Shown: piece by piece, positions 1 through 64,000 of the stretch
Numbering within the stretch: position 1 is the first letter of the stretch
Layout: every line of letters begins with the position of its first letter
NCBI RefSeq assembly: GCF_000143415.4
Contig: NW_003314303.1
Coordinates: 372,460-436,459 of the forward strand
DNA: 64,000 nucleotides
Source of the DNA: Selaginella moellendorffii
Lineage: Eukaryota; Plantae; Lycopodiophyta
Reading direction: 5' to 3'
Notes under the pieces: generated by a model
Seen by the model: only the letters and a program-made list of their open reading frames with translations
Told to the model about the DNA's origin: nothing
The model's database searches: none
Made by a program: the position numbers and the translations under genes

Positions 1-492
1 TATAAAACACACCGTGGTCTCACTTCTAAAGACAAGGTAATGTAAATTGTTTACATCTACTTTCAACTTTAACTTCCAATTATACAGATTAGTGGATATT
101 TCATCCCTGACAACTAACAGAGCTTCACTCAAGCTGAAAGTCTTTGCTCATTTTGCTCTTTCACAATGTTAGAGCAGAGAGAAGATGGTTTTGTTGTTTG
201 TACAAAGTGTAAAGGGCGTTCCATCCCTCGTAAATCAGCTACAATAACTGGTTCTATTATATCAAATGATATGATGGAATATAGAGTTACAGTGCGTGAT
301 AAAATGGTGGATAAAATTTATAATTTGGATGAAGGGTCTATGGTCAAGTTTGCTATGGAGTCCCTAGAAAAGATTGTTGTTTATTTGTCTTCAAAACCAA
401 CAGGATTCTTTCTATTGAATGAAATAAATATTATTGTCCATTTTGAGACACCAAACAATTCAGCCATGGAAATTGCCAACAACAAAAAATAG
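1..492 (+). pseudogene. C4 zinc-ribbon/OB-fold (RPA1 C-terminal-like) gene fragment, probably carried by the rolling-circle element
   Basis: GT-AG intron 37-87. The frame reads ...AESLCSFCSFTMLEQREDGFVVCTKCKGR... (CxxC-x14-CxxC) followed by beta-rich sequence, with an in-frame TAA at 115-117. The RPA-like call comes from motif resemblance and the adjacent Rep/Hel only. Confidence 0.4.
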
Positions 493-559
493 ATACAATT
501 GTCTCTTGTCTATTTTTCAATTGCTTTCTCTATAATACAAATATCTATTTGTGAAATCT

Positions 560-2122
560 TTCAGTGCTTCTCTTAAGAATTTCTAGATTTCAAAGCACAC
601 AAACTAGAAATCCCATGGCAATGACTCACAAGATTGCTGTTGATTGCATTGCACAATCAATTAGAGAATTAATATGTAATAAACACAAGCTGCCTTTGAA
701 AGCCCCTCTTAGGTAATCTACCACATTAACATTGTATGCCTAACACCGGAATCCAGGAAAATGATCATTGTGCATCTAGCTAGGGAGTTCCTTAAGGGTT
801 TAAGAGAAGCTGGGTGAAGAATGTGGTGCATTGCTTTCTATACTAGATGTTAAACCCCATCTTGCAGTAAATGTGCAAGAAAATGAATATGAAAGAGCTT
901 GAGCCACATGCAATTCCAAATTTCAACTTTGTTGTTGATTTGTTTGACCTAGATGCTTGAAGCCATGTATGCTCTTGTAGTGCTCTTGACAAAAGGGTTG
1001 GAAAAATCCTTGTATCTTTGACATCTCTTTATCACAGAGCTTGCAGATCGCTAAATTAAGGCTCTTGCTTCTGAATGACCATGCTCTTACTTGATCCTAC
1101 TGGATAACTTACAAAAGAAAAACAAAATAACTTAGAAGAAAGTTAAATGGGAAGGCACACATACATCAAAGGTTCGCTTTGGTTCTTGGCCCTGGATATC
1201 CATTTGTGGCAATGTTGAGCTCTCCTTCACCTTGTAGTAGCTCAAAAGAAATCATTTCAAGTACTTGCATCAAGGTATACAAAAAAAATGTCCTAACGAG
1301 AAAGAAAGTTACAAACTACTTCAAACCATCTTTGAGTCCATCAACTTTTCAGGGACTTGTCATTGGACGTGCAAGGGTTTTCCACAGCCAACCCTGTAAA
1401 CTCAAAACATCATGCTAGATACTAGTCTCCATAGTGAGAAGAATGTTACTTGTTTGTGGAATCATCCTACCTAGTCGAAGATATCTTGCTTGACATTTTG
1501 AACAACTTTCTTTGGACTTGGCTACCTCGTCCAGAGCTGCCACTGTCAATAGAGCCTAAAGATGCTCTCACTATGGATTTGTAATGATGAAAATCTTCTC
1601 TCTGGGCACAAGTAGAAGTTTAAGGCGCTGGAAGAGCTGCTGTCTCATAAGATTCGAGACGACACTGTCCCTACATTTGTATCCTCTAGTATAATTTTTG
1701 AACCTGCAAAGACTCTACATTTCCAATGGCAAAGTACTAAATCCAAACTTGAGAAACCAGCTCCAAAAACTAACAAAGCCACGAAAAAGGAAAAAGAAAA
1801 GGAAGAAAGAAAAAAAAAGGAGGAATGATCACACACCTTGTGCTGGATCTCTCTTCAATCTTTTAACCATATCCAGTGCCCTATTTAGTCCTTTAATCTG
1901 GTGTAGCGTAAAGAAGATGAAGACCATTCCTGAAAGACTTACAAAAACAAAATGTCACCTTCCCTCAGAAATCTCTTATTGCATGATCCATTCAGCTGCT
2001 CAAGTGGCAAGACCTAAGAATCCATGAGAGGTAGTGGTGTTAAACCCCAAAGAAAGAGATCTAGAAACAATACAATTGAGCAAGCAGTCAATTACCTATG
2101 CGAGTCTGGTACTTGTGCTCAT
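560..2122 (-). pseudogene. Degenerate multi-exon gene remnant of unknown product
   Basis: Several minus-strand GT...AG short introns (e.g. near 2095-2060, 1958-1930, 1163-1110) separate moderately GC segments with stops and a CSKC motif. No family recognised. Confidence 0.25.
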
Positions 2123-2681
2123 GTTTCTCTCATAAGCCCATTTTAGTCTCATTTAAATAAAGACTTAATATAGCTTTAGGGCATAAATGGCTTTCAATGG
2201 AATAACATTGAGAAGTAAGTAAAAGGTCTTTGATTGTTTCTATTGATCTAGATTATCAATTATCAGCCTTCACAAAGCTGTTGATTGAAAGATAGAGAAT
2301 TAATACTTGCTGAAAGTAGGCCAAAAATAGTTTATTTAGTTCTATTGTTGAATCTCTTTAAAAAATCTTAATCAGCTAAACAATCATAGAAAAAACTAAT
2401 CTGGATGCACCCACCTATCCGGTGGGTGTAAGGACATCAAGGGCAATAAGGGCATTTAACTGTAAAGGGCAAAATTATGACAAAGAGAAAATTTGAATGG
2501 ACAGAACTTCTAGAAGCAAAATTGTTATCAGTTCAAGGATCTGCAAATAAAAAAGCAAAAAAACTAAAATTCAACCATAATATTGATTTAACTGAGCAAC
2601 AAATTGTTTCTAGATACTATTATTTATCAAGAAAGAATGAAAATGAGTAAATAAAAACTATTAATATATCCAAAGAAAAAC

Positions 2682-4920
2682 ATGAAGAACTTACTCTACA
2701 AAATCAAAAAAAATATATATACAACAAAAGAAGACAAAATACTTATGGAAACTTGGAACTCACAAAAACAAACAAATGAAAAAATAAATATTTTTCGACA
2801 AAGAACAGGGAGTACTATATCAGATGAAAAACTTAAAAGAAGAGTATATTATATTAGAAGCAAAGAAAAAAAAACAATAAAAGAGAAAGAACAACAAGAA
2901 AATGAATATGACATGAACAATCCAAAAAGTATGAAAGCACTACAAATGTATAATGAAGCTATACAGGATATACTGATACATCCATGTAAAATATGTAAAA
3001 GACTTTGGTTTAAATATAATAAAAAAACAAGGATATGCATGCAATCAATGCATGACAAATAAAGAAACATATAAAAGTCCAGAAAAAATTAGAATGAATC
3101 AAATTGATCAATATACAGAACAACTAAATGATATTGAAGAGAAAATGATAGCTCTACATATTTTATTTGAAAATATAGCAATACCAAATCAACCTCAATA
3201 TCAGCAGTGCATAAAAGGAGGAATAATAAATGTCCCAACTAATATTAAACCAATAATTAATAAACTACCAAGATTATTTGAAGAAACACAAACAATAACA
3301 ATTCAGCTGAAACAAAGATTAACTGATAAATATTATTATAAATATGGAATAGCCAGACCACATTATATTTATAATAGTATAAAACAATTACAAGAAACCG
3401 AACTATATAAGAAAAATAAAATTAATATAGATGAAAACTGGTTTCAACAAGCACTAAATTTAGACAATATAGATAATAACATACAAATAATATTAGAAAA
3501 CAAATTACAACAAAAATTAAATGAAGATGATAAAAGTGAAAATCTTATAGACAACCCTGATAATGAGATATTACCAACAGATACTATAGTAATTATCTTC
3601 TTAGATGCAAATCAAATAGATAATTTTACAAATAAAGTTTTAGTTATAGCATCTGGTCAAGGACAACACCCATTAGGATTATTTGTAGATGGAAATGCTG
3701 AAAAAATGGCATATCCAAAACTATTTAGTGGAAAACAAAGACCATTAGACATAAAAAGAAAATTTACATATCAAGAAATAATCCAATGGGAATTAATGAA
3801 TGAGGATAGAAATTTGCATGACATATTAAATATATATTTACAGCAGCATTAAAAACTAAAATCAAATTTGTCAATCAAAATGTAGGTTTTAGATTAAGAA
3901 AATTTACTTATGAAGGAAGAAAAATCACATCAAAAGATGTGCTTGTAAATGGAAATATGGATAAAATATTAAAGTTAAACATAGGTTTTAGAGATTTAAA
4001 AAATCTAAGAATATCACCAGATAATTTAGAAGCACTAAAAAAAGATGCATTTGCGATGATAAAATAATTAGGAGCACCAACACTATTCTTAACTCTTAGT
4101 TGTTCAGAAAGACATTGGGAACCATTAATAAATGCTTTAAAACATTTAAATACAGATATATTACAAAAAGAAGAGATAAAAAATTTAAATGAAAAAGAGA
4201 AAATATATAAAATACTAAGAGCTGATCCAATCACCACAATACGATATTATGCACATAAAACATCAGCATTTAGAAACTTATTAATGTCCAATTATCACAT
4301 ATTTGGAAGGAAAGTAAAAGACTATGTATTTGTAACACAATTTCAACAACGTGGTACACCACATGAACATGCACTAATACGGTTAAAAAATCAACCACAA
4401 ACATTAGAACAAATAAAAGAATATGCTAATGAAAATATATGTACTGATTCAGAGAAACTACCAGATAATATAAAAGATGTTCAAACTCATAAACATAGAA
4501 AAACATGTAAGAAATATAAAAATATAAATTGTAGATTTAATTACCCAATTCCTCCAATTCCACAAACAGAAATCTTAGAGCCTATAAAAGACATTACAAA
4601 ACATGAAAAGGATTCATACAATAATTTACAAAAAAATGAAAACAATACTAGAAGATAAAACTATAGATTTAAAAACTTTAGAGTTTAATGAATATTTAAA
4701 AATAATAGGAATAACATATGAGCAATATAAAGCTACAATAAGATCAACAATAACAAATACAAAATATTGCATGTATTGAAATAGAAATTAAAATAACTTT
4801 ATACAGGTGAGGGAAATGCCAATTCAACAAGCACTTTTTTTAATATTGTCAATCCCATTTCATCATATTGTTAGAACTGTAAAGTTCATTGATCCTAAAC
4901 CACAACAACAACAAAAAAAA
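2682..4920 (+). pseudogene. Helitron Rep (HUH rolling-circle initiator) region with N-terminal Zn finger, frameshifted
   Basis: HPCKICKRLWF...ACNQC Zn finger; LNDIEEKMIA...IINVP...KLPR block; ASGQGQHPLGLF..AEKMAYPKLFSG; motif 1 GAPTLFLTLSCSE (4071-4109); motif 2 TQFQQRGTPHEHALI; CRFNYP. Several stops and frameshifts. Confidence 0.85.
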
Positions 4921-5020
4921 NNNNNNNNNNNNNNNNNNNNNNNNNNNNNNNNNNNNNNNNNNNNNNNNNNNNNNNNNNNNNNNNNNNNNNNNNNNNNNNN
5001 NNNNNNNNNNNNNNNNNNNN
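4921..5020. other. Assembly gap (100 N)
   Basis: Run of n characters. Confidence 1.
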
Positions 5021-5099
5021 AAAATGAAAAATAAAAGATAAAATATTAACAAATACAAACAATTATAATACAAGATGAATACCTTATGGAAACTAGTAA

Positions 5100-6560
5100 A
5101 TATCACCAATTATTAAGAACTCTTAATAAAAAGCAAAGAATAATACATGATGACTTCATATTGAAAAAAAATAAAACAACCTAACAAACAATTGTGTTTA
5201 TTTTTAACAGGAGGAACAGGAACTGGAAAATCAATGCTTTTAAATACACTTATAGAAACACTCAAATGATATTATAAAACAAACCAAGATATAAATAATG
5301 AACCAGGACAAACAATATTAATAACAGCACCTACAGAAAAAGCAGCTTGTAATATAAATGGTTCAACAATACATTCAGTTTTTGCATTTCGACTAGAAGC
5401 ATCAAAACAACGTCAAATAATATTAACAAATGACACATTAGATAAGTATAAAAGAAAGTTTTCAACAATAAAATGTTTAGTAATAGATGAAATATCAATG
5501 GTAAGTATAGAAATGCTACAAGATATAAATAGAAGATGTGAAAGCTTCAAAACAACAAATGGAATAGACTTTGGTGGGATGGATTGTATATTTACAGGTG
5601 ATTTCTATCAATTAAATCCTACATTTGAACACCAATTTATTCAAAAAAAACATATAGATCTGAAAATGATGTCTCCATACACCACCCATGGAAAATAATT
5701 TTAAAATCTATGAACTTACTGAAATAATGAGGCAAAAAGATGATATAATCTTTATAAAAGCTTTAAATAAAATAAAAATAGGAGAACAAACAGATAAAGA
5801 GCTAGAATATATAAATAAACAAGTCACNNNNNNNNNNNNNNNNNNNNNNNNNNNNNNNNNNNNNNNNNNNNNNNNNNNNNNNNNNNNNNNNNNNNNNNNN
5901 NNNNNNNNNNNNNNNNNNNNNNNNNNNNNNNNNNNNNNNNNNNNNNNNNNNNNNNNNNNNNNNNNNNNNNNNNNNNNNNNNNNNNNNNNNNNNNNNNNNN
6001 NNNNNNNGGGACTACATAAAATATTACATTTGAAAAAGAAAATGGCAATTGAAATAACACAAAATATAGCAATAGAAGATGGATTAGTAAATGGAGCAGA
6101 TGGAGTATTACAAGATGTAACCCAGATTGAAGAAGAACAAATAATATGGATAGAATTCCCAAATTTAAAAACAGGTGAAAAAACAAGAGCTAAAGAAAAC
6201 ATAACAATAAAGCAAAATAATGAAAAAAACTGGACACCAATAAAAAAAAATAACAAGAACAATAAATATTACTAAAAATAAAAACTATGTTATAAGTAGA
6301 ACCCAATTTCTAGTACAACCATGTGTAGGAAGAACAATACATAGAGCACAAGGATCAACAGTTATGCAATTAGGATATGACCCATATAAAACAAAATATC
6401 CAGAACAAGCATATACCGCATTATCAAGAGCACAAACACTAAAAGGGATACATTTATATAGACCAATTGAACATAAACACATTAAAATCAATAAAGATGC
6501 AACTAAAGAAATAATAAGAATGACAACAGAAGCACCATGGCAAATTGATTTAATAGATTT
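5100..6560 (+). pseudogene. Pif1-family (SF1B) helicase domain of the Helitron
   Basis: Walker A LFLTGGTGTGKS (about 5198-5233), ITAPTEKAACNINGSTIHS, LVIDEISMV, FGGMDCIFTGDFYQL, ELTEIMRQ, GLVNGADG, TIHRAQGST, QAYTALSRA. Frameshifted and contains an N gap. Confidence 0.9.
5828..6007. other. Assembly gap (180 N)
   Basis: Run of n characters. Confidence 1.
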
Positions 6561-7078
6561 ACAAGAAGAAAAAAAAGCTAACCACACAATTATACAAGTT
6601 CTAAATACAAAATCTATTACTGCACATCAAGAAGATATAAAGAGTGATTCACAATTATTAACATCAGATATAACATGTATGCAAAAAGTAAGAACACAAA
6701 AACATGAGGAATTATATTTTAATAAATATAAATCATATATACATGAACAACCCCCACATATAGCAATATTGCATACAAATGACAACAAATCAGAAATAGT
6801 AGAACATTTAAAAACAGAAACAATGGCAATGTCATATGTATCACTAGAAAAAAATAAAAAACAATTACAGATAATAAATTTACATAGAAAACCTGGAACA
6901 AATATACATATATTCATAAAAAAACTACAAAAATATATACAGAAAATAGATAATAAAAAACCCAAATAGAAGAAGTAAAACCACTTCAAACAATAATGGA
7001 GAAAGAAGGATATATACAAATAATAAAATACAATACACGTAATAATAAATTAATAGATCATATATGAATAAAAGATAT

Positions 7079-7252
7079 TGTGAGGGCCAAGTGTACGGCT
7101 ACGATGCCGTATACTAATATTAGCATAGTGGATTTTGGTAGCCATCGGATTGGTTTCAATCCGGACCACTCGCTCCTGTATATAAGATAGGGTTTTTGGG
7201 TTAATTGATATGCACATTTCTGTATTCCCTTTCCATATTCCATGCACTCACA
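7079..7252 (+). repeat. 5' LTR (174 bp)
   Basis: TGTGAGGGCC...CACTCACA; 4 substitutions relative to the 3' LTR. Confidence 0.97.
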
Positions 7253-7253
7253 T

Positions 7254-7269
7254 TGGTGGAGGTGAGGGG
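7254..7269 (+). promoter_or_regulatory. Primer-binding site, tRNA-Ala-like
   Basis: TGGTGGAGGTGAGGGG starts 1 nt after the LTR and is complementary to a ...CACCUCCACCA 3' end typical of tRNA-Ala. Confidence 0.7.
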
Positions 7270-7485
7270 CACCTTTGATTGTCCCTGGGGAGTGCTTGGA
7301 TTTGGGATTTCGGTTTAGATCTAGCTTTTGCATTGTCTAGATCTAGCTTTTTCCATTTCCTTTCTTTTGTTCTTTCCTTTCAGGATTTTGGTTTAGATCT
7401 AGCTTTTTGCATTGTCTAGATCTACCATTTCTTTCCAGCTTTTTGTCATTTCTCTTCTTTTGCTCTTTCTTTCTCATTCATTTTC

Positions 7486-8418
7486 ATGGCCGATCTGCAA
7501 TCTCCTCCTTTGACTCTAGAGCAGCAGTTGGTTCAATTGCTTGATGCTATGCGCCTGCAATTGAACAACCAAACTCAGTTGATGGCGGCATTCACGGCAC
7601 ATGGTACAACTCCTCCTGCTTTTGGTGCCAATCCTCGCGTTCGGCCGGAGTTCTTTCGTGGGAATCCTGGGGATGATGTGTACCATTGGTTCGATCACTT
7701 CACGGTGATTGCCACATATCATTCTTGGGATGATGCTCGACGTTTGCGTGAGTTCCCCACATGTCTTCAAGGGATGGCATTGCAGTGGTACAATGGATTG
7801 AGCGCAGCTACTCGTGGCGATTGGAGTGTTCTTCCGGACGTCTTCAAACGCGCCTTTGGACACGCCGACGATTGTGATGATGCCTTCCAACAATTGCATC
7901 GTCTTTGCCAAGGGCCATCTGAGTCGGTGATGCAATTTGGCGTTCGTTTCCGAAGTCTTTTGCTTCGTGCGGAGCCAAATATGTCGGAGCGGATCAAGCT
8001 AGGAATGCTGTGGCCAGCACTTCGTCAAGATCTTGTCGGACTTGTGCATGCACTTGCTTCTGCCACTCTTGACGATGCTCTTCGCTTGGCACAACGTTAT
8101 GAGACGTCGCCTCTTCCACTTCTTGCTACACGTCCTTCAGCTCCACTTCCTATGAGTGATGGTCCTGTTCCCATGGAGGTTGATGCTGCTGCTACTCGAG
8201 TCCAAGGACAAGGGCGAGGACGTGGTCGTGGCCGTGACATTCGTTGCTGGGCATGTGATGAAGTTGGTCATACTTATCGGCGTTGTCGGCGCTTTTCGGA
8301 TTGGCGACCTCCATTTCCTGGGTGGAGACCTTGGCGTCAGCAACGTCCCGTTGGTGCTGCTGCGGTGGAAGGTTTGGATACCGAGGTGCATTCGGGAAAC
8401 GAGGAGTCGTGCGAGTAA
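7486..8418 (+). CDS. gag: Retrotransposon Gag with CCHC zinc knuckle
   Basis: 310-aa ORF; retrotrans_gag-like core (LCQGPSESVMQF), PVPMEVD, and CWACDEVGHTYRRC knuckle. Confidence 0.92.
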   Translation: MADLQSPPLTLEQQLVQLLDAMRLQLNNQTQLMAAFTAHGTTPPAFGANPRVRPEFFRGNPGDDVYHWFDHFTVIATYHSWDDARRLREFPTCLQGMALQWYNGLSAATRGDWSVLPDVFKRAFGHADDCDDAFQQLHRLCQGPSESVMQFGVRFRSLLLRAEPNMSERIKLGMLWPALRQDLVGLVHALASATLDDALRLAQRYETSPLPLLATRPSAPLPMSDGPVPMEVDAAATRVQGQGRGRGRGRDIRCWACDEVGHTYRRCRRFSDWRPPFPGWRPWRQQRPVGAAAVEGLDTEVHSGNEESCE

Positions 8419-8457
8419 TGGAGGGACCTTGCGCGAATAAGTTAGTGACCCCTCCAT
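8394..8457 (+). promoter_or_regulatory. -1 programmed ribosomal frameshift signal (slippery G GGA AAC plus H-type pseudoknot)
   Basis: Heptamer 8394-8400 in the gag phase, 6-nt spacer, stem 1 8407-8415/8428-8436, stem 2 8418-8425/8450-8457. Pol lies in the -1 frame. Confidence 0.75.
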
Positions 8458-11400
8458 CTTTCTTTCGGGAGTATCATCAAGGGGTTCACTCGGCACCGGT
8501 TCATCCAGTGTTTACTTTCCAAGCTCGTTTTTATAACAAGAGGTCTCCTATTCTTCTCTCCGTGTTGGTTGATACAGGTTCGAGTTTATCTTCTATTGCT
8601 CGACCTGTTGCCACACGTTGTCGTCTACACTTGCGTCGTGCGGCGGATCCAGTTTTCATTCTTTATGGCAACAGCCGTACACATGCATGTGCACGAGATG
8701 AGGCGGACCTGGTTGTGCGTGTGGGCGATCTCGAGCTTGAGTTGTAGTCGTTGCGGGTGGTGCCGAGTCAAGCTTTTGACCTCATTCTTGGTATGGATTG
8801 GTTGCAGCACAATCATGCCAAGTGTGACTTTGAGGCTTTTCCCCCTTGTCTCATATTTCCTTATGTTTCATCCATTCCTCTCACTTCCGTACCTCTTCGT
8901 CCCTCTACTTCTACCTCTGCTTCCATTACTTTTGTTCCCCCATTATTTCCTCTTGTGTTTTCATCTTGTTCTACTCTTCCCTTTTCCGATCCCTCCGATG
9001 ATCTTTGTGTTGCAGCTGTTGACCAGCTCATGAAGGAGTATTCTGATCTCTTTGAATTTGACCTATCGTCTGGGGCCAAGATTGCCACATGTCATCCCAT
9101 TCCAACCGGGGATGCTCGTCCAATCAAGGTTCCTGTTCGTCATCGGTCACCCAAGGAGATCAAGATTTTACGTGCAAACGTCAAGGAGATGTTGGAGAAG
9201 GGTGTTATTCGGAAGTCGCGGAGTCCTTGGGCATGTGAACCTCATCTTGTGACGAAGCCTGATGGGAGTATTCGTTTCTGCATCGACTATCGTCCGTTAA
9301 ATGAAGTGACGATCCCGGACGTGTACCCTCTTCCTCACACTGTTGATCTCTTGGATCGTCTGGGGCGAAGTCGTTGGTTCACCAAGCTAGATCTTGCTTC
9401 TGGGTATTGGCAAGTACCGATGGCTGAAGACGATATTCCTAAGACTGCTTTTCGTACACCATTTGGTTTGTACGAGTTTTTGGTGATGCCCTTTGGTTTG
9501 AACAATTCTCCAGCAACTTTTCAGCGAATGATGGACGAGGTTCTTTGCGATATGCCGGAGGTGACGGCTGACTTCATTGATGATGTCTTGATCCACTTGG
9601 AGGGGACGTGGGAGGAGCATGTTCGTGATGTTTGTAAAGTGTTGGATCGGCTATGCGACGTTGGTTTAAAGCTGAAGCGGTCGAAGTGCGTGTTTGGGTC
9701 CAAGGACACAATTTATCTTGGGTACCGTATTTCTCGTGAGGGTTTGCAAGTTGATCCTAACAAACTTGTGGCTGTTCTAAAGTTCCCTACTCCGAAGTGT
9801 GTGAATGATGTGTAGCGCTTTTTGGGTAAGGTGCAGTATCTCGGTCGTTTTGTGGATCATCTTTCCGATCGCACTTTACCATTGCGAGCGTTGCTGAAGT
9901 CATCAACGTCATCTTTCATCTGGTCTCCCGATTGTGAGCGGGCGTTCGTGAATCTCAAAGAGCTATTGACGACTCCTCCGGTTTTGGCATATCCTGACTA
10001 CACTCGACCTTTTATTTTGCGCGTGGATGCTTCTGACATTGGTCTTGGAGATGTGTTGATGCAAGAGAGCTCGAGTGTGCCTGGTCAGCGCCATCCCATT
10101 GCATACATAAGCCGTACATTACAACCAGCAGAGATGAACTACTCCACGATGGAGAAGGAGTGTTTAGCAGCAGTCTGGGGTTTCGAGAAACTTCATGCCT
10201 ATCTACATGGTTCTCGGACGTTACTTGAAGGTGACCATGCTGCTGTTACTTCATTATTGAAGCGGAAGAACCTGGTTGGTCGTACGGCTCGATGGGCTTT
10301 GAAGCTTCAGATATATAATTTCGATGTTGTTCATCGCCCAGGGAGTTCTATGGCTGATGCTGATGCCCTTTCTCGAGCTCCTCTTCCTTCTCCACTCACT
10401 TCTCATGTTTCTGACGAACCTGTTGTTCCAGCATCTGTGGATTTTTTAGATGAGGATTCTGTGCCGTCGGCGGTTGCTGTCCTTGACGTTCAGTGTCCAC
10501 AGGGCGTAGAGCAAGATCTACCTTCTCTGGATGAGGTTCGCGAGGCTCAAAAGATTGAGCCGTGGATTCGAAGGCTTCGAGATGGGTTTGAGAATCCTGC
10601 ATCACTTGCTGATGACTTGCCTTTTCGGCATTTACATTCTCAATATCGCCTTGAAGATGGCCTTCTTTATTTTGTGGGAACGGATCCTGATGCTCATTTA
10701 CGGCTGGTGGTGCCTTCGGTGTTTATTCCGCGGTTTCTCCATGCCTACCATGATTCTCCTATTCTAGGTGGGCATATGGGACACCGTCGTGTCACCGAGA
10801 AGTTGCGCAGATCTTTCTATTGGCCAGAGATGCGACGTGATATTATCCGGTATGTGCGTAGCTGCGTTTGGTGCCAAGCTCGTAATACTCCCCCTTGTGC
10901 TGCGGAAGGACGGTTGGAGTCAATTGCAGTTTCTCGTCCGTTTGAGTTGGTGGCGTTTGATCTTATGGGACCTTTTCCGCGATCGACTGCTGGCAATGAG
11001 TATGTTATTATTGCTTCTGACTACTTGACTCGTTGGGTGGAAGTTGGTGCTCTTGCTAGTGCCTCTGCAACTGCTGTTGGATACTTCCTCCTCAATCGAG
11101 TGGTGTTCCAGCATTCTTGTCCAGAATGGATTCTTTCGGATAATGGTCCTGCATTTATGGCTGAGGTATTTCATGTTTTGACATCTCGGTTGGGGATACA
11201 CCACACTTTTACGAGTGCTTATCATCCACAATCAGACAGTCTGGTGGAACGGCTTGTTCGGACATTCAAAGGGATGATTGCGAAGTATGTGAACTTTCAA
11301 CATTCGGATTGGGATGGTTATTTGCCGTCTCTTCGGTATGCTTATGTCACAGGGGTGCAGAGTTCTGTTGGTGCTTCACCATATAAACTTCTATATGGTC

Positions 11401-11882
11401 ATGATCCAATATTACCAACAGAGCTAGGTTTACCTTCGCGATTGCCACGAGCTCCTGATGCTAGGTCATGGGATCAATATTTGACAAGCATTCTTCCACT
11501 TGTCCGAGCAGAGTCTGCTGAACACTTAGGCCGCGTACAAGTGGGACAACAACGGCACTACAATTCCCATCATCGTCCACCAGCGGAGTACAAAGTGGAT
11601 GATTTGGTGTTAGTCCGTTTTCCCCATCTTACGGTACGTGGTTTATCTAAGGGGCTCCTTGCGCAGTGGAAAGGACCGTATCGGGTGTTACGGCAAGTTG
11701 GACCACAAGTTTATGAGGTTCGGCATGACGTTCAGCAGGCTGATCCTCCGGAGATTGTGCATGTGCAGCGGTTAAAACGCTTCATACAGAGGGATCAGGA
11801 GCAGTTAATACCGTATACAGATCCACCGATGCCTCCTCCTGACGTTCCTCCAGATCCCGGCCCATCTACAAGAGAACCCTGA
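8400..11882 (+). pseudogene. pol: Pol polyprotein (aspartic protease, RT, RNase H, integrase) with premature TAG stops at 8745-8747 and 9813-9815
   Basis: LVDTGSS protease; KLDLASGYWQ, MPFGLNNSPATFQ and FIDD in RT; VDASDIG and EKECLA in RNase H; HHCC, D-D-E (FDLMG, SDNG, VERL) and WKGPY in integrase. All three ORFs share one frame. Confidence 0.95.
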
Positions 11883-11899
11883 CGGCCTTCCATTATTCC

Positions 11900-11914
11900 G
11901 AGAGGAGGGGATGA
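11900..11914 (+). promoter_or_regulatory. Polypurine tract
   Basis: GAGAGGAGGGGATGA immediately precedes the 3' LTR. Confidence 0.85.
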
Positions 11915-12088
11915 TGTGAGGGCCAAGTGTACGGCTACGATGCCGTATACTAATATTAGCATAGTGGATTTTGGTAGCCGTCAGATTGGTTTCAATCCGG
12001 ACCACTCGCTCCTGTATATAAGCTAGGGTTTTTGGGTTAATTGATATGCACATTTTTGTATTCCCTTTCCATATTCCATGCACTCACA
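11915..12088 (+). repeat. 3' LTR (174 bp)
   Basis: Direct repeat of 7079-7252. Confidence 0.97.
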
Positions 12089-12255
12089 ATATAATATATA
12101 CAAAAGAAAGAATAGCACCTACATATTGGACAGATCATAACAAATTATATGTCATAATAAAAAATATTTAAAAACAAAAGCAAACCAAGTGTTACTACAA
12201 TGCAACGCGCAGCAATTTTTTTTTTCTTTGCAGCCTTAAATTTGAATTTAGGGCT

Positions 12256-13814
12256 CTAGCGATGGGAGGCACAGACAAAGCGGGGCGACGCGACCACGGC
12301 GGCGCCCGCGCCCGCGAGCTCCGCCATCTCGATCGGCTTCCCAAGCGGCGATCGCCAGCTCCAGCGATGCAAGAGGTAGGCGAGGGTGAGCGTGACATGG
12401 GGCATGGCCAGCGGGATCCCGACGCAGCGGCGTCGCCCGGACGAGAAGGGCAGGAGATCGAAGTCGTTTCCCAGCACGCTGTGGTCGCTGCCCAGGAATC
12501 GCTCGGGGAGAAAGAGCTCGGGGTCGCTCCAGATGCTTGGGTCGTGATGGATTGCCCAGATGTTCACGAGGACTGTGGTGTGGGCGGGGATCGTGTAGCC
12601 GGCGAGAGTTACCTCGCGATCGTTGTAGTGGGGGAGGCCCAGCGGCGCGATTGGATGCTTCCGGAAGACTTCCTTGACGATGGCTTGGATGTAAGGCAGG
12701 TCTTTTAGATGCGACTCCTCCAAGGGACGATCTCTTCCCACGACTCTGTCCAGCTCCTCGTGAGCTTTCTCCTGGACTTTGGGGTTTACTATCAGCTCCG
12801 AGATGGCCCATTCGATCGTCCCCTTGGACGTTCCAGTGCCGGCCAGCAGCAGATCCTGCGTCCCAAGCTTACGTGAGAAAGAACGAAGAGCGTTAGTCTT
12901 CTTTTGCTTACCTGGAGCAGTGCGATGATCTGGTCGTTGCTCAGCTTGTTTTCTCCTCCCAGAGTCAGCATCACGTCGACGAAGTCCCGGGGATTTTCTG
13001 GATCGAAGTCTTTCGCGTGCTCCTCGATGACTGCTTCCAGAAAGCGAGATCTTGCTGGTAGGACTTCATTCTCGAGTCGTTTTTGCGTCCCTCTGAGCGT
13101 GTCCAGCCATCGCATCGCAGGGATGTAATCACCGGCAATCAGCCTCCTGGATTCTTTCGCTTGGATCGCCCACGACGCCTTGTAGGCTTCGGCCTCGGGA
13201 GTGAGCGGCGTGTCGGTGCCGTAGAACTTCCTCCCGAACAACACGCACGTCATGAGGTTGGTGAAGAACTCGTGCAGCATGGAGCTGAGATCAAACTCGT
13301 GCCCGTCTTTTGCAGACGCCTCGACGATCTCTCCAAACGCTCCCAGCTCCCTCTTGCGAGTGCTGGCAAAGTGGCTCACCTTGGAGGCCGTGAAGAGCTC
13401 TGTGCCGCACACTCGCCGCAGCATCTTCCATCGCTCGCCGTGCGGTGCAAAGATAAGGTCCTGGAAGTTGTAGCTAAGGAGGCGACCGATGGTGGAGAAC
13501 AGGGGCCTGCTCGCAAACTCGACGTCGTGCTCCTTGAGGACTTGCCTCGCCATCTCCGGGCTGCTGATGATGATGTGAGGCCGGACTCCCAACCGGAGAA
13601 ACATAACAGGGCCATACTTTCGAGCCATCTCGGCCAGCGAGCGATGCCGATAGGGGCCGAGCGAGAAGAGAGAGCCAACGAGGGGCCATGAAAAAGGACC
13701 TGGTGGGAAGTTCTTCTTGCTCCTCGCGCTGGTGGAGTGGAAGATCTGGAAGAGGAGCAGCAGGGCGGCCAGTGACGGGCAAATCCAAGTCCCCAAGAGC
13801 AGCAGCGCATCCAT
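12256..13814 (-). CDS. Cytochrome P450, CYP71 clan (A-type); exons 13814-12912 and 12855-12256
   Basis: N-terminal TM helix, PPGPFSWPLVG hinge, I-helix LLLAGTGT, KEVFR (ExxR), LPERF, heme motif PFSSGRRRCVG, one 56-nt phase-0 intron at the A-type position. Confidence 0.93.
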
Positions 13815-14089
13815 GATGTTGCCCGGGTAGAAAAAAGAGATTGGTGGAGCTTTAAGTACGTCGAAATGATGAATCGAAGGCTCCGGAGGGAGTGTTCGTC
13901 GAAGCATCCATGTGTCCTGTTGCTTGTTTTTATATGAATATAAAAGATAAGCTAAGATCTCTTTTAAACTAATGACAATTAGGGTTTATGCTATTATTCG
14001 TTTTCGCAATTGTTTTGTCTCCCGAGGAAATAAATGTGATCAATCATCTTCTTACTTGTGATCTCATGGCAATTTTGCAGATGCTCCTC

Positions 14090-14800
14090 CGAGCGGTTTC
14101 ACCTTCAAAGCATGCGCTCCAAAATCCAAAGCCTTCCCACTCAGAAGAGGATGAAAAGTATGTCGTGTGGTCTGATTCAGGCGAGATATGGGAGCTGGAG
14201 CTCGTCCACACGTACGTGGACTTCCTCTTCCATGGGCTGGATGACAGCAAACAGCAGGCGGTGCTAAAGTGAGGCTCCATGCAGTCGGCCAAGCAGGTCT
14301 TCCAACTGAGCTCTTCAGCCAGGTAGGCTCTGGCTGCCAATGTCAGGATCCCCAAGATCCTGTGGTCGGGCTCGTTTAGCCAACCCAATCGTGCTCATGA
14401 GTATGTTGGCGAATTGCTCCAAGGCAAGACACTTCTGGTCCGGGATGCTGCGGAGATGGGAGCCAGCTGCTGGAGACGTGCAGGAGCTGCACAAGCAGGG
14501 GATAATCCACAAGGACATCAGCCCCAGGAATGCTGTTTACCGTGAGCAAGGTATTGGTTTAGAGAGGTTCTATCTTCTCAACTTCGTGATTGCTACATCT
14601 GCGTCAGACAACAATGGTAGCTAGGGACCCAGCCCTATCAAGGACCTGGAGTTCGAATATATGAACTCAATGTTCGGCAATGCAATTGATACTTCAGTGG
14701 AAAGGTGGCTGGGATGGATTTGCTGTGGTGGGCTGCAGTGCAGGAGGAGGATGAGGATGAGGACTCGGTGGCTGGCCTGGTGCAGTGTTTGAGGTGCCCC
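14090..14800 (+). pseudogene. Degenerate protein kinase remnant (H-R/K-D-I-S type)
   Basis: ELHKQGIIHKDISPRN...FYLLNFVIA (catalytic loop and decayed DF motif) and a downstream DLE. Stops and frameshifts. Confidence 0.55.
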
Positions 14801-15003
14801 CTTTTATTCTTATCCGAGATATGACTGCTGAATGACTAAAAGCAACTTGCTGTTATATCTTTAGCTTATCTAGGAAATAACGTCAAGCATCTACATCACT
14901 CATGTGTTTCTAAACAAATGTACGATCATCTATGTGGACTTAAAATGGACTGTGGATTTAAAATGGATTGTGTGCACTTAAAATTTGTACGATCATTTAT
15001 GTT

Positions 15004-15056
15004 TGCCACTATAAAATAGTTTTTCATATATGCCACTATAAAATAGTTTTTCATAT
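15004..15056 (+). repeat. 27-bp tandem duplication
   Basis: TGCCACTATAAAATAGTTTTTCATAT twice. Confidence 0.9.
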
Positions 15057-16004
15057 CGTAAACACTTATGAAATTGTAAAATTTCATAAATTTAAAGAAA
15101 AGTCCAGTTGCTTAAATTTAGCTACTTCACTTCTTTCTTCCTTAATTTATGAATTTTTTTTGCAAATTTTCAACCTTAATGTTTTGAGCCATATGTAATT
15201 AAGCTCAAGCTCTTCCTCTTTTAACTCAGCTTTAAGCCTTTTTTACAGCATTTTTAATATGAATTTCCTTTTTTCAATTTGCTCATCTAAATGGTTCCAT
15301 TTCACCATCTCATCAGTAAATGGTGCAATCTAACTAGTCATACACAAGTGGCTTTGGATTTATTAAGAAAGTTTATATGTATGCAACTAGAGTTAAAAAC
15401 ATTTAACAAAAGTTCAATACAAATTAGTTTTTTAATACTAAATACATGAATGTTGAGTTAAACTCCAAGCCTATCACACTATAATATGCACTCAAAATCC
15501 CCTTCAAACACTAACTTCTTATATTTAACTCTTGCATGTAAAATAATGCCAAACAGTGCCTAATACAATTTCATACTAGTAAGCTAACAAGAAAAAGGTA
15601 GGTATCCCACCAATTAAAATAATATGAAACTTGAGTTTAAACCCAAGCCATACACAAAATAAAAAGCAAACCTCTTCACCAATTAATACCATAGTCCAGA
15701 ATTGTAGAGCCTTAAGCCTTTTCACCTGCAGGTGCATCATCCTGAAATTGTAGAACAAGGCTCTACAATTTTGGGCCAGTTGCACTGCTAGTGCAGAGGC
15801 TAGTGAGGATCTAGGATGAGCCATGTTTGCTACAGATAGCATAGAAACAGAAAGTAAAATGCCAGTGGGAGATGCTAAAGAGCCAATGAAGAATTGGGGT
15901 CAAAACCTTGCATAGCAAACTTGATCCAGAACCAGCATAGTGCTGCCGCTCTTGATCCAGTCTCAGAAATAGTGTAGCCTCAAGGCTGAAAGAAACCGAG
16001 AGGT

Positions 16005-18095
16005 TGGCATAGTTACGAGAAATGGTTACTGGATTTGGCGAGTCTGTGGAACGGAGGTAATCAAATGCAAAGACGAGCTTTCAAAAGCAGGATTTGTTTG
16101 GAGCTGTCGTTCCTGAGGTTTGTCACTCTTTGGCAGGGACTTCTTGGAATTTTGAAGTTAGTCCTGGAGAAATTGAAGAGAGACTAAATCGGTTTTCTTT
16201 TCTTCCAGGACCTTTAGCTTCATGCTCTTGGCTGCAGGCACAAAGAGTTATCCATGGCCGTTCACAGATGCGGGCTGCAATTGTTGTTCTGATAATTTCA
16301 TAGTGGAAGCCTGATGGACGTTTGAGGAACATGAAACCAGATGCTTCCTCGTGGCCAATGCTCTGACTGACAAGTTTTTAGTTGTTTCATGGGCATTCCT
16401 GTTACAAGGGTACGCATAGATGAACATGCTTTGTAAGTCTTTCAAGTGTATTGTTCTCGGGCTTTAGTTGGTACTCTGATTGCATGTTCCAGTTGGCAGC
16501 AAAGAGCAGGGAAGAAACGTGGAGAAATCCTTGGAAATCCACTTAACAGTTGCACAAGTCTGTGTTCTTCCATTTGTTTATGTTTTAAGATGTTCTAGAT
16601 GCGTACTCGCGCGGGCAAAGCAACGTGTCAATAGTTCAAAATTGTCACAAGTATCAGGGTGGTTGCTGTCCCTTTTGTGCGGCGGTGTACTGGTTTATGC
16701 GGCTTGTGCCACCTCGATAGATATTTGCCCACAAGCCCGATGCCTGGTATGCTTTGCTGAAGTCATATTCAGTGGCTATGAAGATCACAGAAGGGACGGT
16801 GGCGGACAGAGGCGCGGCAATGTCATCATAGGAGAGGAGCTGACATTCCACCGTTGGAGCGTTATAGCATTCATCGCAACAAGACGACAATGATTAGGCA
16901 ACTTTGCTGAAGTTGTGGCAACCCATCAACATATTGGCGATGCACTGCATGGGCAGCCATGGGCATTACACACGAAACTGATCATCTGTACAAGAGAAGA
17001 CAGAGCAGGCACCATGCATTCAGTTCTAAGAGCATAGAATGAGTGCTAAAGAAGAGAACACTACTGGTAAAAAAGAGTGCTAGAGCAAAGGGCTAGGGCT
17101 TGGGCTTGAGCACCTTCTAGAAGGGAGTGCTTCCTCCTTCCATTGCTCCAGCGCGTCAGCGGCTAGATTCTTTCGGAGTGACCATGCGAGATTGTACACA
17201 ACAATATCGACTACTGCGTGAGAAGGGGAGGGAATTCATGGCACACAATGCAACCGCGCATTTGTTGACGGTTGTAAAATATTTCAACCCAGAGGCGAGT
17301 TTCTCTTTTTGTTCCTTCGCAAGGCTTATTCAACGATAAGACCACCGTCGCTCAATCACTTTCAAAACCTTTGAGCGTGTAGCCAAAAGTTATCATCGGA
17401 ATGGCGACTGCTCCTGCCAAAATCTTGTGGAGACTGGCAAGGCAGATCATCTCTTGGAAACTCTCCACGCCAGCGCCGGGGCATCTAAATCGATACCAGG
17501 AATTGTTTCTGGAAATGCCATGTCGCAGCATTGCATAAACCTTGCTAATGCAAATGTACGCAATGCTTGGAAAAACAATTGTACTGATTTTTTTTGGAAA
17601 AATCTCAAAGAAAGATAGTGTTTCGTGAAATGCGGTAGTGCTTGCATATGCCCATCCCTGTTATCTTGTTTAGATCTTTGGCGATGGTAGATGCTATGAC
17701 AAAAGACTCCAGGGAGATGAGTCAAAAGAGATTGCAAACATCCCAAAGAGCTTTCTGGAAAATCTTTCTCAGTTCTTATCAAATTCTTGAAATCAATCAA
17801 ACAACAGAAGTCTTGCAAAGACGTCAGGATGTGTGTTAAATTCTCGGGCTTTTGCTCGCTGCTCTAATTGCTTCTTCCAGCTTGGGAGATGGAAGAAACG
17901 TCGGTACAACCTGGAGAAATCCTTAGAAATCCACTCGCTCGTTAGCTTCAAGGTAGAGTTTTACCAGCCTGAACTTCCGTTCTTTTGTTCTTTCAACTCA
18001 CAGGCTCCTGGATATGCTCCAAGTCTGGTTCTTGTTCTTGAGAGTTCTTCCATTTTCTAAAGATGAGTGCTCGCGCGGGCAAAGCACCATTTAAT
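16005..18095 (+). repeat. Decayed segmental duplicate of about 22030-24530 (trypsin-like gene 3' exon plus PPR remnants)
   Basis: Shared blocks such as GTTACTGGATTTGGCGAGTCTGTGG (about 16025 and 22066), TCTTCCAGGACCTTTAGCTTCA (16201 and 22348), GATCATCTCTTGGAAACTCTCCAC (17445 and 23466), GCATATGCCCATCCCTGTTATCTTGTTT (17644 and 23676). Confidence 0.85.
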
Positions 18096-18149
18096 AGCTC
18101 GATCGATCATTGATTAATCTTATCAGGAAATTTTCTCTTTCTCGTTTGC

Positions 18150-18635
18150 AGGCGCATACACGACGACCAGGACAGTGGATGGAGGTTCGTGCTTGCTGTT
18201 GTGAGACAGGCATCTCACGCGGCTCGCGCAATCGTTGCATCTCATGCGGAAGAACACTAACCTTAGCTCTTACGAAACTAGTGAATCCATCGCTGTATGC
18301 TGGATTGGAGGAAGCGCTGGCGAGACGATCCAATGAAGAGGAGCTGATTGTTCTTGCCTGTCACAAGGAAGAGGGACGCGAGTGAATTCCTACAAAGAAA
18401 AAGAACTTAGAGAATTCTTTTTTCTCGCAACTGGATGTATCACCCGTCGTTCCGGTTTCGCACAAGTTTCTGTCATGGGTCATTGATGAAACTCCTCTAG
18501 CTACAACTCATATTTTCTCTCGCAGGACAAGGCAAGTGTTGGAGCAATGCATGCCCAAGAACACTGCGGAGCTGACGATGGCCGGCATTTGCTCGAGGGA
18601 CTCGTGACGAACGTCTTTGTTGTCTTGGGCACGTA
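18150..18635 (+). pseudogene. Class IV PLP-dependent aminotransferase-like gene fragment
   Basis: After a splice acceptor: GAYTTTRTVDGGS.LLL*DRHLTRLAQSL, and later GRHLLEGLVTNVFVV. Stops and frameshifts. Confidence 0.6.
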
Positions 18636-19776
18636 AGTCATCGAGTTCTTTTTCTCTGGGTTGATCTGTTCTCTTCTAAGAATTGTGCTATAGTTTCTAG
18701 TGTTGGTGAAGAATAGATATGCGTCGTCCAAAAAGCTGTGATCGAGAAATAATTCAAAGTTTTCTCAAACTCACCCAAACTCATGTTTTTTTTTGTTCTC
18801 TCAACTCTATAATTTGTTCGGAGAAGAACATCCCACACCTTGGGACGAACGCTACCTCTGGAAAGAAGCATTTGTGACGAGTATGAATCTCGCTGCATTT
18901 TCCGAATTTTTACGTCCTTCTTGCGTGAGACTGTGAACAAAATCCAAATGCCAGTGCCATGGAACACAAGCGCGGTGGAATCCAAATCACTGGGATAATT
19001 AAATCTCTCAAGGTAGACTTTTTTCCCTTATTAAAATTATTCTTTTCTTTCCACTCACAGGCTCCCGCCAATGTCATAAAGATGCTCCAGGTCTGTATTC
19101 TTGTTCTCCATTTTTTTCTGTTTTTAAGTAGTTCTTGATGCACAGAACCGGGCAGTACCTGAATCGGAGGATCTTAATTACATCAAATCTCTGGATTAAT
19201 TTTTAAACAACGAACTTACAATACAATGAGAACTCGTGCCTTCGCCATTGGAGTTCGTTCCAATCTATATGAACTCGGATAATCTGACGTGATTGGGGTT
19301 CTGCAAAACGTATGATAGTAGGCCGGTGCTGTTGCCGTCAGGGAACTTACGATTCAAATACGTTGATAGCACAATGATCCTCGTCAAGGGTATCTTTACA
19401 TTACATGGATTGTGACTTCTTTCTCTTTCCAGGTTTTCAGAGCTATATGTTTGCTTCTCGAGTTTTATATGTTCCTAGGCTAGTGTACCTTATCTGAGCT
19501 GTGAAACAATCGGCTACGGTCAAAGAGAATAACGGAAACGAGGATTTCTGTTTTCCTTCTGCTTCTTGAGATTTCTTGCATGATTCTTTTGTTATTTGTA
19601 AGGATAGAGAAATCTCCCCGTTCATAAAACCGCTGTCTCGCATAAGAAACCGAGACGTAAGAGAGAAAAGTTTCAGAAGTCAGCGTGTTCTACCTAGCTG
19701 GTTTCTTCTCGTTGTCAAATGGGGGAGAACAGGTGATTTTCTTACTTCATTTTCCATGTGTTTTTAATGAATACAA

Positions 19777-20317
19777 GTTCACTGTTTCAACAGGTTTGTC
19801 AAGCGATGTAAGAAATATTTGCTTGTAGGTGTAATGGATGATCTGGCCACTGTCGTTGATTCAAAGCATGCCATTACGTTTGCGCACGAAGGGCACAGCG
19901 TTTGGCAAGTTGGACATGTCTTTACCTTCAGACACCCATTCAAGCAAACCGTGCAGGAGGTGCCAGTCATTCTCGAAGTGGAAGCATTGTTTCGGAACTC
20001 GGATCTCATCCTCTTGAGACGGATGTATGGTGAGTTCCAATAGTATCCAGGGTTGGAAATACCGCAGCAAGGCATGGAGCCTTGGCTGCCGGCATGGACT
20101 TGTTGCAGTGAGACACGGCGTTGTGAGTGAAGATTCGGAGGAAGCGTCCTCCATTCGAACAAATGGCTTCTTAATGGGCGACTCTGGATCTGTCAAGGGT
20201 GAAAGTGGTGGTGGACTCTTCGTAGCCGACAGTGGAGCTTTGATTGGCATGAACATCGGGGTTAACCATGAGGATGTTTTTGTCTCATCTTCTCTTCTCA
20301 TGGAAATACTAGGCTAG
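19777..20317 (+). pseudogene. Trypsin-like serine protease domain, disrupted
   Basis: Triad-like motifs AITFAH, SDLILL and GESGGGLF..GALIGM, with a TAG at 20041-20043 and a frameshift near 20080. Confidence 0.7.
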
Positions 20318-20349
20318 GCTAGGCTCTGTTTTGTTTCTTTACAATATAA

Positions 20350-20900
20350 GCTCATTAGAGGTCCATCTAAGCGCGGCAGCAGCGTTCATTCCATCAGCGC
20401 GCGGTGCTCCATTTGCGAGATGTTTTCGCGACGAGCGAGGATGTTTCAGGTCGAGCTAGATGCTATGGTGAGCTTGAGCCAGGGTAGAACGTCGAGATTC
20501 GAGAAGGCGGGATTGTCTGTTTGGAAGTCGAGCTGTTGAACCATTCGAGCAGTCGAGAGACGAACAGTTCCGCGTATGCCAGCTTTTTTACTTCGAAATC
20601 TTTCTCCCACAGAAGCCGCAGTCACGCTGGTTTAGCAGACAAGACAAGGTGCCTGATTGATCCGCTAGGACGATCTAACCATCTAGATTGTGCAGTGGAG
20701 ACTATGACGCCGGGAAAATTTCTTGAGATGACAAGATGGATGTGTGGCTAGAGATTCGCTATGCTTTGATGTGTTCTCTCCGCGTTGGCAAGAGCTTGCG
20801 AGTTTATGACACACCAGTTACTTGCGCTAGCAACATGATCCTGTAAAAGAGCTGTAGCCAAGCTGGAAATGCACGCGGGCAGCATCAGGCAGGAACTCGG
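20350..20900 (+). pseudogene. PPR (PLS/E-domain) remnant
   Basis: SHAGLADK..CLIDPLGRSNHLD resembles ACSHAGL...CMIDLLGRxGxL. Confidence 0.5.
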
Positions 20901-20979
20901 CTGGTCGAGATTCGGTTCCGTCTCCCAGAACTAAGGAGTGATATTTCACGGCGGTCGCTCTAGGGTTTGGGTTTGCGTG

Positions 20980-22208
20980 AATGGAGGGCAACATTCTAAG
21001 CGATGTCTTCCACCACCTCGAGGTGAGCAGCTCCATCCGTGGGGTGTAAGTTGCCAAATTTGGATTTTTTGCAGCAGCATCCCGCTGCGGATGCGGATGA
21101 GCGAAAGTGCCGCGAGTACCAGCAGCTTCTTGTCAAGGTAAGCAGGATCGATCTCTGGAAGAGTAAATTCTCCACCGATTTGCGTTGCTGATACGCTGTG
21201 ACAGGGCGAGAGTTTAATGCTGGTTTGTTTGTTTCTGCAGCAACGCACTGAGGTTCAACACCTTCTCGAGCAACAGCAGCAACTCAACGAGCAGCAGCAG
21301 CGGCTCAACAAGCAACTCCAGCAGCTGCTCCGGCTGCCGCCAGAGCCTACTGTGGTCTTTCCAAAGGTATCACCTTTCGCTCCTGTTCTTGCTTTCTTTC
21401 CTCTTAGATCATCAAGCTTTCTTCTTTTTCTTCTCAGGAAGAACCTGTGCTGCGAGTTGTGAATGGCTGGTACACTGGCTGGGACATAATTTCCAAAGCG
21501 CGGGAGGATGCGGCAATCGTCGGGATCGACCAGTTTGGCCACCGTGCAGTACACTTGCCCGATCATGCGTGCGTCGTGGTGGCTAGAGACGGCCTCGAAG
21601 TCTTCCAGCGGCTTGATCTTCGCTTCCCGAAAGCCATAGACAACAAGACGACCACTGGCTACGTTCTCTCGGACTATGATATGTGTGGAGACAATGCCGC
21701 CGGAGCTCGAATGGTGGTAACCGAGGACCACATTTCGCCAAGCATGGGAAGCGTGGATACGGATCGTTACGAGGACGAGCCTGGAGAGCATTTGGTGATG
21801 GGATGCGACGAGTCTGGAAAGCTGATAGTCCGCTGGGGACAAATGCTTTGGGTCAAGCTTCCCAGCGGCTTGAAGATTCCAGATTTTTACCGCGAGAAAT
21901 GTGCGCACTTCGGCATCGGGAGCGGTGCGGAACTCGATGGAGGTGCAGTCTTTACTCGTGGTAAGTGAATCTTGGTATTGTTCTTGTTTGCTGTTCGTTG
22001 GTAACATGGTTCTTGATGTGTTTCAGCTGGTTTCCTTGGCATAGCTACGAGAAATGATGAGCGGAGTTACTGGATTTGGCGAGTCTGTGGGACGGAAGCT
22101 CCTTGCGTGCGGATTAAAGTAATCAAATGCAAAGACAAGCTTGCAAAAGCAGGATTTGTAGCAGAGAAGTTGGAGGCCACAGCCTGTCATGAAAGCTTAC
22201 TGTCCTGA
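20980..22208 (+). CDS. Coiled-coil plus trypsin-fold protein lacking catalytic residues; exons 20980-21022, 21074-21137, 21241-21366, 21438-21960, 22027-22208 (approximate)
   Basis: Open spliced frame MEGNILSDVFHHLE|QHPAADADERKCREYQQLLVK|QRTEVQHLLEQQQQ...|EEPVLRVV...GSGAELDGGAVFTR|AGFLGI. The C-terminal motif resembles GxSGGPVF..G.LVGI with Ser replaced by Asp. Confidence 0.6.
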
Positions 22209-22439
22209 GGTTTGTCACTCCTTGCCAGGTACTTCTTGGAACTTTGAAGTTAGTTCTAGGATTCCTGGAGAAATTGAGATACTTGAGAATTCGACCTGAA
22301 TATAAAATCGGCTCTTTTTCTTGGATTTGCCTGCTGGGCTCATGGTTTCTTCCAGGACCTTTAGCTTCACGCTCTTGGCTGCAGCCACAAAGAGTTCCAT
22401 GGCCGTTCACTCTCGGGCTCGACAGGTGAAACTGTGACG

Positions 22440-24340
22440 TTATGTAGAGAACGACGAGTTTGCCACCGCTTTGGAGCTCTTTTCGCTGGCACTGTTTCGT
22501 GATACTCGGACTGTCGTGACTGTTCTCATGGCTTGTGAAAGCCTGGTCTTGGCAGTCGACATCATTTTTTGGAGAAAACTAACTGGAAAGCACAACACTC
22601 TGCTAGATGCTTATACGAAGTGTGGCAGCGATTCGAGGAAAGTATTCGCAAGCATGCAGCGTCACGGTGTTGTGTCATTGAACGCTCTAATGCTTGGGTA
22701 TGTAGGGAACGGGAAGGACGAGCTGGCACTCGAGCCCGACTTGCGGATGCTAGGACGTAGCTGCTGTGGCCTGTGCTGGACTATCAGCACGAGAAAAAAA
22801 GCTGTGAACTCGATGCGAAAGGAACCAGGATCCATCCTCAAGCTCGAAACTGTGGGTATGATCTGGAGCTTTTCGTGGCTAATGCTCTGACTGATAAGTC
22901 TTTAGTTGTTTCATGGGCATTGCTGCTACAGGGGTACTGAGGTGGCGGTGAACTTGCTTTGTAAATCTTTCAAAGTGGGCTTCACTGATTGCTTGTTTCA
23001 GTTTGGCAGCAAAAGAAACGTTCAAATCCTGGAATCCACTCAACAGTTACGAGTTTCATCAAATGTGCTCTATAGCTTTCAAGGTTAAAGTTCTTCCAGT
23101 CACAAAGATGCTCCCGAGTCTGAGAAAACTCTTCAATTTTTCATGTTTTAAGAAGTTCTATGGGCAAAGCACCATGGCAGCTATGTTCACTCACAAATGT
23201 CAGGGTCAAAGCCATGAAGCCGAAGCTTGTAGTTGTAGTGTTTAGAACTCTCAAAAACGCAATCGGGCGAGCAACAAACATTTACTCATCCACGAACCCC
23301 AGACAAGTCGTGGATGTTTAACACAATTCGTTCAACACAATTTGCGCGGAAACAATTTTTAAAAACTTTGCGCGTGTGAGCAAAAGTTGGCGACTGTCCC
23401 CGCCAGGAACTCGTGCTGCTCACTCAACAGGGGCTGATCATCGGAGACTGGCAAAGGAGTTGGCTGATCATCTCTTGGAAACTCTCCACACCAGTGCTAA
23501 ATTTGCCCAGGGCGGGAATCTAAACTGAATCCAGGAATTGTTGATGCCGTGGCATAGCATTGCGTCTCATAAAACTTGCTAATGCAAATTTATGCAGGCG
23601 TGGCAAAACCTTGTATCGATTTGTCTTGGAAAGATCTCTAAAAATGATAGTCTCTCGTGAAACGCGGTAGCGTCTGCATATGCCCATCCCTGTTATCTTG
23701 TTTGGATCTTTGGCGATGATAGATGTTATGACAAACGAACCACAACAGCAAACAAAAAAAACCAATGGTGGCAGGATTAGCAAGAGAACAAAGCTGTGAA
23801 CTCGATGACAAAACGGTGAAGGCGCAGAAAGGAACCATGATTCATCTGGAAGCTCGGCAACATTTCATGGCCAATGCTCTCATTGCAAAGTGAAGTTTTT
23901 AGCGGTTTGAGGCATCCTGATGTTTCATTGGCATGACTGCTACGTACAGGGGTACGCGGAAGATGGAGGTGAACTTGTTGTAAGTCTTTCGAAGACTGGA
24001 GCAAAACGGTCATGGTGTTTGTTAAATTGCTCGGCCTTTGGTCGCTGCTCTAATGGCTTGTTCCAGTTTGGCAGCAAAGAGCATCGAATGAAACTCAAAT
24101 CTGTGGAGAAATATCCTTGGAAATCCACATAACAGCTTCGAGTGACTCCGTCAAACATGCTTTGGCAGTGTTTGACAGGATGAGTGTTTGACATTGTCTC
24201 GTGAAATCCGCTCATCATCCTCGCTTTGGATCTCTTCGAGTGTGGCAGCATTCCAGAAAATCTCGCGGACATTCGTCGCCGCTCTCGCAGCTTGTGCAGC
24301 TCTTTCCGCTCATGAAGATGGAGAATTCTTGGCCTCAAAA
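22440..24340 (+). pseudogene. PPR (PLS-class) remnants
   Basis: NTLLDAYTKCGSDSRKVFASMQRHGVVSLNALMLGYVGNG; RTFVAALAAC. Fragmented. Confidence 0.7.
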
Positions 24341-24800
24341 GCTTGTCCAAATTTTTGTCGTCCAATTTGCCAGCCAAAACTTCTTCTCTTCTTTCAACTC
24401 GGCTCCCAGTAATGCCACAAAGATGCTCCAGGTCTGTGTAATCTTGCTCTCGTAAAAAGTTCCTCCATTTTTTGATGAAATTCTCGAAAAAAAACGTTCT
24501 CGATGCACTGCTCGCGCGCATAGCACCATGACTCATTAACTTAATCCGAGGAGCTTGATTACTTTAAAAAAACAGGCCTCCAGTCGGACGTTTGCCGCCC
24601 GTTTCCCGCCCGGAATTCAAACTCGTCGCTTTAATGAATGCCACGCTTTAAAAAGTGGAAAAAAAAAAGAGGTATCATCGAATATTCGCAGTTGACGGTC
24701 CCACTTAAGATGCCGCTCTTGCCAACGGCCAGGATGTTCTAGGCCCGGACATACGTTTGATTTTCTTCCGTGTGGGCTCTCACCAGTGGAGGAGCGCGCG

Positions 24801-25732
24801 ATGGCGGTGAAGAACTGGGTCTCGCGGCTGGACAGCAAGGGCAAGATCGTGTGCTCACTGGTGGTGGCGCTCAGTGTCTTCTCGGCGATTCTTGGCTTCT
24901 CGGCCGAGGGCGAGCGCGTCAGGGTATGTGTGATTCGATTTCTTCCCGTTCTTGCCCTATTCTCGCTCTTCCTCTCGATTCTTGGCTGGATTTCCTAGAA
25001 GCTGGGCTTTTCTCGATTGGATTCCAGTGCTAGGCGATGCATTCCTTCTCACGCTTGGAAATCTCTTTTCTTGTTCTTTCTTCCTTTTCTTGATACTCTC
25101 TACTAACGAAGACTTATTTGCCAAGCGAAGCCCGATGAGGTCCGTCGCGTCAATGGAGCGTGTACATATCCCAAGAGCTCGGCGTTGGGTCTTGGAATCA
25201 GCGCGGCGCTCTTCCTCCTCGCCGCCCAAGTCCTCGTTAACGTCTTTGGCGGCTGCATTTGCTGCGAGAGGAGATCGAGCTCCTCGTTCGTTTCCATGAT
25301 CCGGCTCGCAACTTTGAGCTTGATCGCCTCCTGGTAAGTCAAGCTTGGTTCTCTCCTTGGTTCCCTAGCTTATAACTTTGCTCGATCTTGGGTCTCTAGC
25401 TTATAACGTTTGCTCGATCTTCCAGGATCACTTTCTTCTTCGCTTTCATCCTGCTCGTCGTGGGAGCAAGCTTGAATCAGCGCCACCAGGACGATCACTG
25501 GTTCACTGGCCAGTGCTTCGTCGTCAAGCGTGGGGTGTTTGCCGGTGCCGCGGTGCTCTCGCTCGCGACTGGAGCTCTGGGAGTTCTCTACTACTTCGCC
25601 GCCTCCGAGACGAGGAAGCAGGACTGGCAAAGCCATCAACCGGGGGGTGTCACCATGGGCCAGTCGTATGGAGCTCACCAGTTTGGAAGCTACTCTCCAT
25701 ACCCACAAAGCAGCCAGTTCCCTTCCATTTGA
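24801..25732 (+). CDS. DUF1218 family membrane protein; exons 24801-24923, 25131-25333, 25426-25732
   Basis: SAILGFSAEGERV, CTYPKSSALGLGISAALFLLAAQVLVNVFGGCICC, WITFFFAF..G, CFVVKRGVFAGAAVL. Confidence 0.88.
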
Positions 25733-25919
25733 ATCAAGCTAAGTGGTTTCTTTCTCTTGGTACCATCTCTCTCGTAGAGCTTAAGAGCTTAGATTTCTTG
25801 TCTAGGTGCTCGCTTGAATAAGAGAGCGTTCTTCCCGAGTCTTAAGACTTACTCTTTACGATCTTACGTAGAAGATTTCTTGTCCTTGAAAGCAATCAAT
25901 AGAACTGGATTGTTTTGCT

Positions 25920-27501
25920 TCACGAGCAGCAGTATGGTTGTCTTCCAGGACTCGATGGAGCCATCGTTGGGCAAAGAGACGGACACATATTTTCTCCTAT
26001 CAAAGATCTTCCTGTGGAGAAGAAGTAAAGGAATTGTTCCCAGCTTATAGCACCGATTCCTATCAGACAGGCACCAAAACACTTGTTTAGATTTAAGAAA
26101 ATGGTTCTTTTCTTGTTCTTCACTCACCTGTGTTGTCAATCCGGTTGAAGACACTCTCGAAGGACTCTCGCCGGCCATCCTTGTTTCGTGCTCTGGACAG
26201 CTGCATGAAGGCAGCGATCTGCAGCACAGGAGAGATTCAAGTTTTTAGCACCGTTGGAGAGGAGATTTTTAGAGAGCATACAGACATCTTTGTCGCGTTT
26301 CATCGCCACCATGAGCTCGCCCTTGGTGATTTTACTGCAAGTTACTTCGAAATTTGAGGCGCTGTCCAAAAGTAAAGAAGATTACCCTGTGTTTTCAGAG
26401 TCGATCTTCGTGAACATGTCCAATAGCCTTTGGTACTCCTTCACCGAAATTCCCACCGCCGCCGCTTGTGTCCTGATGTAAGCAGCATCTCTTGCATTCT
26501 TGCTGGCTGCTCTTACAGCTCCAAACGCTGTTGTTAGCTGCTCCATCGCCCTGTTTACGCACTAAACTAAGCTTACTTCTGAGAATTATCATCCGAGATC
26601 GAAAGTTTTTCCTTACCTTGCGTGAAATGTCAATGCGCTGTGAAGGAATTGCTCGAGAAGTTGCTGCAGACTCCTCGCAAGTCAGCTCTCAAAATAGGAT
26701 GTACTTAATCCTCACCATGTAAGGCTCAAATGGATCACCAATGTCTCCCGGCCAGCGAGGGTGCCACCCTTCTGCGTGCGGCTTGAGCGGTATCTCACCT
26801 TTCCTCGCAGTCAAGAGATGTTGCATCGTTTCTGGTGGAAACATCTGGAAACGAAATGCACAAGTTAGACGCGCCTCGACTCTTTGATCTAAGCACTTAC
26901 AACTTACTCTGGGAACAACTCCGCGAGAGCCAAACTGCTGAATGGAAGCATCAAGAGCTACGTTGATCCTCTCTGCCTGCGATCAAGGAATGCTTCAAGG
27001 ACTTAAAGCCTTAGAAAAAAGAAGCTCAAGAAACTACCATAGCATTGCGCATCTCTTCAGCAGCTAGTATCGCCTCGGCAGCAGTGTAAAGGCTAGAGAC
27101 TTGTTCTTCTGTTTGAAACAAAGAGGAGAAAGATAAAAAATAGAAGAGAAGAGTTCCACAAGTCATGGAAGAAACGCTCAAACAGGCAAGAAATTCGTTA
27201 CCAGTTTGACCTTACGATTGCATTGATAAGCATCCATGCTGTTGCAAAGGTTGAGCTTCTGCTCCAGCCGGGCGCAGGACTGGATTGCCCGCGACACATT
27301 AATGTCGTAGCATTGGACACCTGATCAACAAAGAACACATAAGAAAACCGTAGAAAATCCCCCAAACTCACGCTTCATCTCCGTCGCCCATGTCTGCAGC
27401 GCATACCGGAGTTGCCGCACCTTGCTGCTCCTCTGGAACTGTGGATCTCGCCACACAGCGCAATCGGTGATGATGGCGCGCGCGAGCTCCTCGCACGCCA
27501 T
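25920..27501 (-). CDS. Multi-exon protein with N-terminal helical BAR-like (FAM92/CIBAR-like) region and a C-terminal EF-hand pair
   Basis: Spliced exons give LQQLLEQFLHSALTFHARAMEQLTTAF, then MFTKIDSENTGKITKGEL and VFNRIDNTGIGAISWEQF (two EF-hand loops). The central exon boundaries are uncertain. Confidence 0.6.
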
Positions 27502-28244
27502 AGCCGAGCCTTAGGGCTCAACTGAAACAGGCGGCAGTTCTCATTTTAAATGTCTCTTACACGTGTCACTCATCCACTGCGTTTTGCCAGCGTGGATGCT
27601 GACATGGATAGATTATACTTAAATAATGTATAATAACACCCTCAATCACATTTAGGCGCGCTCGCCAATCAATGCGAGCATAGGCATTATTATTCGATAT
27701 GTACCGTGACGCTGTCGACGATTCTGCCCGCGAGCTACTACGACCTACTGCGACCCTATCGAGAGAGTCTCTCGCGACAGCGATCGCGACACCTCTCTGG
27801 TGCGCTATCGATTCGATCGCTTTCGCCGCGACAGTGCCACTGCCCCTGCCCAAAAGCGCAAGCGCAATGCGCTGCCAGATAGCTGCTTAACAGGTACCAT
27901 GGACGCCGCTGGAAAGCGTGATTAGGAGTGGAAGAATCGAACCGCAAGTGTTCTTGACACCCCCGGCGTCGCAATCTTCGCAGGGAGCGCCAGGAGCGAT
28001 GGAATAAATGGCGGCATTCGCGCTGGGACTATCGCTGTTCATCGTCTAGGGCGCCGTGCGCGAGGAGCAAGAACCCTGGGGTTTTTGGCGCTGGAATGGC
28101 GCCTCGGCGATCAGGTAGCGAGCTCGCATCTCCTGCCTTTCCAGGATTTCAGGCTCACAATGCTCGCAGGTTTGGGATTCATCATCTATTGGAGTAGAGA
28201 TTCGATATTACGCCGCCTCTGATCGATCTCTATCGCCGTGAGCA

Positions 28245-31200
28245 ATGACGACGAGGCTACCGCGGACGTTCACCACCGGGACGTTCCCGACCGAATTCGA
28301 TAGCGAGGTCGTGCCATCGTCCTTGGGTCCTATCGCCGCCATACTCCGTGTTGCCAATGAGGTCGAGCAAGACAGCCAACGAGTGGCTTATCTTTGTAAG
28401 TTTTTGTATAGCGATTCTGGTCGGTTTCTTATCTATGTTCTTCTCGTGGATTGATAGGCCGCTTCTATGCTTTCGAGAGAGCTCACTATGATGATCCTTC
28501 TTCGAGTGGTCGAGGAGTCCGGCAGTTCAAGACGGCGCTTCTGCAGCGGCTGGAGAAGGTCTGGAGTTTATTTTTTTTTCGCTCTCTTGGTGTTCTTATT
28601 TCTTTTGGGCAGGATGAGGAGCCCTCCAGGCTTGCGAGGCGTGAAAGAAGCGATGCGCGAGAGATGCAGCGCTTCTACCAAAACTATTACGACAAATACG
28701 TCAAGGCTTTGGAGGCCGACCATCAGGACAGGTCTCATAGCCATGAATTTGAATGTAAAGCTTCACTGTGATTTGGATTAACAGGGCGTCGCTTGCGAAA
28801 GCTTATCAGACAGCTGGTATTTTGTTTGACGTACTCACGTCTGTGACACGGCAAGACGGAGCGGAAGTGGATTCTGAAGTATAGTTTCTTTTCGTTGTTT
28901 ATGTTCTCGCAAAATAGTTTTTCTTACAACAATATTTTGTGCAGATGCAAGCTATGAACACTGATGTGACCAAGAAGAAAAAGGACATCAAGCACTACAA
29001 CATCCTTCCGCTTGATGCCGCCGGCGCGTCCCAAGCCATCATGAAACTAGAAGAGGTACGTTTACCTTGTTCGCTAGTCGGGTTTTCCAATTTATGGTTT
29101 ACAGGTCCGGGCTGCTCATGATGCAATAGCGAACGTTCGTGGTTTGCCAAAGAGAAAGGAAGCACCCTCAGACATTCTCGAGTGGCTTCAAGTGATGTTC
29201 GGTTTCCAGGTGTGTTTTTGTTGTTCCGATTTCTCTCAGTTTCAACGATGAATTTCAGAAGGATAATGTCGCAAATCAACGAGAGCATTTGATATTGCTC
29301 CTTGCAAATGTCCATGTTTCTTTAGACCCAGAGCCGTCACCACTGTATAAGGTTTGTTGTATGGCTACGAAATAATATTTGACAAGTTTTTTTTGTTTTA
29401 AACAGTTGGATCAGCGTGCAACAGAGATTGTCATGAAACGAATGTTCAAAAACTATAGAACATGGTGCAAGTTTCTGGGGCGCTCAGACAAACTAGAGTA
29501 TACTGCTCTACTTTTTACTAGGTGCATGGTTCTGATCTCACACAACGTTACAGGCTTCCTGAGATACAATTAGAGGTGCAGCAGCGGATGATCTTGTACA
29601 TGGCATTATACCTTTTAATATGGGGGGAAGCTGCAAACGTTCGATTTATGCCCGAGTGTTTGTGTTACATTTTTCATCATGTGAGTGAACTTCGTATATC
29701 CGTACGGATGTTAACCAAGTTTAAGCTTGCAGATGGCGTCTGAGTTGTCGGGAATGCTTTCTGGGAGAGTTAGCTATGTCACTGGCGAGAATATAAAACC
29801 AGCCTATGGGAGCGAGGACGAGGCTTTCCTTAAAAAAGTCGTGACACCTATTTACAATGTGATTTTCAAGGTATGTGAGCTTTGGTTTTTCTACTGCTCA
29901 TGACGTATCTGCAGGAGAAAGAGAGTAACAGAAACGAAAGTGGCGGCAAGCCGCATTCTTCTTGGCGAAATTATGATGATTTGAACGAATACTTCTGGTT
30001 TGTACATAGACACCCTCTTGGAAGTTCTAACAACTCAACGTGCAGGTCTAAAACGTGCTTCCGTTTGGGCTGGCCTATGAGAAAAGATGATGAATTTTTT
30101 GTTGGAGCGGCCGAAGAAGCACATAGCAGGTCTTCAAAGGTATTTTCATACTTCATTATCTTAAAAGGCCTACTGTTTGTTTTTTACAGTTAGCAAGATT
30201 TTTACCTCGAAAACCAAGTTGCTTAAAGACAAATTTTGTAGAAGCTAGATCGTTTTGGCATTTATTCAGAACCTTTGATCGCATGTGGACGTTTTTTATC
30301 CTCTGGCTTCAGGTGAAATCTCGTTTTGATTGGCCTTTTTAAAACATTGTTTGTTGCTTTCACAGGCGATGATTATCATTGCTTGGAATGGATCTGGCTC
30401 TCTAGGGGCGTTGTTTGAAGGTTCAGTGTTTAAGAAGGTTCTTTCTGTCTTCATCACGGCTGCTGTTCTCCGGTTCTTTCAAGGTAACTTCTGATGTGTT
30501 TCATAACCAGGTACTAACACTTTGGAAACAGCTCTCCTTGATATAATATTCTCCTTCAAAGCACTCCATAGTCTCGGATATGTTGGTTCGATTAGGCTTG
30601 TATTGAAAGTTCTGGTTTCTGCTTTTTGGATCGTTATCCTTTCGACCAGCTACGTCCACTCCTGGGAACATCCAACAGGACTGACGAGAACCATTAAAAA
30701 TTTGCTGGGACATAATGGGGGGCCTTCCGTGTACTTGGTAGCTGTGATCCTGTATCTCGTACCAAATGCCATCGCAGCTATTTTTTTCTTGTTACCATGC
30801 GTGAGGCGAGTTGCAGAAGAATCAGATGCAATTCCCGTCAGAATTCTTCTTTGGTGGTCTCAGGTAAGTTTCTTTTTTGTACACCTTATAGCTTCGTTTG
30901 TTTCTATGTTTTTTTTTCTTGCGACAGCCACCGTGCTACATTGGTCGAGGGATGCATGAGGAGCCTTTGCATCTTTTCAGGTAAAGATCTTTGACTATTC
31001 TTTGGCATTTGCTAATATGTTTGTTTTCAGCTACACGTTTTTTTGGATAGTACTCATAACCTGCAAGTTGTTATTTAGCTATTACGTGGAGGTAATCAAA
31101 TTGCAGATTTTTCTTCTTGCTTTTTACTGTTTTTATAGATCAAGCCTCTTGTGGAGCCTACAAAATTTATTCTAGATTTTACTAACGTTAGATTTGCGTG

Positions 31201-34200
31201 GCACGAGTTCTTTCCTCATGGTAATCTTAGCGCAAGGCGTATTTGATTTTTGCACTCACTCGTTATTTCAGCAAGAGGGAACATTGGCGTCTTGATTGCA
31301 CTGTGGACACCGGTTATTCTTGTAAGTTGTGCTTTATCTCATTTTCTTTATTTAATTTTGCACATTCTTCATGCAGGTGTATTTTATGGATATTCAGATT
31401 TGGTATTCTATTATGTCGACAATTTGGGGAGGTGTTGTTGGAGCATTCATGCGACTTGGAGAGGTAAACGTGATGTCCACAAGCACGAAAGTGAATGCAT
31501 TTTTGTCACAGATAAGAACTTTAAGTATGCTGCGATCAAGATTTCGTGCTTTGCCAACAACTTTCAACTGGAATCTGATACCTTTAGAGAGCTCGGTTAA
31601 AAGAAAATATCAGATTCTAAGGAAGTTTAAGGCTGTACGTAAAATCGCTAACCGTGCCCTTTCCAAGCTATTATTTAATCTTTCTCTCACTCAATCTCTT
31701 GCAGTTTGAGCATAACAAGTTGGAAGAAGCAAGATTTGCTCACCTCTGGAACGCTGTTATTGAGTCTTTACGCGAAGAAGATTTTTTAGATGACAAGTAA
31801 GTACTTCTATTTGTTATTTGTTCACTTGTGATTGGCCATTTCTATAGAGAAAAGGAGTTGATGCTACTGCCTTACTCAGCAGATCCATATCCGAGTAACA
31901 ATATTATTCAATGGCCGCCATTTTTACTGGCTAGTATGGTCTGTCTCCTTTTTGTCGTTTCCAGCTCGGAACTTACAGTTTTTCCTTAGGCACCTATGGC
32001 TATAGAAATGGCCAAAGAGTATGCTGAAGTGCAAGGGGAAAATGTGGAAGACGCTCGTCTTTGGAACAAAATCAAAGAAAATGAGTACATGCGCTGTGCT
32101 GTGGAAGAATGTTACGAGTTTCTTAAAAACATTCTGTTGCGCGTTGTAACTGGGGACACGGAGAAAAGGTGAGTTACCGGTTTGGCAATTTTTATGTTGA
32201 ATGCTCTGGCTACAGGCTTATCCATGATTTGCTGAAAGAACTGGAGGATAGGAAGGCCGAGGGCAAGCTCCTGGAGAATTTTCGTATGAATGACCTTCCT
32301 TTACTGGCTGGCCATTTTGTTCGTTTCCTCGAATTTCTGGTGAGGAAATGGATGGTTATGCTGCTCATACTTTGTGATTTTCGTACAGGACAAGCCGGAC
32401 CCTTCAGACACTGCACGGGACAAAGTTGTTCTCCTTCTACAAGATATGCTAGAAGTTTTTATGCATGACATGATGGTCGATGATACGAGGTAGAAAGTGT
32501 AACATTTAGAATTTTACTGCATTTTTACTTTTGTTTTTTTTTTCTTTAGAGAGAAGTTTGAGTCCAGTCATGGACTGAACATGAAACCCACCGACAACCA
32601 GTCTGTCATGGGTGGCAAAGGAAAGATACAATTTTTTGCCGGGAAAGATTCCATTTTGTATCCTCTACCTGAGGACCATGCCTGGAGTGAGCAGGTAACT
32701 TCTTTCGTTTTTGTTTCTGCTATAACCTCAGCTTTTTCTTCTACCAGATAAAGCGCGTATTGTTGCTCCTTACTGAAACAGAATCCGCTATGGATGTTCC
32801 TAAAAATCTGGACGCTCGTCGACGAATAACCTTTTTCACCAACTCGTTATTTATGAAAATGCCTCCTGCACCTCGTGTTCGAAAGATGATTCCCTTCAGG
32901 TAATTCACAGTTCCATAAAATGATGTTCTTTTGACCACATTCTCTTAGTGTTTTGACCCCATTCTACGAAGAGGAGGTTCTTTATTCAAAGAATGTCATA
33001 GAGGAACCAAATGAAGACGGCGTGTCCATACTTTTCTATTTGCAAAACGTTTATCCAGGTTTCTCTTCCATAACTCTGGGCATGTTTGGGTCCTAACATA
33101 GTCCTGCAGATGAATGGAATAAGTTCCTTGAAAGAGTTAACTGTAGTACCGAGGAGGAAGTAGAAGAAGCTGCGCTTCGTGATTGGACGTCATATCGGGG
33201 ACAAACTCTCTCGCGGACTGGTACGATTTACCTGCAATCTTTTGTGTTCTGATGGTGCTTGTAGTGAGGGGGATGATGTACTACCGAACTGCACTGGAAC
33301 TGCAAGCTTTTTTAGATTTAGCCCCTGACGAAGGTTGGTCTACTACATGTATAGAGATAATTCTAACATTTTTACCTTCGTTTCTAGATGTTTATACGGG
33401 CTTCAAAGAAGTGTCTAAGCGTCGAAAGGAAGAAAAAGGACAAGATTCTTTCTGGGCAAAGCTGGATGCTATCGTTGACATGAAATTCACTTTTGTTGCA
33501 ACCTGCCAAAAGTTTGGTCAGCAGAAGCACTCGAAAGACCTGAAGGAGGCGTCAAAAGCTCAGGACATACAGAAACTAATGACGAAGTATAGATCAGGTT
33601 TTTCCTTGCAATCTGGTGTTTAAAGGAAAGCTTTTGCAGGTATCCTTCACTGAGGGTTGCTTATGTGCTTGAAGAAGAACCATCGAAGGGTAAACCGCAA
33701 AAGTCGTATTATTCTGTTCTGTCCAAGGCTGTGGATGGCCGGGATGAGGTATAATTTGTCATGACTAGCATTTCTTGTATGTTGTTTCTTCACCATTGTT
33801 TTCCATCGCAGGAAATATATAAGATAAGACTTCCTGGGCCTGTCAATATTGGAGAAGGCAAACCTGAAAATCAAAATCATGCCATCATTTTTACCCGTGG
33901 TCTGGGTTTGCAAACTATTGACATGAACCAGGTATATTTTACTCACTGCAAATACTTGAGCTCCCGCTGTTTATCAGGAAAACTACCTTGAAGAGGCTTT
34001 CAAAGTACGCAATCTTTTGGAGGAATTCAAGAGTAGGCATGGAGCTAGATTCCCTACCATTCTAGGTGTGCGAGAGCACATTTTCACCGGAAGGTACCAT
34101 TTTGAATTCGATATTAACTTTCTAGACGTATTGTGCATTGCAGTGTGTCTTCTTTGGCATGGTTCATGTCAAATCAAGAAACAAGTTTTGTTACCATAGG

Positions 34201-36161
34201 ACAGCGCGTCCTTGCTACTCCTCTAAAGTACGTGTATACCTTTAGAAGACCTTGATTCTAACTTCGGAATACATTCTTTACAGAGTACGTTTCCACTATG
34301 GTCATCCAGATGTGTTTGATAGAATTTTTCACATTACAAGAGGAGGAGTTAGTAAAGCTTCGAAGGGGATCAATTTGAGCGAGGATATTTTTGCCGGTAA
34401 TGTTCCATTGAAATCGAAACCAAAGCTGACTGTTGCGGAGACAGGTTTTAACTCGACTCTACGCCGTGGACTTGTTACGCACCACGAATACATTCAAGTG
34501 GGGAAGGGTCGTGACGTAGGTCTGAATCAAATATCAATATTCGAGGCAAAAGTGGCAAACGGGAACGGTGAACAGACTTTAAGTAGGGATGTCTATCGCT
34601 TGGGCCACCGCTTTGATTTCTTCCGAATGCTTTCCTTCTACATTACAACAGTGGGATATTACTTCAGCACCATGGTACTGCTTAACCTTCACTCTTCTCC
34701 GTTCTAATAAGTGGTTTCTCATTTCTCAGATAGTCATTCTTACAGTATACGTCTTCTTGTACGGGCGACTCTACTTAGCACTCAGTGGACTGGAGAGGTC
34801 TTTTGTCAGGGCAGCACAACAAAACACTGATAGTGCACTCCAATCAGCTTTGGCTTCGCAGTCGTTGATTCAGCTGGGTCTATTGATGGCTCTACCCATG
34901 GTGATGGAAATTGGACTCGAGAGGGGATTCCGTATGGCACTCAGCGACTTGATTGTCATGCAGCTACAGCTCGCCTCGGTCTTCTTCACATTCACTCTGG
35001 GCTCCAAAGTTCACTACTATGGACGTACCATCTTTCACGGGGGTGCCAAGTACAGAGCAACAGGTCGCGGGTTCGTGGTGAGGCACGAAAAGTTCCCTGA
35101 TAACTACAGGCTCTACTCAAGAAGTCACTTCGTCAAAGGCTTCGAGCTGATGATCCTGCTCATTATATACGACGTTTACGGATCGCAGACAAGGAATGCC
35201 GTCTCGTACGTCCTCATCACATTCTCCATGTGGTTCCTGGTGGGAACGTGGCTGTTTTCCCCTTTCCTCTTCAATCCATCGGGCTTCGAGTGGCAAAAAA
35301 TCGTTGAAGATTGGAACGATTGGAACAAGTGGATATCCAGTAAGGGAAGGATTGGAGTTCCTGCCAACAAAAGTTGGGAGTCCTGGTGGGAAGAAGAGCA
35401 AGATCACCTTCAGAATACAGGTTTTCGCGGCCGTGTCTTTGAAGTGATCCTTGCTCTGAGATTCGTCCTCTACCAATATGGTATTGTCTACCAGTTGAAC
35501 ATCATGCGGGGAAACAAGAGCCTTTCCGTAAGTAAAAGCTGGCCTTTTGATACACTGTCCTGTTCTTACAGTTATATGTTTTTTGCAGATGTATGGTCTA
35601 TCCTGGGTTGTTATTTGCGTCGTTCTATTCACATTGAAGGTACGCACAGGCTTCGACTTCACTTTTCTGATTGGACTGTGTTTGCAGGCCGTTTCTCTGG
35701 GACGAAAGAAATTCAAGGCCAATTTCCAGCTCGTCTTTAGGATGTTGAAGGGAGTCATATTCGTAGCGGTCCTCTCAGTAATCGCTGTGCTTTTCCGCTT
35801 TGCTCACCTGACAGTAGGAGACCTGTTCGCCAGCATTCTCGCGTTCGTTCCCACAGGCTGGGGTTTACTTCAGGTTGGTAACTACATTTCCTTGGATTGG
35901 TTTTGATAAACGTGTCTACAGATATTTCAAGCATGCAGGCCTGTTATCGTCACGTATGGGATGTGGGACTCGGTACAGGCTCTTGCACGAACGTACGAAT
36001 ACGTCATGGGGCTGTTGCTCTTTGCGCCTGTTGCGATCCTAGCTTGGTTTCCATTCGTGTCCGAGTTCCAGACAAGGCTTCTCTTCAACCAGGCCTTCAG
36101 CCGTGGACTGCAAATATCCAGAATTCTGGCTGGTAAACGGAAGAAGGTGGCCGACGACTAG
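28245..36161 (+). CDS. CalS: Callose synthase (1,3-beta-glucan synthase, GSL/CalS), about 40 short introns
   Basis: FDSEVVPSSL, LLIWGEAANVRFMPECLCYIFHH, WRNYDDLNEYFW, GEGKPENQNHAIIFTRG, HYGHPDVFDR, INLSEDIFAG, QVGKGRDVG, FQTRLLFNQAFSRGL. A further upstream ATG at 28096 is possible. Confidence 0.96.
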
Positions 36162-36170
36162 TACAGGTGA

Positions 36171-36301
36171 GCTAGATCGCAGGTCCAGGTATAACAACTA
36201 TGGAGGATCTTAAGCGATATACTTAGTTTGAAGACTTGAGGTTATTAAACGTCGGGGCTAGATCGCGTCCAGGTATAACATTATGGAGGATCTTAAGCGA
36301 T
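36171..36301 (+). repeat. About 46-bp imperfect direct repeat just 3' of CalS
   Basis: GCTAGATCGC..GTCCAGGTATAACA..TATGGAGGATCTTAAGCGAT at 36171-36218 and 36257-36301. Confidence 0.85.
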
Positions 36302-36921
36302 CTAGATGGTAGGCCGGGTGGGCTTCTCGACACGAGGAAATTAAACGTCCAAGTGACGTGGACTGGGAGTTTTTTGGAGGAGAGACGTGTCCAGAGCGTC
36401 AGAACATCAGAGGGTGTCCGTCCAGAACATCAGATCGTCAGAGCACCATGGTCTCTGGCAAGCAAGCCAGAGGGAACCGGACGGTGTCGTCAAGGACAAT
36501 GAGGGTGGCTGTGACGCAAGCAAGAGCAAAAGCGACTCCAAAGTTGCAGGTAAGCTGCTTCAGCCGGAAGACGATCCGGAGGAGACGTTTGCTGACTTGC
36601 AAGGTTTGGAAAAACAGGTAGAAGCTCACAAGCGCGAGGGGAAGGCAACCAAGCGGCCGAGGACTTATGCTCCAGATTTCGACGGAGAGCACAACCATTA
36701 CCACCCGAGGTTCTTCCTGGCGCCACCGCGGCCGGCATACCAGCCCCTCGTTGATGAGGAGCGTGTCCGGCTATAGCCAGACCCCAAACGTGCGGCTTCC
36801 GGAGTCTAGGCCTGGTCTTTTGCGCCAAGACCCCATTGCTCGGTCTAGTCTCGTTCACAAGCTCGTCTTTGTAAGGCTTTGGTTCTCAATACAAGCGAGA
36901 GGGAGAGTGAGTTTTGGTATC

Positions 36922-37309
36922 ATGGAGAACAGTGTGGCGCTCAAGTGTAAGCTACCTGCGGTTTTGGCGAGCTCGAAAGCTCCAAGGGTGGCGGCGTCGC
37001 GAGTGAATCCAAGCGTCCAGCGAGTGAAACCAAGCGTCCAGCAGAGACGAAAGGGGTAAGTAACGTTTCTTTTCGTTTCTTTTTCCTTTCGTGGCTATGG
37101 AAGTCATGGACTTCGTGATGTCCAGGAGAAGGCACTGTAACATCTGTGGCAATGGGAAGATCGTTCCTTGTGGCAAATGTAGAGGAAGAGGCGAGTCCAA
37201 CACACCATATCTCCCATTCTCGGTCGACCCGGTCAAGAAGCCATGCCCGGCTTGTCAGGGGAGAGGATGGTTTCCATGCCCGGACTGTCATCCTCCTCCA
37301 AGCCAGTAA
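36922..37309 (+). CDS. Small DnaJ-type cysteine-rich zinc-finger protein with transit-like N-terminus; exons 36922-37055 and 37126-37309
   Basis: In-frame splice gives CNICGNGK, CGKCRGRG, CPACQGRG, CPDC (four CxxC motifs, two of them full CxxCxGxG) after a basic Ser/Ala-rich leader. Confidence 0.75.
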
Positions 37310-37409
37310 AAAAAAGAGATTTTCCAAAGGAGCACACATAAAACCAATTTCTTCCTTGTTTTCCAGGCAAGATTTGATCGTCAACCACAACCAGCTCAAG
37401 TCCTAGCCT

Positions 37410-38030
37410 GTACACAGTGCTGCCTGTACAGCCTGTGCGCGGAAATCCGCCTCTCGGGATCCATAGCCGCGCTCCACCAGAGCCTTCGCGGTCTGGAGCA
37501 CGAAGTGCCGCATTCTCAAGTCAGGATGGTAATATCCTTTCCCGGACGAATTCGTTCGACGGCTTTTTCGAGGCAAAGCACGTACTCCTCATCGGGAATT
37601 CTCTCCTTGAGATCGTGACGTGCTCGTAGAGGATAAGCGGGTTGTCACTGATCCCGGTGGCGTGCGAAAGCAGCTTGACTTCCGGGCTTGCAAATGGTGG
37701 CGTGCTCCACTCCTTACAACGCAACTGGCCACCCGAGGTGTAGCATCCCCACGCTGTTGGAGATCTGGTTGTAAGCCAGCAGCAAGAATCCCATGTTCAT
37801 GCCTTCCACCACTATCCGGAAACCCGTCATGGCAGCGCCGATTCCCATCGCCGTGAAGGCGTTCTCGCAAATCGGCGTGTCCAGGACGCGCAAGTCGCCA
37901 AACTGAGCCTCCGTAGTGGCCGACGTCCTCTCCCATGACGCACACTGTGGGATCTCTCGCCATCTCCTCGAGACCTTCGCGGGCATCGAAGAGCAAGATG
38001 CCGTGCCTGGATACAGATGTGATCAACCTC
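37410..38030 (-). pseudogene. Pyruvate dehydrogenase E1-beta pseudogene with many internal deletions
   Basis: [34 protein letters not shown] and [23 protein letters not shown], collinear with 38740-39721 but frameshifted. Confidence 0.9.
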
Positions 38031-38092
38031 GCAAAGAAAAGATTTGCGTTGGCTACAACTGTGAAAGTTTTTGCAACCTGGTGTACACTGCC

Positions 38093-38497
38093 TGTCCAAA
38101 GCTGTGGATGGCCAAGACTAGCTTCACCATTCTTTCCATAGAAAATTTATAAAATCAGACTTCCTGGGCCTGTCAATATTGGAGAGGGCAAACCTGAAAA
38201 TGAAAACCATGCCATCATTTTTACCTGGTAGTTTTACTTGTGTCTGAAGTCCCCGCTGTTTATCAAGACAACTACCTTGAAGAGGCTTTTACGCAATCTT
38301 TTGGAGGAATTCAAGAGTAGGCATGGAGCTAAATTCCCTCGGGGATGTACAGGCTGGGACGGGACTTGAGCTGGTTGTGGACCATTCTATCAGTGCGAGA
38401 GAACAATTTTCAATTCGATATTAACTTTACAGACATTTTGTGCTTCTTTGTCATGGTTAATGTCTAATCAAGAAACGAGTTTTGTTACCATTGCACA
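38093..38497 (+). pseudogene. Duplicated callose synthase fragment (copy of about 33720-34205)
   Basis: AGACTTCCTGGGCCTGTCAATATTGGAGA.GGCAAACCTGAAAAT and CTTTTGGAGGAATTCAAGAGTAGGCATGGAGCTA match the intact gene, including intron remnants. Confidence 0.9.
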
Positions 38498-38739
38498 GTG
38501 CGGAGAGGATGGTTCCAGAAAAGAGGTTTTCTTCAATGGCTATGAGCTTAAAAAAAAACTGGATATTTAATAAGGCTCGTGTTCTTCAATGGTTTCCAAA
38601 GCCACTAAACAAGAATTTTTTTCCAGGTATCAACTCGAAAAACTGGTAATGTTCTTCCTTATTGTAAGAATGGATTCGAAGAACTTCCACTCTCGCCGGG
38701 GAATTTAAGAGCGTTTGTCTTTGTCATGATTGTGGAGTT

Positions 38740-40136
38740 TTAGATGAGACCTTGCAACATTTGCTCCACTTTCACAATGATCTGCGCCGGCTGTACCACC
38801 GTCGCGTCCTCCAGCGTTGCAGCGTAAGGTGTCGGGACGTCCTGTGACGACAAACACTCGGGCCGGCCATCGAGGAAGTCCCAGAAGTTGTCAACAATCG
38901 CAGCTCTCAAGCTGGCTCCAATCCCGCCAGTTCTCATGCACTCCTCCACGATGAGAACCTTGTGCGTTTTCTTGATCGAGTTCCCAATCGTGAAGAGATC
39001 AAAAGGCTTGAGCGACCTGATGTCGATGATCTCCGGATCATACCCTCGCTCCACCAGCGTCTTGGCAGCCTGGAGCACGAAGTGCCGCATCCTCGAGTAA
39101 GTCAGGATGGTGATATCCTTTCCCGGACGAACAAGCTCGGCCTCCTCGAGGCAAAGCACGTACTCCTCGTCGGGGATCCTCTCCTTGAGATTGTAGAGAA
39201 GGACGTGCTCGTAGAGGATCACCGGGTTGTCACTCCGGATCGCGGCCTTCATCAGTCCCTTTGCGTTGTATGGAGTGGAGCACGCCACCATTTGCAAGCC
39301 CGGGACTGACTGGAAGTACGACTCCAAACGCTGCGAGTGCTCGGCTCCAAGCTGCTTTCCAACCCCACCGGGGCCGCGGATCACCACCGGGATCTTAAAC
39401 TGACCACCCGACGTATAGTGGAGCATTCCAGCGTTGTTGGAGATCTGGTTGTAAGCCAGCAGCAAGAATCCCATGTTCATGCCTTCTACCACTGTCCGGA
39501 GTCCCGTCATGGCAGCGCCGATCCCCATTCCCGTGAAGGAGTTCTCGCAAATCGGCGTGTCCAGCACGCGCAAGTCGCCAAACTTCTCGGCCAGCCCTTT
39601 GGTGACTTTGTAGGAGCCTCCGTAGTGGCCGACGTCCTCTCCCATGACGCACACTGTGGGATCTCTCGCCATCTCCTCCTCGAGACCTTCGCGGAGAGCA
39701 TCGAAGAGCAAGATCTCGTGCCTGGGAAACAAAAGATATGGTCAAGCTTTGCAAAGAAAAGATTTTAGAACTATGGAAGAAAGAAACTCACCCAGACTTT
39801 GCAGTAACTGGAGCGGATGTTTCACCCTTTGCCTGCGAGCATGAAACGTTGAGAATCTTTAGCAATTTCGACCGAGACGACGAAAGCAAATGGAGAGGAG
39901 ATAGAACTTACCGCGACAGCTTTTAGCGCTAGGCTCTTGTTCTTCCTGCTAGAACTCTGAGACAACCCTCCACCAAATGCGATGGCCTGGGTGTGAACTG
40001 TAGCAAAAGCTTTCGATCAAAACCTTCCAAAACGAAAGAAGATCCTACCTCGGCTTGGAGAGAACTGGACGTTCCCGCAAGACGAAGACGAAGAACAAGG
40101 CACCAAAACCTTTTGAGCCATGGCCGCTGCTGCCAT
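38740..40136 (-). CDS. Plastid pyruvate dehydrogenase E1 beta subunit, copy 1
   Basis: [17 protein letters not shown]...[21 protein letters not shown]...[10 protein letters not shown]. Three short 5' exons encode a transit-like leader. Confidence 0.93.
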
Positions 40137-40449
40137 ATCCAAGAAACAGGAGCTCTCTCCTTCACCCAAGCCCTTCAATCTATCGTATATAATGGGCTTG
40201 GATGTAGCATTTTATAAATCGTAAAAAACAAAAGCCAGGCAGCGATTAGCCCGAGACCTTCGACAATCGAAGCACTTCGCCAATGCCGTTGGTTCTAGAT
40301 CCACAAAGAGGAGCCACCCAAACATCTGGACCGTCAATTTAGCCATGCAAAGTATTAGCGAATAGGACTCTGCCACGTTAGCAATAGAAAAAACATGTTG
40401 TTTGGTCACCAACACCTGTACTTTGTCAAATTCCATCAACAAGGAAAAA

Positions 40450-42640
40450 CGATTTGGTTGACAAAAATGAATCTATCAAATGATAGAAAACTTTGAAATA
40501 AAAATCATGCAAAGGAAGGAAAGAAACCACATTTATCTAATGCAAAAAAAATATTGTTATCTTTTGAAAAGAAGCAAAATTTTATTTTCTTTAATCAGTT
40601 TAAATTATAATAATTATTTAACAAGATCTACTTATTAGAATAAATATCTCTATAATTAAAAATGCCACCTTTTCTTTTTAATTATTTTCATTTTAGATGA
40701 TGGTGCTAGTGAACATTTAGCAATTAATTTTTTTTTGTGTAACACTTAAAAAATAAAAATGCAAATTAAATTAAAGAAAATTTTTGGTATAAAAATGAAT
40801 AAAAGGAAAAAGGTCAATATTTTATGGTATATAAAAGCATTATAATATAATATTGATTAAATATAATATAAAAATATAATATAAACAGACAAATATATTT
40901 GGTTAAAGAAAATAAATGGGTAATGAATGGAAAAAGCTATTAGAATGTTTGAGACTTGACCTTTTGTTATTATCTATATAATAAACTACAATTTATATAC
41001 CTTCACCAAAATTAAATTTATAGAGCATTTTTACATTGCACTAAGTGATAGGCATGTTATAGTAATATAAAAAAGAAATAACTAAATTATTAATAATTAT
41101 TTTATAATTCTTTTATAAAAAATATTTTTCTAATAACTTTATGATATTAACTATAATTTTTATTTTTATATTTTAAATTTACTTAATAAAATTTAAATAT
41201 TTTAACAACTTGTACTGTTTGCTAATACTACATTAAAATAATTCCAAAATATTTGTACCACTTAGCTTTGTCTCATAATTAAAGTTTTCAAAACTTTATG
41301 TTTTATGTAAAAAATAGCAAAAAATATAACATTAAAATATTTATATAAATAATTTTAATTTCTTTATCCTTCTGATATATAAATAAAAATTACTTATAAT
41401 TCTTAAAATAGCTTAAACTTTTAATAATAAAATAATGATTATATTTGTTAAATCATGATATAAGTAATATTTATGTAAAATATGTAATATTTTATTAAAA
41501 TCACTAAATTTTTAAATTTAAATTACATTTCATCTTAAAGAAAGAAATGTGCATTATTAAGAGGTTTTCTTTCAAATGCATGCAATTTAAATTTAAATAT
41601 TATTTACTTAAATTTTATTCTTTTAATTATATATATAGTATTAAGTATATGACATTACATTTTTCTTAGATTTTAGATTATGTTTTGGATTTTATAATAT
41701 TTTAATTTATATTTTGTTATTACTTAGTTAAGTACATAAGAAAGGCTCTTTATTATTATTATATTATCATAAAAGTATGTTTAAATTATTACATAATTTA
41801 AGCTCATATGTATGTAAAAATCTTTAAAAAAACCGTCAAATTTAGTGTCAAAATAGTTAGAAAGAGTTTATTTAATTTGGTATAAAAGGATTAGTCTGAA
41901 TGAGTATTATCTAATGAGAATGAGTAACTGAATACTATAGAATATCTAGAATATCCAGGCATATTCTAGATATATCCACTACCAAATCCTTAGTTAAGCA
42001 AACCAAAGAAAAAAATCAAGTAAGTATCCTTATTAAATATGTTAAATCAATTTACTAACACTTGAATAAAAGGGACTAATAAAGGAAAGTAATAGCATCA
42101 ACCACCATTATAGCAATAATAGAAAAATATTCAAAAAGACTTGCCAATCATATTTACAACATGTGTCCCTAGGTATGGATTTAGCATGTACTATCTGATA
42201 ACATGTTAAATCATGTTATCCTATCTCATACCATTTTATGCCATATTATTTGAGCTTTAGGTTGGGCTTATTTGATGAATTTTGGATGTATTGTTTATAT
42301 GAGTTTACACTTAGCTGAGGCATATTAGCAACTTAAAATTACACTTTGATTTGGTAAAATTAATGTTACCATAAGTTATTACTATATTACTGTTCGACAA
42401 ACACTGATAATATCTAGCTATCAAGACTTATTTAGGTCTTTTTTAATGAATTACAGTTTGTAAAAATAGTTTATAGTAAAATAATATAGCTTTATAAAAG
42501 ATAGGTTCTAATAAAAACTTTAAAACCTTCATTTATTCAATTTAAATTTCCTAAGACTTTTAATTGACTGACTTATTAAACTTAACTCAACTTAAGTTTA
42601 GACCATAAAATAAGTGGTTGTTACTACCCTACCAAACAGC
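40450..42640. other. Very AT-rich non-coding island (possible non-autonomous transposon remnant)
   Basis: About 2.2 kb with no ORF of 60 aa or more and a sharp composition change on both sides. No termini identified. Confidence 0.5.
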
Positions 42641-42649
42641 ACTTTGATG

Positions 42650-43570
42650 CAACATCCAGTGGCTCTGCCATCTCCTCGAAAACTTTAGTAGTTGCCACAA
42701 CTTCCACACTTTGCATGGAAAGCTTTACTTTTAGTCTAGCAAGGAAAGCTCGTGTATTAATAATCTCATCATGAGCTTGCAAGGTCTAGAGCAAATCTGC
42801 ATAGATCAAGATAAAACTTGTCCAGTTTGAATGGGAGTGGCAGGGTATCCTGTTGAAAACTCTCCTTGCATCCTCCAAACTTCCACACCTGATGTAAAAA
42901 TCCATGAGACTGTTCCTGGAAAACTTATCAGATGACACGGCTTGAACGTGAAGAGGCATGACTTTATCGAGAGTTTGGAGCAGCTTTCTAGTCTCGAGCT
43001 TGGTCTGTTCTTTAGCTGGCTATCCGGCGCAAGCGTTCAAAGAAGCAGCAAAAGTCACTCCATCGCGAGCAATCAAATTATAGCCATCACGGTCCCGAGG
43101 TTGGCCTGTTCTTCAGCTGCCATGCCGATGGAAGCGTTCAAAGCAGCAGCAAAAGTCACTCCATCGGGAGCGATCAAACTATAGCCATCTCTGTGTCGTC
43201 GAAGAAACGTCTGGAAATGCTCGTTAGCTACCTCTTTCTCGGTGTAGAAGTTCACCAGACTGCCTGCTACGAAATCATGCAGCAAGCTTTGATCGCTACA
43301 GCAAAGGTCACGGCATCCGGTGGAGCTCGAGTTTGATTTTCTAAGAGCATCCCGAGAGCCAACGATCTCTTGGCCATTGTCAGCGTAGATCAAAGCGTTC
43401 CAGGAGACAGCGTCGTGGAGGGGCATGAATCAAAGCGTTTGCGGTGCTTCCACTTCCACACTTGGAGTGCGACCAAGAGGTTGCCGGAAGCTACGTCTCT
43501 TGCGTGGATGGTCTTCCCTTGGCCTACATTCTTGCAGATTTGAGAGCGCCGAGATGGTGGAGCTCCAAGA
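42650..43570 (-). pseudogene. PPR (PLS-class) remnant, paralogous to 48240-49530
   Basis: DAVSWNALIYADNGQE, FVAGSLVNFY, APDGVTFAAALNA. Shares nucleotide blocks with 48240-49530. Confidence 0.8.
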
Positions 43571-43654
43571 TGGCTGGATAGCTATACACATGAAGTTGCC
43601 CTAGCTACAACTTGGCATCATTGAAGAAAGAATCGAAAGGCAAAAAAAATAGCA

Positions 43655-44527
43655 TCATTCGTAATAGCGGGAGCGGGAGGAGAGAGGCGGCCCGTTTCGA
43701 AAGCTTTGCAGGATGTCCTCAAACTCGTGCCGCGAAGCCCAAGCGAGCCACGCCCTCTCGATAACATACGTCATAAGCTCCTCGGGCGTGCAGCTCTTGC
43801 GGAGCTTGCCCGAGACGGGAGGGAAGGGCGTATACGATTCCCCACCGGCAATGCAGTGCACCCGCAGCGGAAACGGCACCACCCCAGTGGCATCCAGCAC
43901 CAGCGACGCCACAACCTCCGCAAGCCGAGAGTTGCCATCCCCAAACGGCCTGAGCTTGGATCCAACGTCGAGAAATCCGCATGCGGCCACGCCAAACGCC
44001 GGCACCACCCTCTCCTCGACAGGCAACTCCAGCAGCGACGCCACCCCCGACTTGATCTCGCCGAGTTTGCTTGCCACCACAACGGCGCTCACACCCGCTC
44101 CGAGTCCCGCACCGCCGTTGACCACCCTGGCCTGGATGTCAGCTAGGGAGTGCAGGTCAAGGGCGAAGCCGGGTTTGACCGAGTGCAGGGCATATTCCAG
44201 GGCATCGCACATCCCCTGCGACTCGGCGCGCTGCTGGTCGCTGAGGTAGTCGGGGAAGTTGTACTCGAGGCATGCGCGGTTGGAGAGCGCCGAGTCCGGG
44301 TGGGGGATGAGGCGCTTGTCCCTCAGCCGCCCTGATGTGTCGCAGAAGTCGACGAGCTGTGCCTGCCACATTACCTGGGGTATCCTCGACGACGCAGCAG
44401 TAGTAGCGGCCGCAGCAATGTCCTTGACCATGTCTGATGTGCTGCGCTGCTTCTCTGGTTGCATCGTCAGCGCCCTCCACCAAGGCAGCTCCAACGGCCT
44501 CAACCTCATCGCCGCTTTGCTTGCCAT
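43655..44527 (-). CDS. Intronless Fic/Doc-domain protein with a degenerate active-site motif
   Basis: 290-aa GC-rich ORF; ESQGMCDALEY...LDLHSLADIQ and RPFGDGNSRLAE (43951-43916) versus the consensus HPFxDGNGRxxR. A TATATA lies about 30 bp upstream (44558-44563). Confidence 0.75.
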   Translation of the reverse strand: MASKAAMRLRPLELPWWRALTMQPEKQRSTSDMVKDIAAAATTAASSRIPQVMWQAQLVDFCDTSGRLRDKRLIPHPDSALSNRACLEYNFPDYLSDQQRAESQGMCDALEYALHSVKPGFALDLHSLADIQARVVNGGAGLGAGVSAVVVASKLGEIKSGVASLLELPVEERVVPAFGVAACGFLDVGSKLRPFGDGNSRLAEVVASLVLDATGVVPFPLRVHCIAGGESYTPFPPVSGKLRKSCTPEELMTYVIERAWLAWASRHEFEDILQSFRNGPPLSSRSRYYE

Positions 44528-44941
44528 CGATCCTTTCCTTCGACCCTACCGTGACTGTATATAGTCTTAGGCTTTAACCATTATTCTCGTTTGCTAAGCA
44601 ACAGAGAAAAATCTATGAGACATACCCTTGAAGCTATGCATATGAAACCATACCTTGTTACAGCAGCACCATGCTTCACTCCAAGAGTAAAAGCAACAAG
44701 AGCATGGGACCAAGAAGAAGAAACAACTCACCATTTTCTTGATGGAAGACCAGGAGCTTCGATGGCAGTGCAGCCACTACTTCTCGAGCTTCCACAGCTC
44801 ACATATCGATGGTGATTCCAGGCATACTTGACGGACCGCTTGTTCATCTCGAACCTCTCGAGCCGAATTTGATCAGATGGTGGAGAAGACGAGGCTGTGT
44901 ACTCTAGACGCTCCATCGACTCACTCCTTTATTCCACTACC

Positions 44942-47004
44942 TCAAGAAATGATGAATTGCTCATAGGCCACGTCCACCAGGAAGGCAGCAACATCCGTCG
45001 TGTCACACTCCGGAACGCTCTCCAATGGAATGACACTGGCCTTGTTTGTCCTCGACAACGCGAGCGAATGTAGCATCCAAGTTCTCGCTGGCGTACAGTC
45101 CGTGTTCTCAGGGAGGCGCACATATCTTCCTCCGAGGCTGTCCTGGAGAAGCATTACCGTTACTTTTCTGCAAGAAAAGTTCTCAGTTACAAATGAATGG
45201 TAGAAAACAAAAAGACAAAGATATAAACCTTGACACTCGACCATTGCCATCGCGGAATGGGTGAATTTCTAGGAACTCCACCATGTACCGCGCAGCAAGA
45301 GTAAAGTGCTTGCAGAGCGAACATGTTTGTGTGAGCTGGTGGTCTTCCTCAGCAAGGATCTCCCACTGTAAAGGCAGTGATTAAATCGGCTAATATAATA
45401 AACTCACCTCTATGGTCAGTGCCCGGATCCACGCAGAGAGACAGCACTCAATGGCTTTCCAATCAAGAAAGCTTTGCCGCACACCATCACGTAGAGTCAA
45501 ACTATAAGCGTGAGAAGTTCGTAGCTGTTTCTCCACGGGATTCAGCGCAATCACATCATCTATAGTAAGGCTCCGTGCGTCCAGCTTTGCAAGGAAATCT
45601 GGTGGCGTGTGAGGGACTCGTGGAAGCCTGGAGAGCTTAGCCACCATAGAGGACGTAGACAAAGCCTCGTGCCATGAAGGATGAGCCGACGTGCTTCTCC
45701 ACGGGGAAACTCGGAAATGCTCCCCTCGCAAATCTTGCTGTTTGAAACAAGTCAAGACTCACGCAAAAGAAATAGAACTCCAAGATACCTGGTGCCTTCC
45801 CTGCCACAGTTCGTCCTTGACATTGGCAAGAAAAAAGGATGAACAAAAAGCATTAGAAGTACGTAAGGATTCGTGACGAAGCAAATGGGCCAGTACCTGG
45901 TGCAGAGCCGCGGATTGAGAATCCCGAGCAGGAGACATGGACACTAGAAAAAAGCGTTGCAATGAGAATGAAGAACTTTGATAGTCAGAGCACCTGTGGC
46001 GTGGAGACAAGTATTGGAGGGCTGTCCAACAGGCGGAGATCACTGGAGAGAACACTGAAAGCATTAAAAACAAGTAGGAGTCCTAGACGAATAAAACAAC
46101 CTGGTGCAAAGGCTGCGGGTCGACTCATACAAGGCATGGACACTGGGAAAAAGAAGAATGAATTAGAAGGAGAATAGAGGTAAAATGGAGTATCGAAAGC
46201 ACCTGCGACGTGGAGACTGGTATTCAAGGCTGCTCTGGCTGTCCAACAGGCTGCGACCACTGGAAAGAAAAAATGTAAAAACAAGTAGGAACCTTAGACG
46301 AATAAAACAACCTGGTGAATAGGCTGCCGGTAGAGAAGGTCGACTCATACGAGACATGGACACTGGAAAAAAGAAGAATGCGTTAGAATGAAAATAAAGG
46401 TAAATGGAGTACAGAAGAGCACCTGCGACGTGAAGACTGGTATTCAAGGCTGCTTTGGCTGTCCAACATGCTGCGCTCACTGGAAAGAAAAAAAGGAAGC
46501 ATTAGAAACAAGTAGGAATCCTACAGAAAGCCAACAACGGGCCAACAACCTGGTGGATAGGCCGCGGGTAGAGAAGGTCGAGTCATATGAGACATGGTCA
46601 CTAGAAAACACAAGAACAATGCGTTGGAATGAGAATGAACGTTGATAATGGACTAACCTGCGGCGTAGAGACAGGTATTCAGGGCTGATCAGGCCGTCGA
46701 ACAGGCTGCAATCGATGGAAGCCAAGCGCCTTCCACAGCAGGAGGCCGGCACAACACTGTAAGGATGACACGAAAGAAAGACATGAACGAGAGAATGTTG
46801 CGGAACGATCCCTGGTGCGATGCTTTGAAGCGAATCGTCTAGAATGCATACCTGGATTCGATATTTCGAACAAGCAGGGCTCGATTTGCTTCTCCACATG
46901 CCACGAATCCTGAAATTCCAGAGGATCGATACATCGATTCAGCGAGCAGACGATCGATATTACGGACCTGAGGCCTTCACCCTGCCGACGAGAGAGCGCA
47001 TCAT
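44942..47004 (-). CDS. Multi-exon Fic/Doc-domain protein with an intact catalytic motif; core exons 45737-45408, 45365-45229, 45167-44942; 5' mini-exons up to ATG 47004 (connection to the core unresolved)
   Basis: Phase-compatible GT-AG splicing gives SLTIDDVIALN...LRTSHAY...IECCLSAWI...|WEILAEE...FTLAARYMVEFLEIHPFRDGNGRVSR|KVTVMLL...EQFIIS*. Confidence 0.8.
45897..46756 (-). repeat. Tandem array of about four two-exon units (period about 220 bp)
   Basis: A-type exons 46600-46550, 46362-46312, 46142-46101, 45943-45897 alternate with B-type exons 46756-46658, 46479-46423, 46259-46203, 46042-45994, and the introns are homologous too. Confidence 0.85.
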
Positions 47005-47229
47005 CTTGCCTTGCCGCTCGATTACCCTAGGAGAAGGAGAATGAAGAACTGCTGGAGGACGCCGAATTTAAACATTTCCCTCCAGTGTATCCTGGCCGTC
47101 CAGTGTCCGCGTGCCGATCGATGCCACGTGTCTCACCGGATCGCAAGACATACTGCCACGTGTCGGGCATGAAAGACGGACCGCGATGCTGTCGCTCTAC
47201 ACTGCGTCGACGAAGTAAAGGCCGGAATG

Positions 47230-47771
47230 GCTTTTGATCAGTGATACTGGCTTCGTACGCTCGAAACGGGCACATCGAGGAGATCTTCTACCGGATGCCA
47301 GAGTGGGACTCGGTGTCTTGGCTCGGCTTTGCTCTAAACGGGCATCTTGGTCAGGCCGCGAATATCTTCCACTCAATGCCCGAGCAAAGCTCTGTCTCCT
47401 GGACCCGGCTATGCCCAAAACATAAACTCCACAGCCCCGTCTACGATGGGAAGTGCTCGCTCGTGTCCATAGGTATGTCGACAATGGACTACTGGATCCA
47501 GCCAGCCGACGAAACAGCACTTCAGCTGCATGATCGATCTGCTGGGCATTTGGATCACGCGCAGGAGGTCATACTCACGATCCCATTCGTTCCGGACTTG
47601 CTCGAGTGGACGTGTCTCTTGGCTGCTTGCAAGAGCCACAATAGCCTGCACCACGGAGCTCATGCCGCGGAGCGTGTACTCCCGAGAATTTCCACGACGA
47701 CGAGCGCTAGCTACGTTCTTCTCCGGAACTTGTTCTCGCTTAGTGGTGGTGGCAGTATCAAAGTCTTCTAG
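47230..47771 (+). pseudogene. PPR (PLS/E) remnant
   Basis: YARNGHIEEIFYRMPEWDSVSW, AGHLDHAQEVILTIPFVPDLLEWTCLLAACKSH, ASYVLLRNL. Internally deleted. Confidence 0.8.
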
Positions 47772-47874
47772 CTTTCGGGAGTGACTCGATCCAAAACATG
47801 GCAGTAGCGGTTCTTCTAGTGTTCCACTGAGCAAAGGCTTGCCATGGTGACATGAGCCCCGGCGTCGGCTTCGT

Positions 47875-49550
47875 TCATATCCAGCAAAGCTTGTACGCAA
47901 CTCTTGCCACCACGGGATTTTTCCACTTCCAGCAGGCACCGAGAATACTTCTCCAGATCCCGGCATTTTCTTCCAAAGCCATGCCTTTTACCAAGCTCAG
48001 AGCAGCCTCGAGTTTGCCGGCTCGGCCGTAGAGATCGACCATTGCGCTATAGTGTTCTAAGCTCGGAGAAGCTCCATACTTGGATACCATCGTCTCGAAA
48101 CAGCGAGCTCCTTTCTCCACAAGGCCTGCGTGACTGCAAGCTGTGAGGAAGCACAGCAACGAGCTGGAGCTCACTCGCATAAACTCGCCCTCCATCTTGT
48201 GGAAAACTCCGAGTTTCTCCACAAGGCCTGCGTGACTGCATCTCCGGCTCTTCGTACTCGGCTTAGATCGATATCAAACTCGTGCAGTTTGAATGGGAGT
48301 GGCAGGGCATCCTGTCGAAAACTCCTTCCACACCTGGCGTACAAATCCATGACACTGTTCCCGACACTCCTGCAAAACTTATCGCCCGACAAGCTCTTCT
48401 CGGCTTGAACGTGAAGAGCCATGACTTTGTCGAGAGTTTTGAGCAGCTCTCCAGTCCCGAGTTTGGCCTGTTTTATCGCTGCCATGCCGCCGCAAGTGTT
48501 CAAAGCAGCAGCAAACGTCACTCCATCGGGAGCGATCCAACTATATCCATCTCTGTGTCGTTGAAGAAACCTCTGGAAAAGCTCGTAAGCCACCTCTCCC
48601 TGGCCATTCTCAGCATATCCCAAGATCAGAGCGTTCCATGACACCACATCTGGCTGCTTTATCCTGTCGAAAACCCTCTCGAGCCTGCTCCACCCGTCCA
48701 CACTTTGCGTAGAAGTTCACCAGACTGGCCGCTACGAAATCATCGCTTCCAAATCCGAGCTTCTCAGCTTGCAAGCGTAAGTCTCTCCCCTTGAGCAGCA
48801 TCACCGCCTTCTTCCCATCCTCTTTCACGGCCAAGTTCGGCCAAGCTTTGATCACTGCAACAAAAGTCCGCAAGTTTGGCAAGCATCTAGCAGCGTCCAT
48901 GCCTGCCGAGAACAAATCCAAACTCACTCCAAGATCTCTGGAAGAACTAGTATCAGCATACCCGAGAAGGAGCGAGGTGACGACGTCGTGACGAACCATC
49001 CTATCGAAAACTCTGCGAGAATCCAGCAAACTCCCACACTTTGCGCAGACATCCACGAGCGAGCTCACCACAACAATGTCCTGCTCAAATCCCATCCTTG
49101 CAGCTCGAGAGTGACTGTGAAAAATGTAGAGGAATGGGAGGGAAAGCCTCGATCTTTGTAAGAAGCTCACTATGGATGTTTCTTTCCTCGCCAGGTTTGA
49201 TCGCTGCAGCAAAGGTCACGGCATCCGGTGGAGCTTGAGTTTGATTTTCTAGCAGCATCTCCGTTAGCGTCTCGAGCGCCAAGATCTCTTGGCCATTGTC
49301 AGCGTAGCACAGGATCAAAGCGTTTCAGGGGGCAGCGTCATGGAGGGGCATGGAATCAAAGACCCTGGTCGCGTTTGCGGTGCTTCCACACTTGGAGTAA
49401 CAAGGCTGCTGGCGACCAAGAGGGTGGATTCGTTGCCGGAAGCTATGGCTCTTGCGTGGATCGTCTTTGCTTGGCCTGCATTCTAGATTTGAGAGCTGCC
49501 AGGAGCGATAATAAGGTTGAGCTCCAGCTCAAGATGAGAAAAACTTCTTG
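47875..49550 (-). pseudogene. PPR (PLS/E) pseudogene
   Basis: SSLVDVCAKCGSLLDSRRVFDRM, DVVSWNALILGYAENG, LTACSHAGLVEKG...EHYSAMVDLYGRAGKL. Frameshifted. Confidence 0.85.
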
Positions 49551-50190
49551 AAAGCTTTGCCATTGCTATGTTTACTTGAAATTAGAGTGCAAGGAATAAG
49601 AATATCCGGAAAATATATTTTAATCTTAATATTATTTCAAATGGACCTGGGACAGTGGCTCTAGAGAACTGGATTGTCACATAAATTTGGTTCATTCTTG
49701 CCATGAGTTAATAAGTATCTACTTTGCAGTTTTAATTTATATTATAGAATATTCTTTTTACAATTATTATTAATTAAAAACTTTAACGATTTAAATTATA
49801 GTTGTTACACAAAATTTATTATATTATTGGTAAATTAGAAAAATATAGTTATTAAAATCTCCAGTTTATAATATTTTTAATCATGAAAATAACTAATGCT
49901 AGTATATTAATAATATAATAGAATATAACTTTTCCAAAGTAAACCATATGTTACTTGCACATAGTGTTTATAAATTTAAACACAATTTATATTAGTGATA
50001 AATAACAAACAAATTATCTTGAAAAATATCCTAAAATTTACGCTAATATTTTTCGTATATCATATTTTAAAGTTAGTTTTCTGCTCAAAAGTTATTTTGT
50101 TTCGAGACAAAAAGAATGGATCTTATTGTTTGATTAGACGAGAAACGAAAAAAAAAACTCTCTTTTTCTCCTAGTTCTAGACAAGCCGTT

Positions 50191-51553
50191 CTAGACAAGC
50201 CCTTGGCACATTTGCTCCACTTTCACCACAATCTGTGCCGGTTGCACCACCGTCGCGTCCTCCAGCGTCGCAGCGTATGGCGTCGGCACGTCCTGCGATG
50301 ACAAACACTCGGGCCGGCCGTCGAGGAAGTCCCAGAAGTTGTCAACAATCGCAGCTCTCAAGCTCGCTCCAATCCCGCCAGTTCTCATGCACTCCTCCAC
50401 GATGAGAACCTTGTGCGTCTTCTTGATCGAGTTTCCAATCGTAAAGAGATCGAAAGGCTTGAGCGACCTGATGTCGATGATCTCCGGATCATAGCCTCTC
50501 TCCACCAGAGTCTTGGCAGCCTGGAGCACGAAGTGCCGCATCCTCGAGTACGTGAGAATGGTGACGTCCTTTCCCGGACGAACAAGCTCGGCTTCCTCGA
50601 GACAAAGCACATACTCCTCGTCGGGGATCCTCTCCTTGAGATTGTAGAGAAGGACGTGCTCGTAGAGGATCACCGGGTTGTCACTCCGGATCGCGGCCTT
50701 CATCAGTCCCTTCGCGTTGTAAGGAGTGGAGCATGCCACCATTTGCAAGCCCGGGACCGACTGGAAGTACGACTCCAAGCGCTGTGAGTGCTCGGCTCCA
50801 AGCTGCTTTCCCACTCCACCGGGACCTCTGATAACGATCGGGATCTTGAACTGGCCACCCGAAGTATAGTGGAGCATTCCCGCGTTGTTGGAGATCTGGT
50901 TGTAAGCCAGCAGCAAGAATCCCATGTTCATGCCTTCCACCACTGTCCTGAGTCCCGTCATGGCAGCTCCAATCCCCATCCCCGTGAAAGAGTTCTCGCA
51001 AATCGGCGTGTCGAGGACGCGCAAGTCGCCAAACTTCTCGGCCAGTCCCTTGGTGACTTTGTAGGAGCCTCCGTAGTGACCGACATCTTCGCCTATGACG
51101 CACACTGTGGGATCTCTTGCCATCTCTTCCTCGAGACCTTCGCGAAGAGCATCGAAGAGCAAGATCTCGTGACTGGAAGTAAAGAACCAAGTGAAAAACT
51201 AGATTTTGGAGGCTGAAACTTGTAAGAACTTACCCGGATTTCGCAGTGGTCAGATTCGGAGCTTCGCCTTTCACCTACACGCATGATGGGTAAAACTTCT
51301 CTGTCGGTAGGAAGAACTTACCGCGACAGCTTTTAGCGCAGAGCTCCTGTTCTTCCTCGATTCCTCGCTCAATGCAGCTCCTCTAACGACAAGGGCGCCT
51401 GAAAGAAGGCTTCATCGAGAAATTCCCGGAGACAGCGAGCTGATTACCTCGAGCTGGAACAGCCGATGAAGAGCACCGGATCCGCCCAGCATTTGGCGGC
51501 GACAGCAGCCGATTCTCAATGCCGGGAGCAAGCGCCGCTCCTGCCGCGGCCAT
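50191..51553 (-). CDS. Plastid pyruvate dehydrogenase E1 beta subunit, copy 2
   Basis: Mature region nearly identical in protein to copy 1; leader [17 protein letters not shown]... is spliced through short introns. Confidence 0.93.
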
Positions 51554-51851
51554 TGCACGATCGCGCCCTTGCCGGATCCACAAAACCCTAATCGCCGAGA
51601 GAAGAATTTATTCGCTAGCCAGCAAGCATACAATGAACTAGCGGCCAGGAACTTGCCACGTCAGCAAAACTCTAGCAGGGACCAAAATATTCTTCCGCTC
51701 TTTCATCTGTCAATCAAATCTTGTCAGTTTGTGGTCTAGGGCAGAAATGCGGCCGCGATGCGAGGTAAGCTCTCGATTTCGCCGCCCCAATCGATCGATT
51801 GCCTGCTGCTGGCAGTGGAAATCGAGCTTGGCGGCAGCGAATTAGCGGGGC

Positions 51852-52132
51852 ATGGCAGAGGCATCGACTGTGGACGAGCTCGGGCCCAAATTCTCGCAAG
51901 AGGAGGATCAAGGCGGCCCCGATTGGTTTGAGCGCTTGCCCGAGCACGTCCTCATCGAAATTCTCATCCGCATTCCCGCTCCAAACTGGCCGGCGGCGGC
52001 GTGCGCCAAGAAGCAATGGGCGGCGCTCTTCAAGAGCGAGGAGCTGTGGCGATTGGCGCTGCTGAGAAAATGGCCTCACACCGCGGAGGTCGAGCGATGG
52101 CCCGGCCCAATTGGCCGAGGCTGTAGCAAGCG

Positions 52133-52201
<69 letters not shown>

Positions 52202-53621
52202 CTGTGTTTGTGTGTGTGTGTGAGAGAGAGAGAGGACATTGTTTCTTCGCTATCGCCATTATATTTCTTTCTCTGTTCTCTTTGATCTCTATCTCTATCT
52301 ATCTCTTTGATCAAACTTCCACGAAACTATTCACCTTCTTCCTGTTGATCAAAGTGCTATCATCACTCTAGATCCCTTCCTTTTGTTTAACTATACACTG
52401 GTCTTCCTTTTTCATCATTCTTTCTCTTTCTCTAACGACACTGTCACTTCCCATAGTTTCTCTTTGATCAAGCTATCATCGTCTTCAACCGAACTATTCA
52501 TTCTTTTCTTCGATCAAACTTTCTTCGTTATGTTCGTTTCCCTTCTCTTCTGCGAATTCTTTTATGTTTTTTTTTTCTTTTGATCTTCCTCTTCTATCAT
52601 TCTTCTCTTAATTTACATTATCATCACCATTTCTTCGCTACTATCTTTCTTTGTCTACACTCTTTGATCTCTATCTCTTTGAACTTCAACGAAACTATTC
52701 ATCTGATCAAACTATCATCACTCCTCTAGTTTAACATCTCGCATGGTTTCTCTTTGATCAAGCTATCATTTTCTATTCATTCCCGTTTATCAAACTTTCC
52801 TCGCTATCATATCTTTGTTCTTTCCCTTCTCTTCTTAGTCTCTATCATCTCATAAAACTAACACGTCTTTTCTTCGATCAAGCAATCGTCCTTTCTCGCT
52901 TTTTTCATTGCTCGTTCTCTTTGCAGTCGCTACAGAGCCATGCACGCGAGCAAAGCAGTGTTACCACTTATAGGCGGCGACGTCGAAGAAGTCGCCGGAC
53001 ACGTCTATCTCTACCTGAAAGAACAGCTCGAGTCCGCTTCCTCGGTTTCATACAGCCTTCTCCACGGAACTACAATCAGTTAAGTTCCTCTGGACGAGCG
53101 AGCGTTCTCCTCTTTTCTTTTGTTTCGCTCATTCAATGTTAACGACTGGGTATTGAATGGCAGACCAGTTCCTGGCTTGTAAGATGGCAGGCAATGAGGC
53201 ACAGGCTCTGGCGTCACAGATTTGGATCGCCGTGATCAATAATCTGGACAAAACTGACCGAAGGCTCAGCCTCCTGATACGCGCGGCAGATGTAAGCTTT
53301 GTCTTCCTCCTTTCCTTCTGTCAATTCCGTAGTGTTTCCCACAGGTGTTCCTTCCATCGTATTCCAAGTCTCACGGGCTTCTTGTGGAGCGCATCGTAAG
53401 TTTCAGAGATTGTCATCGCTTCTTCAAGCTCACAATATGAGCCCCTTCTCACTGGAGCTTACATCAGAAGGTAAGCAAATCTTCCTGTTCAATACAGTTT
53501 TGTGTGGACAATCCAGGTTGTAAGTTCTCAGATCAATCAAGAACAAGGAACAAGAATCCTCTGCCTGGCTGTGCTGTGAGTTGGCTCTAAACATCTTATA
53601 TGCCAAAACTCTGGATCGCTA
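51852..53621 (+). CDS. F-box-like conserved plant protein (3' exon boundaries uncertain)
   Basis: LPEHVLIEILIRIP...CAKKQWAALFKSEELW, RWPGPIGRGCSKR|RYRAMH...GHVYLYLKEQLE, DQFLAC...LASQIWIAVINNL. Intron 52133-52926. Confidence 0.7.
52136..52233 (+). repeat. Compound microsatellite (CT)31 followed by (TG)n and (GA)n
   Basis: Directly visible at the 5' end of intron 1. Confidence 0.97.
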
Positions 53622-54197
53622 ACGACTTTTAAGTGCCAGACAGCTACGGGCGCTAGCGATGGATGTGTCCATCGCGAATCTTTAAGAAAACAAGCAAGGC
53701 AACACTAGACACACACACAAACAAAAAGAGGAGACGCACACTATATGATGAATCAAAATCAAACAAAACAAAGAGTACACCAGCTTGAGTGTCAGTATTT
53801 CTTTTCTCTTTTTTCCTTTTTCTTTTTTTTCAGTACATGTGGAGCAGCTTTTCTTTTGCGTCCATGTCTCACAAATATCTAAAAAGAATAACCTCTTCTG
53901 CCAAAAGGGAAGAACAAATGTGATTTGCTGGAAATCCAAAAAATTTTATGCGGTGTGGCTGGATATATCGTGCTGCGAACAATGGGGGCACTCCAAACAT
54001 AACAAAATCTACTGCCCGCTCCACTGCGTGCCACCCCACCGGCAACATCGCGCTGACACTACTGTACGGCGCTAGACAACCATCACAGGTCAACTTTCGT
54101 GCTCCAAGTTTACTCCGGCAAATTAAAAACAACCAAGAGACACCGTAGCGACTGGCCAAAATTCTCTTCTCTGCGGAGACCTCTCCTCTCGCTCATG

Positions 54198-55963
54198 TCA
54201 AACTCCAGCTTCTTGGGAGGTGACAGGCTTGAGAAGAAGCCCGTGCTCTTCGTCCGTACTAGTGGCGGCGGCGCCGCCGTTGTCACCGCCCTTCGCGCCG
54301 CCCTTCAGCTCCAGCTCCGTACCCGTCAGCCGCCGCGCCCGCTCCGCCTCCACCGCCCAGTCCGTACGCCACACGACGAGCAGGATCGAGAACGCGCACG
54401 CCGCCTGCGCCGCCAGCAGCCCGTACCACAGTCCGCCAAAGCCGACCTTAAACCAGAAGGCCAGCGCCACCGCGACGGGCGTCCCGAGGAAGTAGAAGGA
54501 GCCGAGGTTGATCCGCGCGCCAATGGCGGGCCGCGCGGTACCGCGCAGCACACCGCACGCCGTCGTCTGGGGGCAGTTGCCCAGCTCGCACAGCCCGATG
54601 AGCGGCATGACGGCGGCGGTGAGCGCCAGCACGCTGGCGTCGCGGGTGAAGACGCGGCCCCACTGGTGGCGCAGCGCGGTAGTCCACGTCAGCCCGGCGG
54701 TGGCCACCACCAACGCGCACCCCAGCGCGACGTATGCCGCGCGGCGCGCCCGGTCCGGCCGCCGCGCGCCCAGCTCGTTCCCGACCCTGGTGGAGACGCT
54801 GGCGCTCAGCGCGAGCGGGATCGTGTACATCAGCGAGGTGGTCTGGATCAAGATCGCGGTGGTGGCCACCGCGACCTCGGGATTCGGGAGGTAGCCCGCG
54901 AGCAGCGTCATGATCTCATACCACCACCACTCGAGGCAGATCGCGAAGCAGCTGGGCAGCGCGAGCGCGAGCAGCGGGCGCCACTCGCGGAGGCAGTCGA
55001 TCGACCAGCCATCGCCCCAAGTCCGGCGGTAGACGCCCGAGATCCGGAGGTAGAGCAGGAGGAGCGCGATCATGAAGAAGTTCGTGAAGACGGCGGCCAT
55101 GGCGACGCCCGGGACGCCCAGCCGGAGCCCAAACGCGAGCGCGAGGCTGAGCGGGACGTGGAGCGCCACCGCCACGGCGGAGCACCACATCATCGGCGTG
55201 GTGATGCCCTGCGATCGAAGGTAGACGCGCAGCGGCTGGAGGATGCTGTTGGCGAGGAGATCGGGCAGGGAGAAGAGGCAGTAGGTGCTCGCGACCGCGG
55301 TGATGCTTGGATCCTGGGCGAGGAAGAGAAGAATTCGATGGAGATTGATCCAGAGGAGGGAGATTGGGACGCAGGCAGTGAGGAGCACGAGGATAGTCCG
55401 CCGGAGTGAGAGGCCGATGAGCTTCCAGTTCTTGGATCCGAAAGCTTGGGCGCAAATCGGGTCCATGCCGGATGCCAGGCCGAAGAGAACCGAGTAGCCG
55501 GTGATGTTGGTGAAGCCGATGGAGAGCGCGCCGCCGGCGAGCTCGCGGCCGCCCAGTCGGCCCAGGCAGAGCACCGAGACCATGGCCCGGAGGTAGACGA
55601 CGCAGTTCATGGCGGTGATGGGCACCGCAATTCGACCCAATTCGCGCAGCTCCTCGAGAATCTGGCCATGGAGGAACCAAAAGAATCGAGCGATCAGTCT
55701 TGGGCTTCGATCGTGGAGAGCGAGAGAAATGGGCGATGGGCGATCGAGAAGAAATGCGAGAGGAGGAGGAAGAAATGTGGGAGAAATCTTGCCTGGGCGA
55801 GGGATGGGCACTCATGCAAGTGCTCCTCCACGATCATCTTGAGCGTGGCCTCGTCTAAGTGTTCTTCCTCGCCGCCATGGCCGACCTCGGAGAGCTTCTC
55901 TTGCCCTCCTCCTTTCTCCTCATCCCCAGCGACCTTTTGCCACGCCTTTGCTGGATCCTCCAT
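54198..55963 (-). CDS. MATE (DTX) family transporter; exons 55963-55793 and 55661-54198
   Basis: [70 protein letters not shown]. Exon 1 joins in frame through a GC-AG intron. Confidence 0.93.
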
Positions 55964-57549
55964 CGCCCTCACGAACGAAAAAAAAGAGAAAGCTCTCCCT
56001 TCTCTCTCTCTTTTTTTTTTTTGCTCGATCAATCAATCAATCACTCGATCGATCGATTGGGACGATCACGCTCGATTGGAGTAAAGAAAAGGAGGCGAGA
56101 CAATGTAAGAGAGGACCAAAGGACACGCCGAGAAAGCATCGAAAATCCTGACAAAGAAGCCCTTGTGTGTGTGTGGTTGCCATTGTATAGCTTATATACA
56201 AGCCTTTAAATCTTTCAATACACATTTACTTATTCGCATTTAGGGCACGGAATGCGACACCGCCGCCACCCCGCCGTACGCCCCGCCGCAAACACATGCG
56301 GGCCGTGCGATGCCGGGGAGGTGCCATCTGCACCGTCGGCCCCGGCGCGCCACCGAATCTTTTAAAATGGTAGGCCAATACTGTCGCGGGGCGTGTTGCC
56401 CTACTTTTTGTAAAGCAATTGCGCGCAAGAATGTAGATTCCAGAGAATCATATGTGAAGTATTGTGTCTATGTAGTTAGCATTGCCATTATTTCTTGTTG
56501 TTGTCATCATCTTATAAAGTATTCGCGAGGAGAATCCACATGGATGAATGAGGAAATCGGGAGTTATAGAAGTTAAGAGAGCTTCTCTTGCTAGATCGTC
56601 GTCGCCAAAGGGTATCCCTAGGCCGCATTGGGGTGCTTTCTTTTCTATAAAGGTGGGCATTTAGCTTAAGTGTTTGGGGGAGGGGGGGGGCATTTAGCCA
56701 TGAGTGTGATGCCCGCTTTGGTTCTCTTTGGAGCGAATTTTGATCATTGTCATTCTCAAAATCCGAAATTCTATAATTGCCCTCAATGGTTGAGAGAAAG
56801 AGAGGAAAACCAAGCGCCAAAAGGGATGATCACCATGAACTTTGGATCAACAAACAAACCCTTCTCTCCTTTTTTGTCCGGAAGACCTTATGCCTTGCAC
56901 TGTGGGTCTTTTGACACCGTCGTGATTATATGGCCCAAATTATAGCTCCTGGCAATCAAACCTCCTGAATCAGCCTTGATTTCTGGTTTTCATATACTTT
57001 TACTTGAAATATCTATAGTATAATATTTGGTTCCACTGCTAGCAGTGATCTCTCTCTCCTCTTACATAAACTTTGAGTGCTCTGCGGCGGTGCCGGATCG
57101 ATTTGGTGGCAGTGAGTGCTCGCTGCGCTGCTCCAAAGTGTGCGCACCGGATTCTTCTACACTCTGCCGTGGAGCCTACGCGGCTGTGAAGCCCAAAACA
57201 GTGCTCTGGGGCCAATCAGCTTCCAATCTTCCACGAAAGATCACATCTTTCTACACATCTCAGGAACTGCAAATGCCATTACTGGGCATTCATTGCCTTA
57301 CGTTGGCCTGGGGAGATTCTTGTCAAGGTCACCGACAATTGGTTGGATTGGAGCTCCTTGGGTGGCCCTCGACATTCGCAAAAGCTTGTTGTTAAAATGG
57401 CTAGCCAATGTGAGGCTCCAGCGCGGGCACGCTTAGATTTTGGCTTTTTGGCATCCAGCACTTTCAAATTCATGCAAAAATAACTATAAAATACTAAAGA
57501 CTAGATTATTTTAAATTTATTAAGGTTTTTTAAAATTATTTTCTAGAAA

Positions 57550-57621
57550 AGGAGGCAACCAGGATTGAACTAGTGACCCATTGGACTGCAGCCAATTGCT
57601 CTACCACTGAGCTATACCTCC
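57550..57621 (-). tRNA. tRNA-Cys(GCA)
   Basis: GGAGGTATAGCTCAGTGGTAGAGCAATTGGCTGCAGTCCAATGGGTCACTAGTTCAATCCTGGTTGCCTCCT folds into a cloverleaf with a GCA anticodon, U73 discriminator and an immediate T-run terminator. Confidence 0.93.
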
Positions 57622-57717
57622 ATTGGACGAGGAAGCTTACGCTAATTGCGAATCTATGGAATTATGCTTCTTTGTCAATGGAAATTCGTTTAGGTATTCT
57701 AGGGCAGGGAAGCAAGA

Positions 57718-60700
57718 ATGGCGGAGAGGGAGAGGGAGAGGGAGAGGAGGAGCACAGTAATGCGGATGCTCGTCCCCGTCACTGCCCCGGAGGACAAGCG
57801 CTTGATCGAGTTTGACAGCGTTCTTCTCGATCACTTCCTCCGGATGCTCGAGGATCTCCACGGCCAGGGGATCAAAGAAGCTGTAAGTGATCGATCGACG
57901 TTTATTTTGCCCTGTTTGATCGATCGATCTTTGTTTCAAGGTCGAGCGCTGCTACCAGCTCTCGGTGGAGTACCAGAACAGTGGCAACACCAAGAAATTG
58001 GGTGAGCTCGCAACAGTGCTCGACGGCCTTGGCCCCGGGGATTCCAGCATTGTGGCGAGTTCCTTCTCTCACATGCTCAACCTGGGAAACCTCGCGGAGG
58101 AGGTCCAGTTCTCTTGCCGCAAGGCGAGCGCTGTGAGGAGATCTGGCGACATTGGCGATGAGAACAGTGCCGCGACGGAGTCAAACTTGGAGGAGACTTT
58201 TCGGCGGCTGATGAGCGACGTGGGGAAAACTCCGGACGAGATCTTCCAGGCTTTGAAGCGCCAGACTGTGGATTTAGTACTGACTGCTCATCCAACTCAA
58301 TCCATTCGACGCTCGCTCCTTCAAAAGCATGCTCGGTAAGAAAAGATCACAAACTTGACGAACTTCTCCTCTTGCTCGGTAAGAAAAGATCGTTAGACGT
58401 GAGCACTGACTTGTTTGTGTCTAGCTTGCAGCATTCGTAACTGTTTGTCCCAGCTGCACAAGGACGACTTATCTCCCGACGATAGGCAAGAAATAGACGA
58501 GGCTCTCCAGCGAGAGGTAAGTGTTTTTTTGTCTCGTTTGTAGATAAACCAATGCTGGCTCCATTCTCGCAGATTCAAGCTGCTTTTCGAACTGATGAAA
58601 TAAGACGTGCGCCACCAACCCCGCAGGACGAGATGCGTGCCGGGATGAGCTACTTTCACGAGACAATCTGGAACGGCCTTCCCAAGTTTCTTCGTCGGGT
58701 GGATACTGCGCTAAGAAACATCGGTCTCAAGGAACGCCTTCCGTACAACGTTCCTCTCATACAGTTCTCCTCATGGATGGGAGGCGACAGAGATGGTATG
58801 CTCTTGCTGCTTTAACGATTGCTGAGCCTTTCTTTTTCTTTAGGAAATCCTCGTGTAACACCCGAGGTTACGCGAGACGTATGTCTGCTGGCGAGGCTTA
58901 TGGCAGCAAATCTATACTTTTCACAGATCGAGGATCTGATGTTTGAGGTAGGAACTCTGCAAAGTCGTCATGCATAAAACTTTCTAAGAAGAGTTTTTTT
59001 GGCCTCTCTGTAGCTATCAATGTGTCGTTGCAATGACGAGGTGCGCACTAGAGCCTCTCAGTTGCTTGCTGGAGAGAAAATCGATGTGAAACACTATATA
59101 GGTTTGCAGTGTCAACGTGCTTATCTTTGAGGAATCCGACTATCATTGCCATGTCTGCTGGCAGAGTTTTGGAAGCAAATTCCACCCACGGAACCATATC
59201 GAGTACTGCTCGGCGATTTCCGTGACCGCCTTTATCAGACGCGAGAACGAACACGGCAGCTCCTTGGAAACGGGAAGTCCGACATTGGCCCAGATGAAAC
59301 TTTCACCTCGACCGAACAGGTATATACTAGATTACCTACGTATGTCGACGTACTGATTGTGATACTGGACGATTCTTTGCTTGAAGCAGCACAGATACTG
59401 CAGCCTCTGGAGGTCTGTTATCGCTCTCTCTGCTCTACAGGCGACAAGCCAATCGCTGATGGAAGCCTGCTGGACTTCATGCGTCAAGTCTCGAGCTTTG
59501 GGCTGGGACTCGTGAGATTAGACATTCGCCAGGAGTCCGAGAGGCACACAGATGTTATGGACGCCATCACGAATCATCTCGGCCTGGGAAGCTACAGAAG
59601 CTGGCCAGAAACGAAGAGGCAAGAATGGCTGCTCACGGAGCTCCGCAGCAAGAGACCACTCTTTGGTGCTGATCTTCCGATGACTGAAGAGGTCCAGGAC
59701 GTGCTAGGCACATTCTACGTTATATCCGAGTTGCCAGCCGACTGCTTTGGAGCCTACGTTATCTCCATGGCTACAGCTCCGTCCGATGTTCTCACAGTCG
59801 AGCTTCTGCAACGAGAGTGCCGGGTGAGCAAGCCACTGCGGGTGGTGCCGCTCTTTGAGAAGCTCGCGGATTTAGAAGCAGCTCCAGCAGCCATGGATTG
59901 CCTCTTTTCGATCGACTGGTATCGTAGTCACATCAATGGGACGCAGGAGGTGATGATCGGCTACTCCGACTCTGGAAAGGACGCAGGGAGATTATGTGCT
60001 GCTTGGCAACTGTTCCAGACGCAGGAAAAGCTTGTCGAGGTTTCGAAGAAGCACGGTGTGAAGCTTGTCATGTTTCACGGACGTGGGGGCAGTGTCGGCA
60101 GAGGCGGCGGCCCGACTCATCTGGCAGTTCTTTCGCAGCCTTCGGACACAATCAATGGATCGTTCCGCGTGACAATCCAAGGGGAAGTCATCCAGCAGTC
60201 GTTTGGAGAAGTCAGCTTTTGCTTCCGGACGCTCCAACGGCTTACTGCGGCAACGCTTGAACATGGAATGTGTCCGCCGAGAACACCCGAGCAACACTGG
60301 CGCTCGTTGATGGACGAGATGGCCGTGGTTGCAACGGCGGAGTATCGAACCACTGTTTTCAAGGAGAGACAATTCATGGACTATTTCACAGCGGTAAGAA
60401 AGAAGCTTTTTCTGCAGCTTGATTACAACGCAAGGAGCTGTTTTGCAGGCAACTCCAGTGCTGGAGTATGGACGGATGAACATAGGAAGCCGACCTTCCA
60501 AGAGAAATCCCAGCGGAGGCGTCGAGTCCCTCCGGGCAATCCCATGGATCTTCGCCTGGACGCAGACCAGGTTCCACCTTCCAGTGTGGCTCGGAGTTGG
60601 AGCGGCTTTCAAAGCAGTGATCCAGCGCGGTGCAACGAACTTGCAAGCGCTCCAGGAGATGTACAAGATGTGGCCCTTCTTCCGTGCAACCGTGGACCTC

Positions 60701-61160
60701 ATCGAGATGGTGTTTGCAAAGGGAGATCCCCGTGTCGCGGCGCTGTACGACGAGCTTTTGGTTGCCAAAGAGCTGCTGCCATTTGGAGACCACTTGAGGC
60801 AAAAGTACGAAGAGACAAAGGAGCTGCTGCTCAAGGTACGTGAATCCATTTTCGAGCTTTTGGATTTGGATCCGATGACTGGAAAGGAGCTTGCAGGTGG
60901 CGGGACACAGCGAGCTTTTGGCCGGGAATCCGATATTAAAGCAGCGGCTGAGCCTTCGCGAGCCATTCATAACCCCGCTCAACGTACAGCAGGCTTTCAC
61001 GCTCAAGAAGCTAAGGCAGCAGAGCTCGAGGATCTTTCTGGAGCTGCCGGTGGCGGAGGTGGTGGCGTCGAGAGCCACGGCGGAGGTGGCGGCTGGAATT
61101 CACGACTCGCTCATCCTCACCATGAAGGGAATCGCGGCTGGCATGCAAAACACTGGGTAG
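57718..61160 (+). CDS. PPC: Plant-type phosphoenolpyruvate carboxylase (divergent, multi-exon)
   Basis: [60 protein letters not shown]-terminal MQNTG. Confidence 0.95.
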
Positions 61161-61188
61161 ACTTACTATTCTTTTATTGGTGAATGAT

Positions 61189-62187
61189 CTACAAAATATA
61201 TTCCCCTTTCATATTTGATCTTCTATGCTTCACATTTATGGGATCACAAAGTTTCACATTTATGGGATCATACAAAGCCTTGGGTGTTTTGCAATCCTCC
61301 CACACCTTCTCGTCCAGATTGTAACAAAATTCTTGCGAGCTCGTGTCTCCATCTTCCTCACACTCGGCCGGGGTAAAAGCACGAAAGCAAAGGTAGCTTT
61401 TCTTCGACCTGAAATCGAAATGCTGCCGAATGTATGAGACACATACCTCGTCCGCGATGACCTTTTCAGCCTCCAAACGTATTTCGTCTCTTGTAATATC
61501 CCAAATTTTGATCTTTCCTTCGAGATCCTCATCCTCGGTTGCCACCACAAAAAGTTTCTTCTCCCAGACTAGAAGATGGGCTTGCCCTCGCATCCCAATC
61601 GCAGATAAATCCCTAAACAAGAACTCACAAGTTTTGGTATCATAGATCGTCAAGCTCTCTTTATCGATGTTGATCGAGACCACTTTGTCGTCGAAAACCA
61701 CTGGGGTTGATGCCAAGCTCCGAGGCAAACCCTTTTCCTCCACCCAGCAAGATTGCCCACGGGAGAATGTCCAGACCCGGTTATGAAACCCCCACGCCAC
61801 AAGTTTGTAGTATCCCTCGTGACCTTTGATACAAACGCTATCAAACTGCACCATCTCGTCCTGGACCTCGGGGATTGCTTCCCAGCTACCAAGAAAAGGA
61901 TTTCCAATGTAGTATCGCTTGTTGTGTGCGGCAATCACTAGGTTATCTCGAAAGGTGGCGGAGTACATTTCATGTCCTCCCCAATGCATAACCGTGGTGC
62001 TAGAGTCCATGATGATCGCATCCCATGAAATCACGCCACTGTCAGAAAAGAGCTCCGTGAAACTTGGTAAATTTACGAGCTTCCTCCAATGTTTGCATAC
62101 GCTCCTCACCTTGATAACGCCTGAAATAGGAAGCCTTAGAAAGATGGCTTCCAGAACCTCTTCTGGCAGGCACAAGATCCTCTTCAT
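61189..62187 (-). CDS. Intronless F-box protein with a beta-propeller-like C-terminus
   Basis: LPEEVLEAIFLRLPISGVIKVRSVCKHWRKL F-box, and YYIGNPFLGSWEAIP. Confidence 0.85.
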   Translation of the reverse strand: MKRILCLPEEVLEAIFLRLPISGVIKVRSVCKHWRKLVNLPSFTELFSDSGVISWDAIIMDSSTTVMHWGGHEMYSATFRDNLVIAAHNKRYYIGNPFLGSWEAIPEVQDEMVQFDSVCIKGHEGYYKLVAWGFHNRVWTFSRGQSCWVEEKGLPRSLASTPVVFDDKVVSINIDKESLTIYDTKTCEFLFRDLSAIGMRGQAHLLVWEKKLFVVATEDEDLEGKIKIWDITRDEIRLEAEKVIADEVCVSYIRQHFDFRSKKSYLCFRAFTPAECEEDGDTSSQEFCYNLDEKVWEDCKTPKALYDPINVKLCDPINVKHRRSNMKGEYIL

Positions 62188-64000
62188 TATTGAATGGTAC
62201 CCTAACAATCTTTACTTCGTCTTTATATATAACCAAGATTACCTTTTCGTAAACCATGGTTATCATCAAAATAAGATCCGAATATTCACACATAAAATCC
62301 GGTTGGACTATTCAAAGGATAGAGTGGGGTTATAAATCTTTGCACTCCTAGATGCAGTTGTGTTGATTGAGGGGTGTTTAAGAAGTGAGGAGATCTCCAG
62401 CTGAAAGTAACAAGCATTAAAAAAGTTGTAACAAAATGAAACTAAATCTTACCATTCTTGATATTTACACAACTGTCAATCTCCAACTGTTTGTAACTGC
62501 CCTCACATGTCGTTTTATATATATATTCCGTTTTCAGAATTCTTGTGTATGAATTGCTGAGCTTGCATCGGTCAGGAAAGGCAGGGATTTGCATTGGACT
62601 GGAAGACAGCAATCTAAACAAAACACGCAAGCATGCGCACAAACAGTGTTGTGGGGGCGGCAAACGCAAATCAATCGATTCAATGAAAACCCTTCAAGCA
62701 TCATCCGGTCTTTAATAATTCATTCCAATGTGACAAATCCCGCGAAGATGTACACATCGCTCCACATATTCTAGCCTAAACGCACTTATGCTCTTGATTC
62801 TATCTGTCCGTGGAACGTGGGAAACTTCAGTGTGTGTTTGGATGGAACTCCCTGGCGCTTTGCAAATTGCCAGAAAGGCTGCCAATACAAATAAAAAAGT
62901 AGGATGTTGATAGAGTGAAAATGAGTGCTGCCATGCAATGCAATGCTCATGACAACCTTGTGTGTTAGCGATTATTATTCCCTTGCCTTCCATTCTTCCC
63001 AAATCACAATTCTTTTCAATCTCGCAAAATCTCTCAATCCATTCTTTCCATCCCCCAAGTTGGTACAAAAGCAAAGATTCCCCCCTTTCCATTCTCTCCT
63101 TTATTTTTTGTTGCTTGTCACCGACTGTGTGACAATAGTATGAAGAGATATCGAAAAAATAGCTTGGGGATTGGTCCCGTGGACCCATGGGCGGTGCCGG
63201 CGGCCCCACCAACACGGTCCTCCCTGTCAGCATTGCTGACGTGTGACGGGGTCGACTGTTTCCTTTCGTCTCAGGCGCTTTCCAGTTGGGGCATATAGTT
63301 GTGCCCATCAACCTTTTCTTTAAATCAAAAGCGCGATTTCATACTAGAAAATAATTTCATGGTTTCTAAAGTGATAGTTTGCGATTCCATGGGCTGGAAA
63401 TGCAAAGATTCCACATGGTTTTAGAGGTTTTTGTAGAGATGAGGTGGATTAGGTTAGCAGACATTTTGGGTGCGAGCCTTCACATGGGGCCCTCGTGGCA
63501 ATTCCAACACGAATTCTAGTGGCCTTTCTTTTTTCTGAAAATGAGTATTATGCGCTATACAGTGACGGAATATTCGTTGTACTGGATACGATATATATAT
63601 ACGCCTTGCTTGAGGAGAGCTGGAGGTTTCTCTCAGTTTTTTTCATTGATCCATTGAGCGCGCTCGCGAGAGAGAAAAGGCGAGGAAGAAATCGATTAGG
63701 TTCTTCGGTGGCGAGAGAGATCCGGTAGCTCTCGCTTTGGATCGTTGGTCAAAGTTGTGAAGTGGTCGAAGGGAGTTTATGTGCATTCTTCCTGTTGGTT
63801 TTGGTCCGTCTGTGTGGTGGAGTGTATCGTCTGTGCTCTGCATTTTTTAGGAGCCAGGTCTATCTTGATCCACCGCTGGAAATTCTTTGATCCGCGATTG
63901 CGCTGCCTCGAGGCATCGCTCGCGCCAGTTTTGCTTTTTGCATATATCTTTCTTTCCCTCCTGGGATTGTTTGACAGACCCCGGGGTTTTGCGTTTCGAT

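Follow-up and report, generated by a model that had tools for sequence, protein, structure and literature searches.

The window analysed here, a stretch of 64,000 nucleotides from scaffold GL377607.1 of the lycophyte Selaginella moellendorffii, carries two Fic-type genes that lie head to tail on the minus strand (Table 1). A multi-exon gene with a canonical Fic motif comes first and is followed by an open reading frame (ORF) whose Fic motif is degenerate, hereafter the dead Fic; the stop codon of the upstream gene (44942-44944) and the ATG of the downstream one (44527) are 414 bp apart. Both genes are already public under the automatic label 'Fido domain-containing protein'. The pair is kept in both haplotypes, and in both it sits on Mb-scale scaffolds among PPR, transketolase-family and callose synthase genes. 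All coordinates of the initial annotation were borne out when the window was re-checked, and ORF and motif mapping confirmed the uninterrupted downstream ORF, the size of the gap and the common strand. That annotation had also measured the locus against the flowering-plant gene set, which is a misfit for a lycophyte, although 'plant genome' itself was right.

Table 1. Features of the two-gene Fic locus, in window coordinates
Feature	Position	Strand	Evidence
Multi-exon Fic gene SELMODRAFT_419342	44942..47004	-	gene calls and RNA splice joints
Ser-rich repeat mini-exons	45994..46600	-	tandem repeat, RNA joints, translation
Remnant of 45-nt exon	45789..45852	-	haplotype alignment, RNA loose end
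Largest exon, start of Fic-domain region	45408..45737	-	RNA reads, haplotype alignment
Catalytic Fic motif HPFRDGNGRVS(R) = HPFRDGNGRVSR	45229..45263	-	motif scan, Pfam, PDB match
Transcribed spacer between ORFs (upstream 3'UTR and/or downstream 5'UTR)	44654..44941	-	RNA contigs
5'UTR intron of downstream gene, ~60 nt	44594..44653	-	joint 44589/44654 in X1, X5 and X18 contigs
Dead-Fic (pseudo-Fic) gene SELMODRAFT_419341	43655..44527	-	single 290-aa ORF, RNA cover
60 nt annotated as intron, in fact coding	44315..44374	-	continuous contigs, paralog alignment
Degenerate Fic motif RPFGDGNSRLAE	43916..43951	-	motif scan

The upstream gene has about 14 exons, and 12-13 of its GT..AG introns were backed by RNA. 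Its protein is 410 aa long in the public model of the window haplotype (P0007) and 435 aa in the other haplotype (P0006, LOC9653009); our RNA-based model, at 434 aa, agrees with P0006. For the window allele, splice models that keep the frame numbered in the hundreds, and the exon map was therefore taken from an exact mapping of P0007. In the N-terminal half of the protein, mini-exons of 42-57 nt alternate with introns of 50-70 nt and encode repeats that are about 36 aa long and rich in Ser (SVHVSYESTFST..LLDSQSSLEYQSPRR); a tandem repeat with a period of 220 lies within this region at 46065-46493. The full canonical motif claimed for this gene is present towards the other end: HPFRDGNGRVSR conforms to the core HxFx(D/E)GN(G/K)RxxR, with the codon of its last Arg split by an intron (45168-45228) and completed at 45167. 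The motif exon matched Pfam Fic with an E of 2.3e-10, and the whole proteins scored 37.3 bits (P0007) and 36.8 bits (P0006) against PF02661, for which the gathering cut-off is 24 bits; the match spans profile positions 59-93 of 93 only, corresponding to residues 309-343 of the protein. Against the PDB, the protein matched 8uqu (E 2e-5) over 45 residues, where alone Fic-like sequence is demonstrable, and VbhT was among the weak matches of the motif region. The 110-aa exon found no match in ESM Atlas or PDB searches, and an AlphaFold2 model of the Fic domain, built on a 3-sequence alignment, reached a mean pLDDT of 37.4, too low for a fold call. Neither of the two proteins has a Pfam TPR match, nor, by eye, an obvious transmembrane anchor. 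Comparison of the haplotypes over the 219 codons of the Fic-domain exons gave 7 synonymous and 3 non-synonymous changes.

As the class II criterion we took an [S/T]xxxE[G/N] motif that lies on the N-terminal side of the Fic core and precedes the catalytic His by about 130-140 residues. The expressed haplotype (P0006) has an exact SKICEG at residues 205-210, 141 residues before His350, and is of class II type by this motif; sequence shuffling gave a chance of 0.023 for an exact motif 120-150 residues before the His. For comparison, SNRIEG in P0008, a bacterial Fic, precedes the His by 134 residues. In the expressed haplotype (S)KICEG opens the largest exon. P0007 lacks [S/T]xxxE[G/N] because the SKICEG segment is read in another frame: the window haplotype has a 1-nt deletion at 45704, which shifts this part out of the frame of the Fic core, while 7 of 7 raw RNA reads and all contigs show a 1-nt insertion relative to the window at that position. 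A 45-nt exon also survives only as a remnant in the window haplotype, where its acceptor reads AAT instead of CAG and a deletion has removed 11 nt. Of this exon the public model retains 27 nt (45789-45815), and an X1 RNA loose end at 45740 agrees with the exon as it stands, intact, in the other haplotype. The earlier statement that neither gene has an exact inhibitory motif is correct for the window haplotype but not for the expressed upstream allele.

For the downstream gene, the public model of 264 aa is too short, and the ORF encodes 290 aa. The 60 nt annotated as an intron are coding and the model needs correction: they specify residues 52-71 (VMWQAQLVDFCDTSGRLRDK), which align to LLEFVDVSGRMMEN of a paralog, and no splice joint was found there in any RNA run, the contigs running through. 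The ORF is 92-99% identical to P0001/P0003, which bear the UniProt name 'Fido domain-containing protein'. Its motif, RPFGDGNSRLAE, keeps Pro-Phe, Asp, Gly-Asn and the first Arg. As had been reported, the catalytic His, the second Gly and the last Arg are changed, to Arg, Ser and Glu, and the core motif is not matched. The ORF is open in both haplotypes and expressed; its two alleles differ by 2 non-synonymous and 0 synonymous codons, too few for dN/dS. SNRACLEYN had been placed where the inhibitory helix of this protein would be. However, alignment to FICD pairs it with RHILETRY, the helix after TVAIEG, and the equivalent of the inhibitory helix is SGRLRDK, within the misannotated intron. Here Asp70 stands 123 residues before the motif, and [S/T]xxxE[G/N] is not matched.

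The Pfam Fic profile, which had been proposed as a check on both genes, recognised the upstream protein but gave no hit at E<=1 for the downstream ORF, nor for P0003. A second Selaginella locus encodes a paralog with 31% identity to the downstream protein (pairwise E 1e-17 over 226 columns). Its motif reads RPFVDG(S/N)ARVGE, and the His-to-Arg and Arg-to-Glu changes are common to both dead Fics; at the inhibitory position, 130 residues ahead of its motif, it carries the near-match SGRMMEN. The paralog alleles scored 17.2-21.7 bits against Pfam Fic (E 4e-4 to 1e-2, profile positions 54-93), below the cut-off; UniProt nonetheless labels P0003 and these alleles alike 'Fido domain-containing protein'. 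Since the same two motif changes are fixed in so distant a paralog, the loss of the catalytic His and last Arg appears old and maintained and not a recent decay. All four alleles of the two loci are open, with their indels in frame. A profile of this two-member family matched human FICD with a borderline E of 4.9e-4 over 147 columns, which begin at the helix following the inhibitory one and end at the motif helix, with RPFGDGNSRLAE aligned to IHPFIDGNGRTSR. FICD/HYPE, the metazoan class II AMPylase/deAMPylase of BiP, was the best solved-structure match of the profile, and 15 of the 16 hits listed in that search were Fic proteins. By ESM Atlas features, 96 of 100 neighbours of the downstream protein were Fic (score 0.95). 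Relatives were few: a search of 1.84 billion representatives returned its own allele and P0002 (E 1.7e-8) only, and no further dead Fic was found by a word-indexed profile search or in 185,579 prokaryotic genomes. The R-P-F-x-D-G-x-x-R-x-x-E version of the motif had no relative outside Selaginella in these database and prokaryote searches. We defined the Fic fold as a helical core with an active-site loop plus a beta-hairpin flap; the AlphaFold2 model of the 290-aa ORF (5-sequence alignment) had a mean pLDDT of 40.4, too low for a fold call, and Foldseek with this model against the PDB gave nothing below E 0.66, which is noise. The paralog, the profile match to FICD and the language-model neighbours nevertheless give indirect support to a Fic derivation of the downstream protein, as judged from sequence.

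RNA covers both genes, in agreement with the co-expression that had been proposed as a check. First mates lie on the plus strand throughout, indicating minus-strand RNA. Contigs of three runs cover 43576-44589 gap-free, and RNA depth over the downstream ORF exceeded that over the upstream gene in X1 and X21. A 2920-nt X18 contig spans 43576-47170 and both ORFs, although a contig over two genes does not prove a single transcript; X5 contigs overlap or abut at 44732-44747, and X1 has no cover at 44740-44987. The edge of the 5'UTR intron of the downstream gene is blurred by an allelic 2-nt difference. The TATA-like element described for this gene exists at 44558-44563, but it lies within the transcribed 5'UTR of the RNA contigs. 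The spacer also holds eEF1A pseudogene relics at 44672-44703 and 44803-44851. Loose read ends in the spacer translate to TIERFEKEAAEMNKRS, ITIDIALWKFETNR and ISKDGQTREHAL..GVKQMICCCN, which we take to be eEF1A; a PDB search with the spacer ORFs found no eEF1A match.

We think it probable that the locus holds two members of the Fic (Fido) family that diverged long ago, a self-inhibited-type enzyme and a non-catalytic relative, which are adjacent without forming an obligate unit. The upstream protein, of about 435 aa with N-terminal Ser-rich repeats, C-terminal HPFRDGNGRVSR and, in the expressed haplotype, SKICEG, has the class II self-inhibited layout, as FICD does. Such an enzyme may modify a hydroxyl side chain with AMP or a related phospho-group, and its own glutamate would keep it in check. 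The downstream protein, FICD-like and 290 aa long, with the catalytic His replaced by Arg and the last Arg by Glu, is predicted to be a non-catalytic Fic-fold protein that works by binding. Their adjacency would most likely stem from clustering on a local scale, or from an old duplication, in a Fic repertoire specific to the lineage, and not from an obligate toxin/inhibitor unit, and we infer a lack of functional coupling between the two genes. A recent tandem duplication of one Fic gene is ruled out, for similarity between the two is limited to about 36 residues (alignment columns) at the motif; the description of the downstream gene as a recent tandem paralog of its neighbour has to be given up.

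A toxin/inhibitor module, as originally read from the DNA, was not supported by the tests run here. It seems to us rather unlikely that the pair is a regulatory module in which the dead Fic binds its neighbour through a Fic-Fic interface and inhibits, activates or retargets it, on the model of the FICD dimer or of Campylobacter fetus Fic1-Fic2; such a role might matter most for the allele without its own inhibitory motif. The close spacing on one strand, the co-expression with a contig over both ORFs and the retention of the pair in both haplotypes would fit this reading. In bacteria one Fic can neutralise another, with one member degenerate (PMC5651007), and the dead Fic is FICD-like, FICD being reported as controlled by dimerisation (PMC6826200). 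However, within 10 kb of the paralog locus (GL377660 and GL377571) neither haplotype shows a Fic motif or a Fic-like ORF, so that at the only other dead-Fic locus the paralog stands alone and the anticipated recurrence of an active/dead pair was not seen. The expressed upstream allele has its own SKICEG and consequently needs no inhibitor from a partner; the downstream protein, with Asp-Lys in place of the inhibitory Glu-Gly/Asn, cannot donate the canonical glutamate; and the higher RNA depth of the downstream gene fits a promoter of its own. The stricter version, in which the dead Fic is a dedicated trans-regulator forming a heterodimer with the Fic enzyme, and the window allele, having lost SKICEG, depends on this partner if expressed, we regard as improbable. 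If true, it would be a eukaryotic counterpart of the bacterial Fic-Fic toxin-antitoxin pairs.

Other chemistries are found in the Fido superfamily, Doc being a kinase and AnkX transferring phosphocholine, and the downstream protein could be an enzyme of such altered activity. This is unlikely, for the general base His has become Arg and the gamma-phosphate-binding Arg has become Glu, and we know of no described Fic enzyme with Arg at the His position. On the other side, Pro-Phe, Asp, Gly-Asn and the first Arg of the motif are kept, the substitutions are conserved in the paralog and not random, and AvrB offers a precedent, a Fido protein that is reported to act as a glycosyltransferase and to rhamnosylate RIN4 (PMC10866546). 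We also doubt that the downstream ORF is a decaying, functionless copy transcribed by read-through from the Fic gene. Its 290 codons are open in both haplotypes, the paralog is full length with the same motif and in-frame indels only, RNA depth in X1 and X21 is higher over the ORF than over the upstream gene, and the coding sequence is 99.6% identical between haplotypes versus 95.5% for the surrounding 4.2 kb; these points stand against the missing Pfam hit, the exclusively non-synonymous haplotype differences, the existence of a read-through contig and a family that the searched databases show in one species only. Fic genes are mainly bacterial and eukaryotic ones were reported only from metazoa and a few fungi (PMC2686095), so the pair might be suspected to be a bacterial contaminant, or a bacterial Fic cassette acquired very recently by horizontal transfer; we consider this very remote. 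Contamination is essentially refuted by the RNA-backed spliceosomal introns of the upstream gene and the Mb-scale scaffolds of both haplotypes with their PPR, transketolase-family and callose synthase genes, and the searches of 185,579 prokaryotic genomes and 1.84 billion proteins gave no bacterial relative for the dead Fic; an ancient transfer is possible.

Two diverged Fic members without an obligate link, the reading we prefer, resemble several known systems in part. The layout of the expressed upstream protein is FICD-like, with SKICEG 141 residues before the His as against about 129 for the inhibitory motif of FICD. Unlike FICD, the downstream protein has neither the catalytic His nor the inhibitory Glu, and the upstream one has the Ser-rich 36-aa repeats, low identity and a Fic match only around the motif. 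The proposal that a gene next door encodes the regulator of a Fic enzyme recalls the class I FicTA modules (VbhT/VbhA type). However, class I antitoxins are about 60 aa long and supply the inhibitory Glu in trans, whereas the neighbour here is Fic-like, 290 aa long and lacks that Glu, and the upstream allele that is expressed carries a motif of its own. In Campylobacter fetus, too, a canonical fic gene with an inhibitory helix lies next to a degenerate one; the toxin there is neutralised through Fic-Fic interaction, and the degenerate Fic2 keeps its catalytic His and is the toxin (PMC5651007). In contrast, the degenerate member in Selaginella has Arg at the His position, the locus is eukaryotic and nuclear with introns, and the pairing is absent at the paralog locus. 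The degenerate FIC domains of many Bartonella Beps are also non-canonical Fic-derived domains kept as intact proteins, but these are bacterial effectors (PMC8401265).

In the survey of Fido proteins by Kinch et al. (2009), eukaryotic members occurred only in metazoa and a few fungi (PMC2686095), and Fic proteins encoded by plants did not come up in our literature searches; for the most part they are undescribed. Two things come together at the locus, a class II-type Fic gene that is expressed and a small family of catalytically dead Fics known only from Selaginella. As by-products, the downstream gene model can be corrected, and the inhibitory motif of the upstream gene was found to be in frame in one haplotype and out of frame in the other. 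The locus may serve as an entry to two questions, whether early land plants have signalling of the AMPylation type and what role a Fic pseudoenzyme may play.

The 290-aa ORF shared 92-99% identity with SELMODRAFT_424463 and SELMODRAFT_419341 of Selaginella moellendorffii, and the 20.9-kb SELMODRAFT_419341 locus (GL377607.1, GCA_000143415.2), once reverse-complemented, matched the window exactly. The initial annotation had set the Fic pair against the flowering-plant gene set; this match places it in lycophyte nuclear DNA instead. A second haplotype of the locus, L001, was found on GL377632.1 (95.5% identity over 4.2 kb). The surrounding genes are of common plant types, comprising PPR, callose synthase, MatE and two members of the transketolase family. 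The two transketolase-family genes (Transket_pyr/Transketolase_C), which share the strand of the Fic pair and stand on either side of it, have 92.7% identity across 989 nt, indicating a recent duplication. PPR-type ORFs (motifs such as VSWNALI) also lie on either side, about 75% identical to one another in DNA. Both Fic motifs were confirmed, the upstream one in an exon matching Pfam Fic (E 2.3e-10), as was the 414-bp gap between the upstream stop and the downstream ATG. An enzyme with a dead relative is the right description of the locus.

Coordinates of features in the window and at the second dead-Fic locus
Feature	Position	Strand	Remark
Downstream dead-Fic ORF	43655-44527	-	uninterrupted, 290 codons open; ATG at 44527
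Downstream motif	43916-43951	-	RPFGDGNSRLAE
Intron of public downstream models	44315-44374	-	60 nt
TATA-like element	44558-44563		
5'UTR intron joint, downstream gene	44589/44654	-	~60 nt
False depth spike in spacer	44616-44863		64-240x
Presumed eEF1A pseudogene relics	44672-44703, 44803-44851	-	
Upstream stop	44942-44944	-	
Upstream motif	from 45263	-	HPFRDGNGRVSR
Missing 1 nt, window vs L001	45704	-	extra base in 7/7 raw reads and all contigs
Missing 1 nt, window vs L001	end of exon 45943-45906	-	
Missing 8 nt, window vs L001	exon 46042-45994	-	
Acceptor AAT (L001: CAG), window vs L001		-	11 nt deleted inside following 45-nt exon
Ser-rich repeats, upstream gene	45994-46600	-	
Transketolase-family genes	38737-39725, 50188-51176	-	
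Partial further transketolase-family copy	37452-38045		
PPR-type ORFs	42796-43547, 48258-49496; also 47241-49212		
AT-rich blocks	2001-6000, 40001-42000		GC 0.22-0.27; background ~0.45-0.54
Second dead-Fic locus, L002 haplotype	10001-10678		
Second dead-Fic locus, L004 haplotype	10001-10881		

Pfam gave no match for the downstream ORF. When 1.84 billion representatives were searched exhaustively with HMMER, its own allele and P0002 (SELMODRAFT_427875, E 1.7e-8) were the only relatives recovered. P0002 sits on a different scaffold of the same genome, and its identity to the downstream protein is 31% across 226 columns (pairwise E 1e-17). The P0002 motif reads RPFVDGSARVGE, so that the His-to-Arg and Arg-to-Glu replacements are common to both dead-Fic loci, as are EVVxSxxL and PFPLRxH after the motif. 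The paralog alleles matched Pfam Fic below threshold (E 4e-4 to 1e-2), and these matches fell on the proper part of the profile. A profile of the dead-Fic family matched human and nematode FICD, the metazoan class II Fic enzyme (E 4.9e-4, 147 columns); 15 of the 16 PDB sequences among its matches listed were Fic proteins, and 96 of the best 100 ESM Atlas clusters fell in the Fic set (score 0.95). Judged by sequence, Fic ancestry of the family is thus a well-supported reading. The AlphaFold2 model of the downstream protein (pLDDT 40) was too low in confidence to confirm the fold, and Foldseek with this model returned only noise. All four alleles of the two dead-Fic loci were open. The paralog haplotypes differed by three synonymous and three non-synonymous changes and two in-frame indels, and the window ORF was 99.6% identical to its allele (two non-synonymous codons, no synonymous ones); the open alleles, in-frame indels and close allele identity provide evidence suggesting that the downstream gene has been maintained. 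The second locus (SELMODRAFT_427875, SELMODRAFT_407182) has an eIF-5/PPR region on one side and receptor-kinase genes on the other, and the 251-aa public model of its L004 allele runs beyond the stop seen in the DNA after a 30-nt in-frame deletion.

The public 264-aa models of the downstream gene (SELMODRAFT_419341, SELMODRAFT_424463) excise an intron whose splice joint was absent in every RNA run, with contigs unbroken over 43576-44589. Its 20 residues align with the paralog (LVDFCDTSGRLRDK vs LLEFVDVSGRMMEN), and together these observations indicate that the segment is coding. It is the counterpart of the Fic inhibitory helix. The paralog carries SGRMMEN there, with Glu 130 residues ahead of the motif, compared with about 129 residues for the inhibitory Glu of FICD; the window protein has SGRLRDK, with Asp-Lys. 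SNRACLEYN, earlier placed at the inhibitory helix, aligns instead with FICD RHILETRY, in the helix following TVAIEG.

Twelve GT..AG joints of the upstream gene were recovered from the contigs of three RNA runs together with raw stranded reads from one more run. Chaining the RNA-supported exons on L001 yielded a 434-aa protein equal to the RefSeq model P0006 (435 aa) apart from one acceptor. Ser-rich units of about 36 aa make up its N-terminal half, and two mini-exons (42-57 nt) with introns of 50-70 nt between encode each unit. The repeats reflect tandem duplication of a ~220-nt unit of two mini-exons and two introns of ~60 nt, and on L001 every mini-exon length is divisible by 3 nt. The Fic motif sits in the C-terminal 220 residues, where Fic sequence support is limited to the motif helix together with the residues on either side (Pfam Fic 37 bits, profile positions 59-93 of 93; PDB 8uqu E 2e-5 over 45 residues); the 110-aa exon preceding the motif exon had no match in ESM Atlas and PDB searches. 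SKICEG at P0006 205-210 is an exact [S/T]xxxE[G/N] inhibitory motif, its Glu 141 residues N-terminal to His350; a bacterial Fic (P0008) has SNRIEG 134 residues ahead of its His, and 2.3% of shuffles yielded an exact motif at 120-150 residues. From its primary structure, the P0006 layout is that of a class II, putatively self-inhibited Fic. The statement that neither gene has an exact inhibitory motif thus holds for the window haplotype and fails for the expressed upstream allele.

Haplotype alignment of the linker ahead of the Fic core (window 45700-46060 vs L001 8460-8830) revealed that the window differed from L001 and all RNA at four places, and in this linker all the RNA was of the L001 type. 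With RNA-supported splicing, the window allele reads (S)KICEGSISEFP, then a frameshift and a stop about 45 codons on. P0007, the public model of this haplotype (410 aa), holds the Fic core in frame with an acceptor at 46054, a skipped exon 45943-45906 and a 27-nt exon 45789-45815, reading the SKICEG segment as QDLRGEHFRVS; this splice pattern had no RNA support. The catalytic exons are intact in the window (seven synonymous and three non-synonymous changes vs L001 in 219 codons). The description as an intact enzyme therefore stands for the locus and is uncertain for the window haplotype, given its linker indels and lost acceptor; this allele may be null or spliced in another way, or assembly error may account for part of the differences.

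In the raw stranded reads of run X21 the first mate was on the plus strand throughout, which in most stranded libraries marks minus-strand RNA. The downstream ORF had a depth of 1-9, the upstream exons 0.2-7. The downstream 5'UTR contains a ~60-nt intron and reaches at least 44747, so the TATA-like element ascribed to this gene is present but falls inside the transcript. One contig of run X18 (2920 nt) covers both ORFs, contigs of run X5 meet at 44732-44747, and cover in run X1 is absent at 44740-44987. Read-through or overlapping transcripts of the two genes are likely; the shared contig is compatible with read-through and does not establish a dicistronic unit. The spacer depth spike, made of hundreds of partly matching reads, is an artefact because real eEF1A mRNA reads latch onto two short relics that we take to be eEF1A pseudogene. 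EF-Tu is a target of some Fic/Doc enzymes, and nothing ties this targeting to the relics.

The initial annotation had read the pair as a possible toxin/inhibitor module. The idea has a precedent in Campylobacter fetus, where neutralisation through a Fic-Fic interaction was shown for a pair made up of one Fic with the inhibitory (inh) helix and one degenerate Fic (PMC5651007). However, the degenerate partner there retains His and is the toxin, whereas in the Selaginella member His is replaced by Arg. No Fic motif or relative of the upstream protein occurred within 10 kb of the paralog in either haplotype, so that the dead-Fic family can exist without an adjacent enzyme, and the active/dead arrangement does not recur at the only other dead-Fic locus. 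Moreover, the expressed upstream allele has its own inhibitory motif, and the glutamate expected from a trans-inhibitor is absent from the downstream protein. A toxin/inhibitor module is therefore unsupported and improbable here. Recent duplication of the two genes was also ruled out, as BLASTP and profile comparisons aligned 17-41 residues at the motif only. Should the Fic family prove expanded in this genome, local clustering would account more simply for the two genes lying side by side.

Public databases already list both genes under the name 'Fido domain-containing protein'. No publication on Fic proteins encoded by plants came up in our literature search, and a Fido survey placed eukaryotic members in metazoa and a few fungi only (PMC2686095). 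Fic pseudoenzymes and Fic domains with degenerate motifs belong to a kind already known, and the R..E version is a lineage-restricted case of it; the locus is real and modestly interesting.

What the first reader, a model, noticed from the sequence alone, without database searches (positions are those of the whole stretch)
44942..45737. Catalytically intact spliced Fic gene hidden from the ORF track
The motif exon (45365-45229) is under 60 codons and bounded by 42-nt and 61-nt GT-AG introns. The last Arg of HPFRDGNGRVSR is formed across the splice junction (AG|A). All three core exons join in phase with no stops. Short host-type introns argue that the gene is integrated in the plant genome and is not bacterial contamination. 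An ancient horizontal origin is possible but is inference.
Basis: partly seen in the sequence, partly recalled or inferred. Interest (0 to 1): 0.75.

Follow-up and report, generated by a model that had tools for sequence, protein, structure and literature searches.

The report
Spliced Fic enzyme gene in spikemoss
The spikemoss Selaginella moellendorffii carries a real, intron-containing nuclear gene for a very divergent Fic-type protein-modifying enzyme with a perfect catalytic motif. The gene is already in public databases as an unstudied "Fido domain-containing protein", so it is a sound but modest find.

Summary
On the minus strand, exons 45737-45408, 45365-45229 and 45167-44942 join in phase across GT-AG introns of 42 and 61 nt. 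They encode HPFRDGNGRVSR, with the last Arg split AG|A across the second junction.

A public gene model (EFJ19178.1, SELMODRAFT_419342, UniRef D8S8L8, 410 aa, "Fido domain-containing protein") uses exactly these junctions as exons 11-13 of 13. A 99%-identical allele model lies on another contig. The gene is therefore hidden only from a plain ORF list, not from annotation.

- **Sequence similarity:** Pfam and HMMER align about 40 residues to Fic proteins; profile-profile alignment reaches 72 columns.
- **Fold:** an AlphaFold model built with 74 prokaryotic Fic sequences gives pLDDT 80-94 for residues ~225-410. It matches only Fic structures (Z 15.1 for 3cuc, Z 14.6 for FICD).
- **Other features:** there is no inhibitory-helix motif, no TPR domain and no relative outside the species.
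- **N-terminus:** the Ser-rich extension built from tandemly repeated mini-exons is read in different frames in the two allele models, so its coding status is doubtful.
- **Neighbour:** a degenerate Fic-like gene (RPFGDGNSR) lies 415 nt downstream.

Horizontal origin cannot be tested. The scan noted what is probably the other allele before, on another piece of this genome (s1-351354).

The parts
45408..45737 (-). It covers the N-terminal part of the Fic core, including the predicted beta-hairpin flap (aa 259-269).
   Evidence: phmmer gives 100% identity to P0001 residues 181-289. The flap comes from the AF2 model.
45645..45647 (-). In-frame ATG (Met211 of P0001). This is an alternative start that would give a 200-aa minimal Fic protein.
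   Evidence: The confident fold begins near aa 222. Minimal Fic proteins (VbhT, EcFicT, NmFic) align from aa 218-221.
45366..45407 (-). Intron of 42 nt, GT-AG, GC 0.33.
45229..45365 (-). Exon 12, the motif exon (137 nt), aa 291-336. It carries His325 and the HPFRDGNGRVS motif.
   Evidence: (Pfam Fic E 8.1e-9).
45168..45228 (-). Intron of 61 nt, GT-AG, GC 0.30. It splits the codon of Arg336 (AG|A).
44942..45167 (-). Exon 13, aa 336(3rd base)-410 plus the TGA stop. It holds the C-terminal helices of the Fic core.
45789..47004 (-). Exons 1-10 of the public model (aa 1-180). This is a Ser/Leu/Arg-rich N-terminal extension, mostly mini-exons of 27-99 nt separated by GT-AG introns of 46-178 nt. It is predicted disordered and its coding status is uncertain.
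   Evidence: pLDDT mostly below 50; frame differences between allele models; decaying repeat units.
46065..46493 (.). Tandem repeat with a 220-bp period. Each unit holds two mini-exons (about 51 and 57 nt, 36 codons together) and two introns. About four units lie between 46602 and 45738, and the last two are decayed.
45897..45943 (-). A 47-nt mini-exon copy that P0001 skips. The other allele's model (P0004) includes a 17-codon equivalent.
45703..45706 (-). Run of four C. P0004 reads SKICEGSISEFP in another frame up to this point, then switches to the Fic frame. That implies one extra base in the other haplotype.
43655..44527 (-). Neighbouring 290-codon ORF, 415 nt downstream on the same strand. 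It is a Fic-like protein with a degenerate motif, RPFGDGNSRLAE (His to Arg, Gly to Ser, last Arg to Glu).

Best explanation
This is a genuine nuclear gene of Selaginella moellendorffii (SELMODRAFT_419342). Its last three exons encode a complete but very divergent Fic (Fido) domain.

**Shown here**
- The exon-intron structure.
- The canonical motif HPFRDGNGRVSR, with His325, Asp329, Asn331, Arg333 and Arg336.
- A predicted Fic fold with a beta-hairpin flap ahead of helices alpha3 and alpha4, the motif loop, and three C-terminal helices.

**Inferred**
- By analogy with characterised Fic enzymes, the protein transfers a nucleotide monophosphate, most likely AMP from ATP, to a hydroxyl side chain of a target protein.
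- In that scheme His325 acts as the base, the flap positions the target, and the two motif arginines hold the beta and gamma phosphates.
- The robust core has no (S/T)xxxE(G/N) inhibitory helix, so the enzyme is not expected to be auto-inhibited as class I-III Fic proteins are. It is also not expected to act as a FICD-type deAMPylase.

The target and the cellular role are unknown. The protein is not an orthologue of animal FICD.
For: - **Motif and Pfam:** Fic scores 36.6 bits for exon 12 alone and 37.3 bits for P0001, against a threshold of 24.
- **Public model:** it has the same junctions. All 12 introns are GT-AG, 42-178 nt long. Intron GC is 0.30-0.33 against 0.52-0.53 in the exons.
- **Allele:** the model on another contig is 99% identical in the core, with 3 substitutions and no indels in aa 192-410.
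- **Plant genes on both sides**.
- **Profile-profile alignment:** against 74 prokaryotic Fic ORFs it covers aa 263-346, crossing both junctions, with probability 98.2%.
- **ESM features:** for aa 192-410, 30 of 30 nearest clusters are Fic, score 0.95.
- **AF2:** with the 76-row alignment, pLDDT is 80-94 for aa ~225-410.
- **Fold search:** the top Foldseek hits are all Fic, E 2.7e-4, probability 1.0. VIA gives Z 15.1 (3cuc_B; rmsd 4.2 A over 187 residues), 14.6 (FICD 4u04; rmsd 2.6 A over 158 residues) and 12.1 (VbhT). All 50 entries listed are Fic proteins.
Against: - HMMER and Pfam align only about 40 residues to Fic proteins.
- Exons 11 and 13 alone hit no family.
- AF2 with the two allele models only gave pLDDT 32. 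The confident model depends on an alignment made of Fic proteins, so it tests compatibility and is not independent proof.
- The helical-bundle Z values are only a little above the 13-14 that the tool warns can occur for helical models.
- The reading frame upstream of aa 192 differs between the allele models. It is therefore uncertain whether the annotated start can deliver the Fic core in this haplotype.
Confidence: 0.7

Rival explanations
1. The real product is only the ~200-aa core starting at Met211 (ATG 45647-45645). It would be a minimal stand-alone Fic protein like class I toxins, but without a partner helix. The repeated mini-exons upstream would then be 5' UTR or mis-modelled sequence, not an N-terminal domain.
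For: - The two allele models read different frames between the last repeat unit and aa 192. They also differ by frame-changing indels there, and P0001 has to skip a 47-nt mini-exon to stay open.
- There are no indels in the core.
- The confident fold starts at about aa 222.
- VbhT, EcFicT and NmFic align from aa 218-221 to the C-terminus.
- The neighbouring Fic-like ORF starts at the equivalent point (weak, z about 2).
Against: - Exons 1-8 keep an open frame with regular GT-AG mini-exons, and the two alleles are nearly identical there.
- An mRNA with many upstream ATGs would translate Met211 poorly.
- Position -3 of this ATG is T.
- No transcript data were available.
Confidence: 0.35
2. The fold is Fic but the chemistry is not AMPylation. 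It could be UMPylation, GMPylation, phosphocholination or another transfer, or binding only with no catalysis.
For: - Characterised Fic proteins with the same core motif use different donors (established knowledge: AvrAC with UMP, AnkX with CDP-choline; AnkX and a CDP-bound Fic structure are among the structural matches).
- The parts outside the motif are too divergent to predict donor or target.
Against: The motif matches the full AMPylation consensus HPFx(D/E)GN(G/K)R followed by xxR (consensus quoted in PMC2686095). Most canonical-motif Fic enzymes tested use ATP (established knowledge).
Confidence: 0.2
3. The locus, at least on this haplotype, is a decaying, non-functional lineage-specific gene. 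Its motif survives by chance or because the loss of function is recent.
For: - It is an orphan. No relative of exon 11 turned up among 1.84 billion cluster representatives. The word search of aa 181-410 found only its own allele.
- There are frame-changing differences upstream of the core and decayed repeat units.
- The adjacent paralogue-like gene has already lost the catalytic residues.
Against: - The core is open and 99% identical in both alleles, and every motif residue is intact.
- All splice sites are canonical.
- An earlier scan note reports transcription of what is probably the other allele (s1-351354; not tested here).
Confidence: 0.12
4. The sequence is bacterial contamination or a very recent bacterial insertion.
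For: Fic genes are overwhelmingly prokaryotic, and the best motif-region matches are in bacterial and archaeal MAGs and viral contigs.
Against: - The gene has twelve spliceosomal-type GT-AG introns with low GC.
- Plant genes lie on both sides within the same 64-kb window.
- It sits on a 1.66-Mb scaffold and a second allele is on a 1.08-Mb scaffold.
- No close prokaryotic relative was found.
Confidence: 0.01

Closest known systems
Bacterial and archaeal stand-alone Fic proteins of the COG3177 / SoFic type (for example PDB 8uqu from Bordetella, 3eqx and 3zcn SoFic, and 3cuc BT_2513)
   Same: Identical catalytic motif plus the flanking helices. 8uqu gives E 2.6e-5 over aa 311-355. The best structural match is 3cuc at Z 15.1. 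Motif-region identity to MAG genes is 40-51%.
   Different: 72 of the 74 prokaryotic ORFs fetched here carry the (S/T)xxxE(G/N) inhibitory motif (66 of them at one shared N-terminal alignment column); P0001 has none. There is no C-terminal winged-helix part. Outside about 70 columns there is no detectable sequence similarity. The plant gene has 12 introns.
Animal FICD / HYPE / Fic-1 (ER AMPylase and deAMPylase of BiP)
   Same: A eukaryotic, intron-containing Fic gene with the same motif. The structural match is Z 14.6, rmsd 2.6 A over 158 residues.
   Different: There is no TPR domain and no other Pfam domain. There is no hydrophobic membrane anchor by inspection of the N-terminus. There is no inhibitory Glu motif, which FICD needs for deAMPylation (established knowledge). 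Sequence identity is only 18-20%. [quoted passage not shown]
Class I Fic toxins (VbhT, EcFicT) with a separate antitoxin that supplies the inhibitory helix
   Same: The core is about 200 residues with no inhibitory helix of its own. The fold aligns from aa 218 to 404-408 at Z about 12.
   Different: No small antitoxin-like gene was identified. The neighbouring gene is a 290-aa degenerate Fic-like protein without the (S/T)xxxE(G/N) motif. The setting is eukaryotic.
Other Fic genes of Selaginella noted by this scan (about 30 notes, including a family shared with ferns)
   Same: Same genome, same domain family, same canonical motif (these are leads that I did not check).
   Different: None of them appeared as a relative of this protein at E <= 0.01 in the word search of aa 181-410. 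None appeared in the full search with exon 11. This gene is therefore a separate, much more divergent lineage.

Membership tests
Fic/Fido (Pfam PF02661, Fic subfamily) | Catalytic motif HxFx(D/E)GN(G/K)RxxR | tested here: met
   HPFRDGNGRVSR at aa 325-336. It is invariant in the alignment with 74 prokaryotic Fic ORFs.
Fic/Fido (Pfam PF02661, Fic subfamily) | Score above the curated Pfam threshold | tested here: met
   37.3 bits against 24 for P0001; 36.6 bits for exon 12 alone. Only profile positions 59-93 of 93 are matched.
Fic/Fido (Pfam PF02661, Fic subfamily) | Fic fold: helical core with the motif between alpha4 and alpha5, preceded by a beta-hairpin flap | tested here: met
   AF2 model with pLDDT 80-94 for aa ~225-410, a hairpin at 259-269, and helices 273-297, 303-324, 331-346, 362-376 and 393-409. 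Only Fic structures are matched, Z up to 15.1. Caveat: the alignment used for the model consisted of Fic proteins, and a two-sequence alignment gave no usable model.
Fic/Fido (Pfam PF02661, Fic subfamily) | His-dependent NMP (AMP) transfer to a protein hydroxyl | not testable with these tools
   Needs a biochemical assay.
Fic classes I-III (Engel et al. 2012 classification, from established knowledge) | Inhibitory helix motif (S/T)xxxE(G/N), in cis (N- or C-terminal) or on a partner protein | tested here: not met
   No match in P0001 or in the neighbouring ORF. The other allele's model has SKICEG at aa 205-210, in a frame that is not joined to the Fic core in this window. By my estimate a chance match somewhere in the protein is about 30-40% likely.
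FICD / HYPE orthologues | N-terminal membrane anchor plus TPR repeats plus a Fic domain with an inhibitory Glu | tested here: not met
   Pfam finds only Fic. There is no inhibitory motif. The N-terminal 220 residues are Ser-rich and low-confidence.
Doc toxins (kinase-type Fido) | Motif variant HxFx(D/N)(A/G)NKR | tested here: not met
   Position 332 is Gly, not Lys. The DOC_P1 model scores 17.9 bits against a cut-off of 38.65.

The most novel reading that the evidence does not exclude
The catalytically intact Fic gene and the adjacent Fic-like gene that has lost His, Gly and Arg of the motif may form a conserved eukaryotic enzyme/pseudoenzyme pair. Both proteins also have gene models on one 1.08-Mb scaffold of the other haplotype. 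In this reading the dead copy regulates, targets or decoys the active one in trans. It would stand in for the inhibitory helix the active enzyme lacks, as a plant counterpart of a Fic toxin-antitoxin module.
Probability: 0.07. Interest if true: 0.65.

Novelty: new member of a known kind. Interest (0 to 1): 0.35.

Why it matters
Fic enzymes are well studied in bacteria and animals, and one plant ER-stress review read here states that FICD is not conserved in plants (PMC11088923). A lycophyte with an intron-rich, motif-perfect but otherwise orphan Fic gene shows that land plants can keep this chemistry. Notes from this scan suggest it is one of several Fic genes in the genome. If the enzyme is active, it offers a route into AMPylation-type signalling in a plant, and an example of a Fic core with no recognisable auto-inhibition. 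The gene is already annotated automatically, nothing about its function is shown here, and its origin cannot be traced, so the present value is mainly as a documented candidate.

Tried and rejected
- **Word search with exon 11 (115 aa):** nothing, because the public model is 410 aa and outside the length band.
- **BLASTP, hhalign and shuffle tests between the Fic gene and the neighbouring ORF:** only the motif region is similar (E 0.002; 21 columns; local z 3.4). The N-terminal resemblance in the MAFFT alignment is not significant (z about 2). Recent tandem duplication is therefore rejected and ancient paralogy stays unproven.
- **AF2 with only the two allele models:** unusable, pLDDT 32.
- **Close relatives in 185,579 prokaryotic genomes with the protein alone:** none.
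- **Motif-based scans of prokaryotic genomes and viral contigs:** matches cover 18-105 residues of P0001, nearly all centred on the motif, and are too short for a phylogeny. The horizontal-transfer question was dropped as untestable.
- **NCBIfam, PADLOC and PHROGs:** only sub-threshold motif-region hits, which assign no subfamily.
- **Literature searches for the locus tags and for Fic plus Selaginella:** nothing.
- **The look-up of encoding contigs:** it was closed, so I could not look for transcript contigs or fetch the other haplotype's DNA. Expression and dN/dS are therefore untested.
- **Look-up of earlier findings by sequence:** blank.
- **Joining the exons:** Exons were searched separately by reference, and all whole-protein steps used the public model P0001 returned by the database.

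Full report
**Observation**

I read the minus strand of 44500-46300 and translated the three proposed exons by reference.
- Exon 45737-45408 (330 nt).
- Intron 45407-45366 (42 nt, GTGAGT...ACAG).
- Exon 45365-45229 (137 nt).
- Intron 45228-45168 (61 nt, GTTTAT...GCAG).
- Exon 45167-44942 (226 nt with the TGA stop).

The introns have GC 0.33 and 0.30, against 0.52-0.53 in the exons. The middle exon encodes ...EIHPFRDGNGRVS, and the last Arg is AG|A across the junction. With the intron retained the codon would be AGG, also Arg, but the frame then stops 17 codons later (ORF 45183..45284).

Only this 33-aa ORF carries the motif in the mechanical ORF list, so "hidden from the ORF track" is literally true. 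The middle exon alone passes the Pfam Fic threshold (36.6 bits against 24, E 8.1e-9). Exons 11 and 13 alone hit nothing.

**How the spliced model was handled**

- The word search with exon 11 found nothing within its length band.
- The full HMMER search of exon 11 against 1.84 billion cluster representatives found one real hit, P0001. It is 410 aa and 100% identical at residues 181-289. Two spurious repeat proteins also appeared.
- P0001 is EFJ19178.1, SELMODRAFT_419342, UniRef100_D8S8L8, "Fido domain-containing protein", from Selaginella moellendorffii on a 1.66-Mb scaffold.

All later whole-protein steps used this public protein id.

**Gene structure**

P0001 maps to 13 exons between 47004 and 44942. 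All 12 introns are GT-AG and 42-178 nt long.

Exons 3-10 are mini-exons from a 220-bp tandem repeat whose unit holds two exons and two introns (36 codons per unit). TRF finds 46065-46493, and about four units are visible, the last two decayed. They encode a Ser/Leu/Arg-rich extension that AF2 leaves at low confidence.

A second model, P0004 (435 aa, LOC9653009, on a 1.08-Mb scaffold, presumably the other haplotype), is 99% identical from aa 192 onward, with 3 substitutions and no indels. Upstream it differs:
- It includes a 17-codon mini-exon whose copy here is 47 nt and is skipped by P0001.
- It has a longer exon 10.
- It reads window 45739-45704 in another frame (SKICEGSISEFP). It then joins the Fic frame at the C-run 45706-45703, which implies one extra base in that haplotype.

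Frame-changing differences therefore cluster just upstream of the core, and none lie inside it. This makes the N-terminal extension doubtful as coding sequence, at least on this haplotype. It also makes Met211 (ATG 45647-45645) a serious alternative start.

**Is it a Fic domain beyond the motif?**

- HMMER-type searches align only about 40 residues. These include Pfam aa 309-343 and PDB 8uqu at E 2.6e-5 over aa 311-355. NCBIfam, PADLOC and PHROGs gave the same motif-region result. So did HMMs that I built from 74 prokaryotic Fic ORFs.
- Profile-profile alignment against those 74 ORFs reaches 72 columns (aa 263-346) at 98.2% probability. It runs unbroken across both splice junctions, and the conserved Trp of the bacterial profile falls on Trp291, the first residue of exon 12.
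- Language-model features of aa 192-410 place it among Fic clusters (30 of 30, score 0.95).
- AF2 with the two allele models alone failed (pLDDT 32).
- With a 76-row alignment (the two alleles plus the 74 ORFs, motif columns invariant), pLDDT is 80-94 for aa ~225-410. The model has a beta hairpin at 259-269 followed by helices 273-297 and 303-324. The motif loop comes next, then helices 331-346, 362-376 and 393-409.
- Foldseek returns Fic proteins as its top hits (E 2.7e-4, probability 1.0).
- VIA-align gives Z 15.1 (3cuc_B; rmsd 4.2 A over 187 residues), 14.6 (FICD 4u04, rmsd 2.6 A over 158 residues), about 12 (VbhT, EcFicT) and 11 (NmFic). All 50 listed entries are Fic proteins.

Caveat: the alignment that made the model confident consists of Fic proteins, so this shows compatibility with the fold and is not independent proof. 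The helix positions in the failed shallow model were nevertheless nearly the same.

**What kind of Fic**

There is no (S/T)xxxE(G/N) inhibitory motif in P0001, whereas 72 of the 74 prokaryotic ORFs have one, 66 of them at one shared N-terminal alignment column. P0004 has SKICEG at aa 205-210, but in this window that frame is not joined to the core. By my estimate a chance match is not unlikely. There is no TPR or other domain. The motif is the Fic type, not the Doc type.

The protein is therefore a stand-alone Fic core, not a FICD orthologue. It resembles class I toxins in size and in lacking its own inhibitory helix.

The mechanism is inferred from characterised Fic enzymes and from the motif consensus quoted in PMC2686095. 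It would be His325-dependent transfer of AMP, or another phosphate-linked group, to a target hydroxyl held by the flap.

**Relatives and origin**

- No relative outside the species appeared for exon 11 in the full search, nor for aa 181-410 in the word search.
- None appeared in prokaryotic genomes with the protein alone.
- Motif-based scans of prokaryotic genomes and viral contigs give matches of 18-105 residues at 28-78% identity. These are too short for a phylogeny.

Horizontal origin therefore cannot be assessed. Contamination is excluded by the introns, by the flanking PPR, MatE and E1-beta-like genes, and by the two scaffolds.

**Neighbour**

A 290-codon ORF (43655-44527) lies 415 nt downstream on the same strand. 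Its motif is RPFGDGNSRLAE, with the catalytic His, the second Gly and the last Arg replaced.
- Its counterpart on the other scaffold, P0005 (SELMODRAFT_424463, also named "Fido domain-containing"), keeps the same degenerate motif and is 99% identical.
- Evidence that it is Fic-like: ESM features (29 of 30 clusters in the Fic set, 0.95). hhalign to the Fic ORFs gives 88% probability over 68 columns. Its best PDB sequence hit is the Fic protein 4rgl (E 0.42, 89 residues).
- It resembles the active gene only at the motif.

It is most simply read as an old, catalytically dead Fic-like paralogue. A functional pairing is speculation.

**What is known**

No paper mentions the locus tags or Fic domains in Selaginella. 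The 2009 Fido paper lists eukaryotic Fic only in metazoa and a few fungi. [quoted passage not shown]

This scan holds about 30 notes on Fic genes in this genome. One of them (s1-351354, a "14-exon" Fic gene on another piece) is probably the other allele of this gene and reached the same conclusion. A look-up by sequence was blank, so that identity is not confirmed.

**Verdict**

The observation and the main interpretation hold. The gene is real, resident and motif-intact, and its public model folds as Fic. It is already annotated automatically, its function and expression remain untested here, its N-terminus is uncertain, and its origin is untraceable. It is a new, very divergent member of a known family, of modest interest.

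Noticed in passing
window 43655-44527 (-): A 290-codon ORF encodes a Fic-like protein with a degenerate motif, RPFGDGNSRLAE (His to Arg, Gly to Ser, Arg to Glu). It lies 415 nt downstream of the active Fic gene. This exact protein is not in the public collection. The other haplotype's model (P0005, 264 aa) omits a 20-aa stretch, possibly by a 60-nt intron.
   Followed up: partly
window 45738-46602 (-); TRF 46065-46493: A 220-bp tandem genomic repeat whose unit contains two mini-exons and two short GT-AG introns. It builds a 36-residue Ser-rich protein repeat, and the units decay towards the Fic core. Exon-pair amplification by tandem duplication is unusual enough to deserve its own look.
   Followed up: partly
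window 38740-39732 (-) and 50191-51162 (-): Two uninterrupted ORFs, apparently intronless copies of a transketolase-family gene, look like pyruvate dehydrogenase E1 beta (Pfam Transket_pyr plus Transketolase_C). They are 98% identical as protein but about 91-92% identical as DNA. They lie 11,451 bp apart and bracket the PPR gene and both Fic-type genes.
   Followed up: partly
window 47875-49212 (-): PPR-repeat coding sequence is split over three overlapping ORFs in different frames (47875..48222, 48171..48701, 48610..49212). It is either a frameshifted PPR pseudogene or a gene that needs RNA editing or splicing to be read.
   Followed up: no
window 40001-42000 and 2001-6000: Very AT-rich blocks (GC 0.22-0.27) within otherwise ~0.45-0.54 GC sequence. 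I did not examine what they contain.
   Followed up: no
window 42938-43194 and 48401-48556: A 101-bp tandem duplication (42991-43189) has a third, 83%-identical copy inside the PPR region. It looks like a small dispersed repeat.
   Followed up: no
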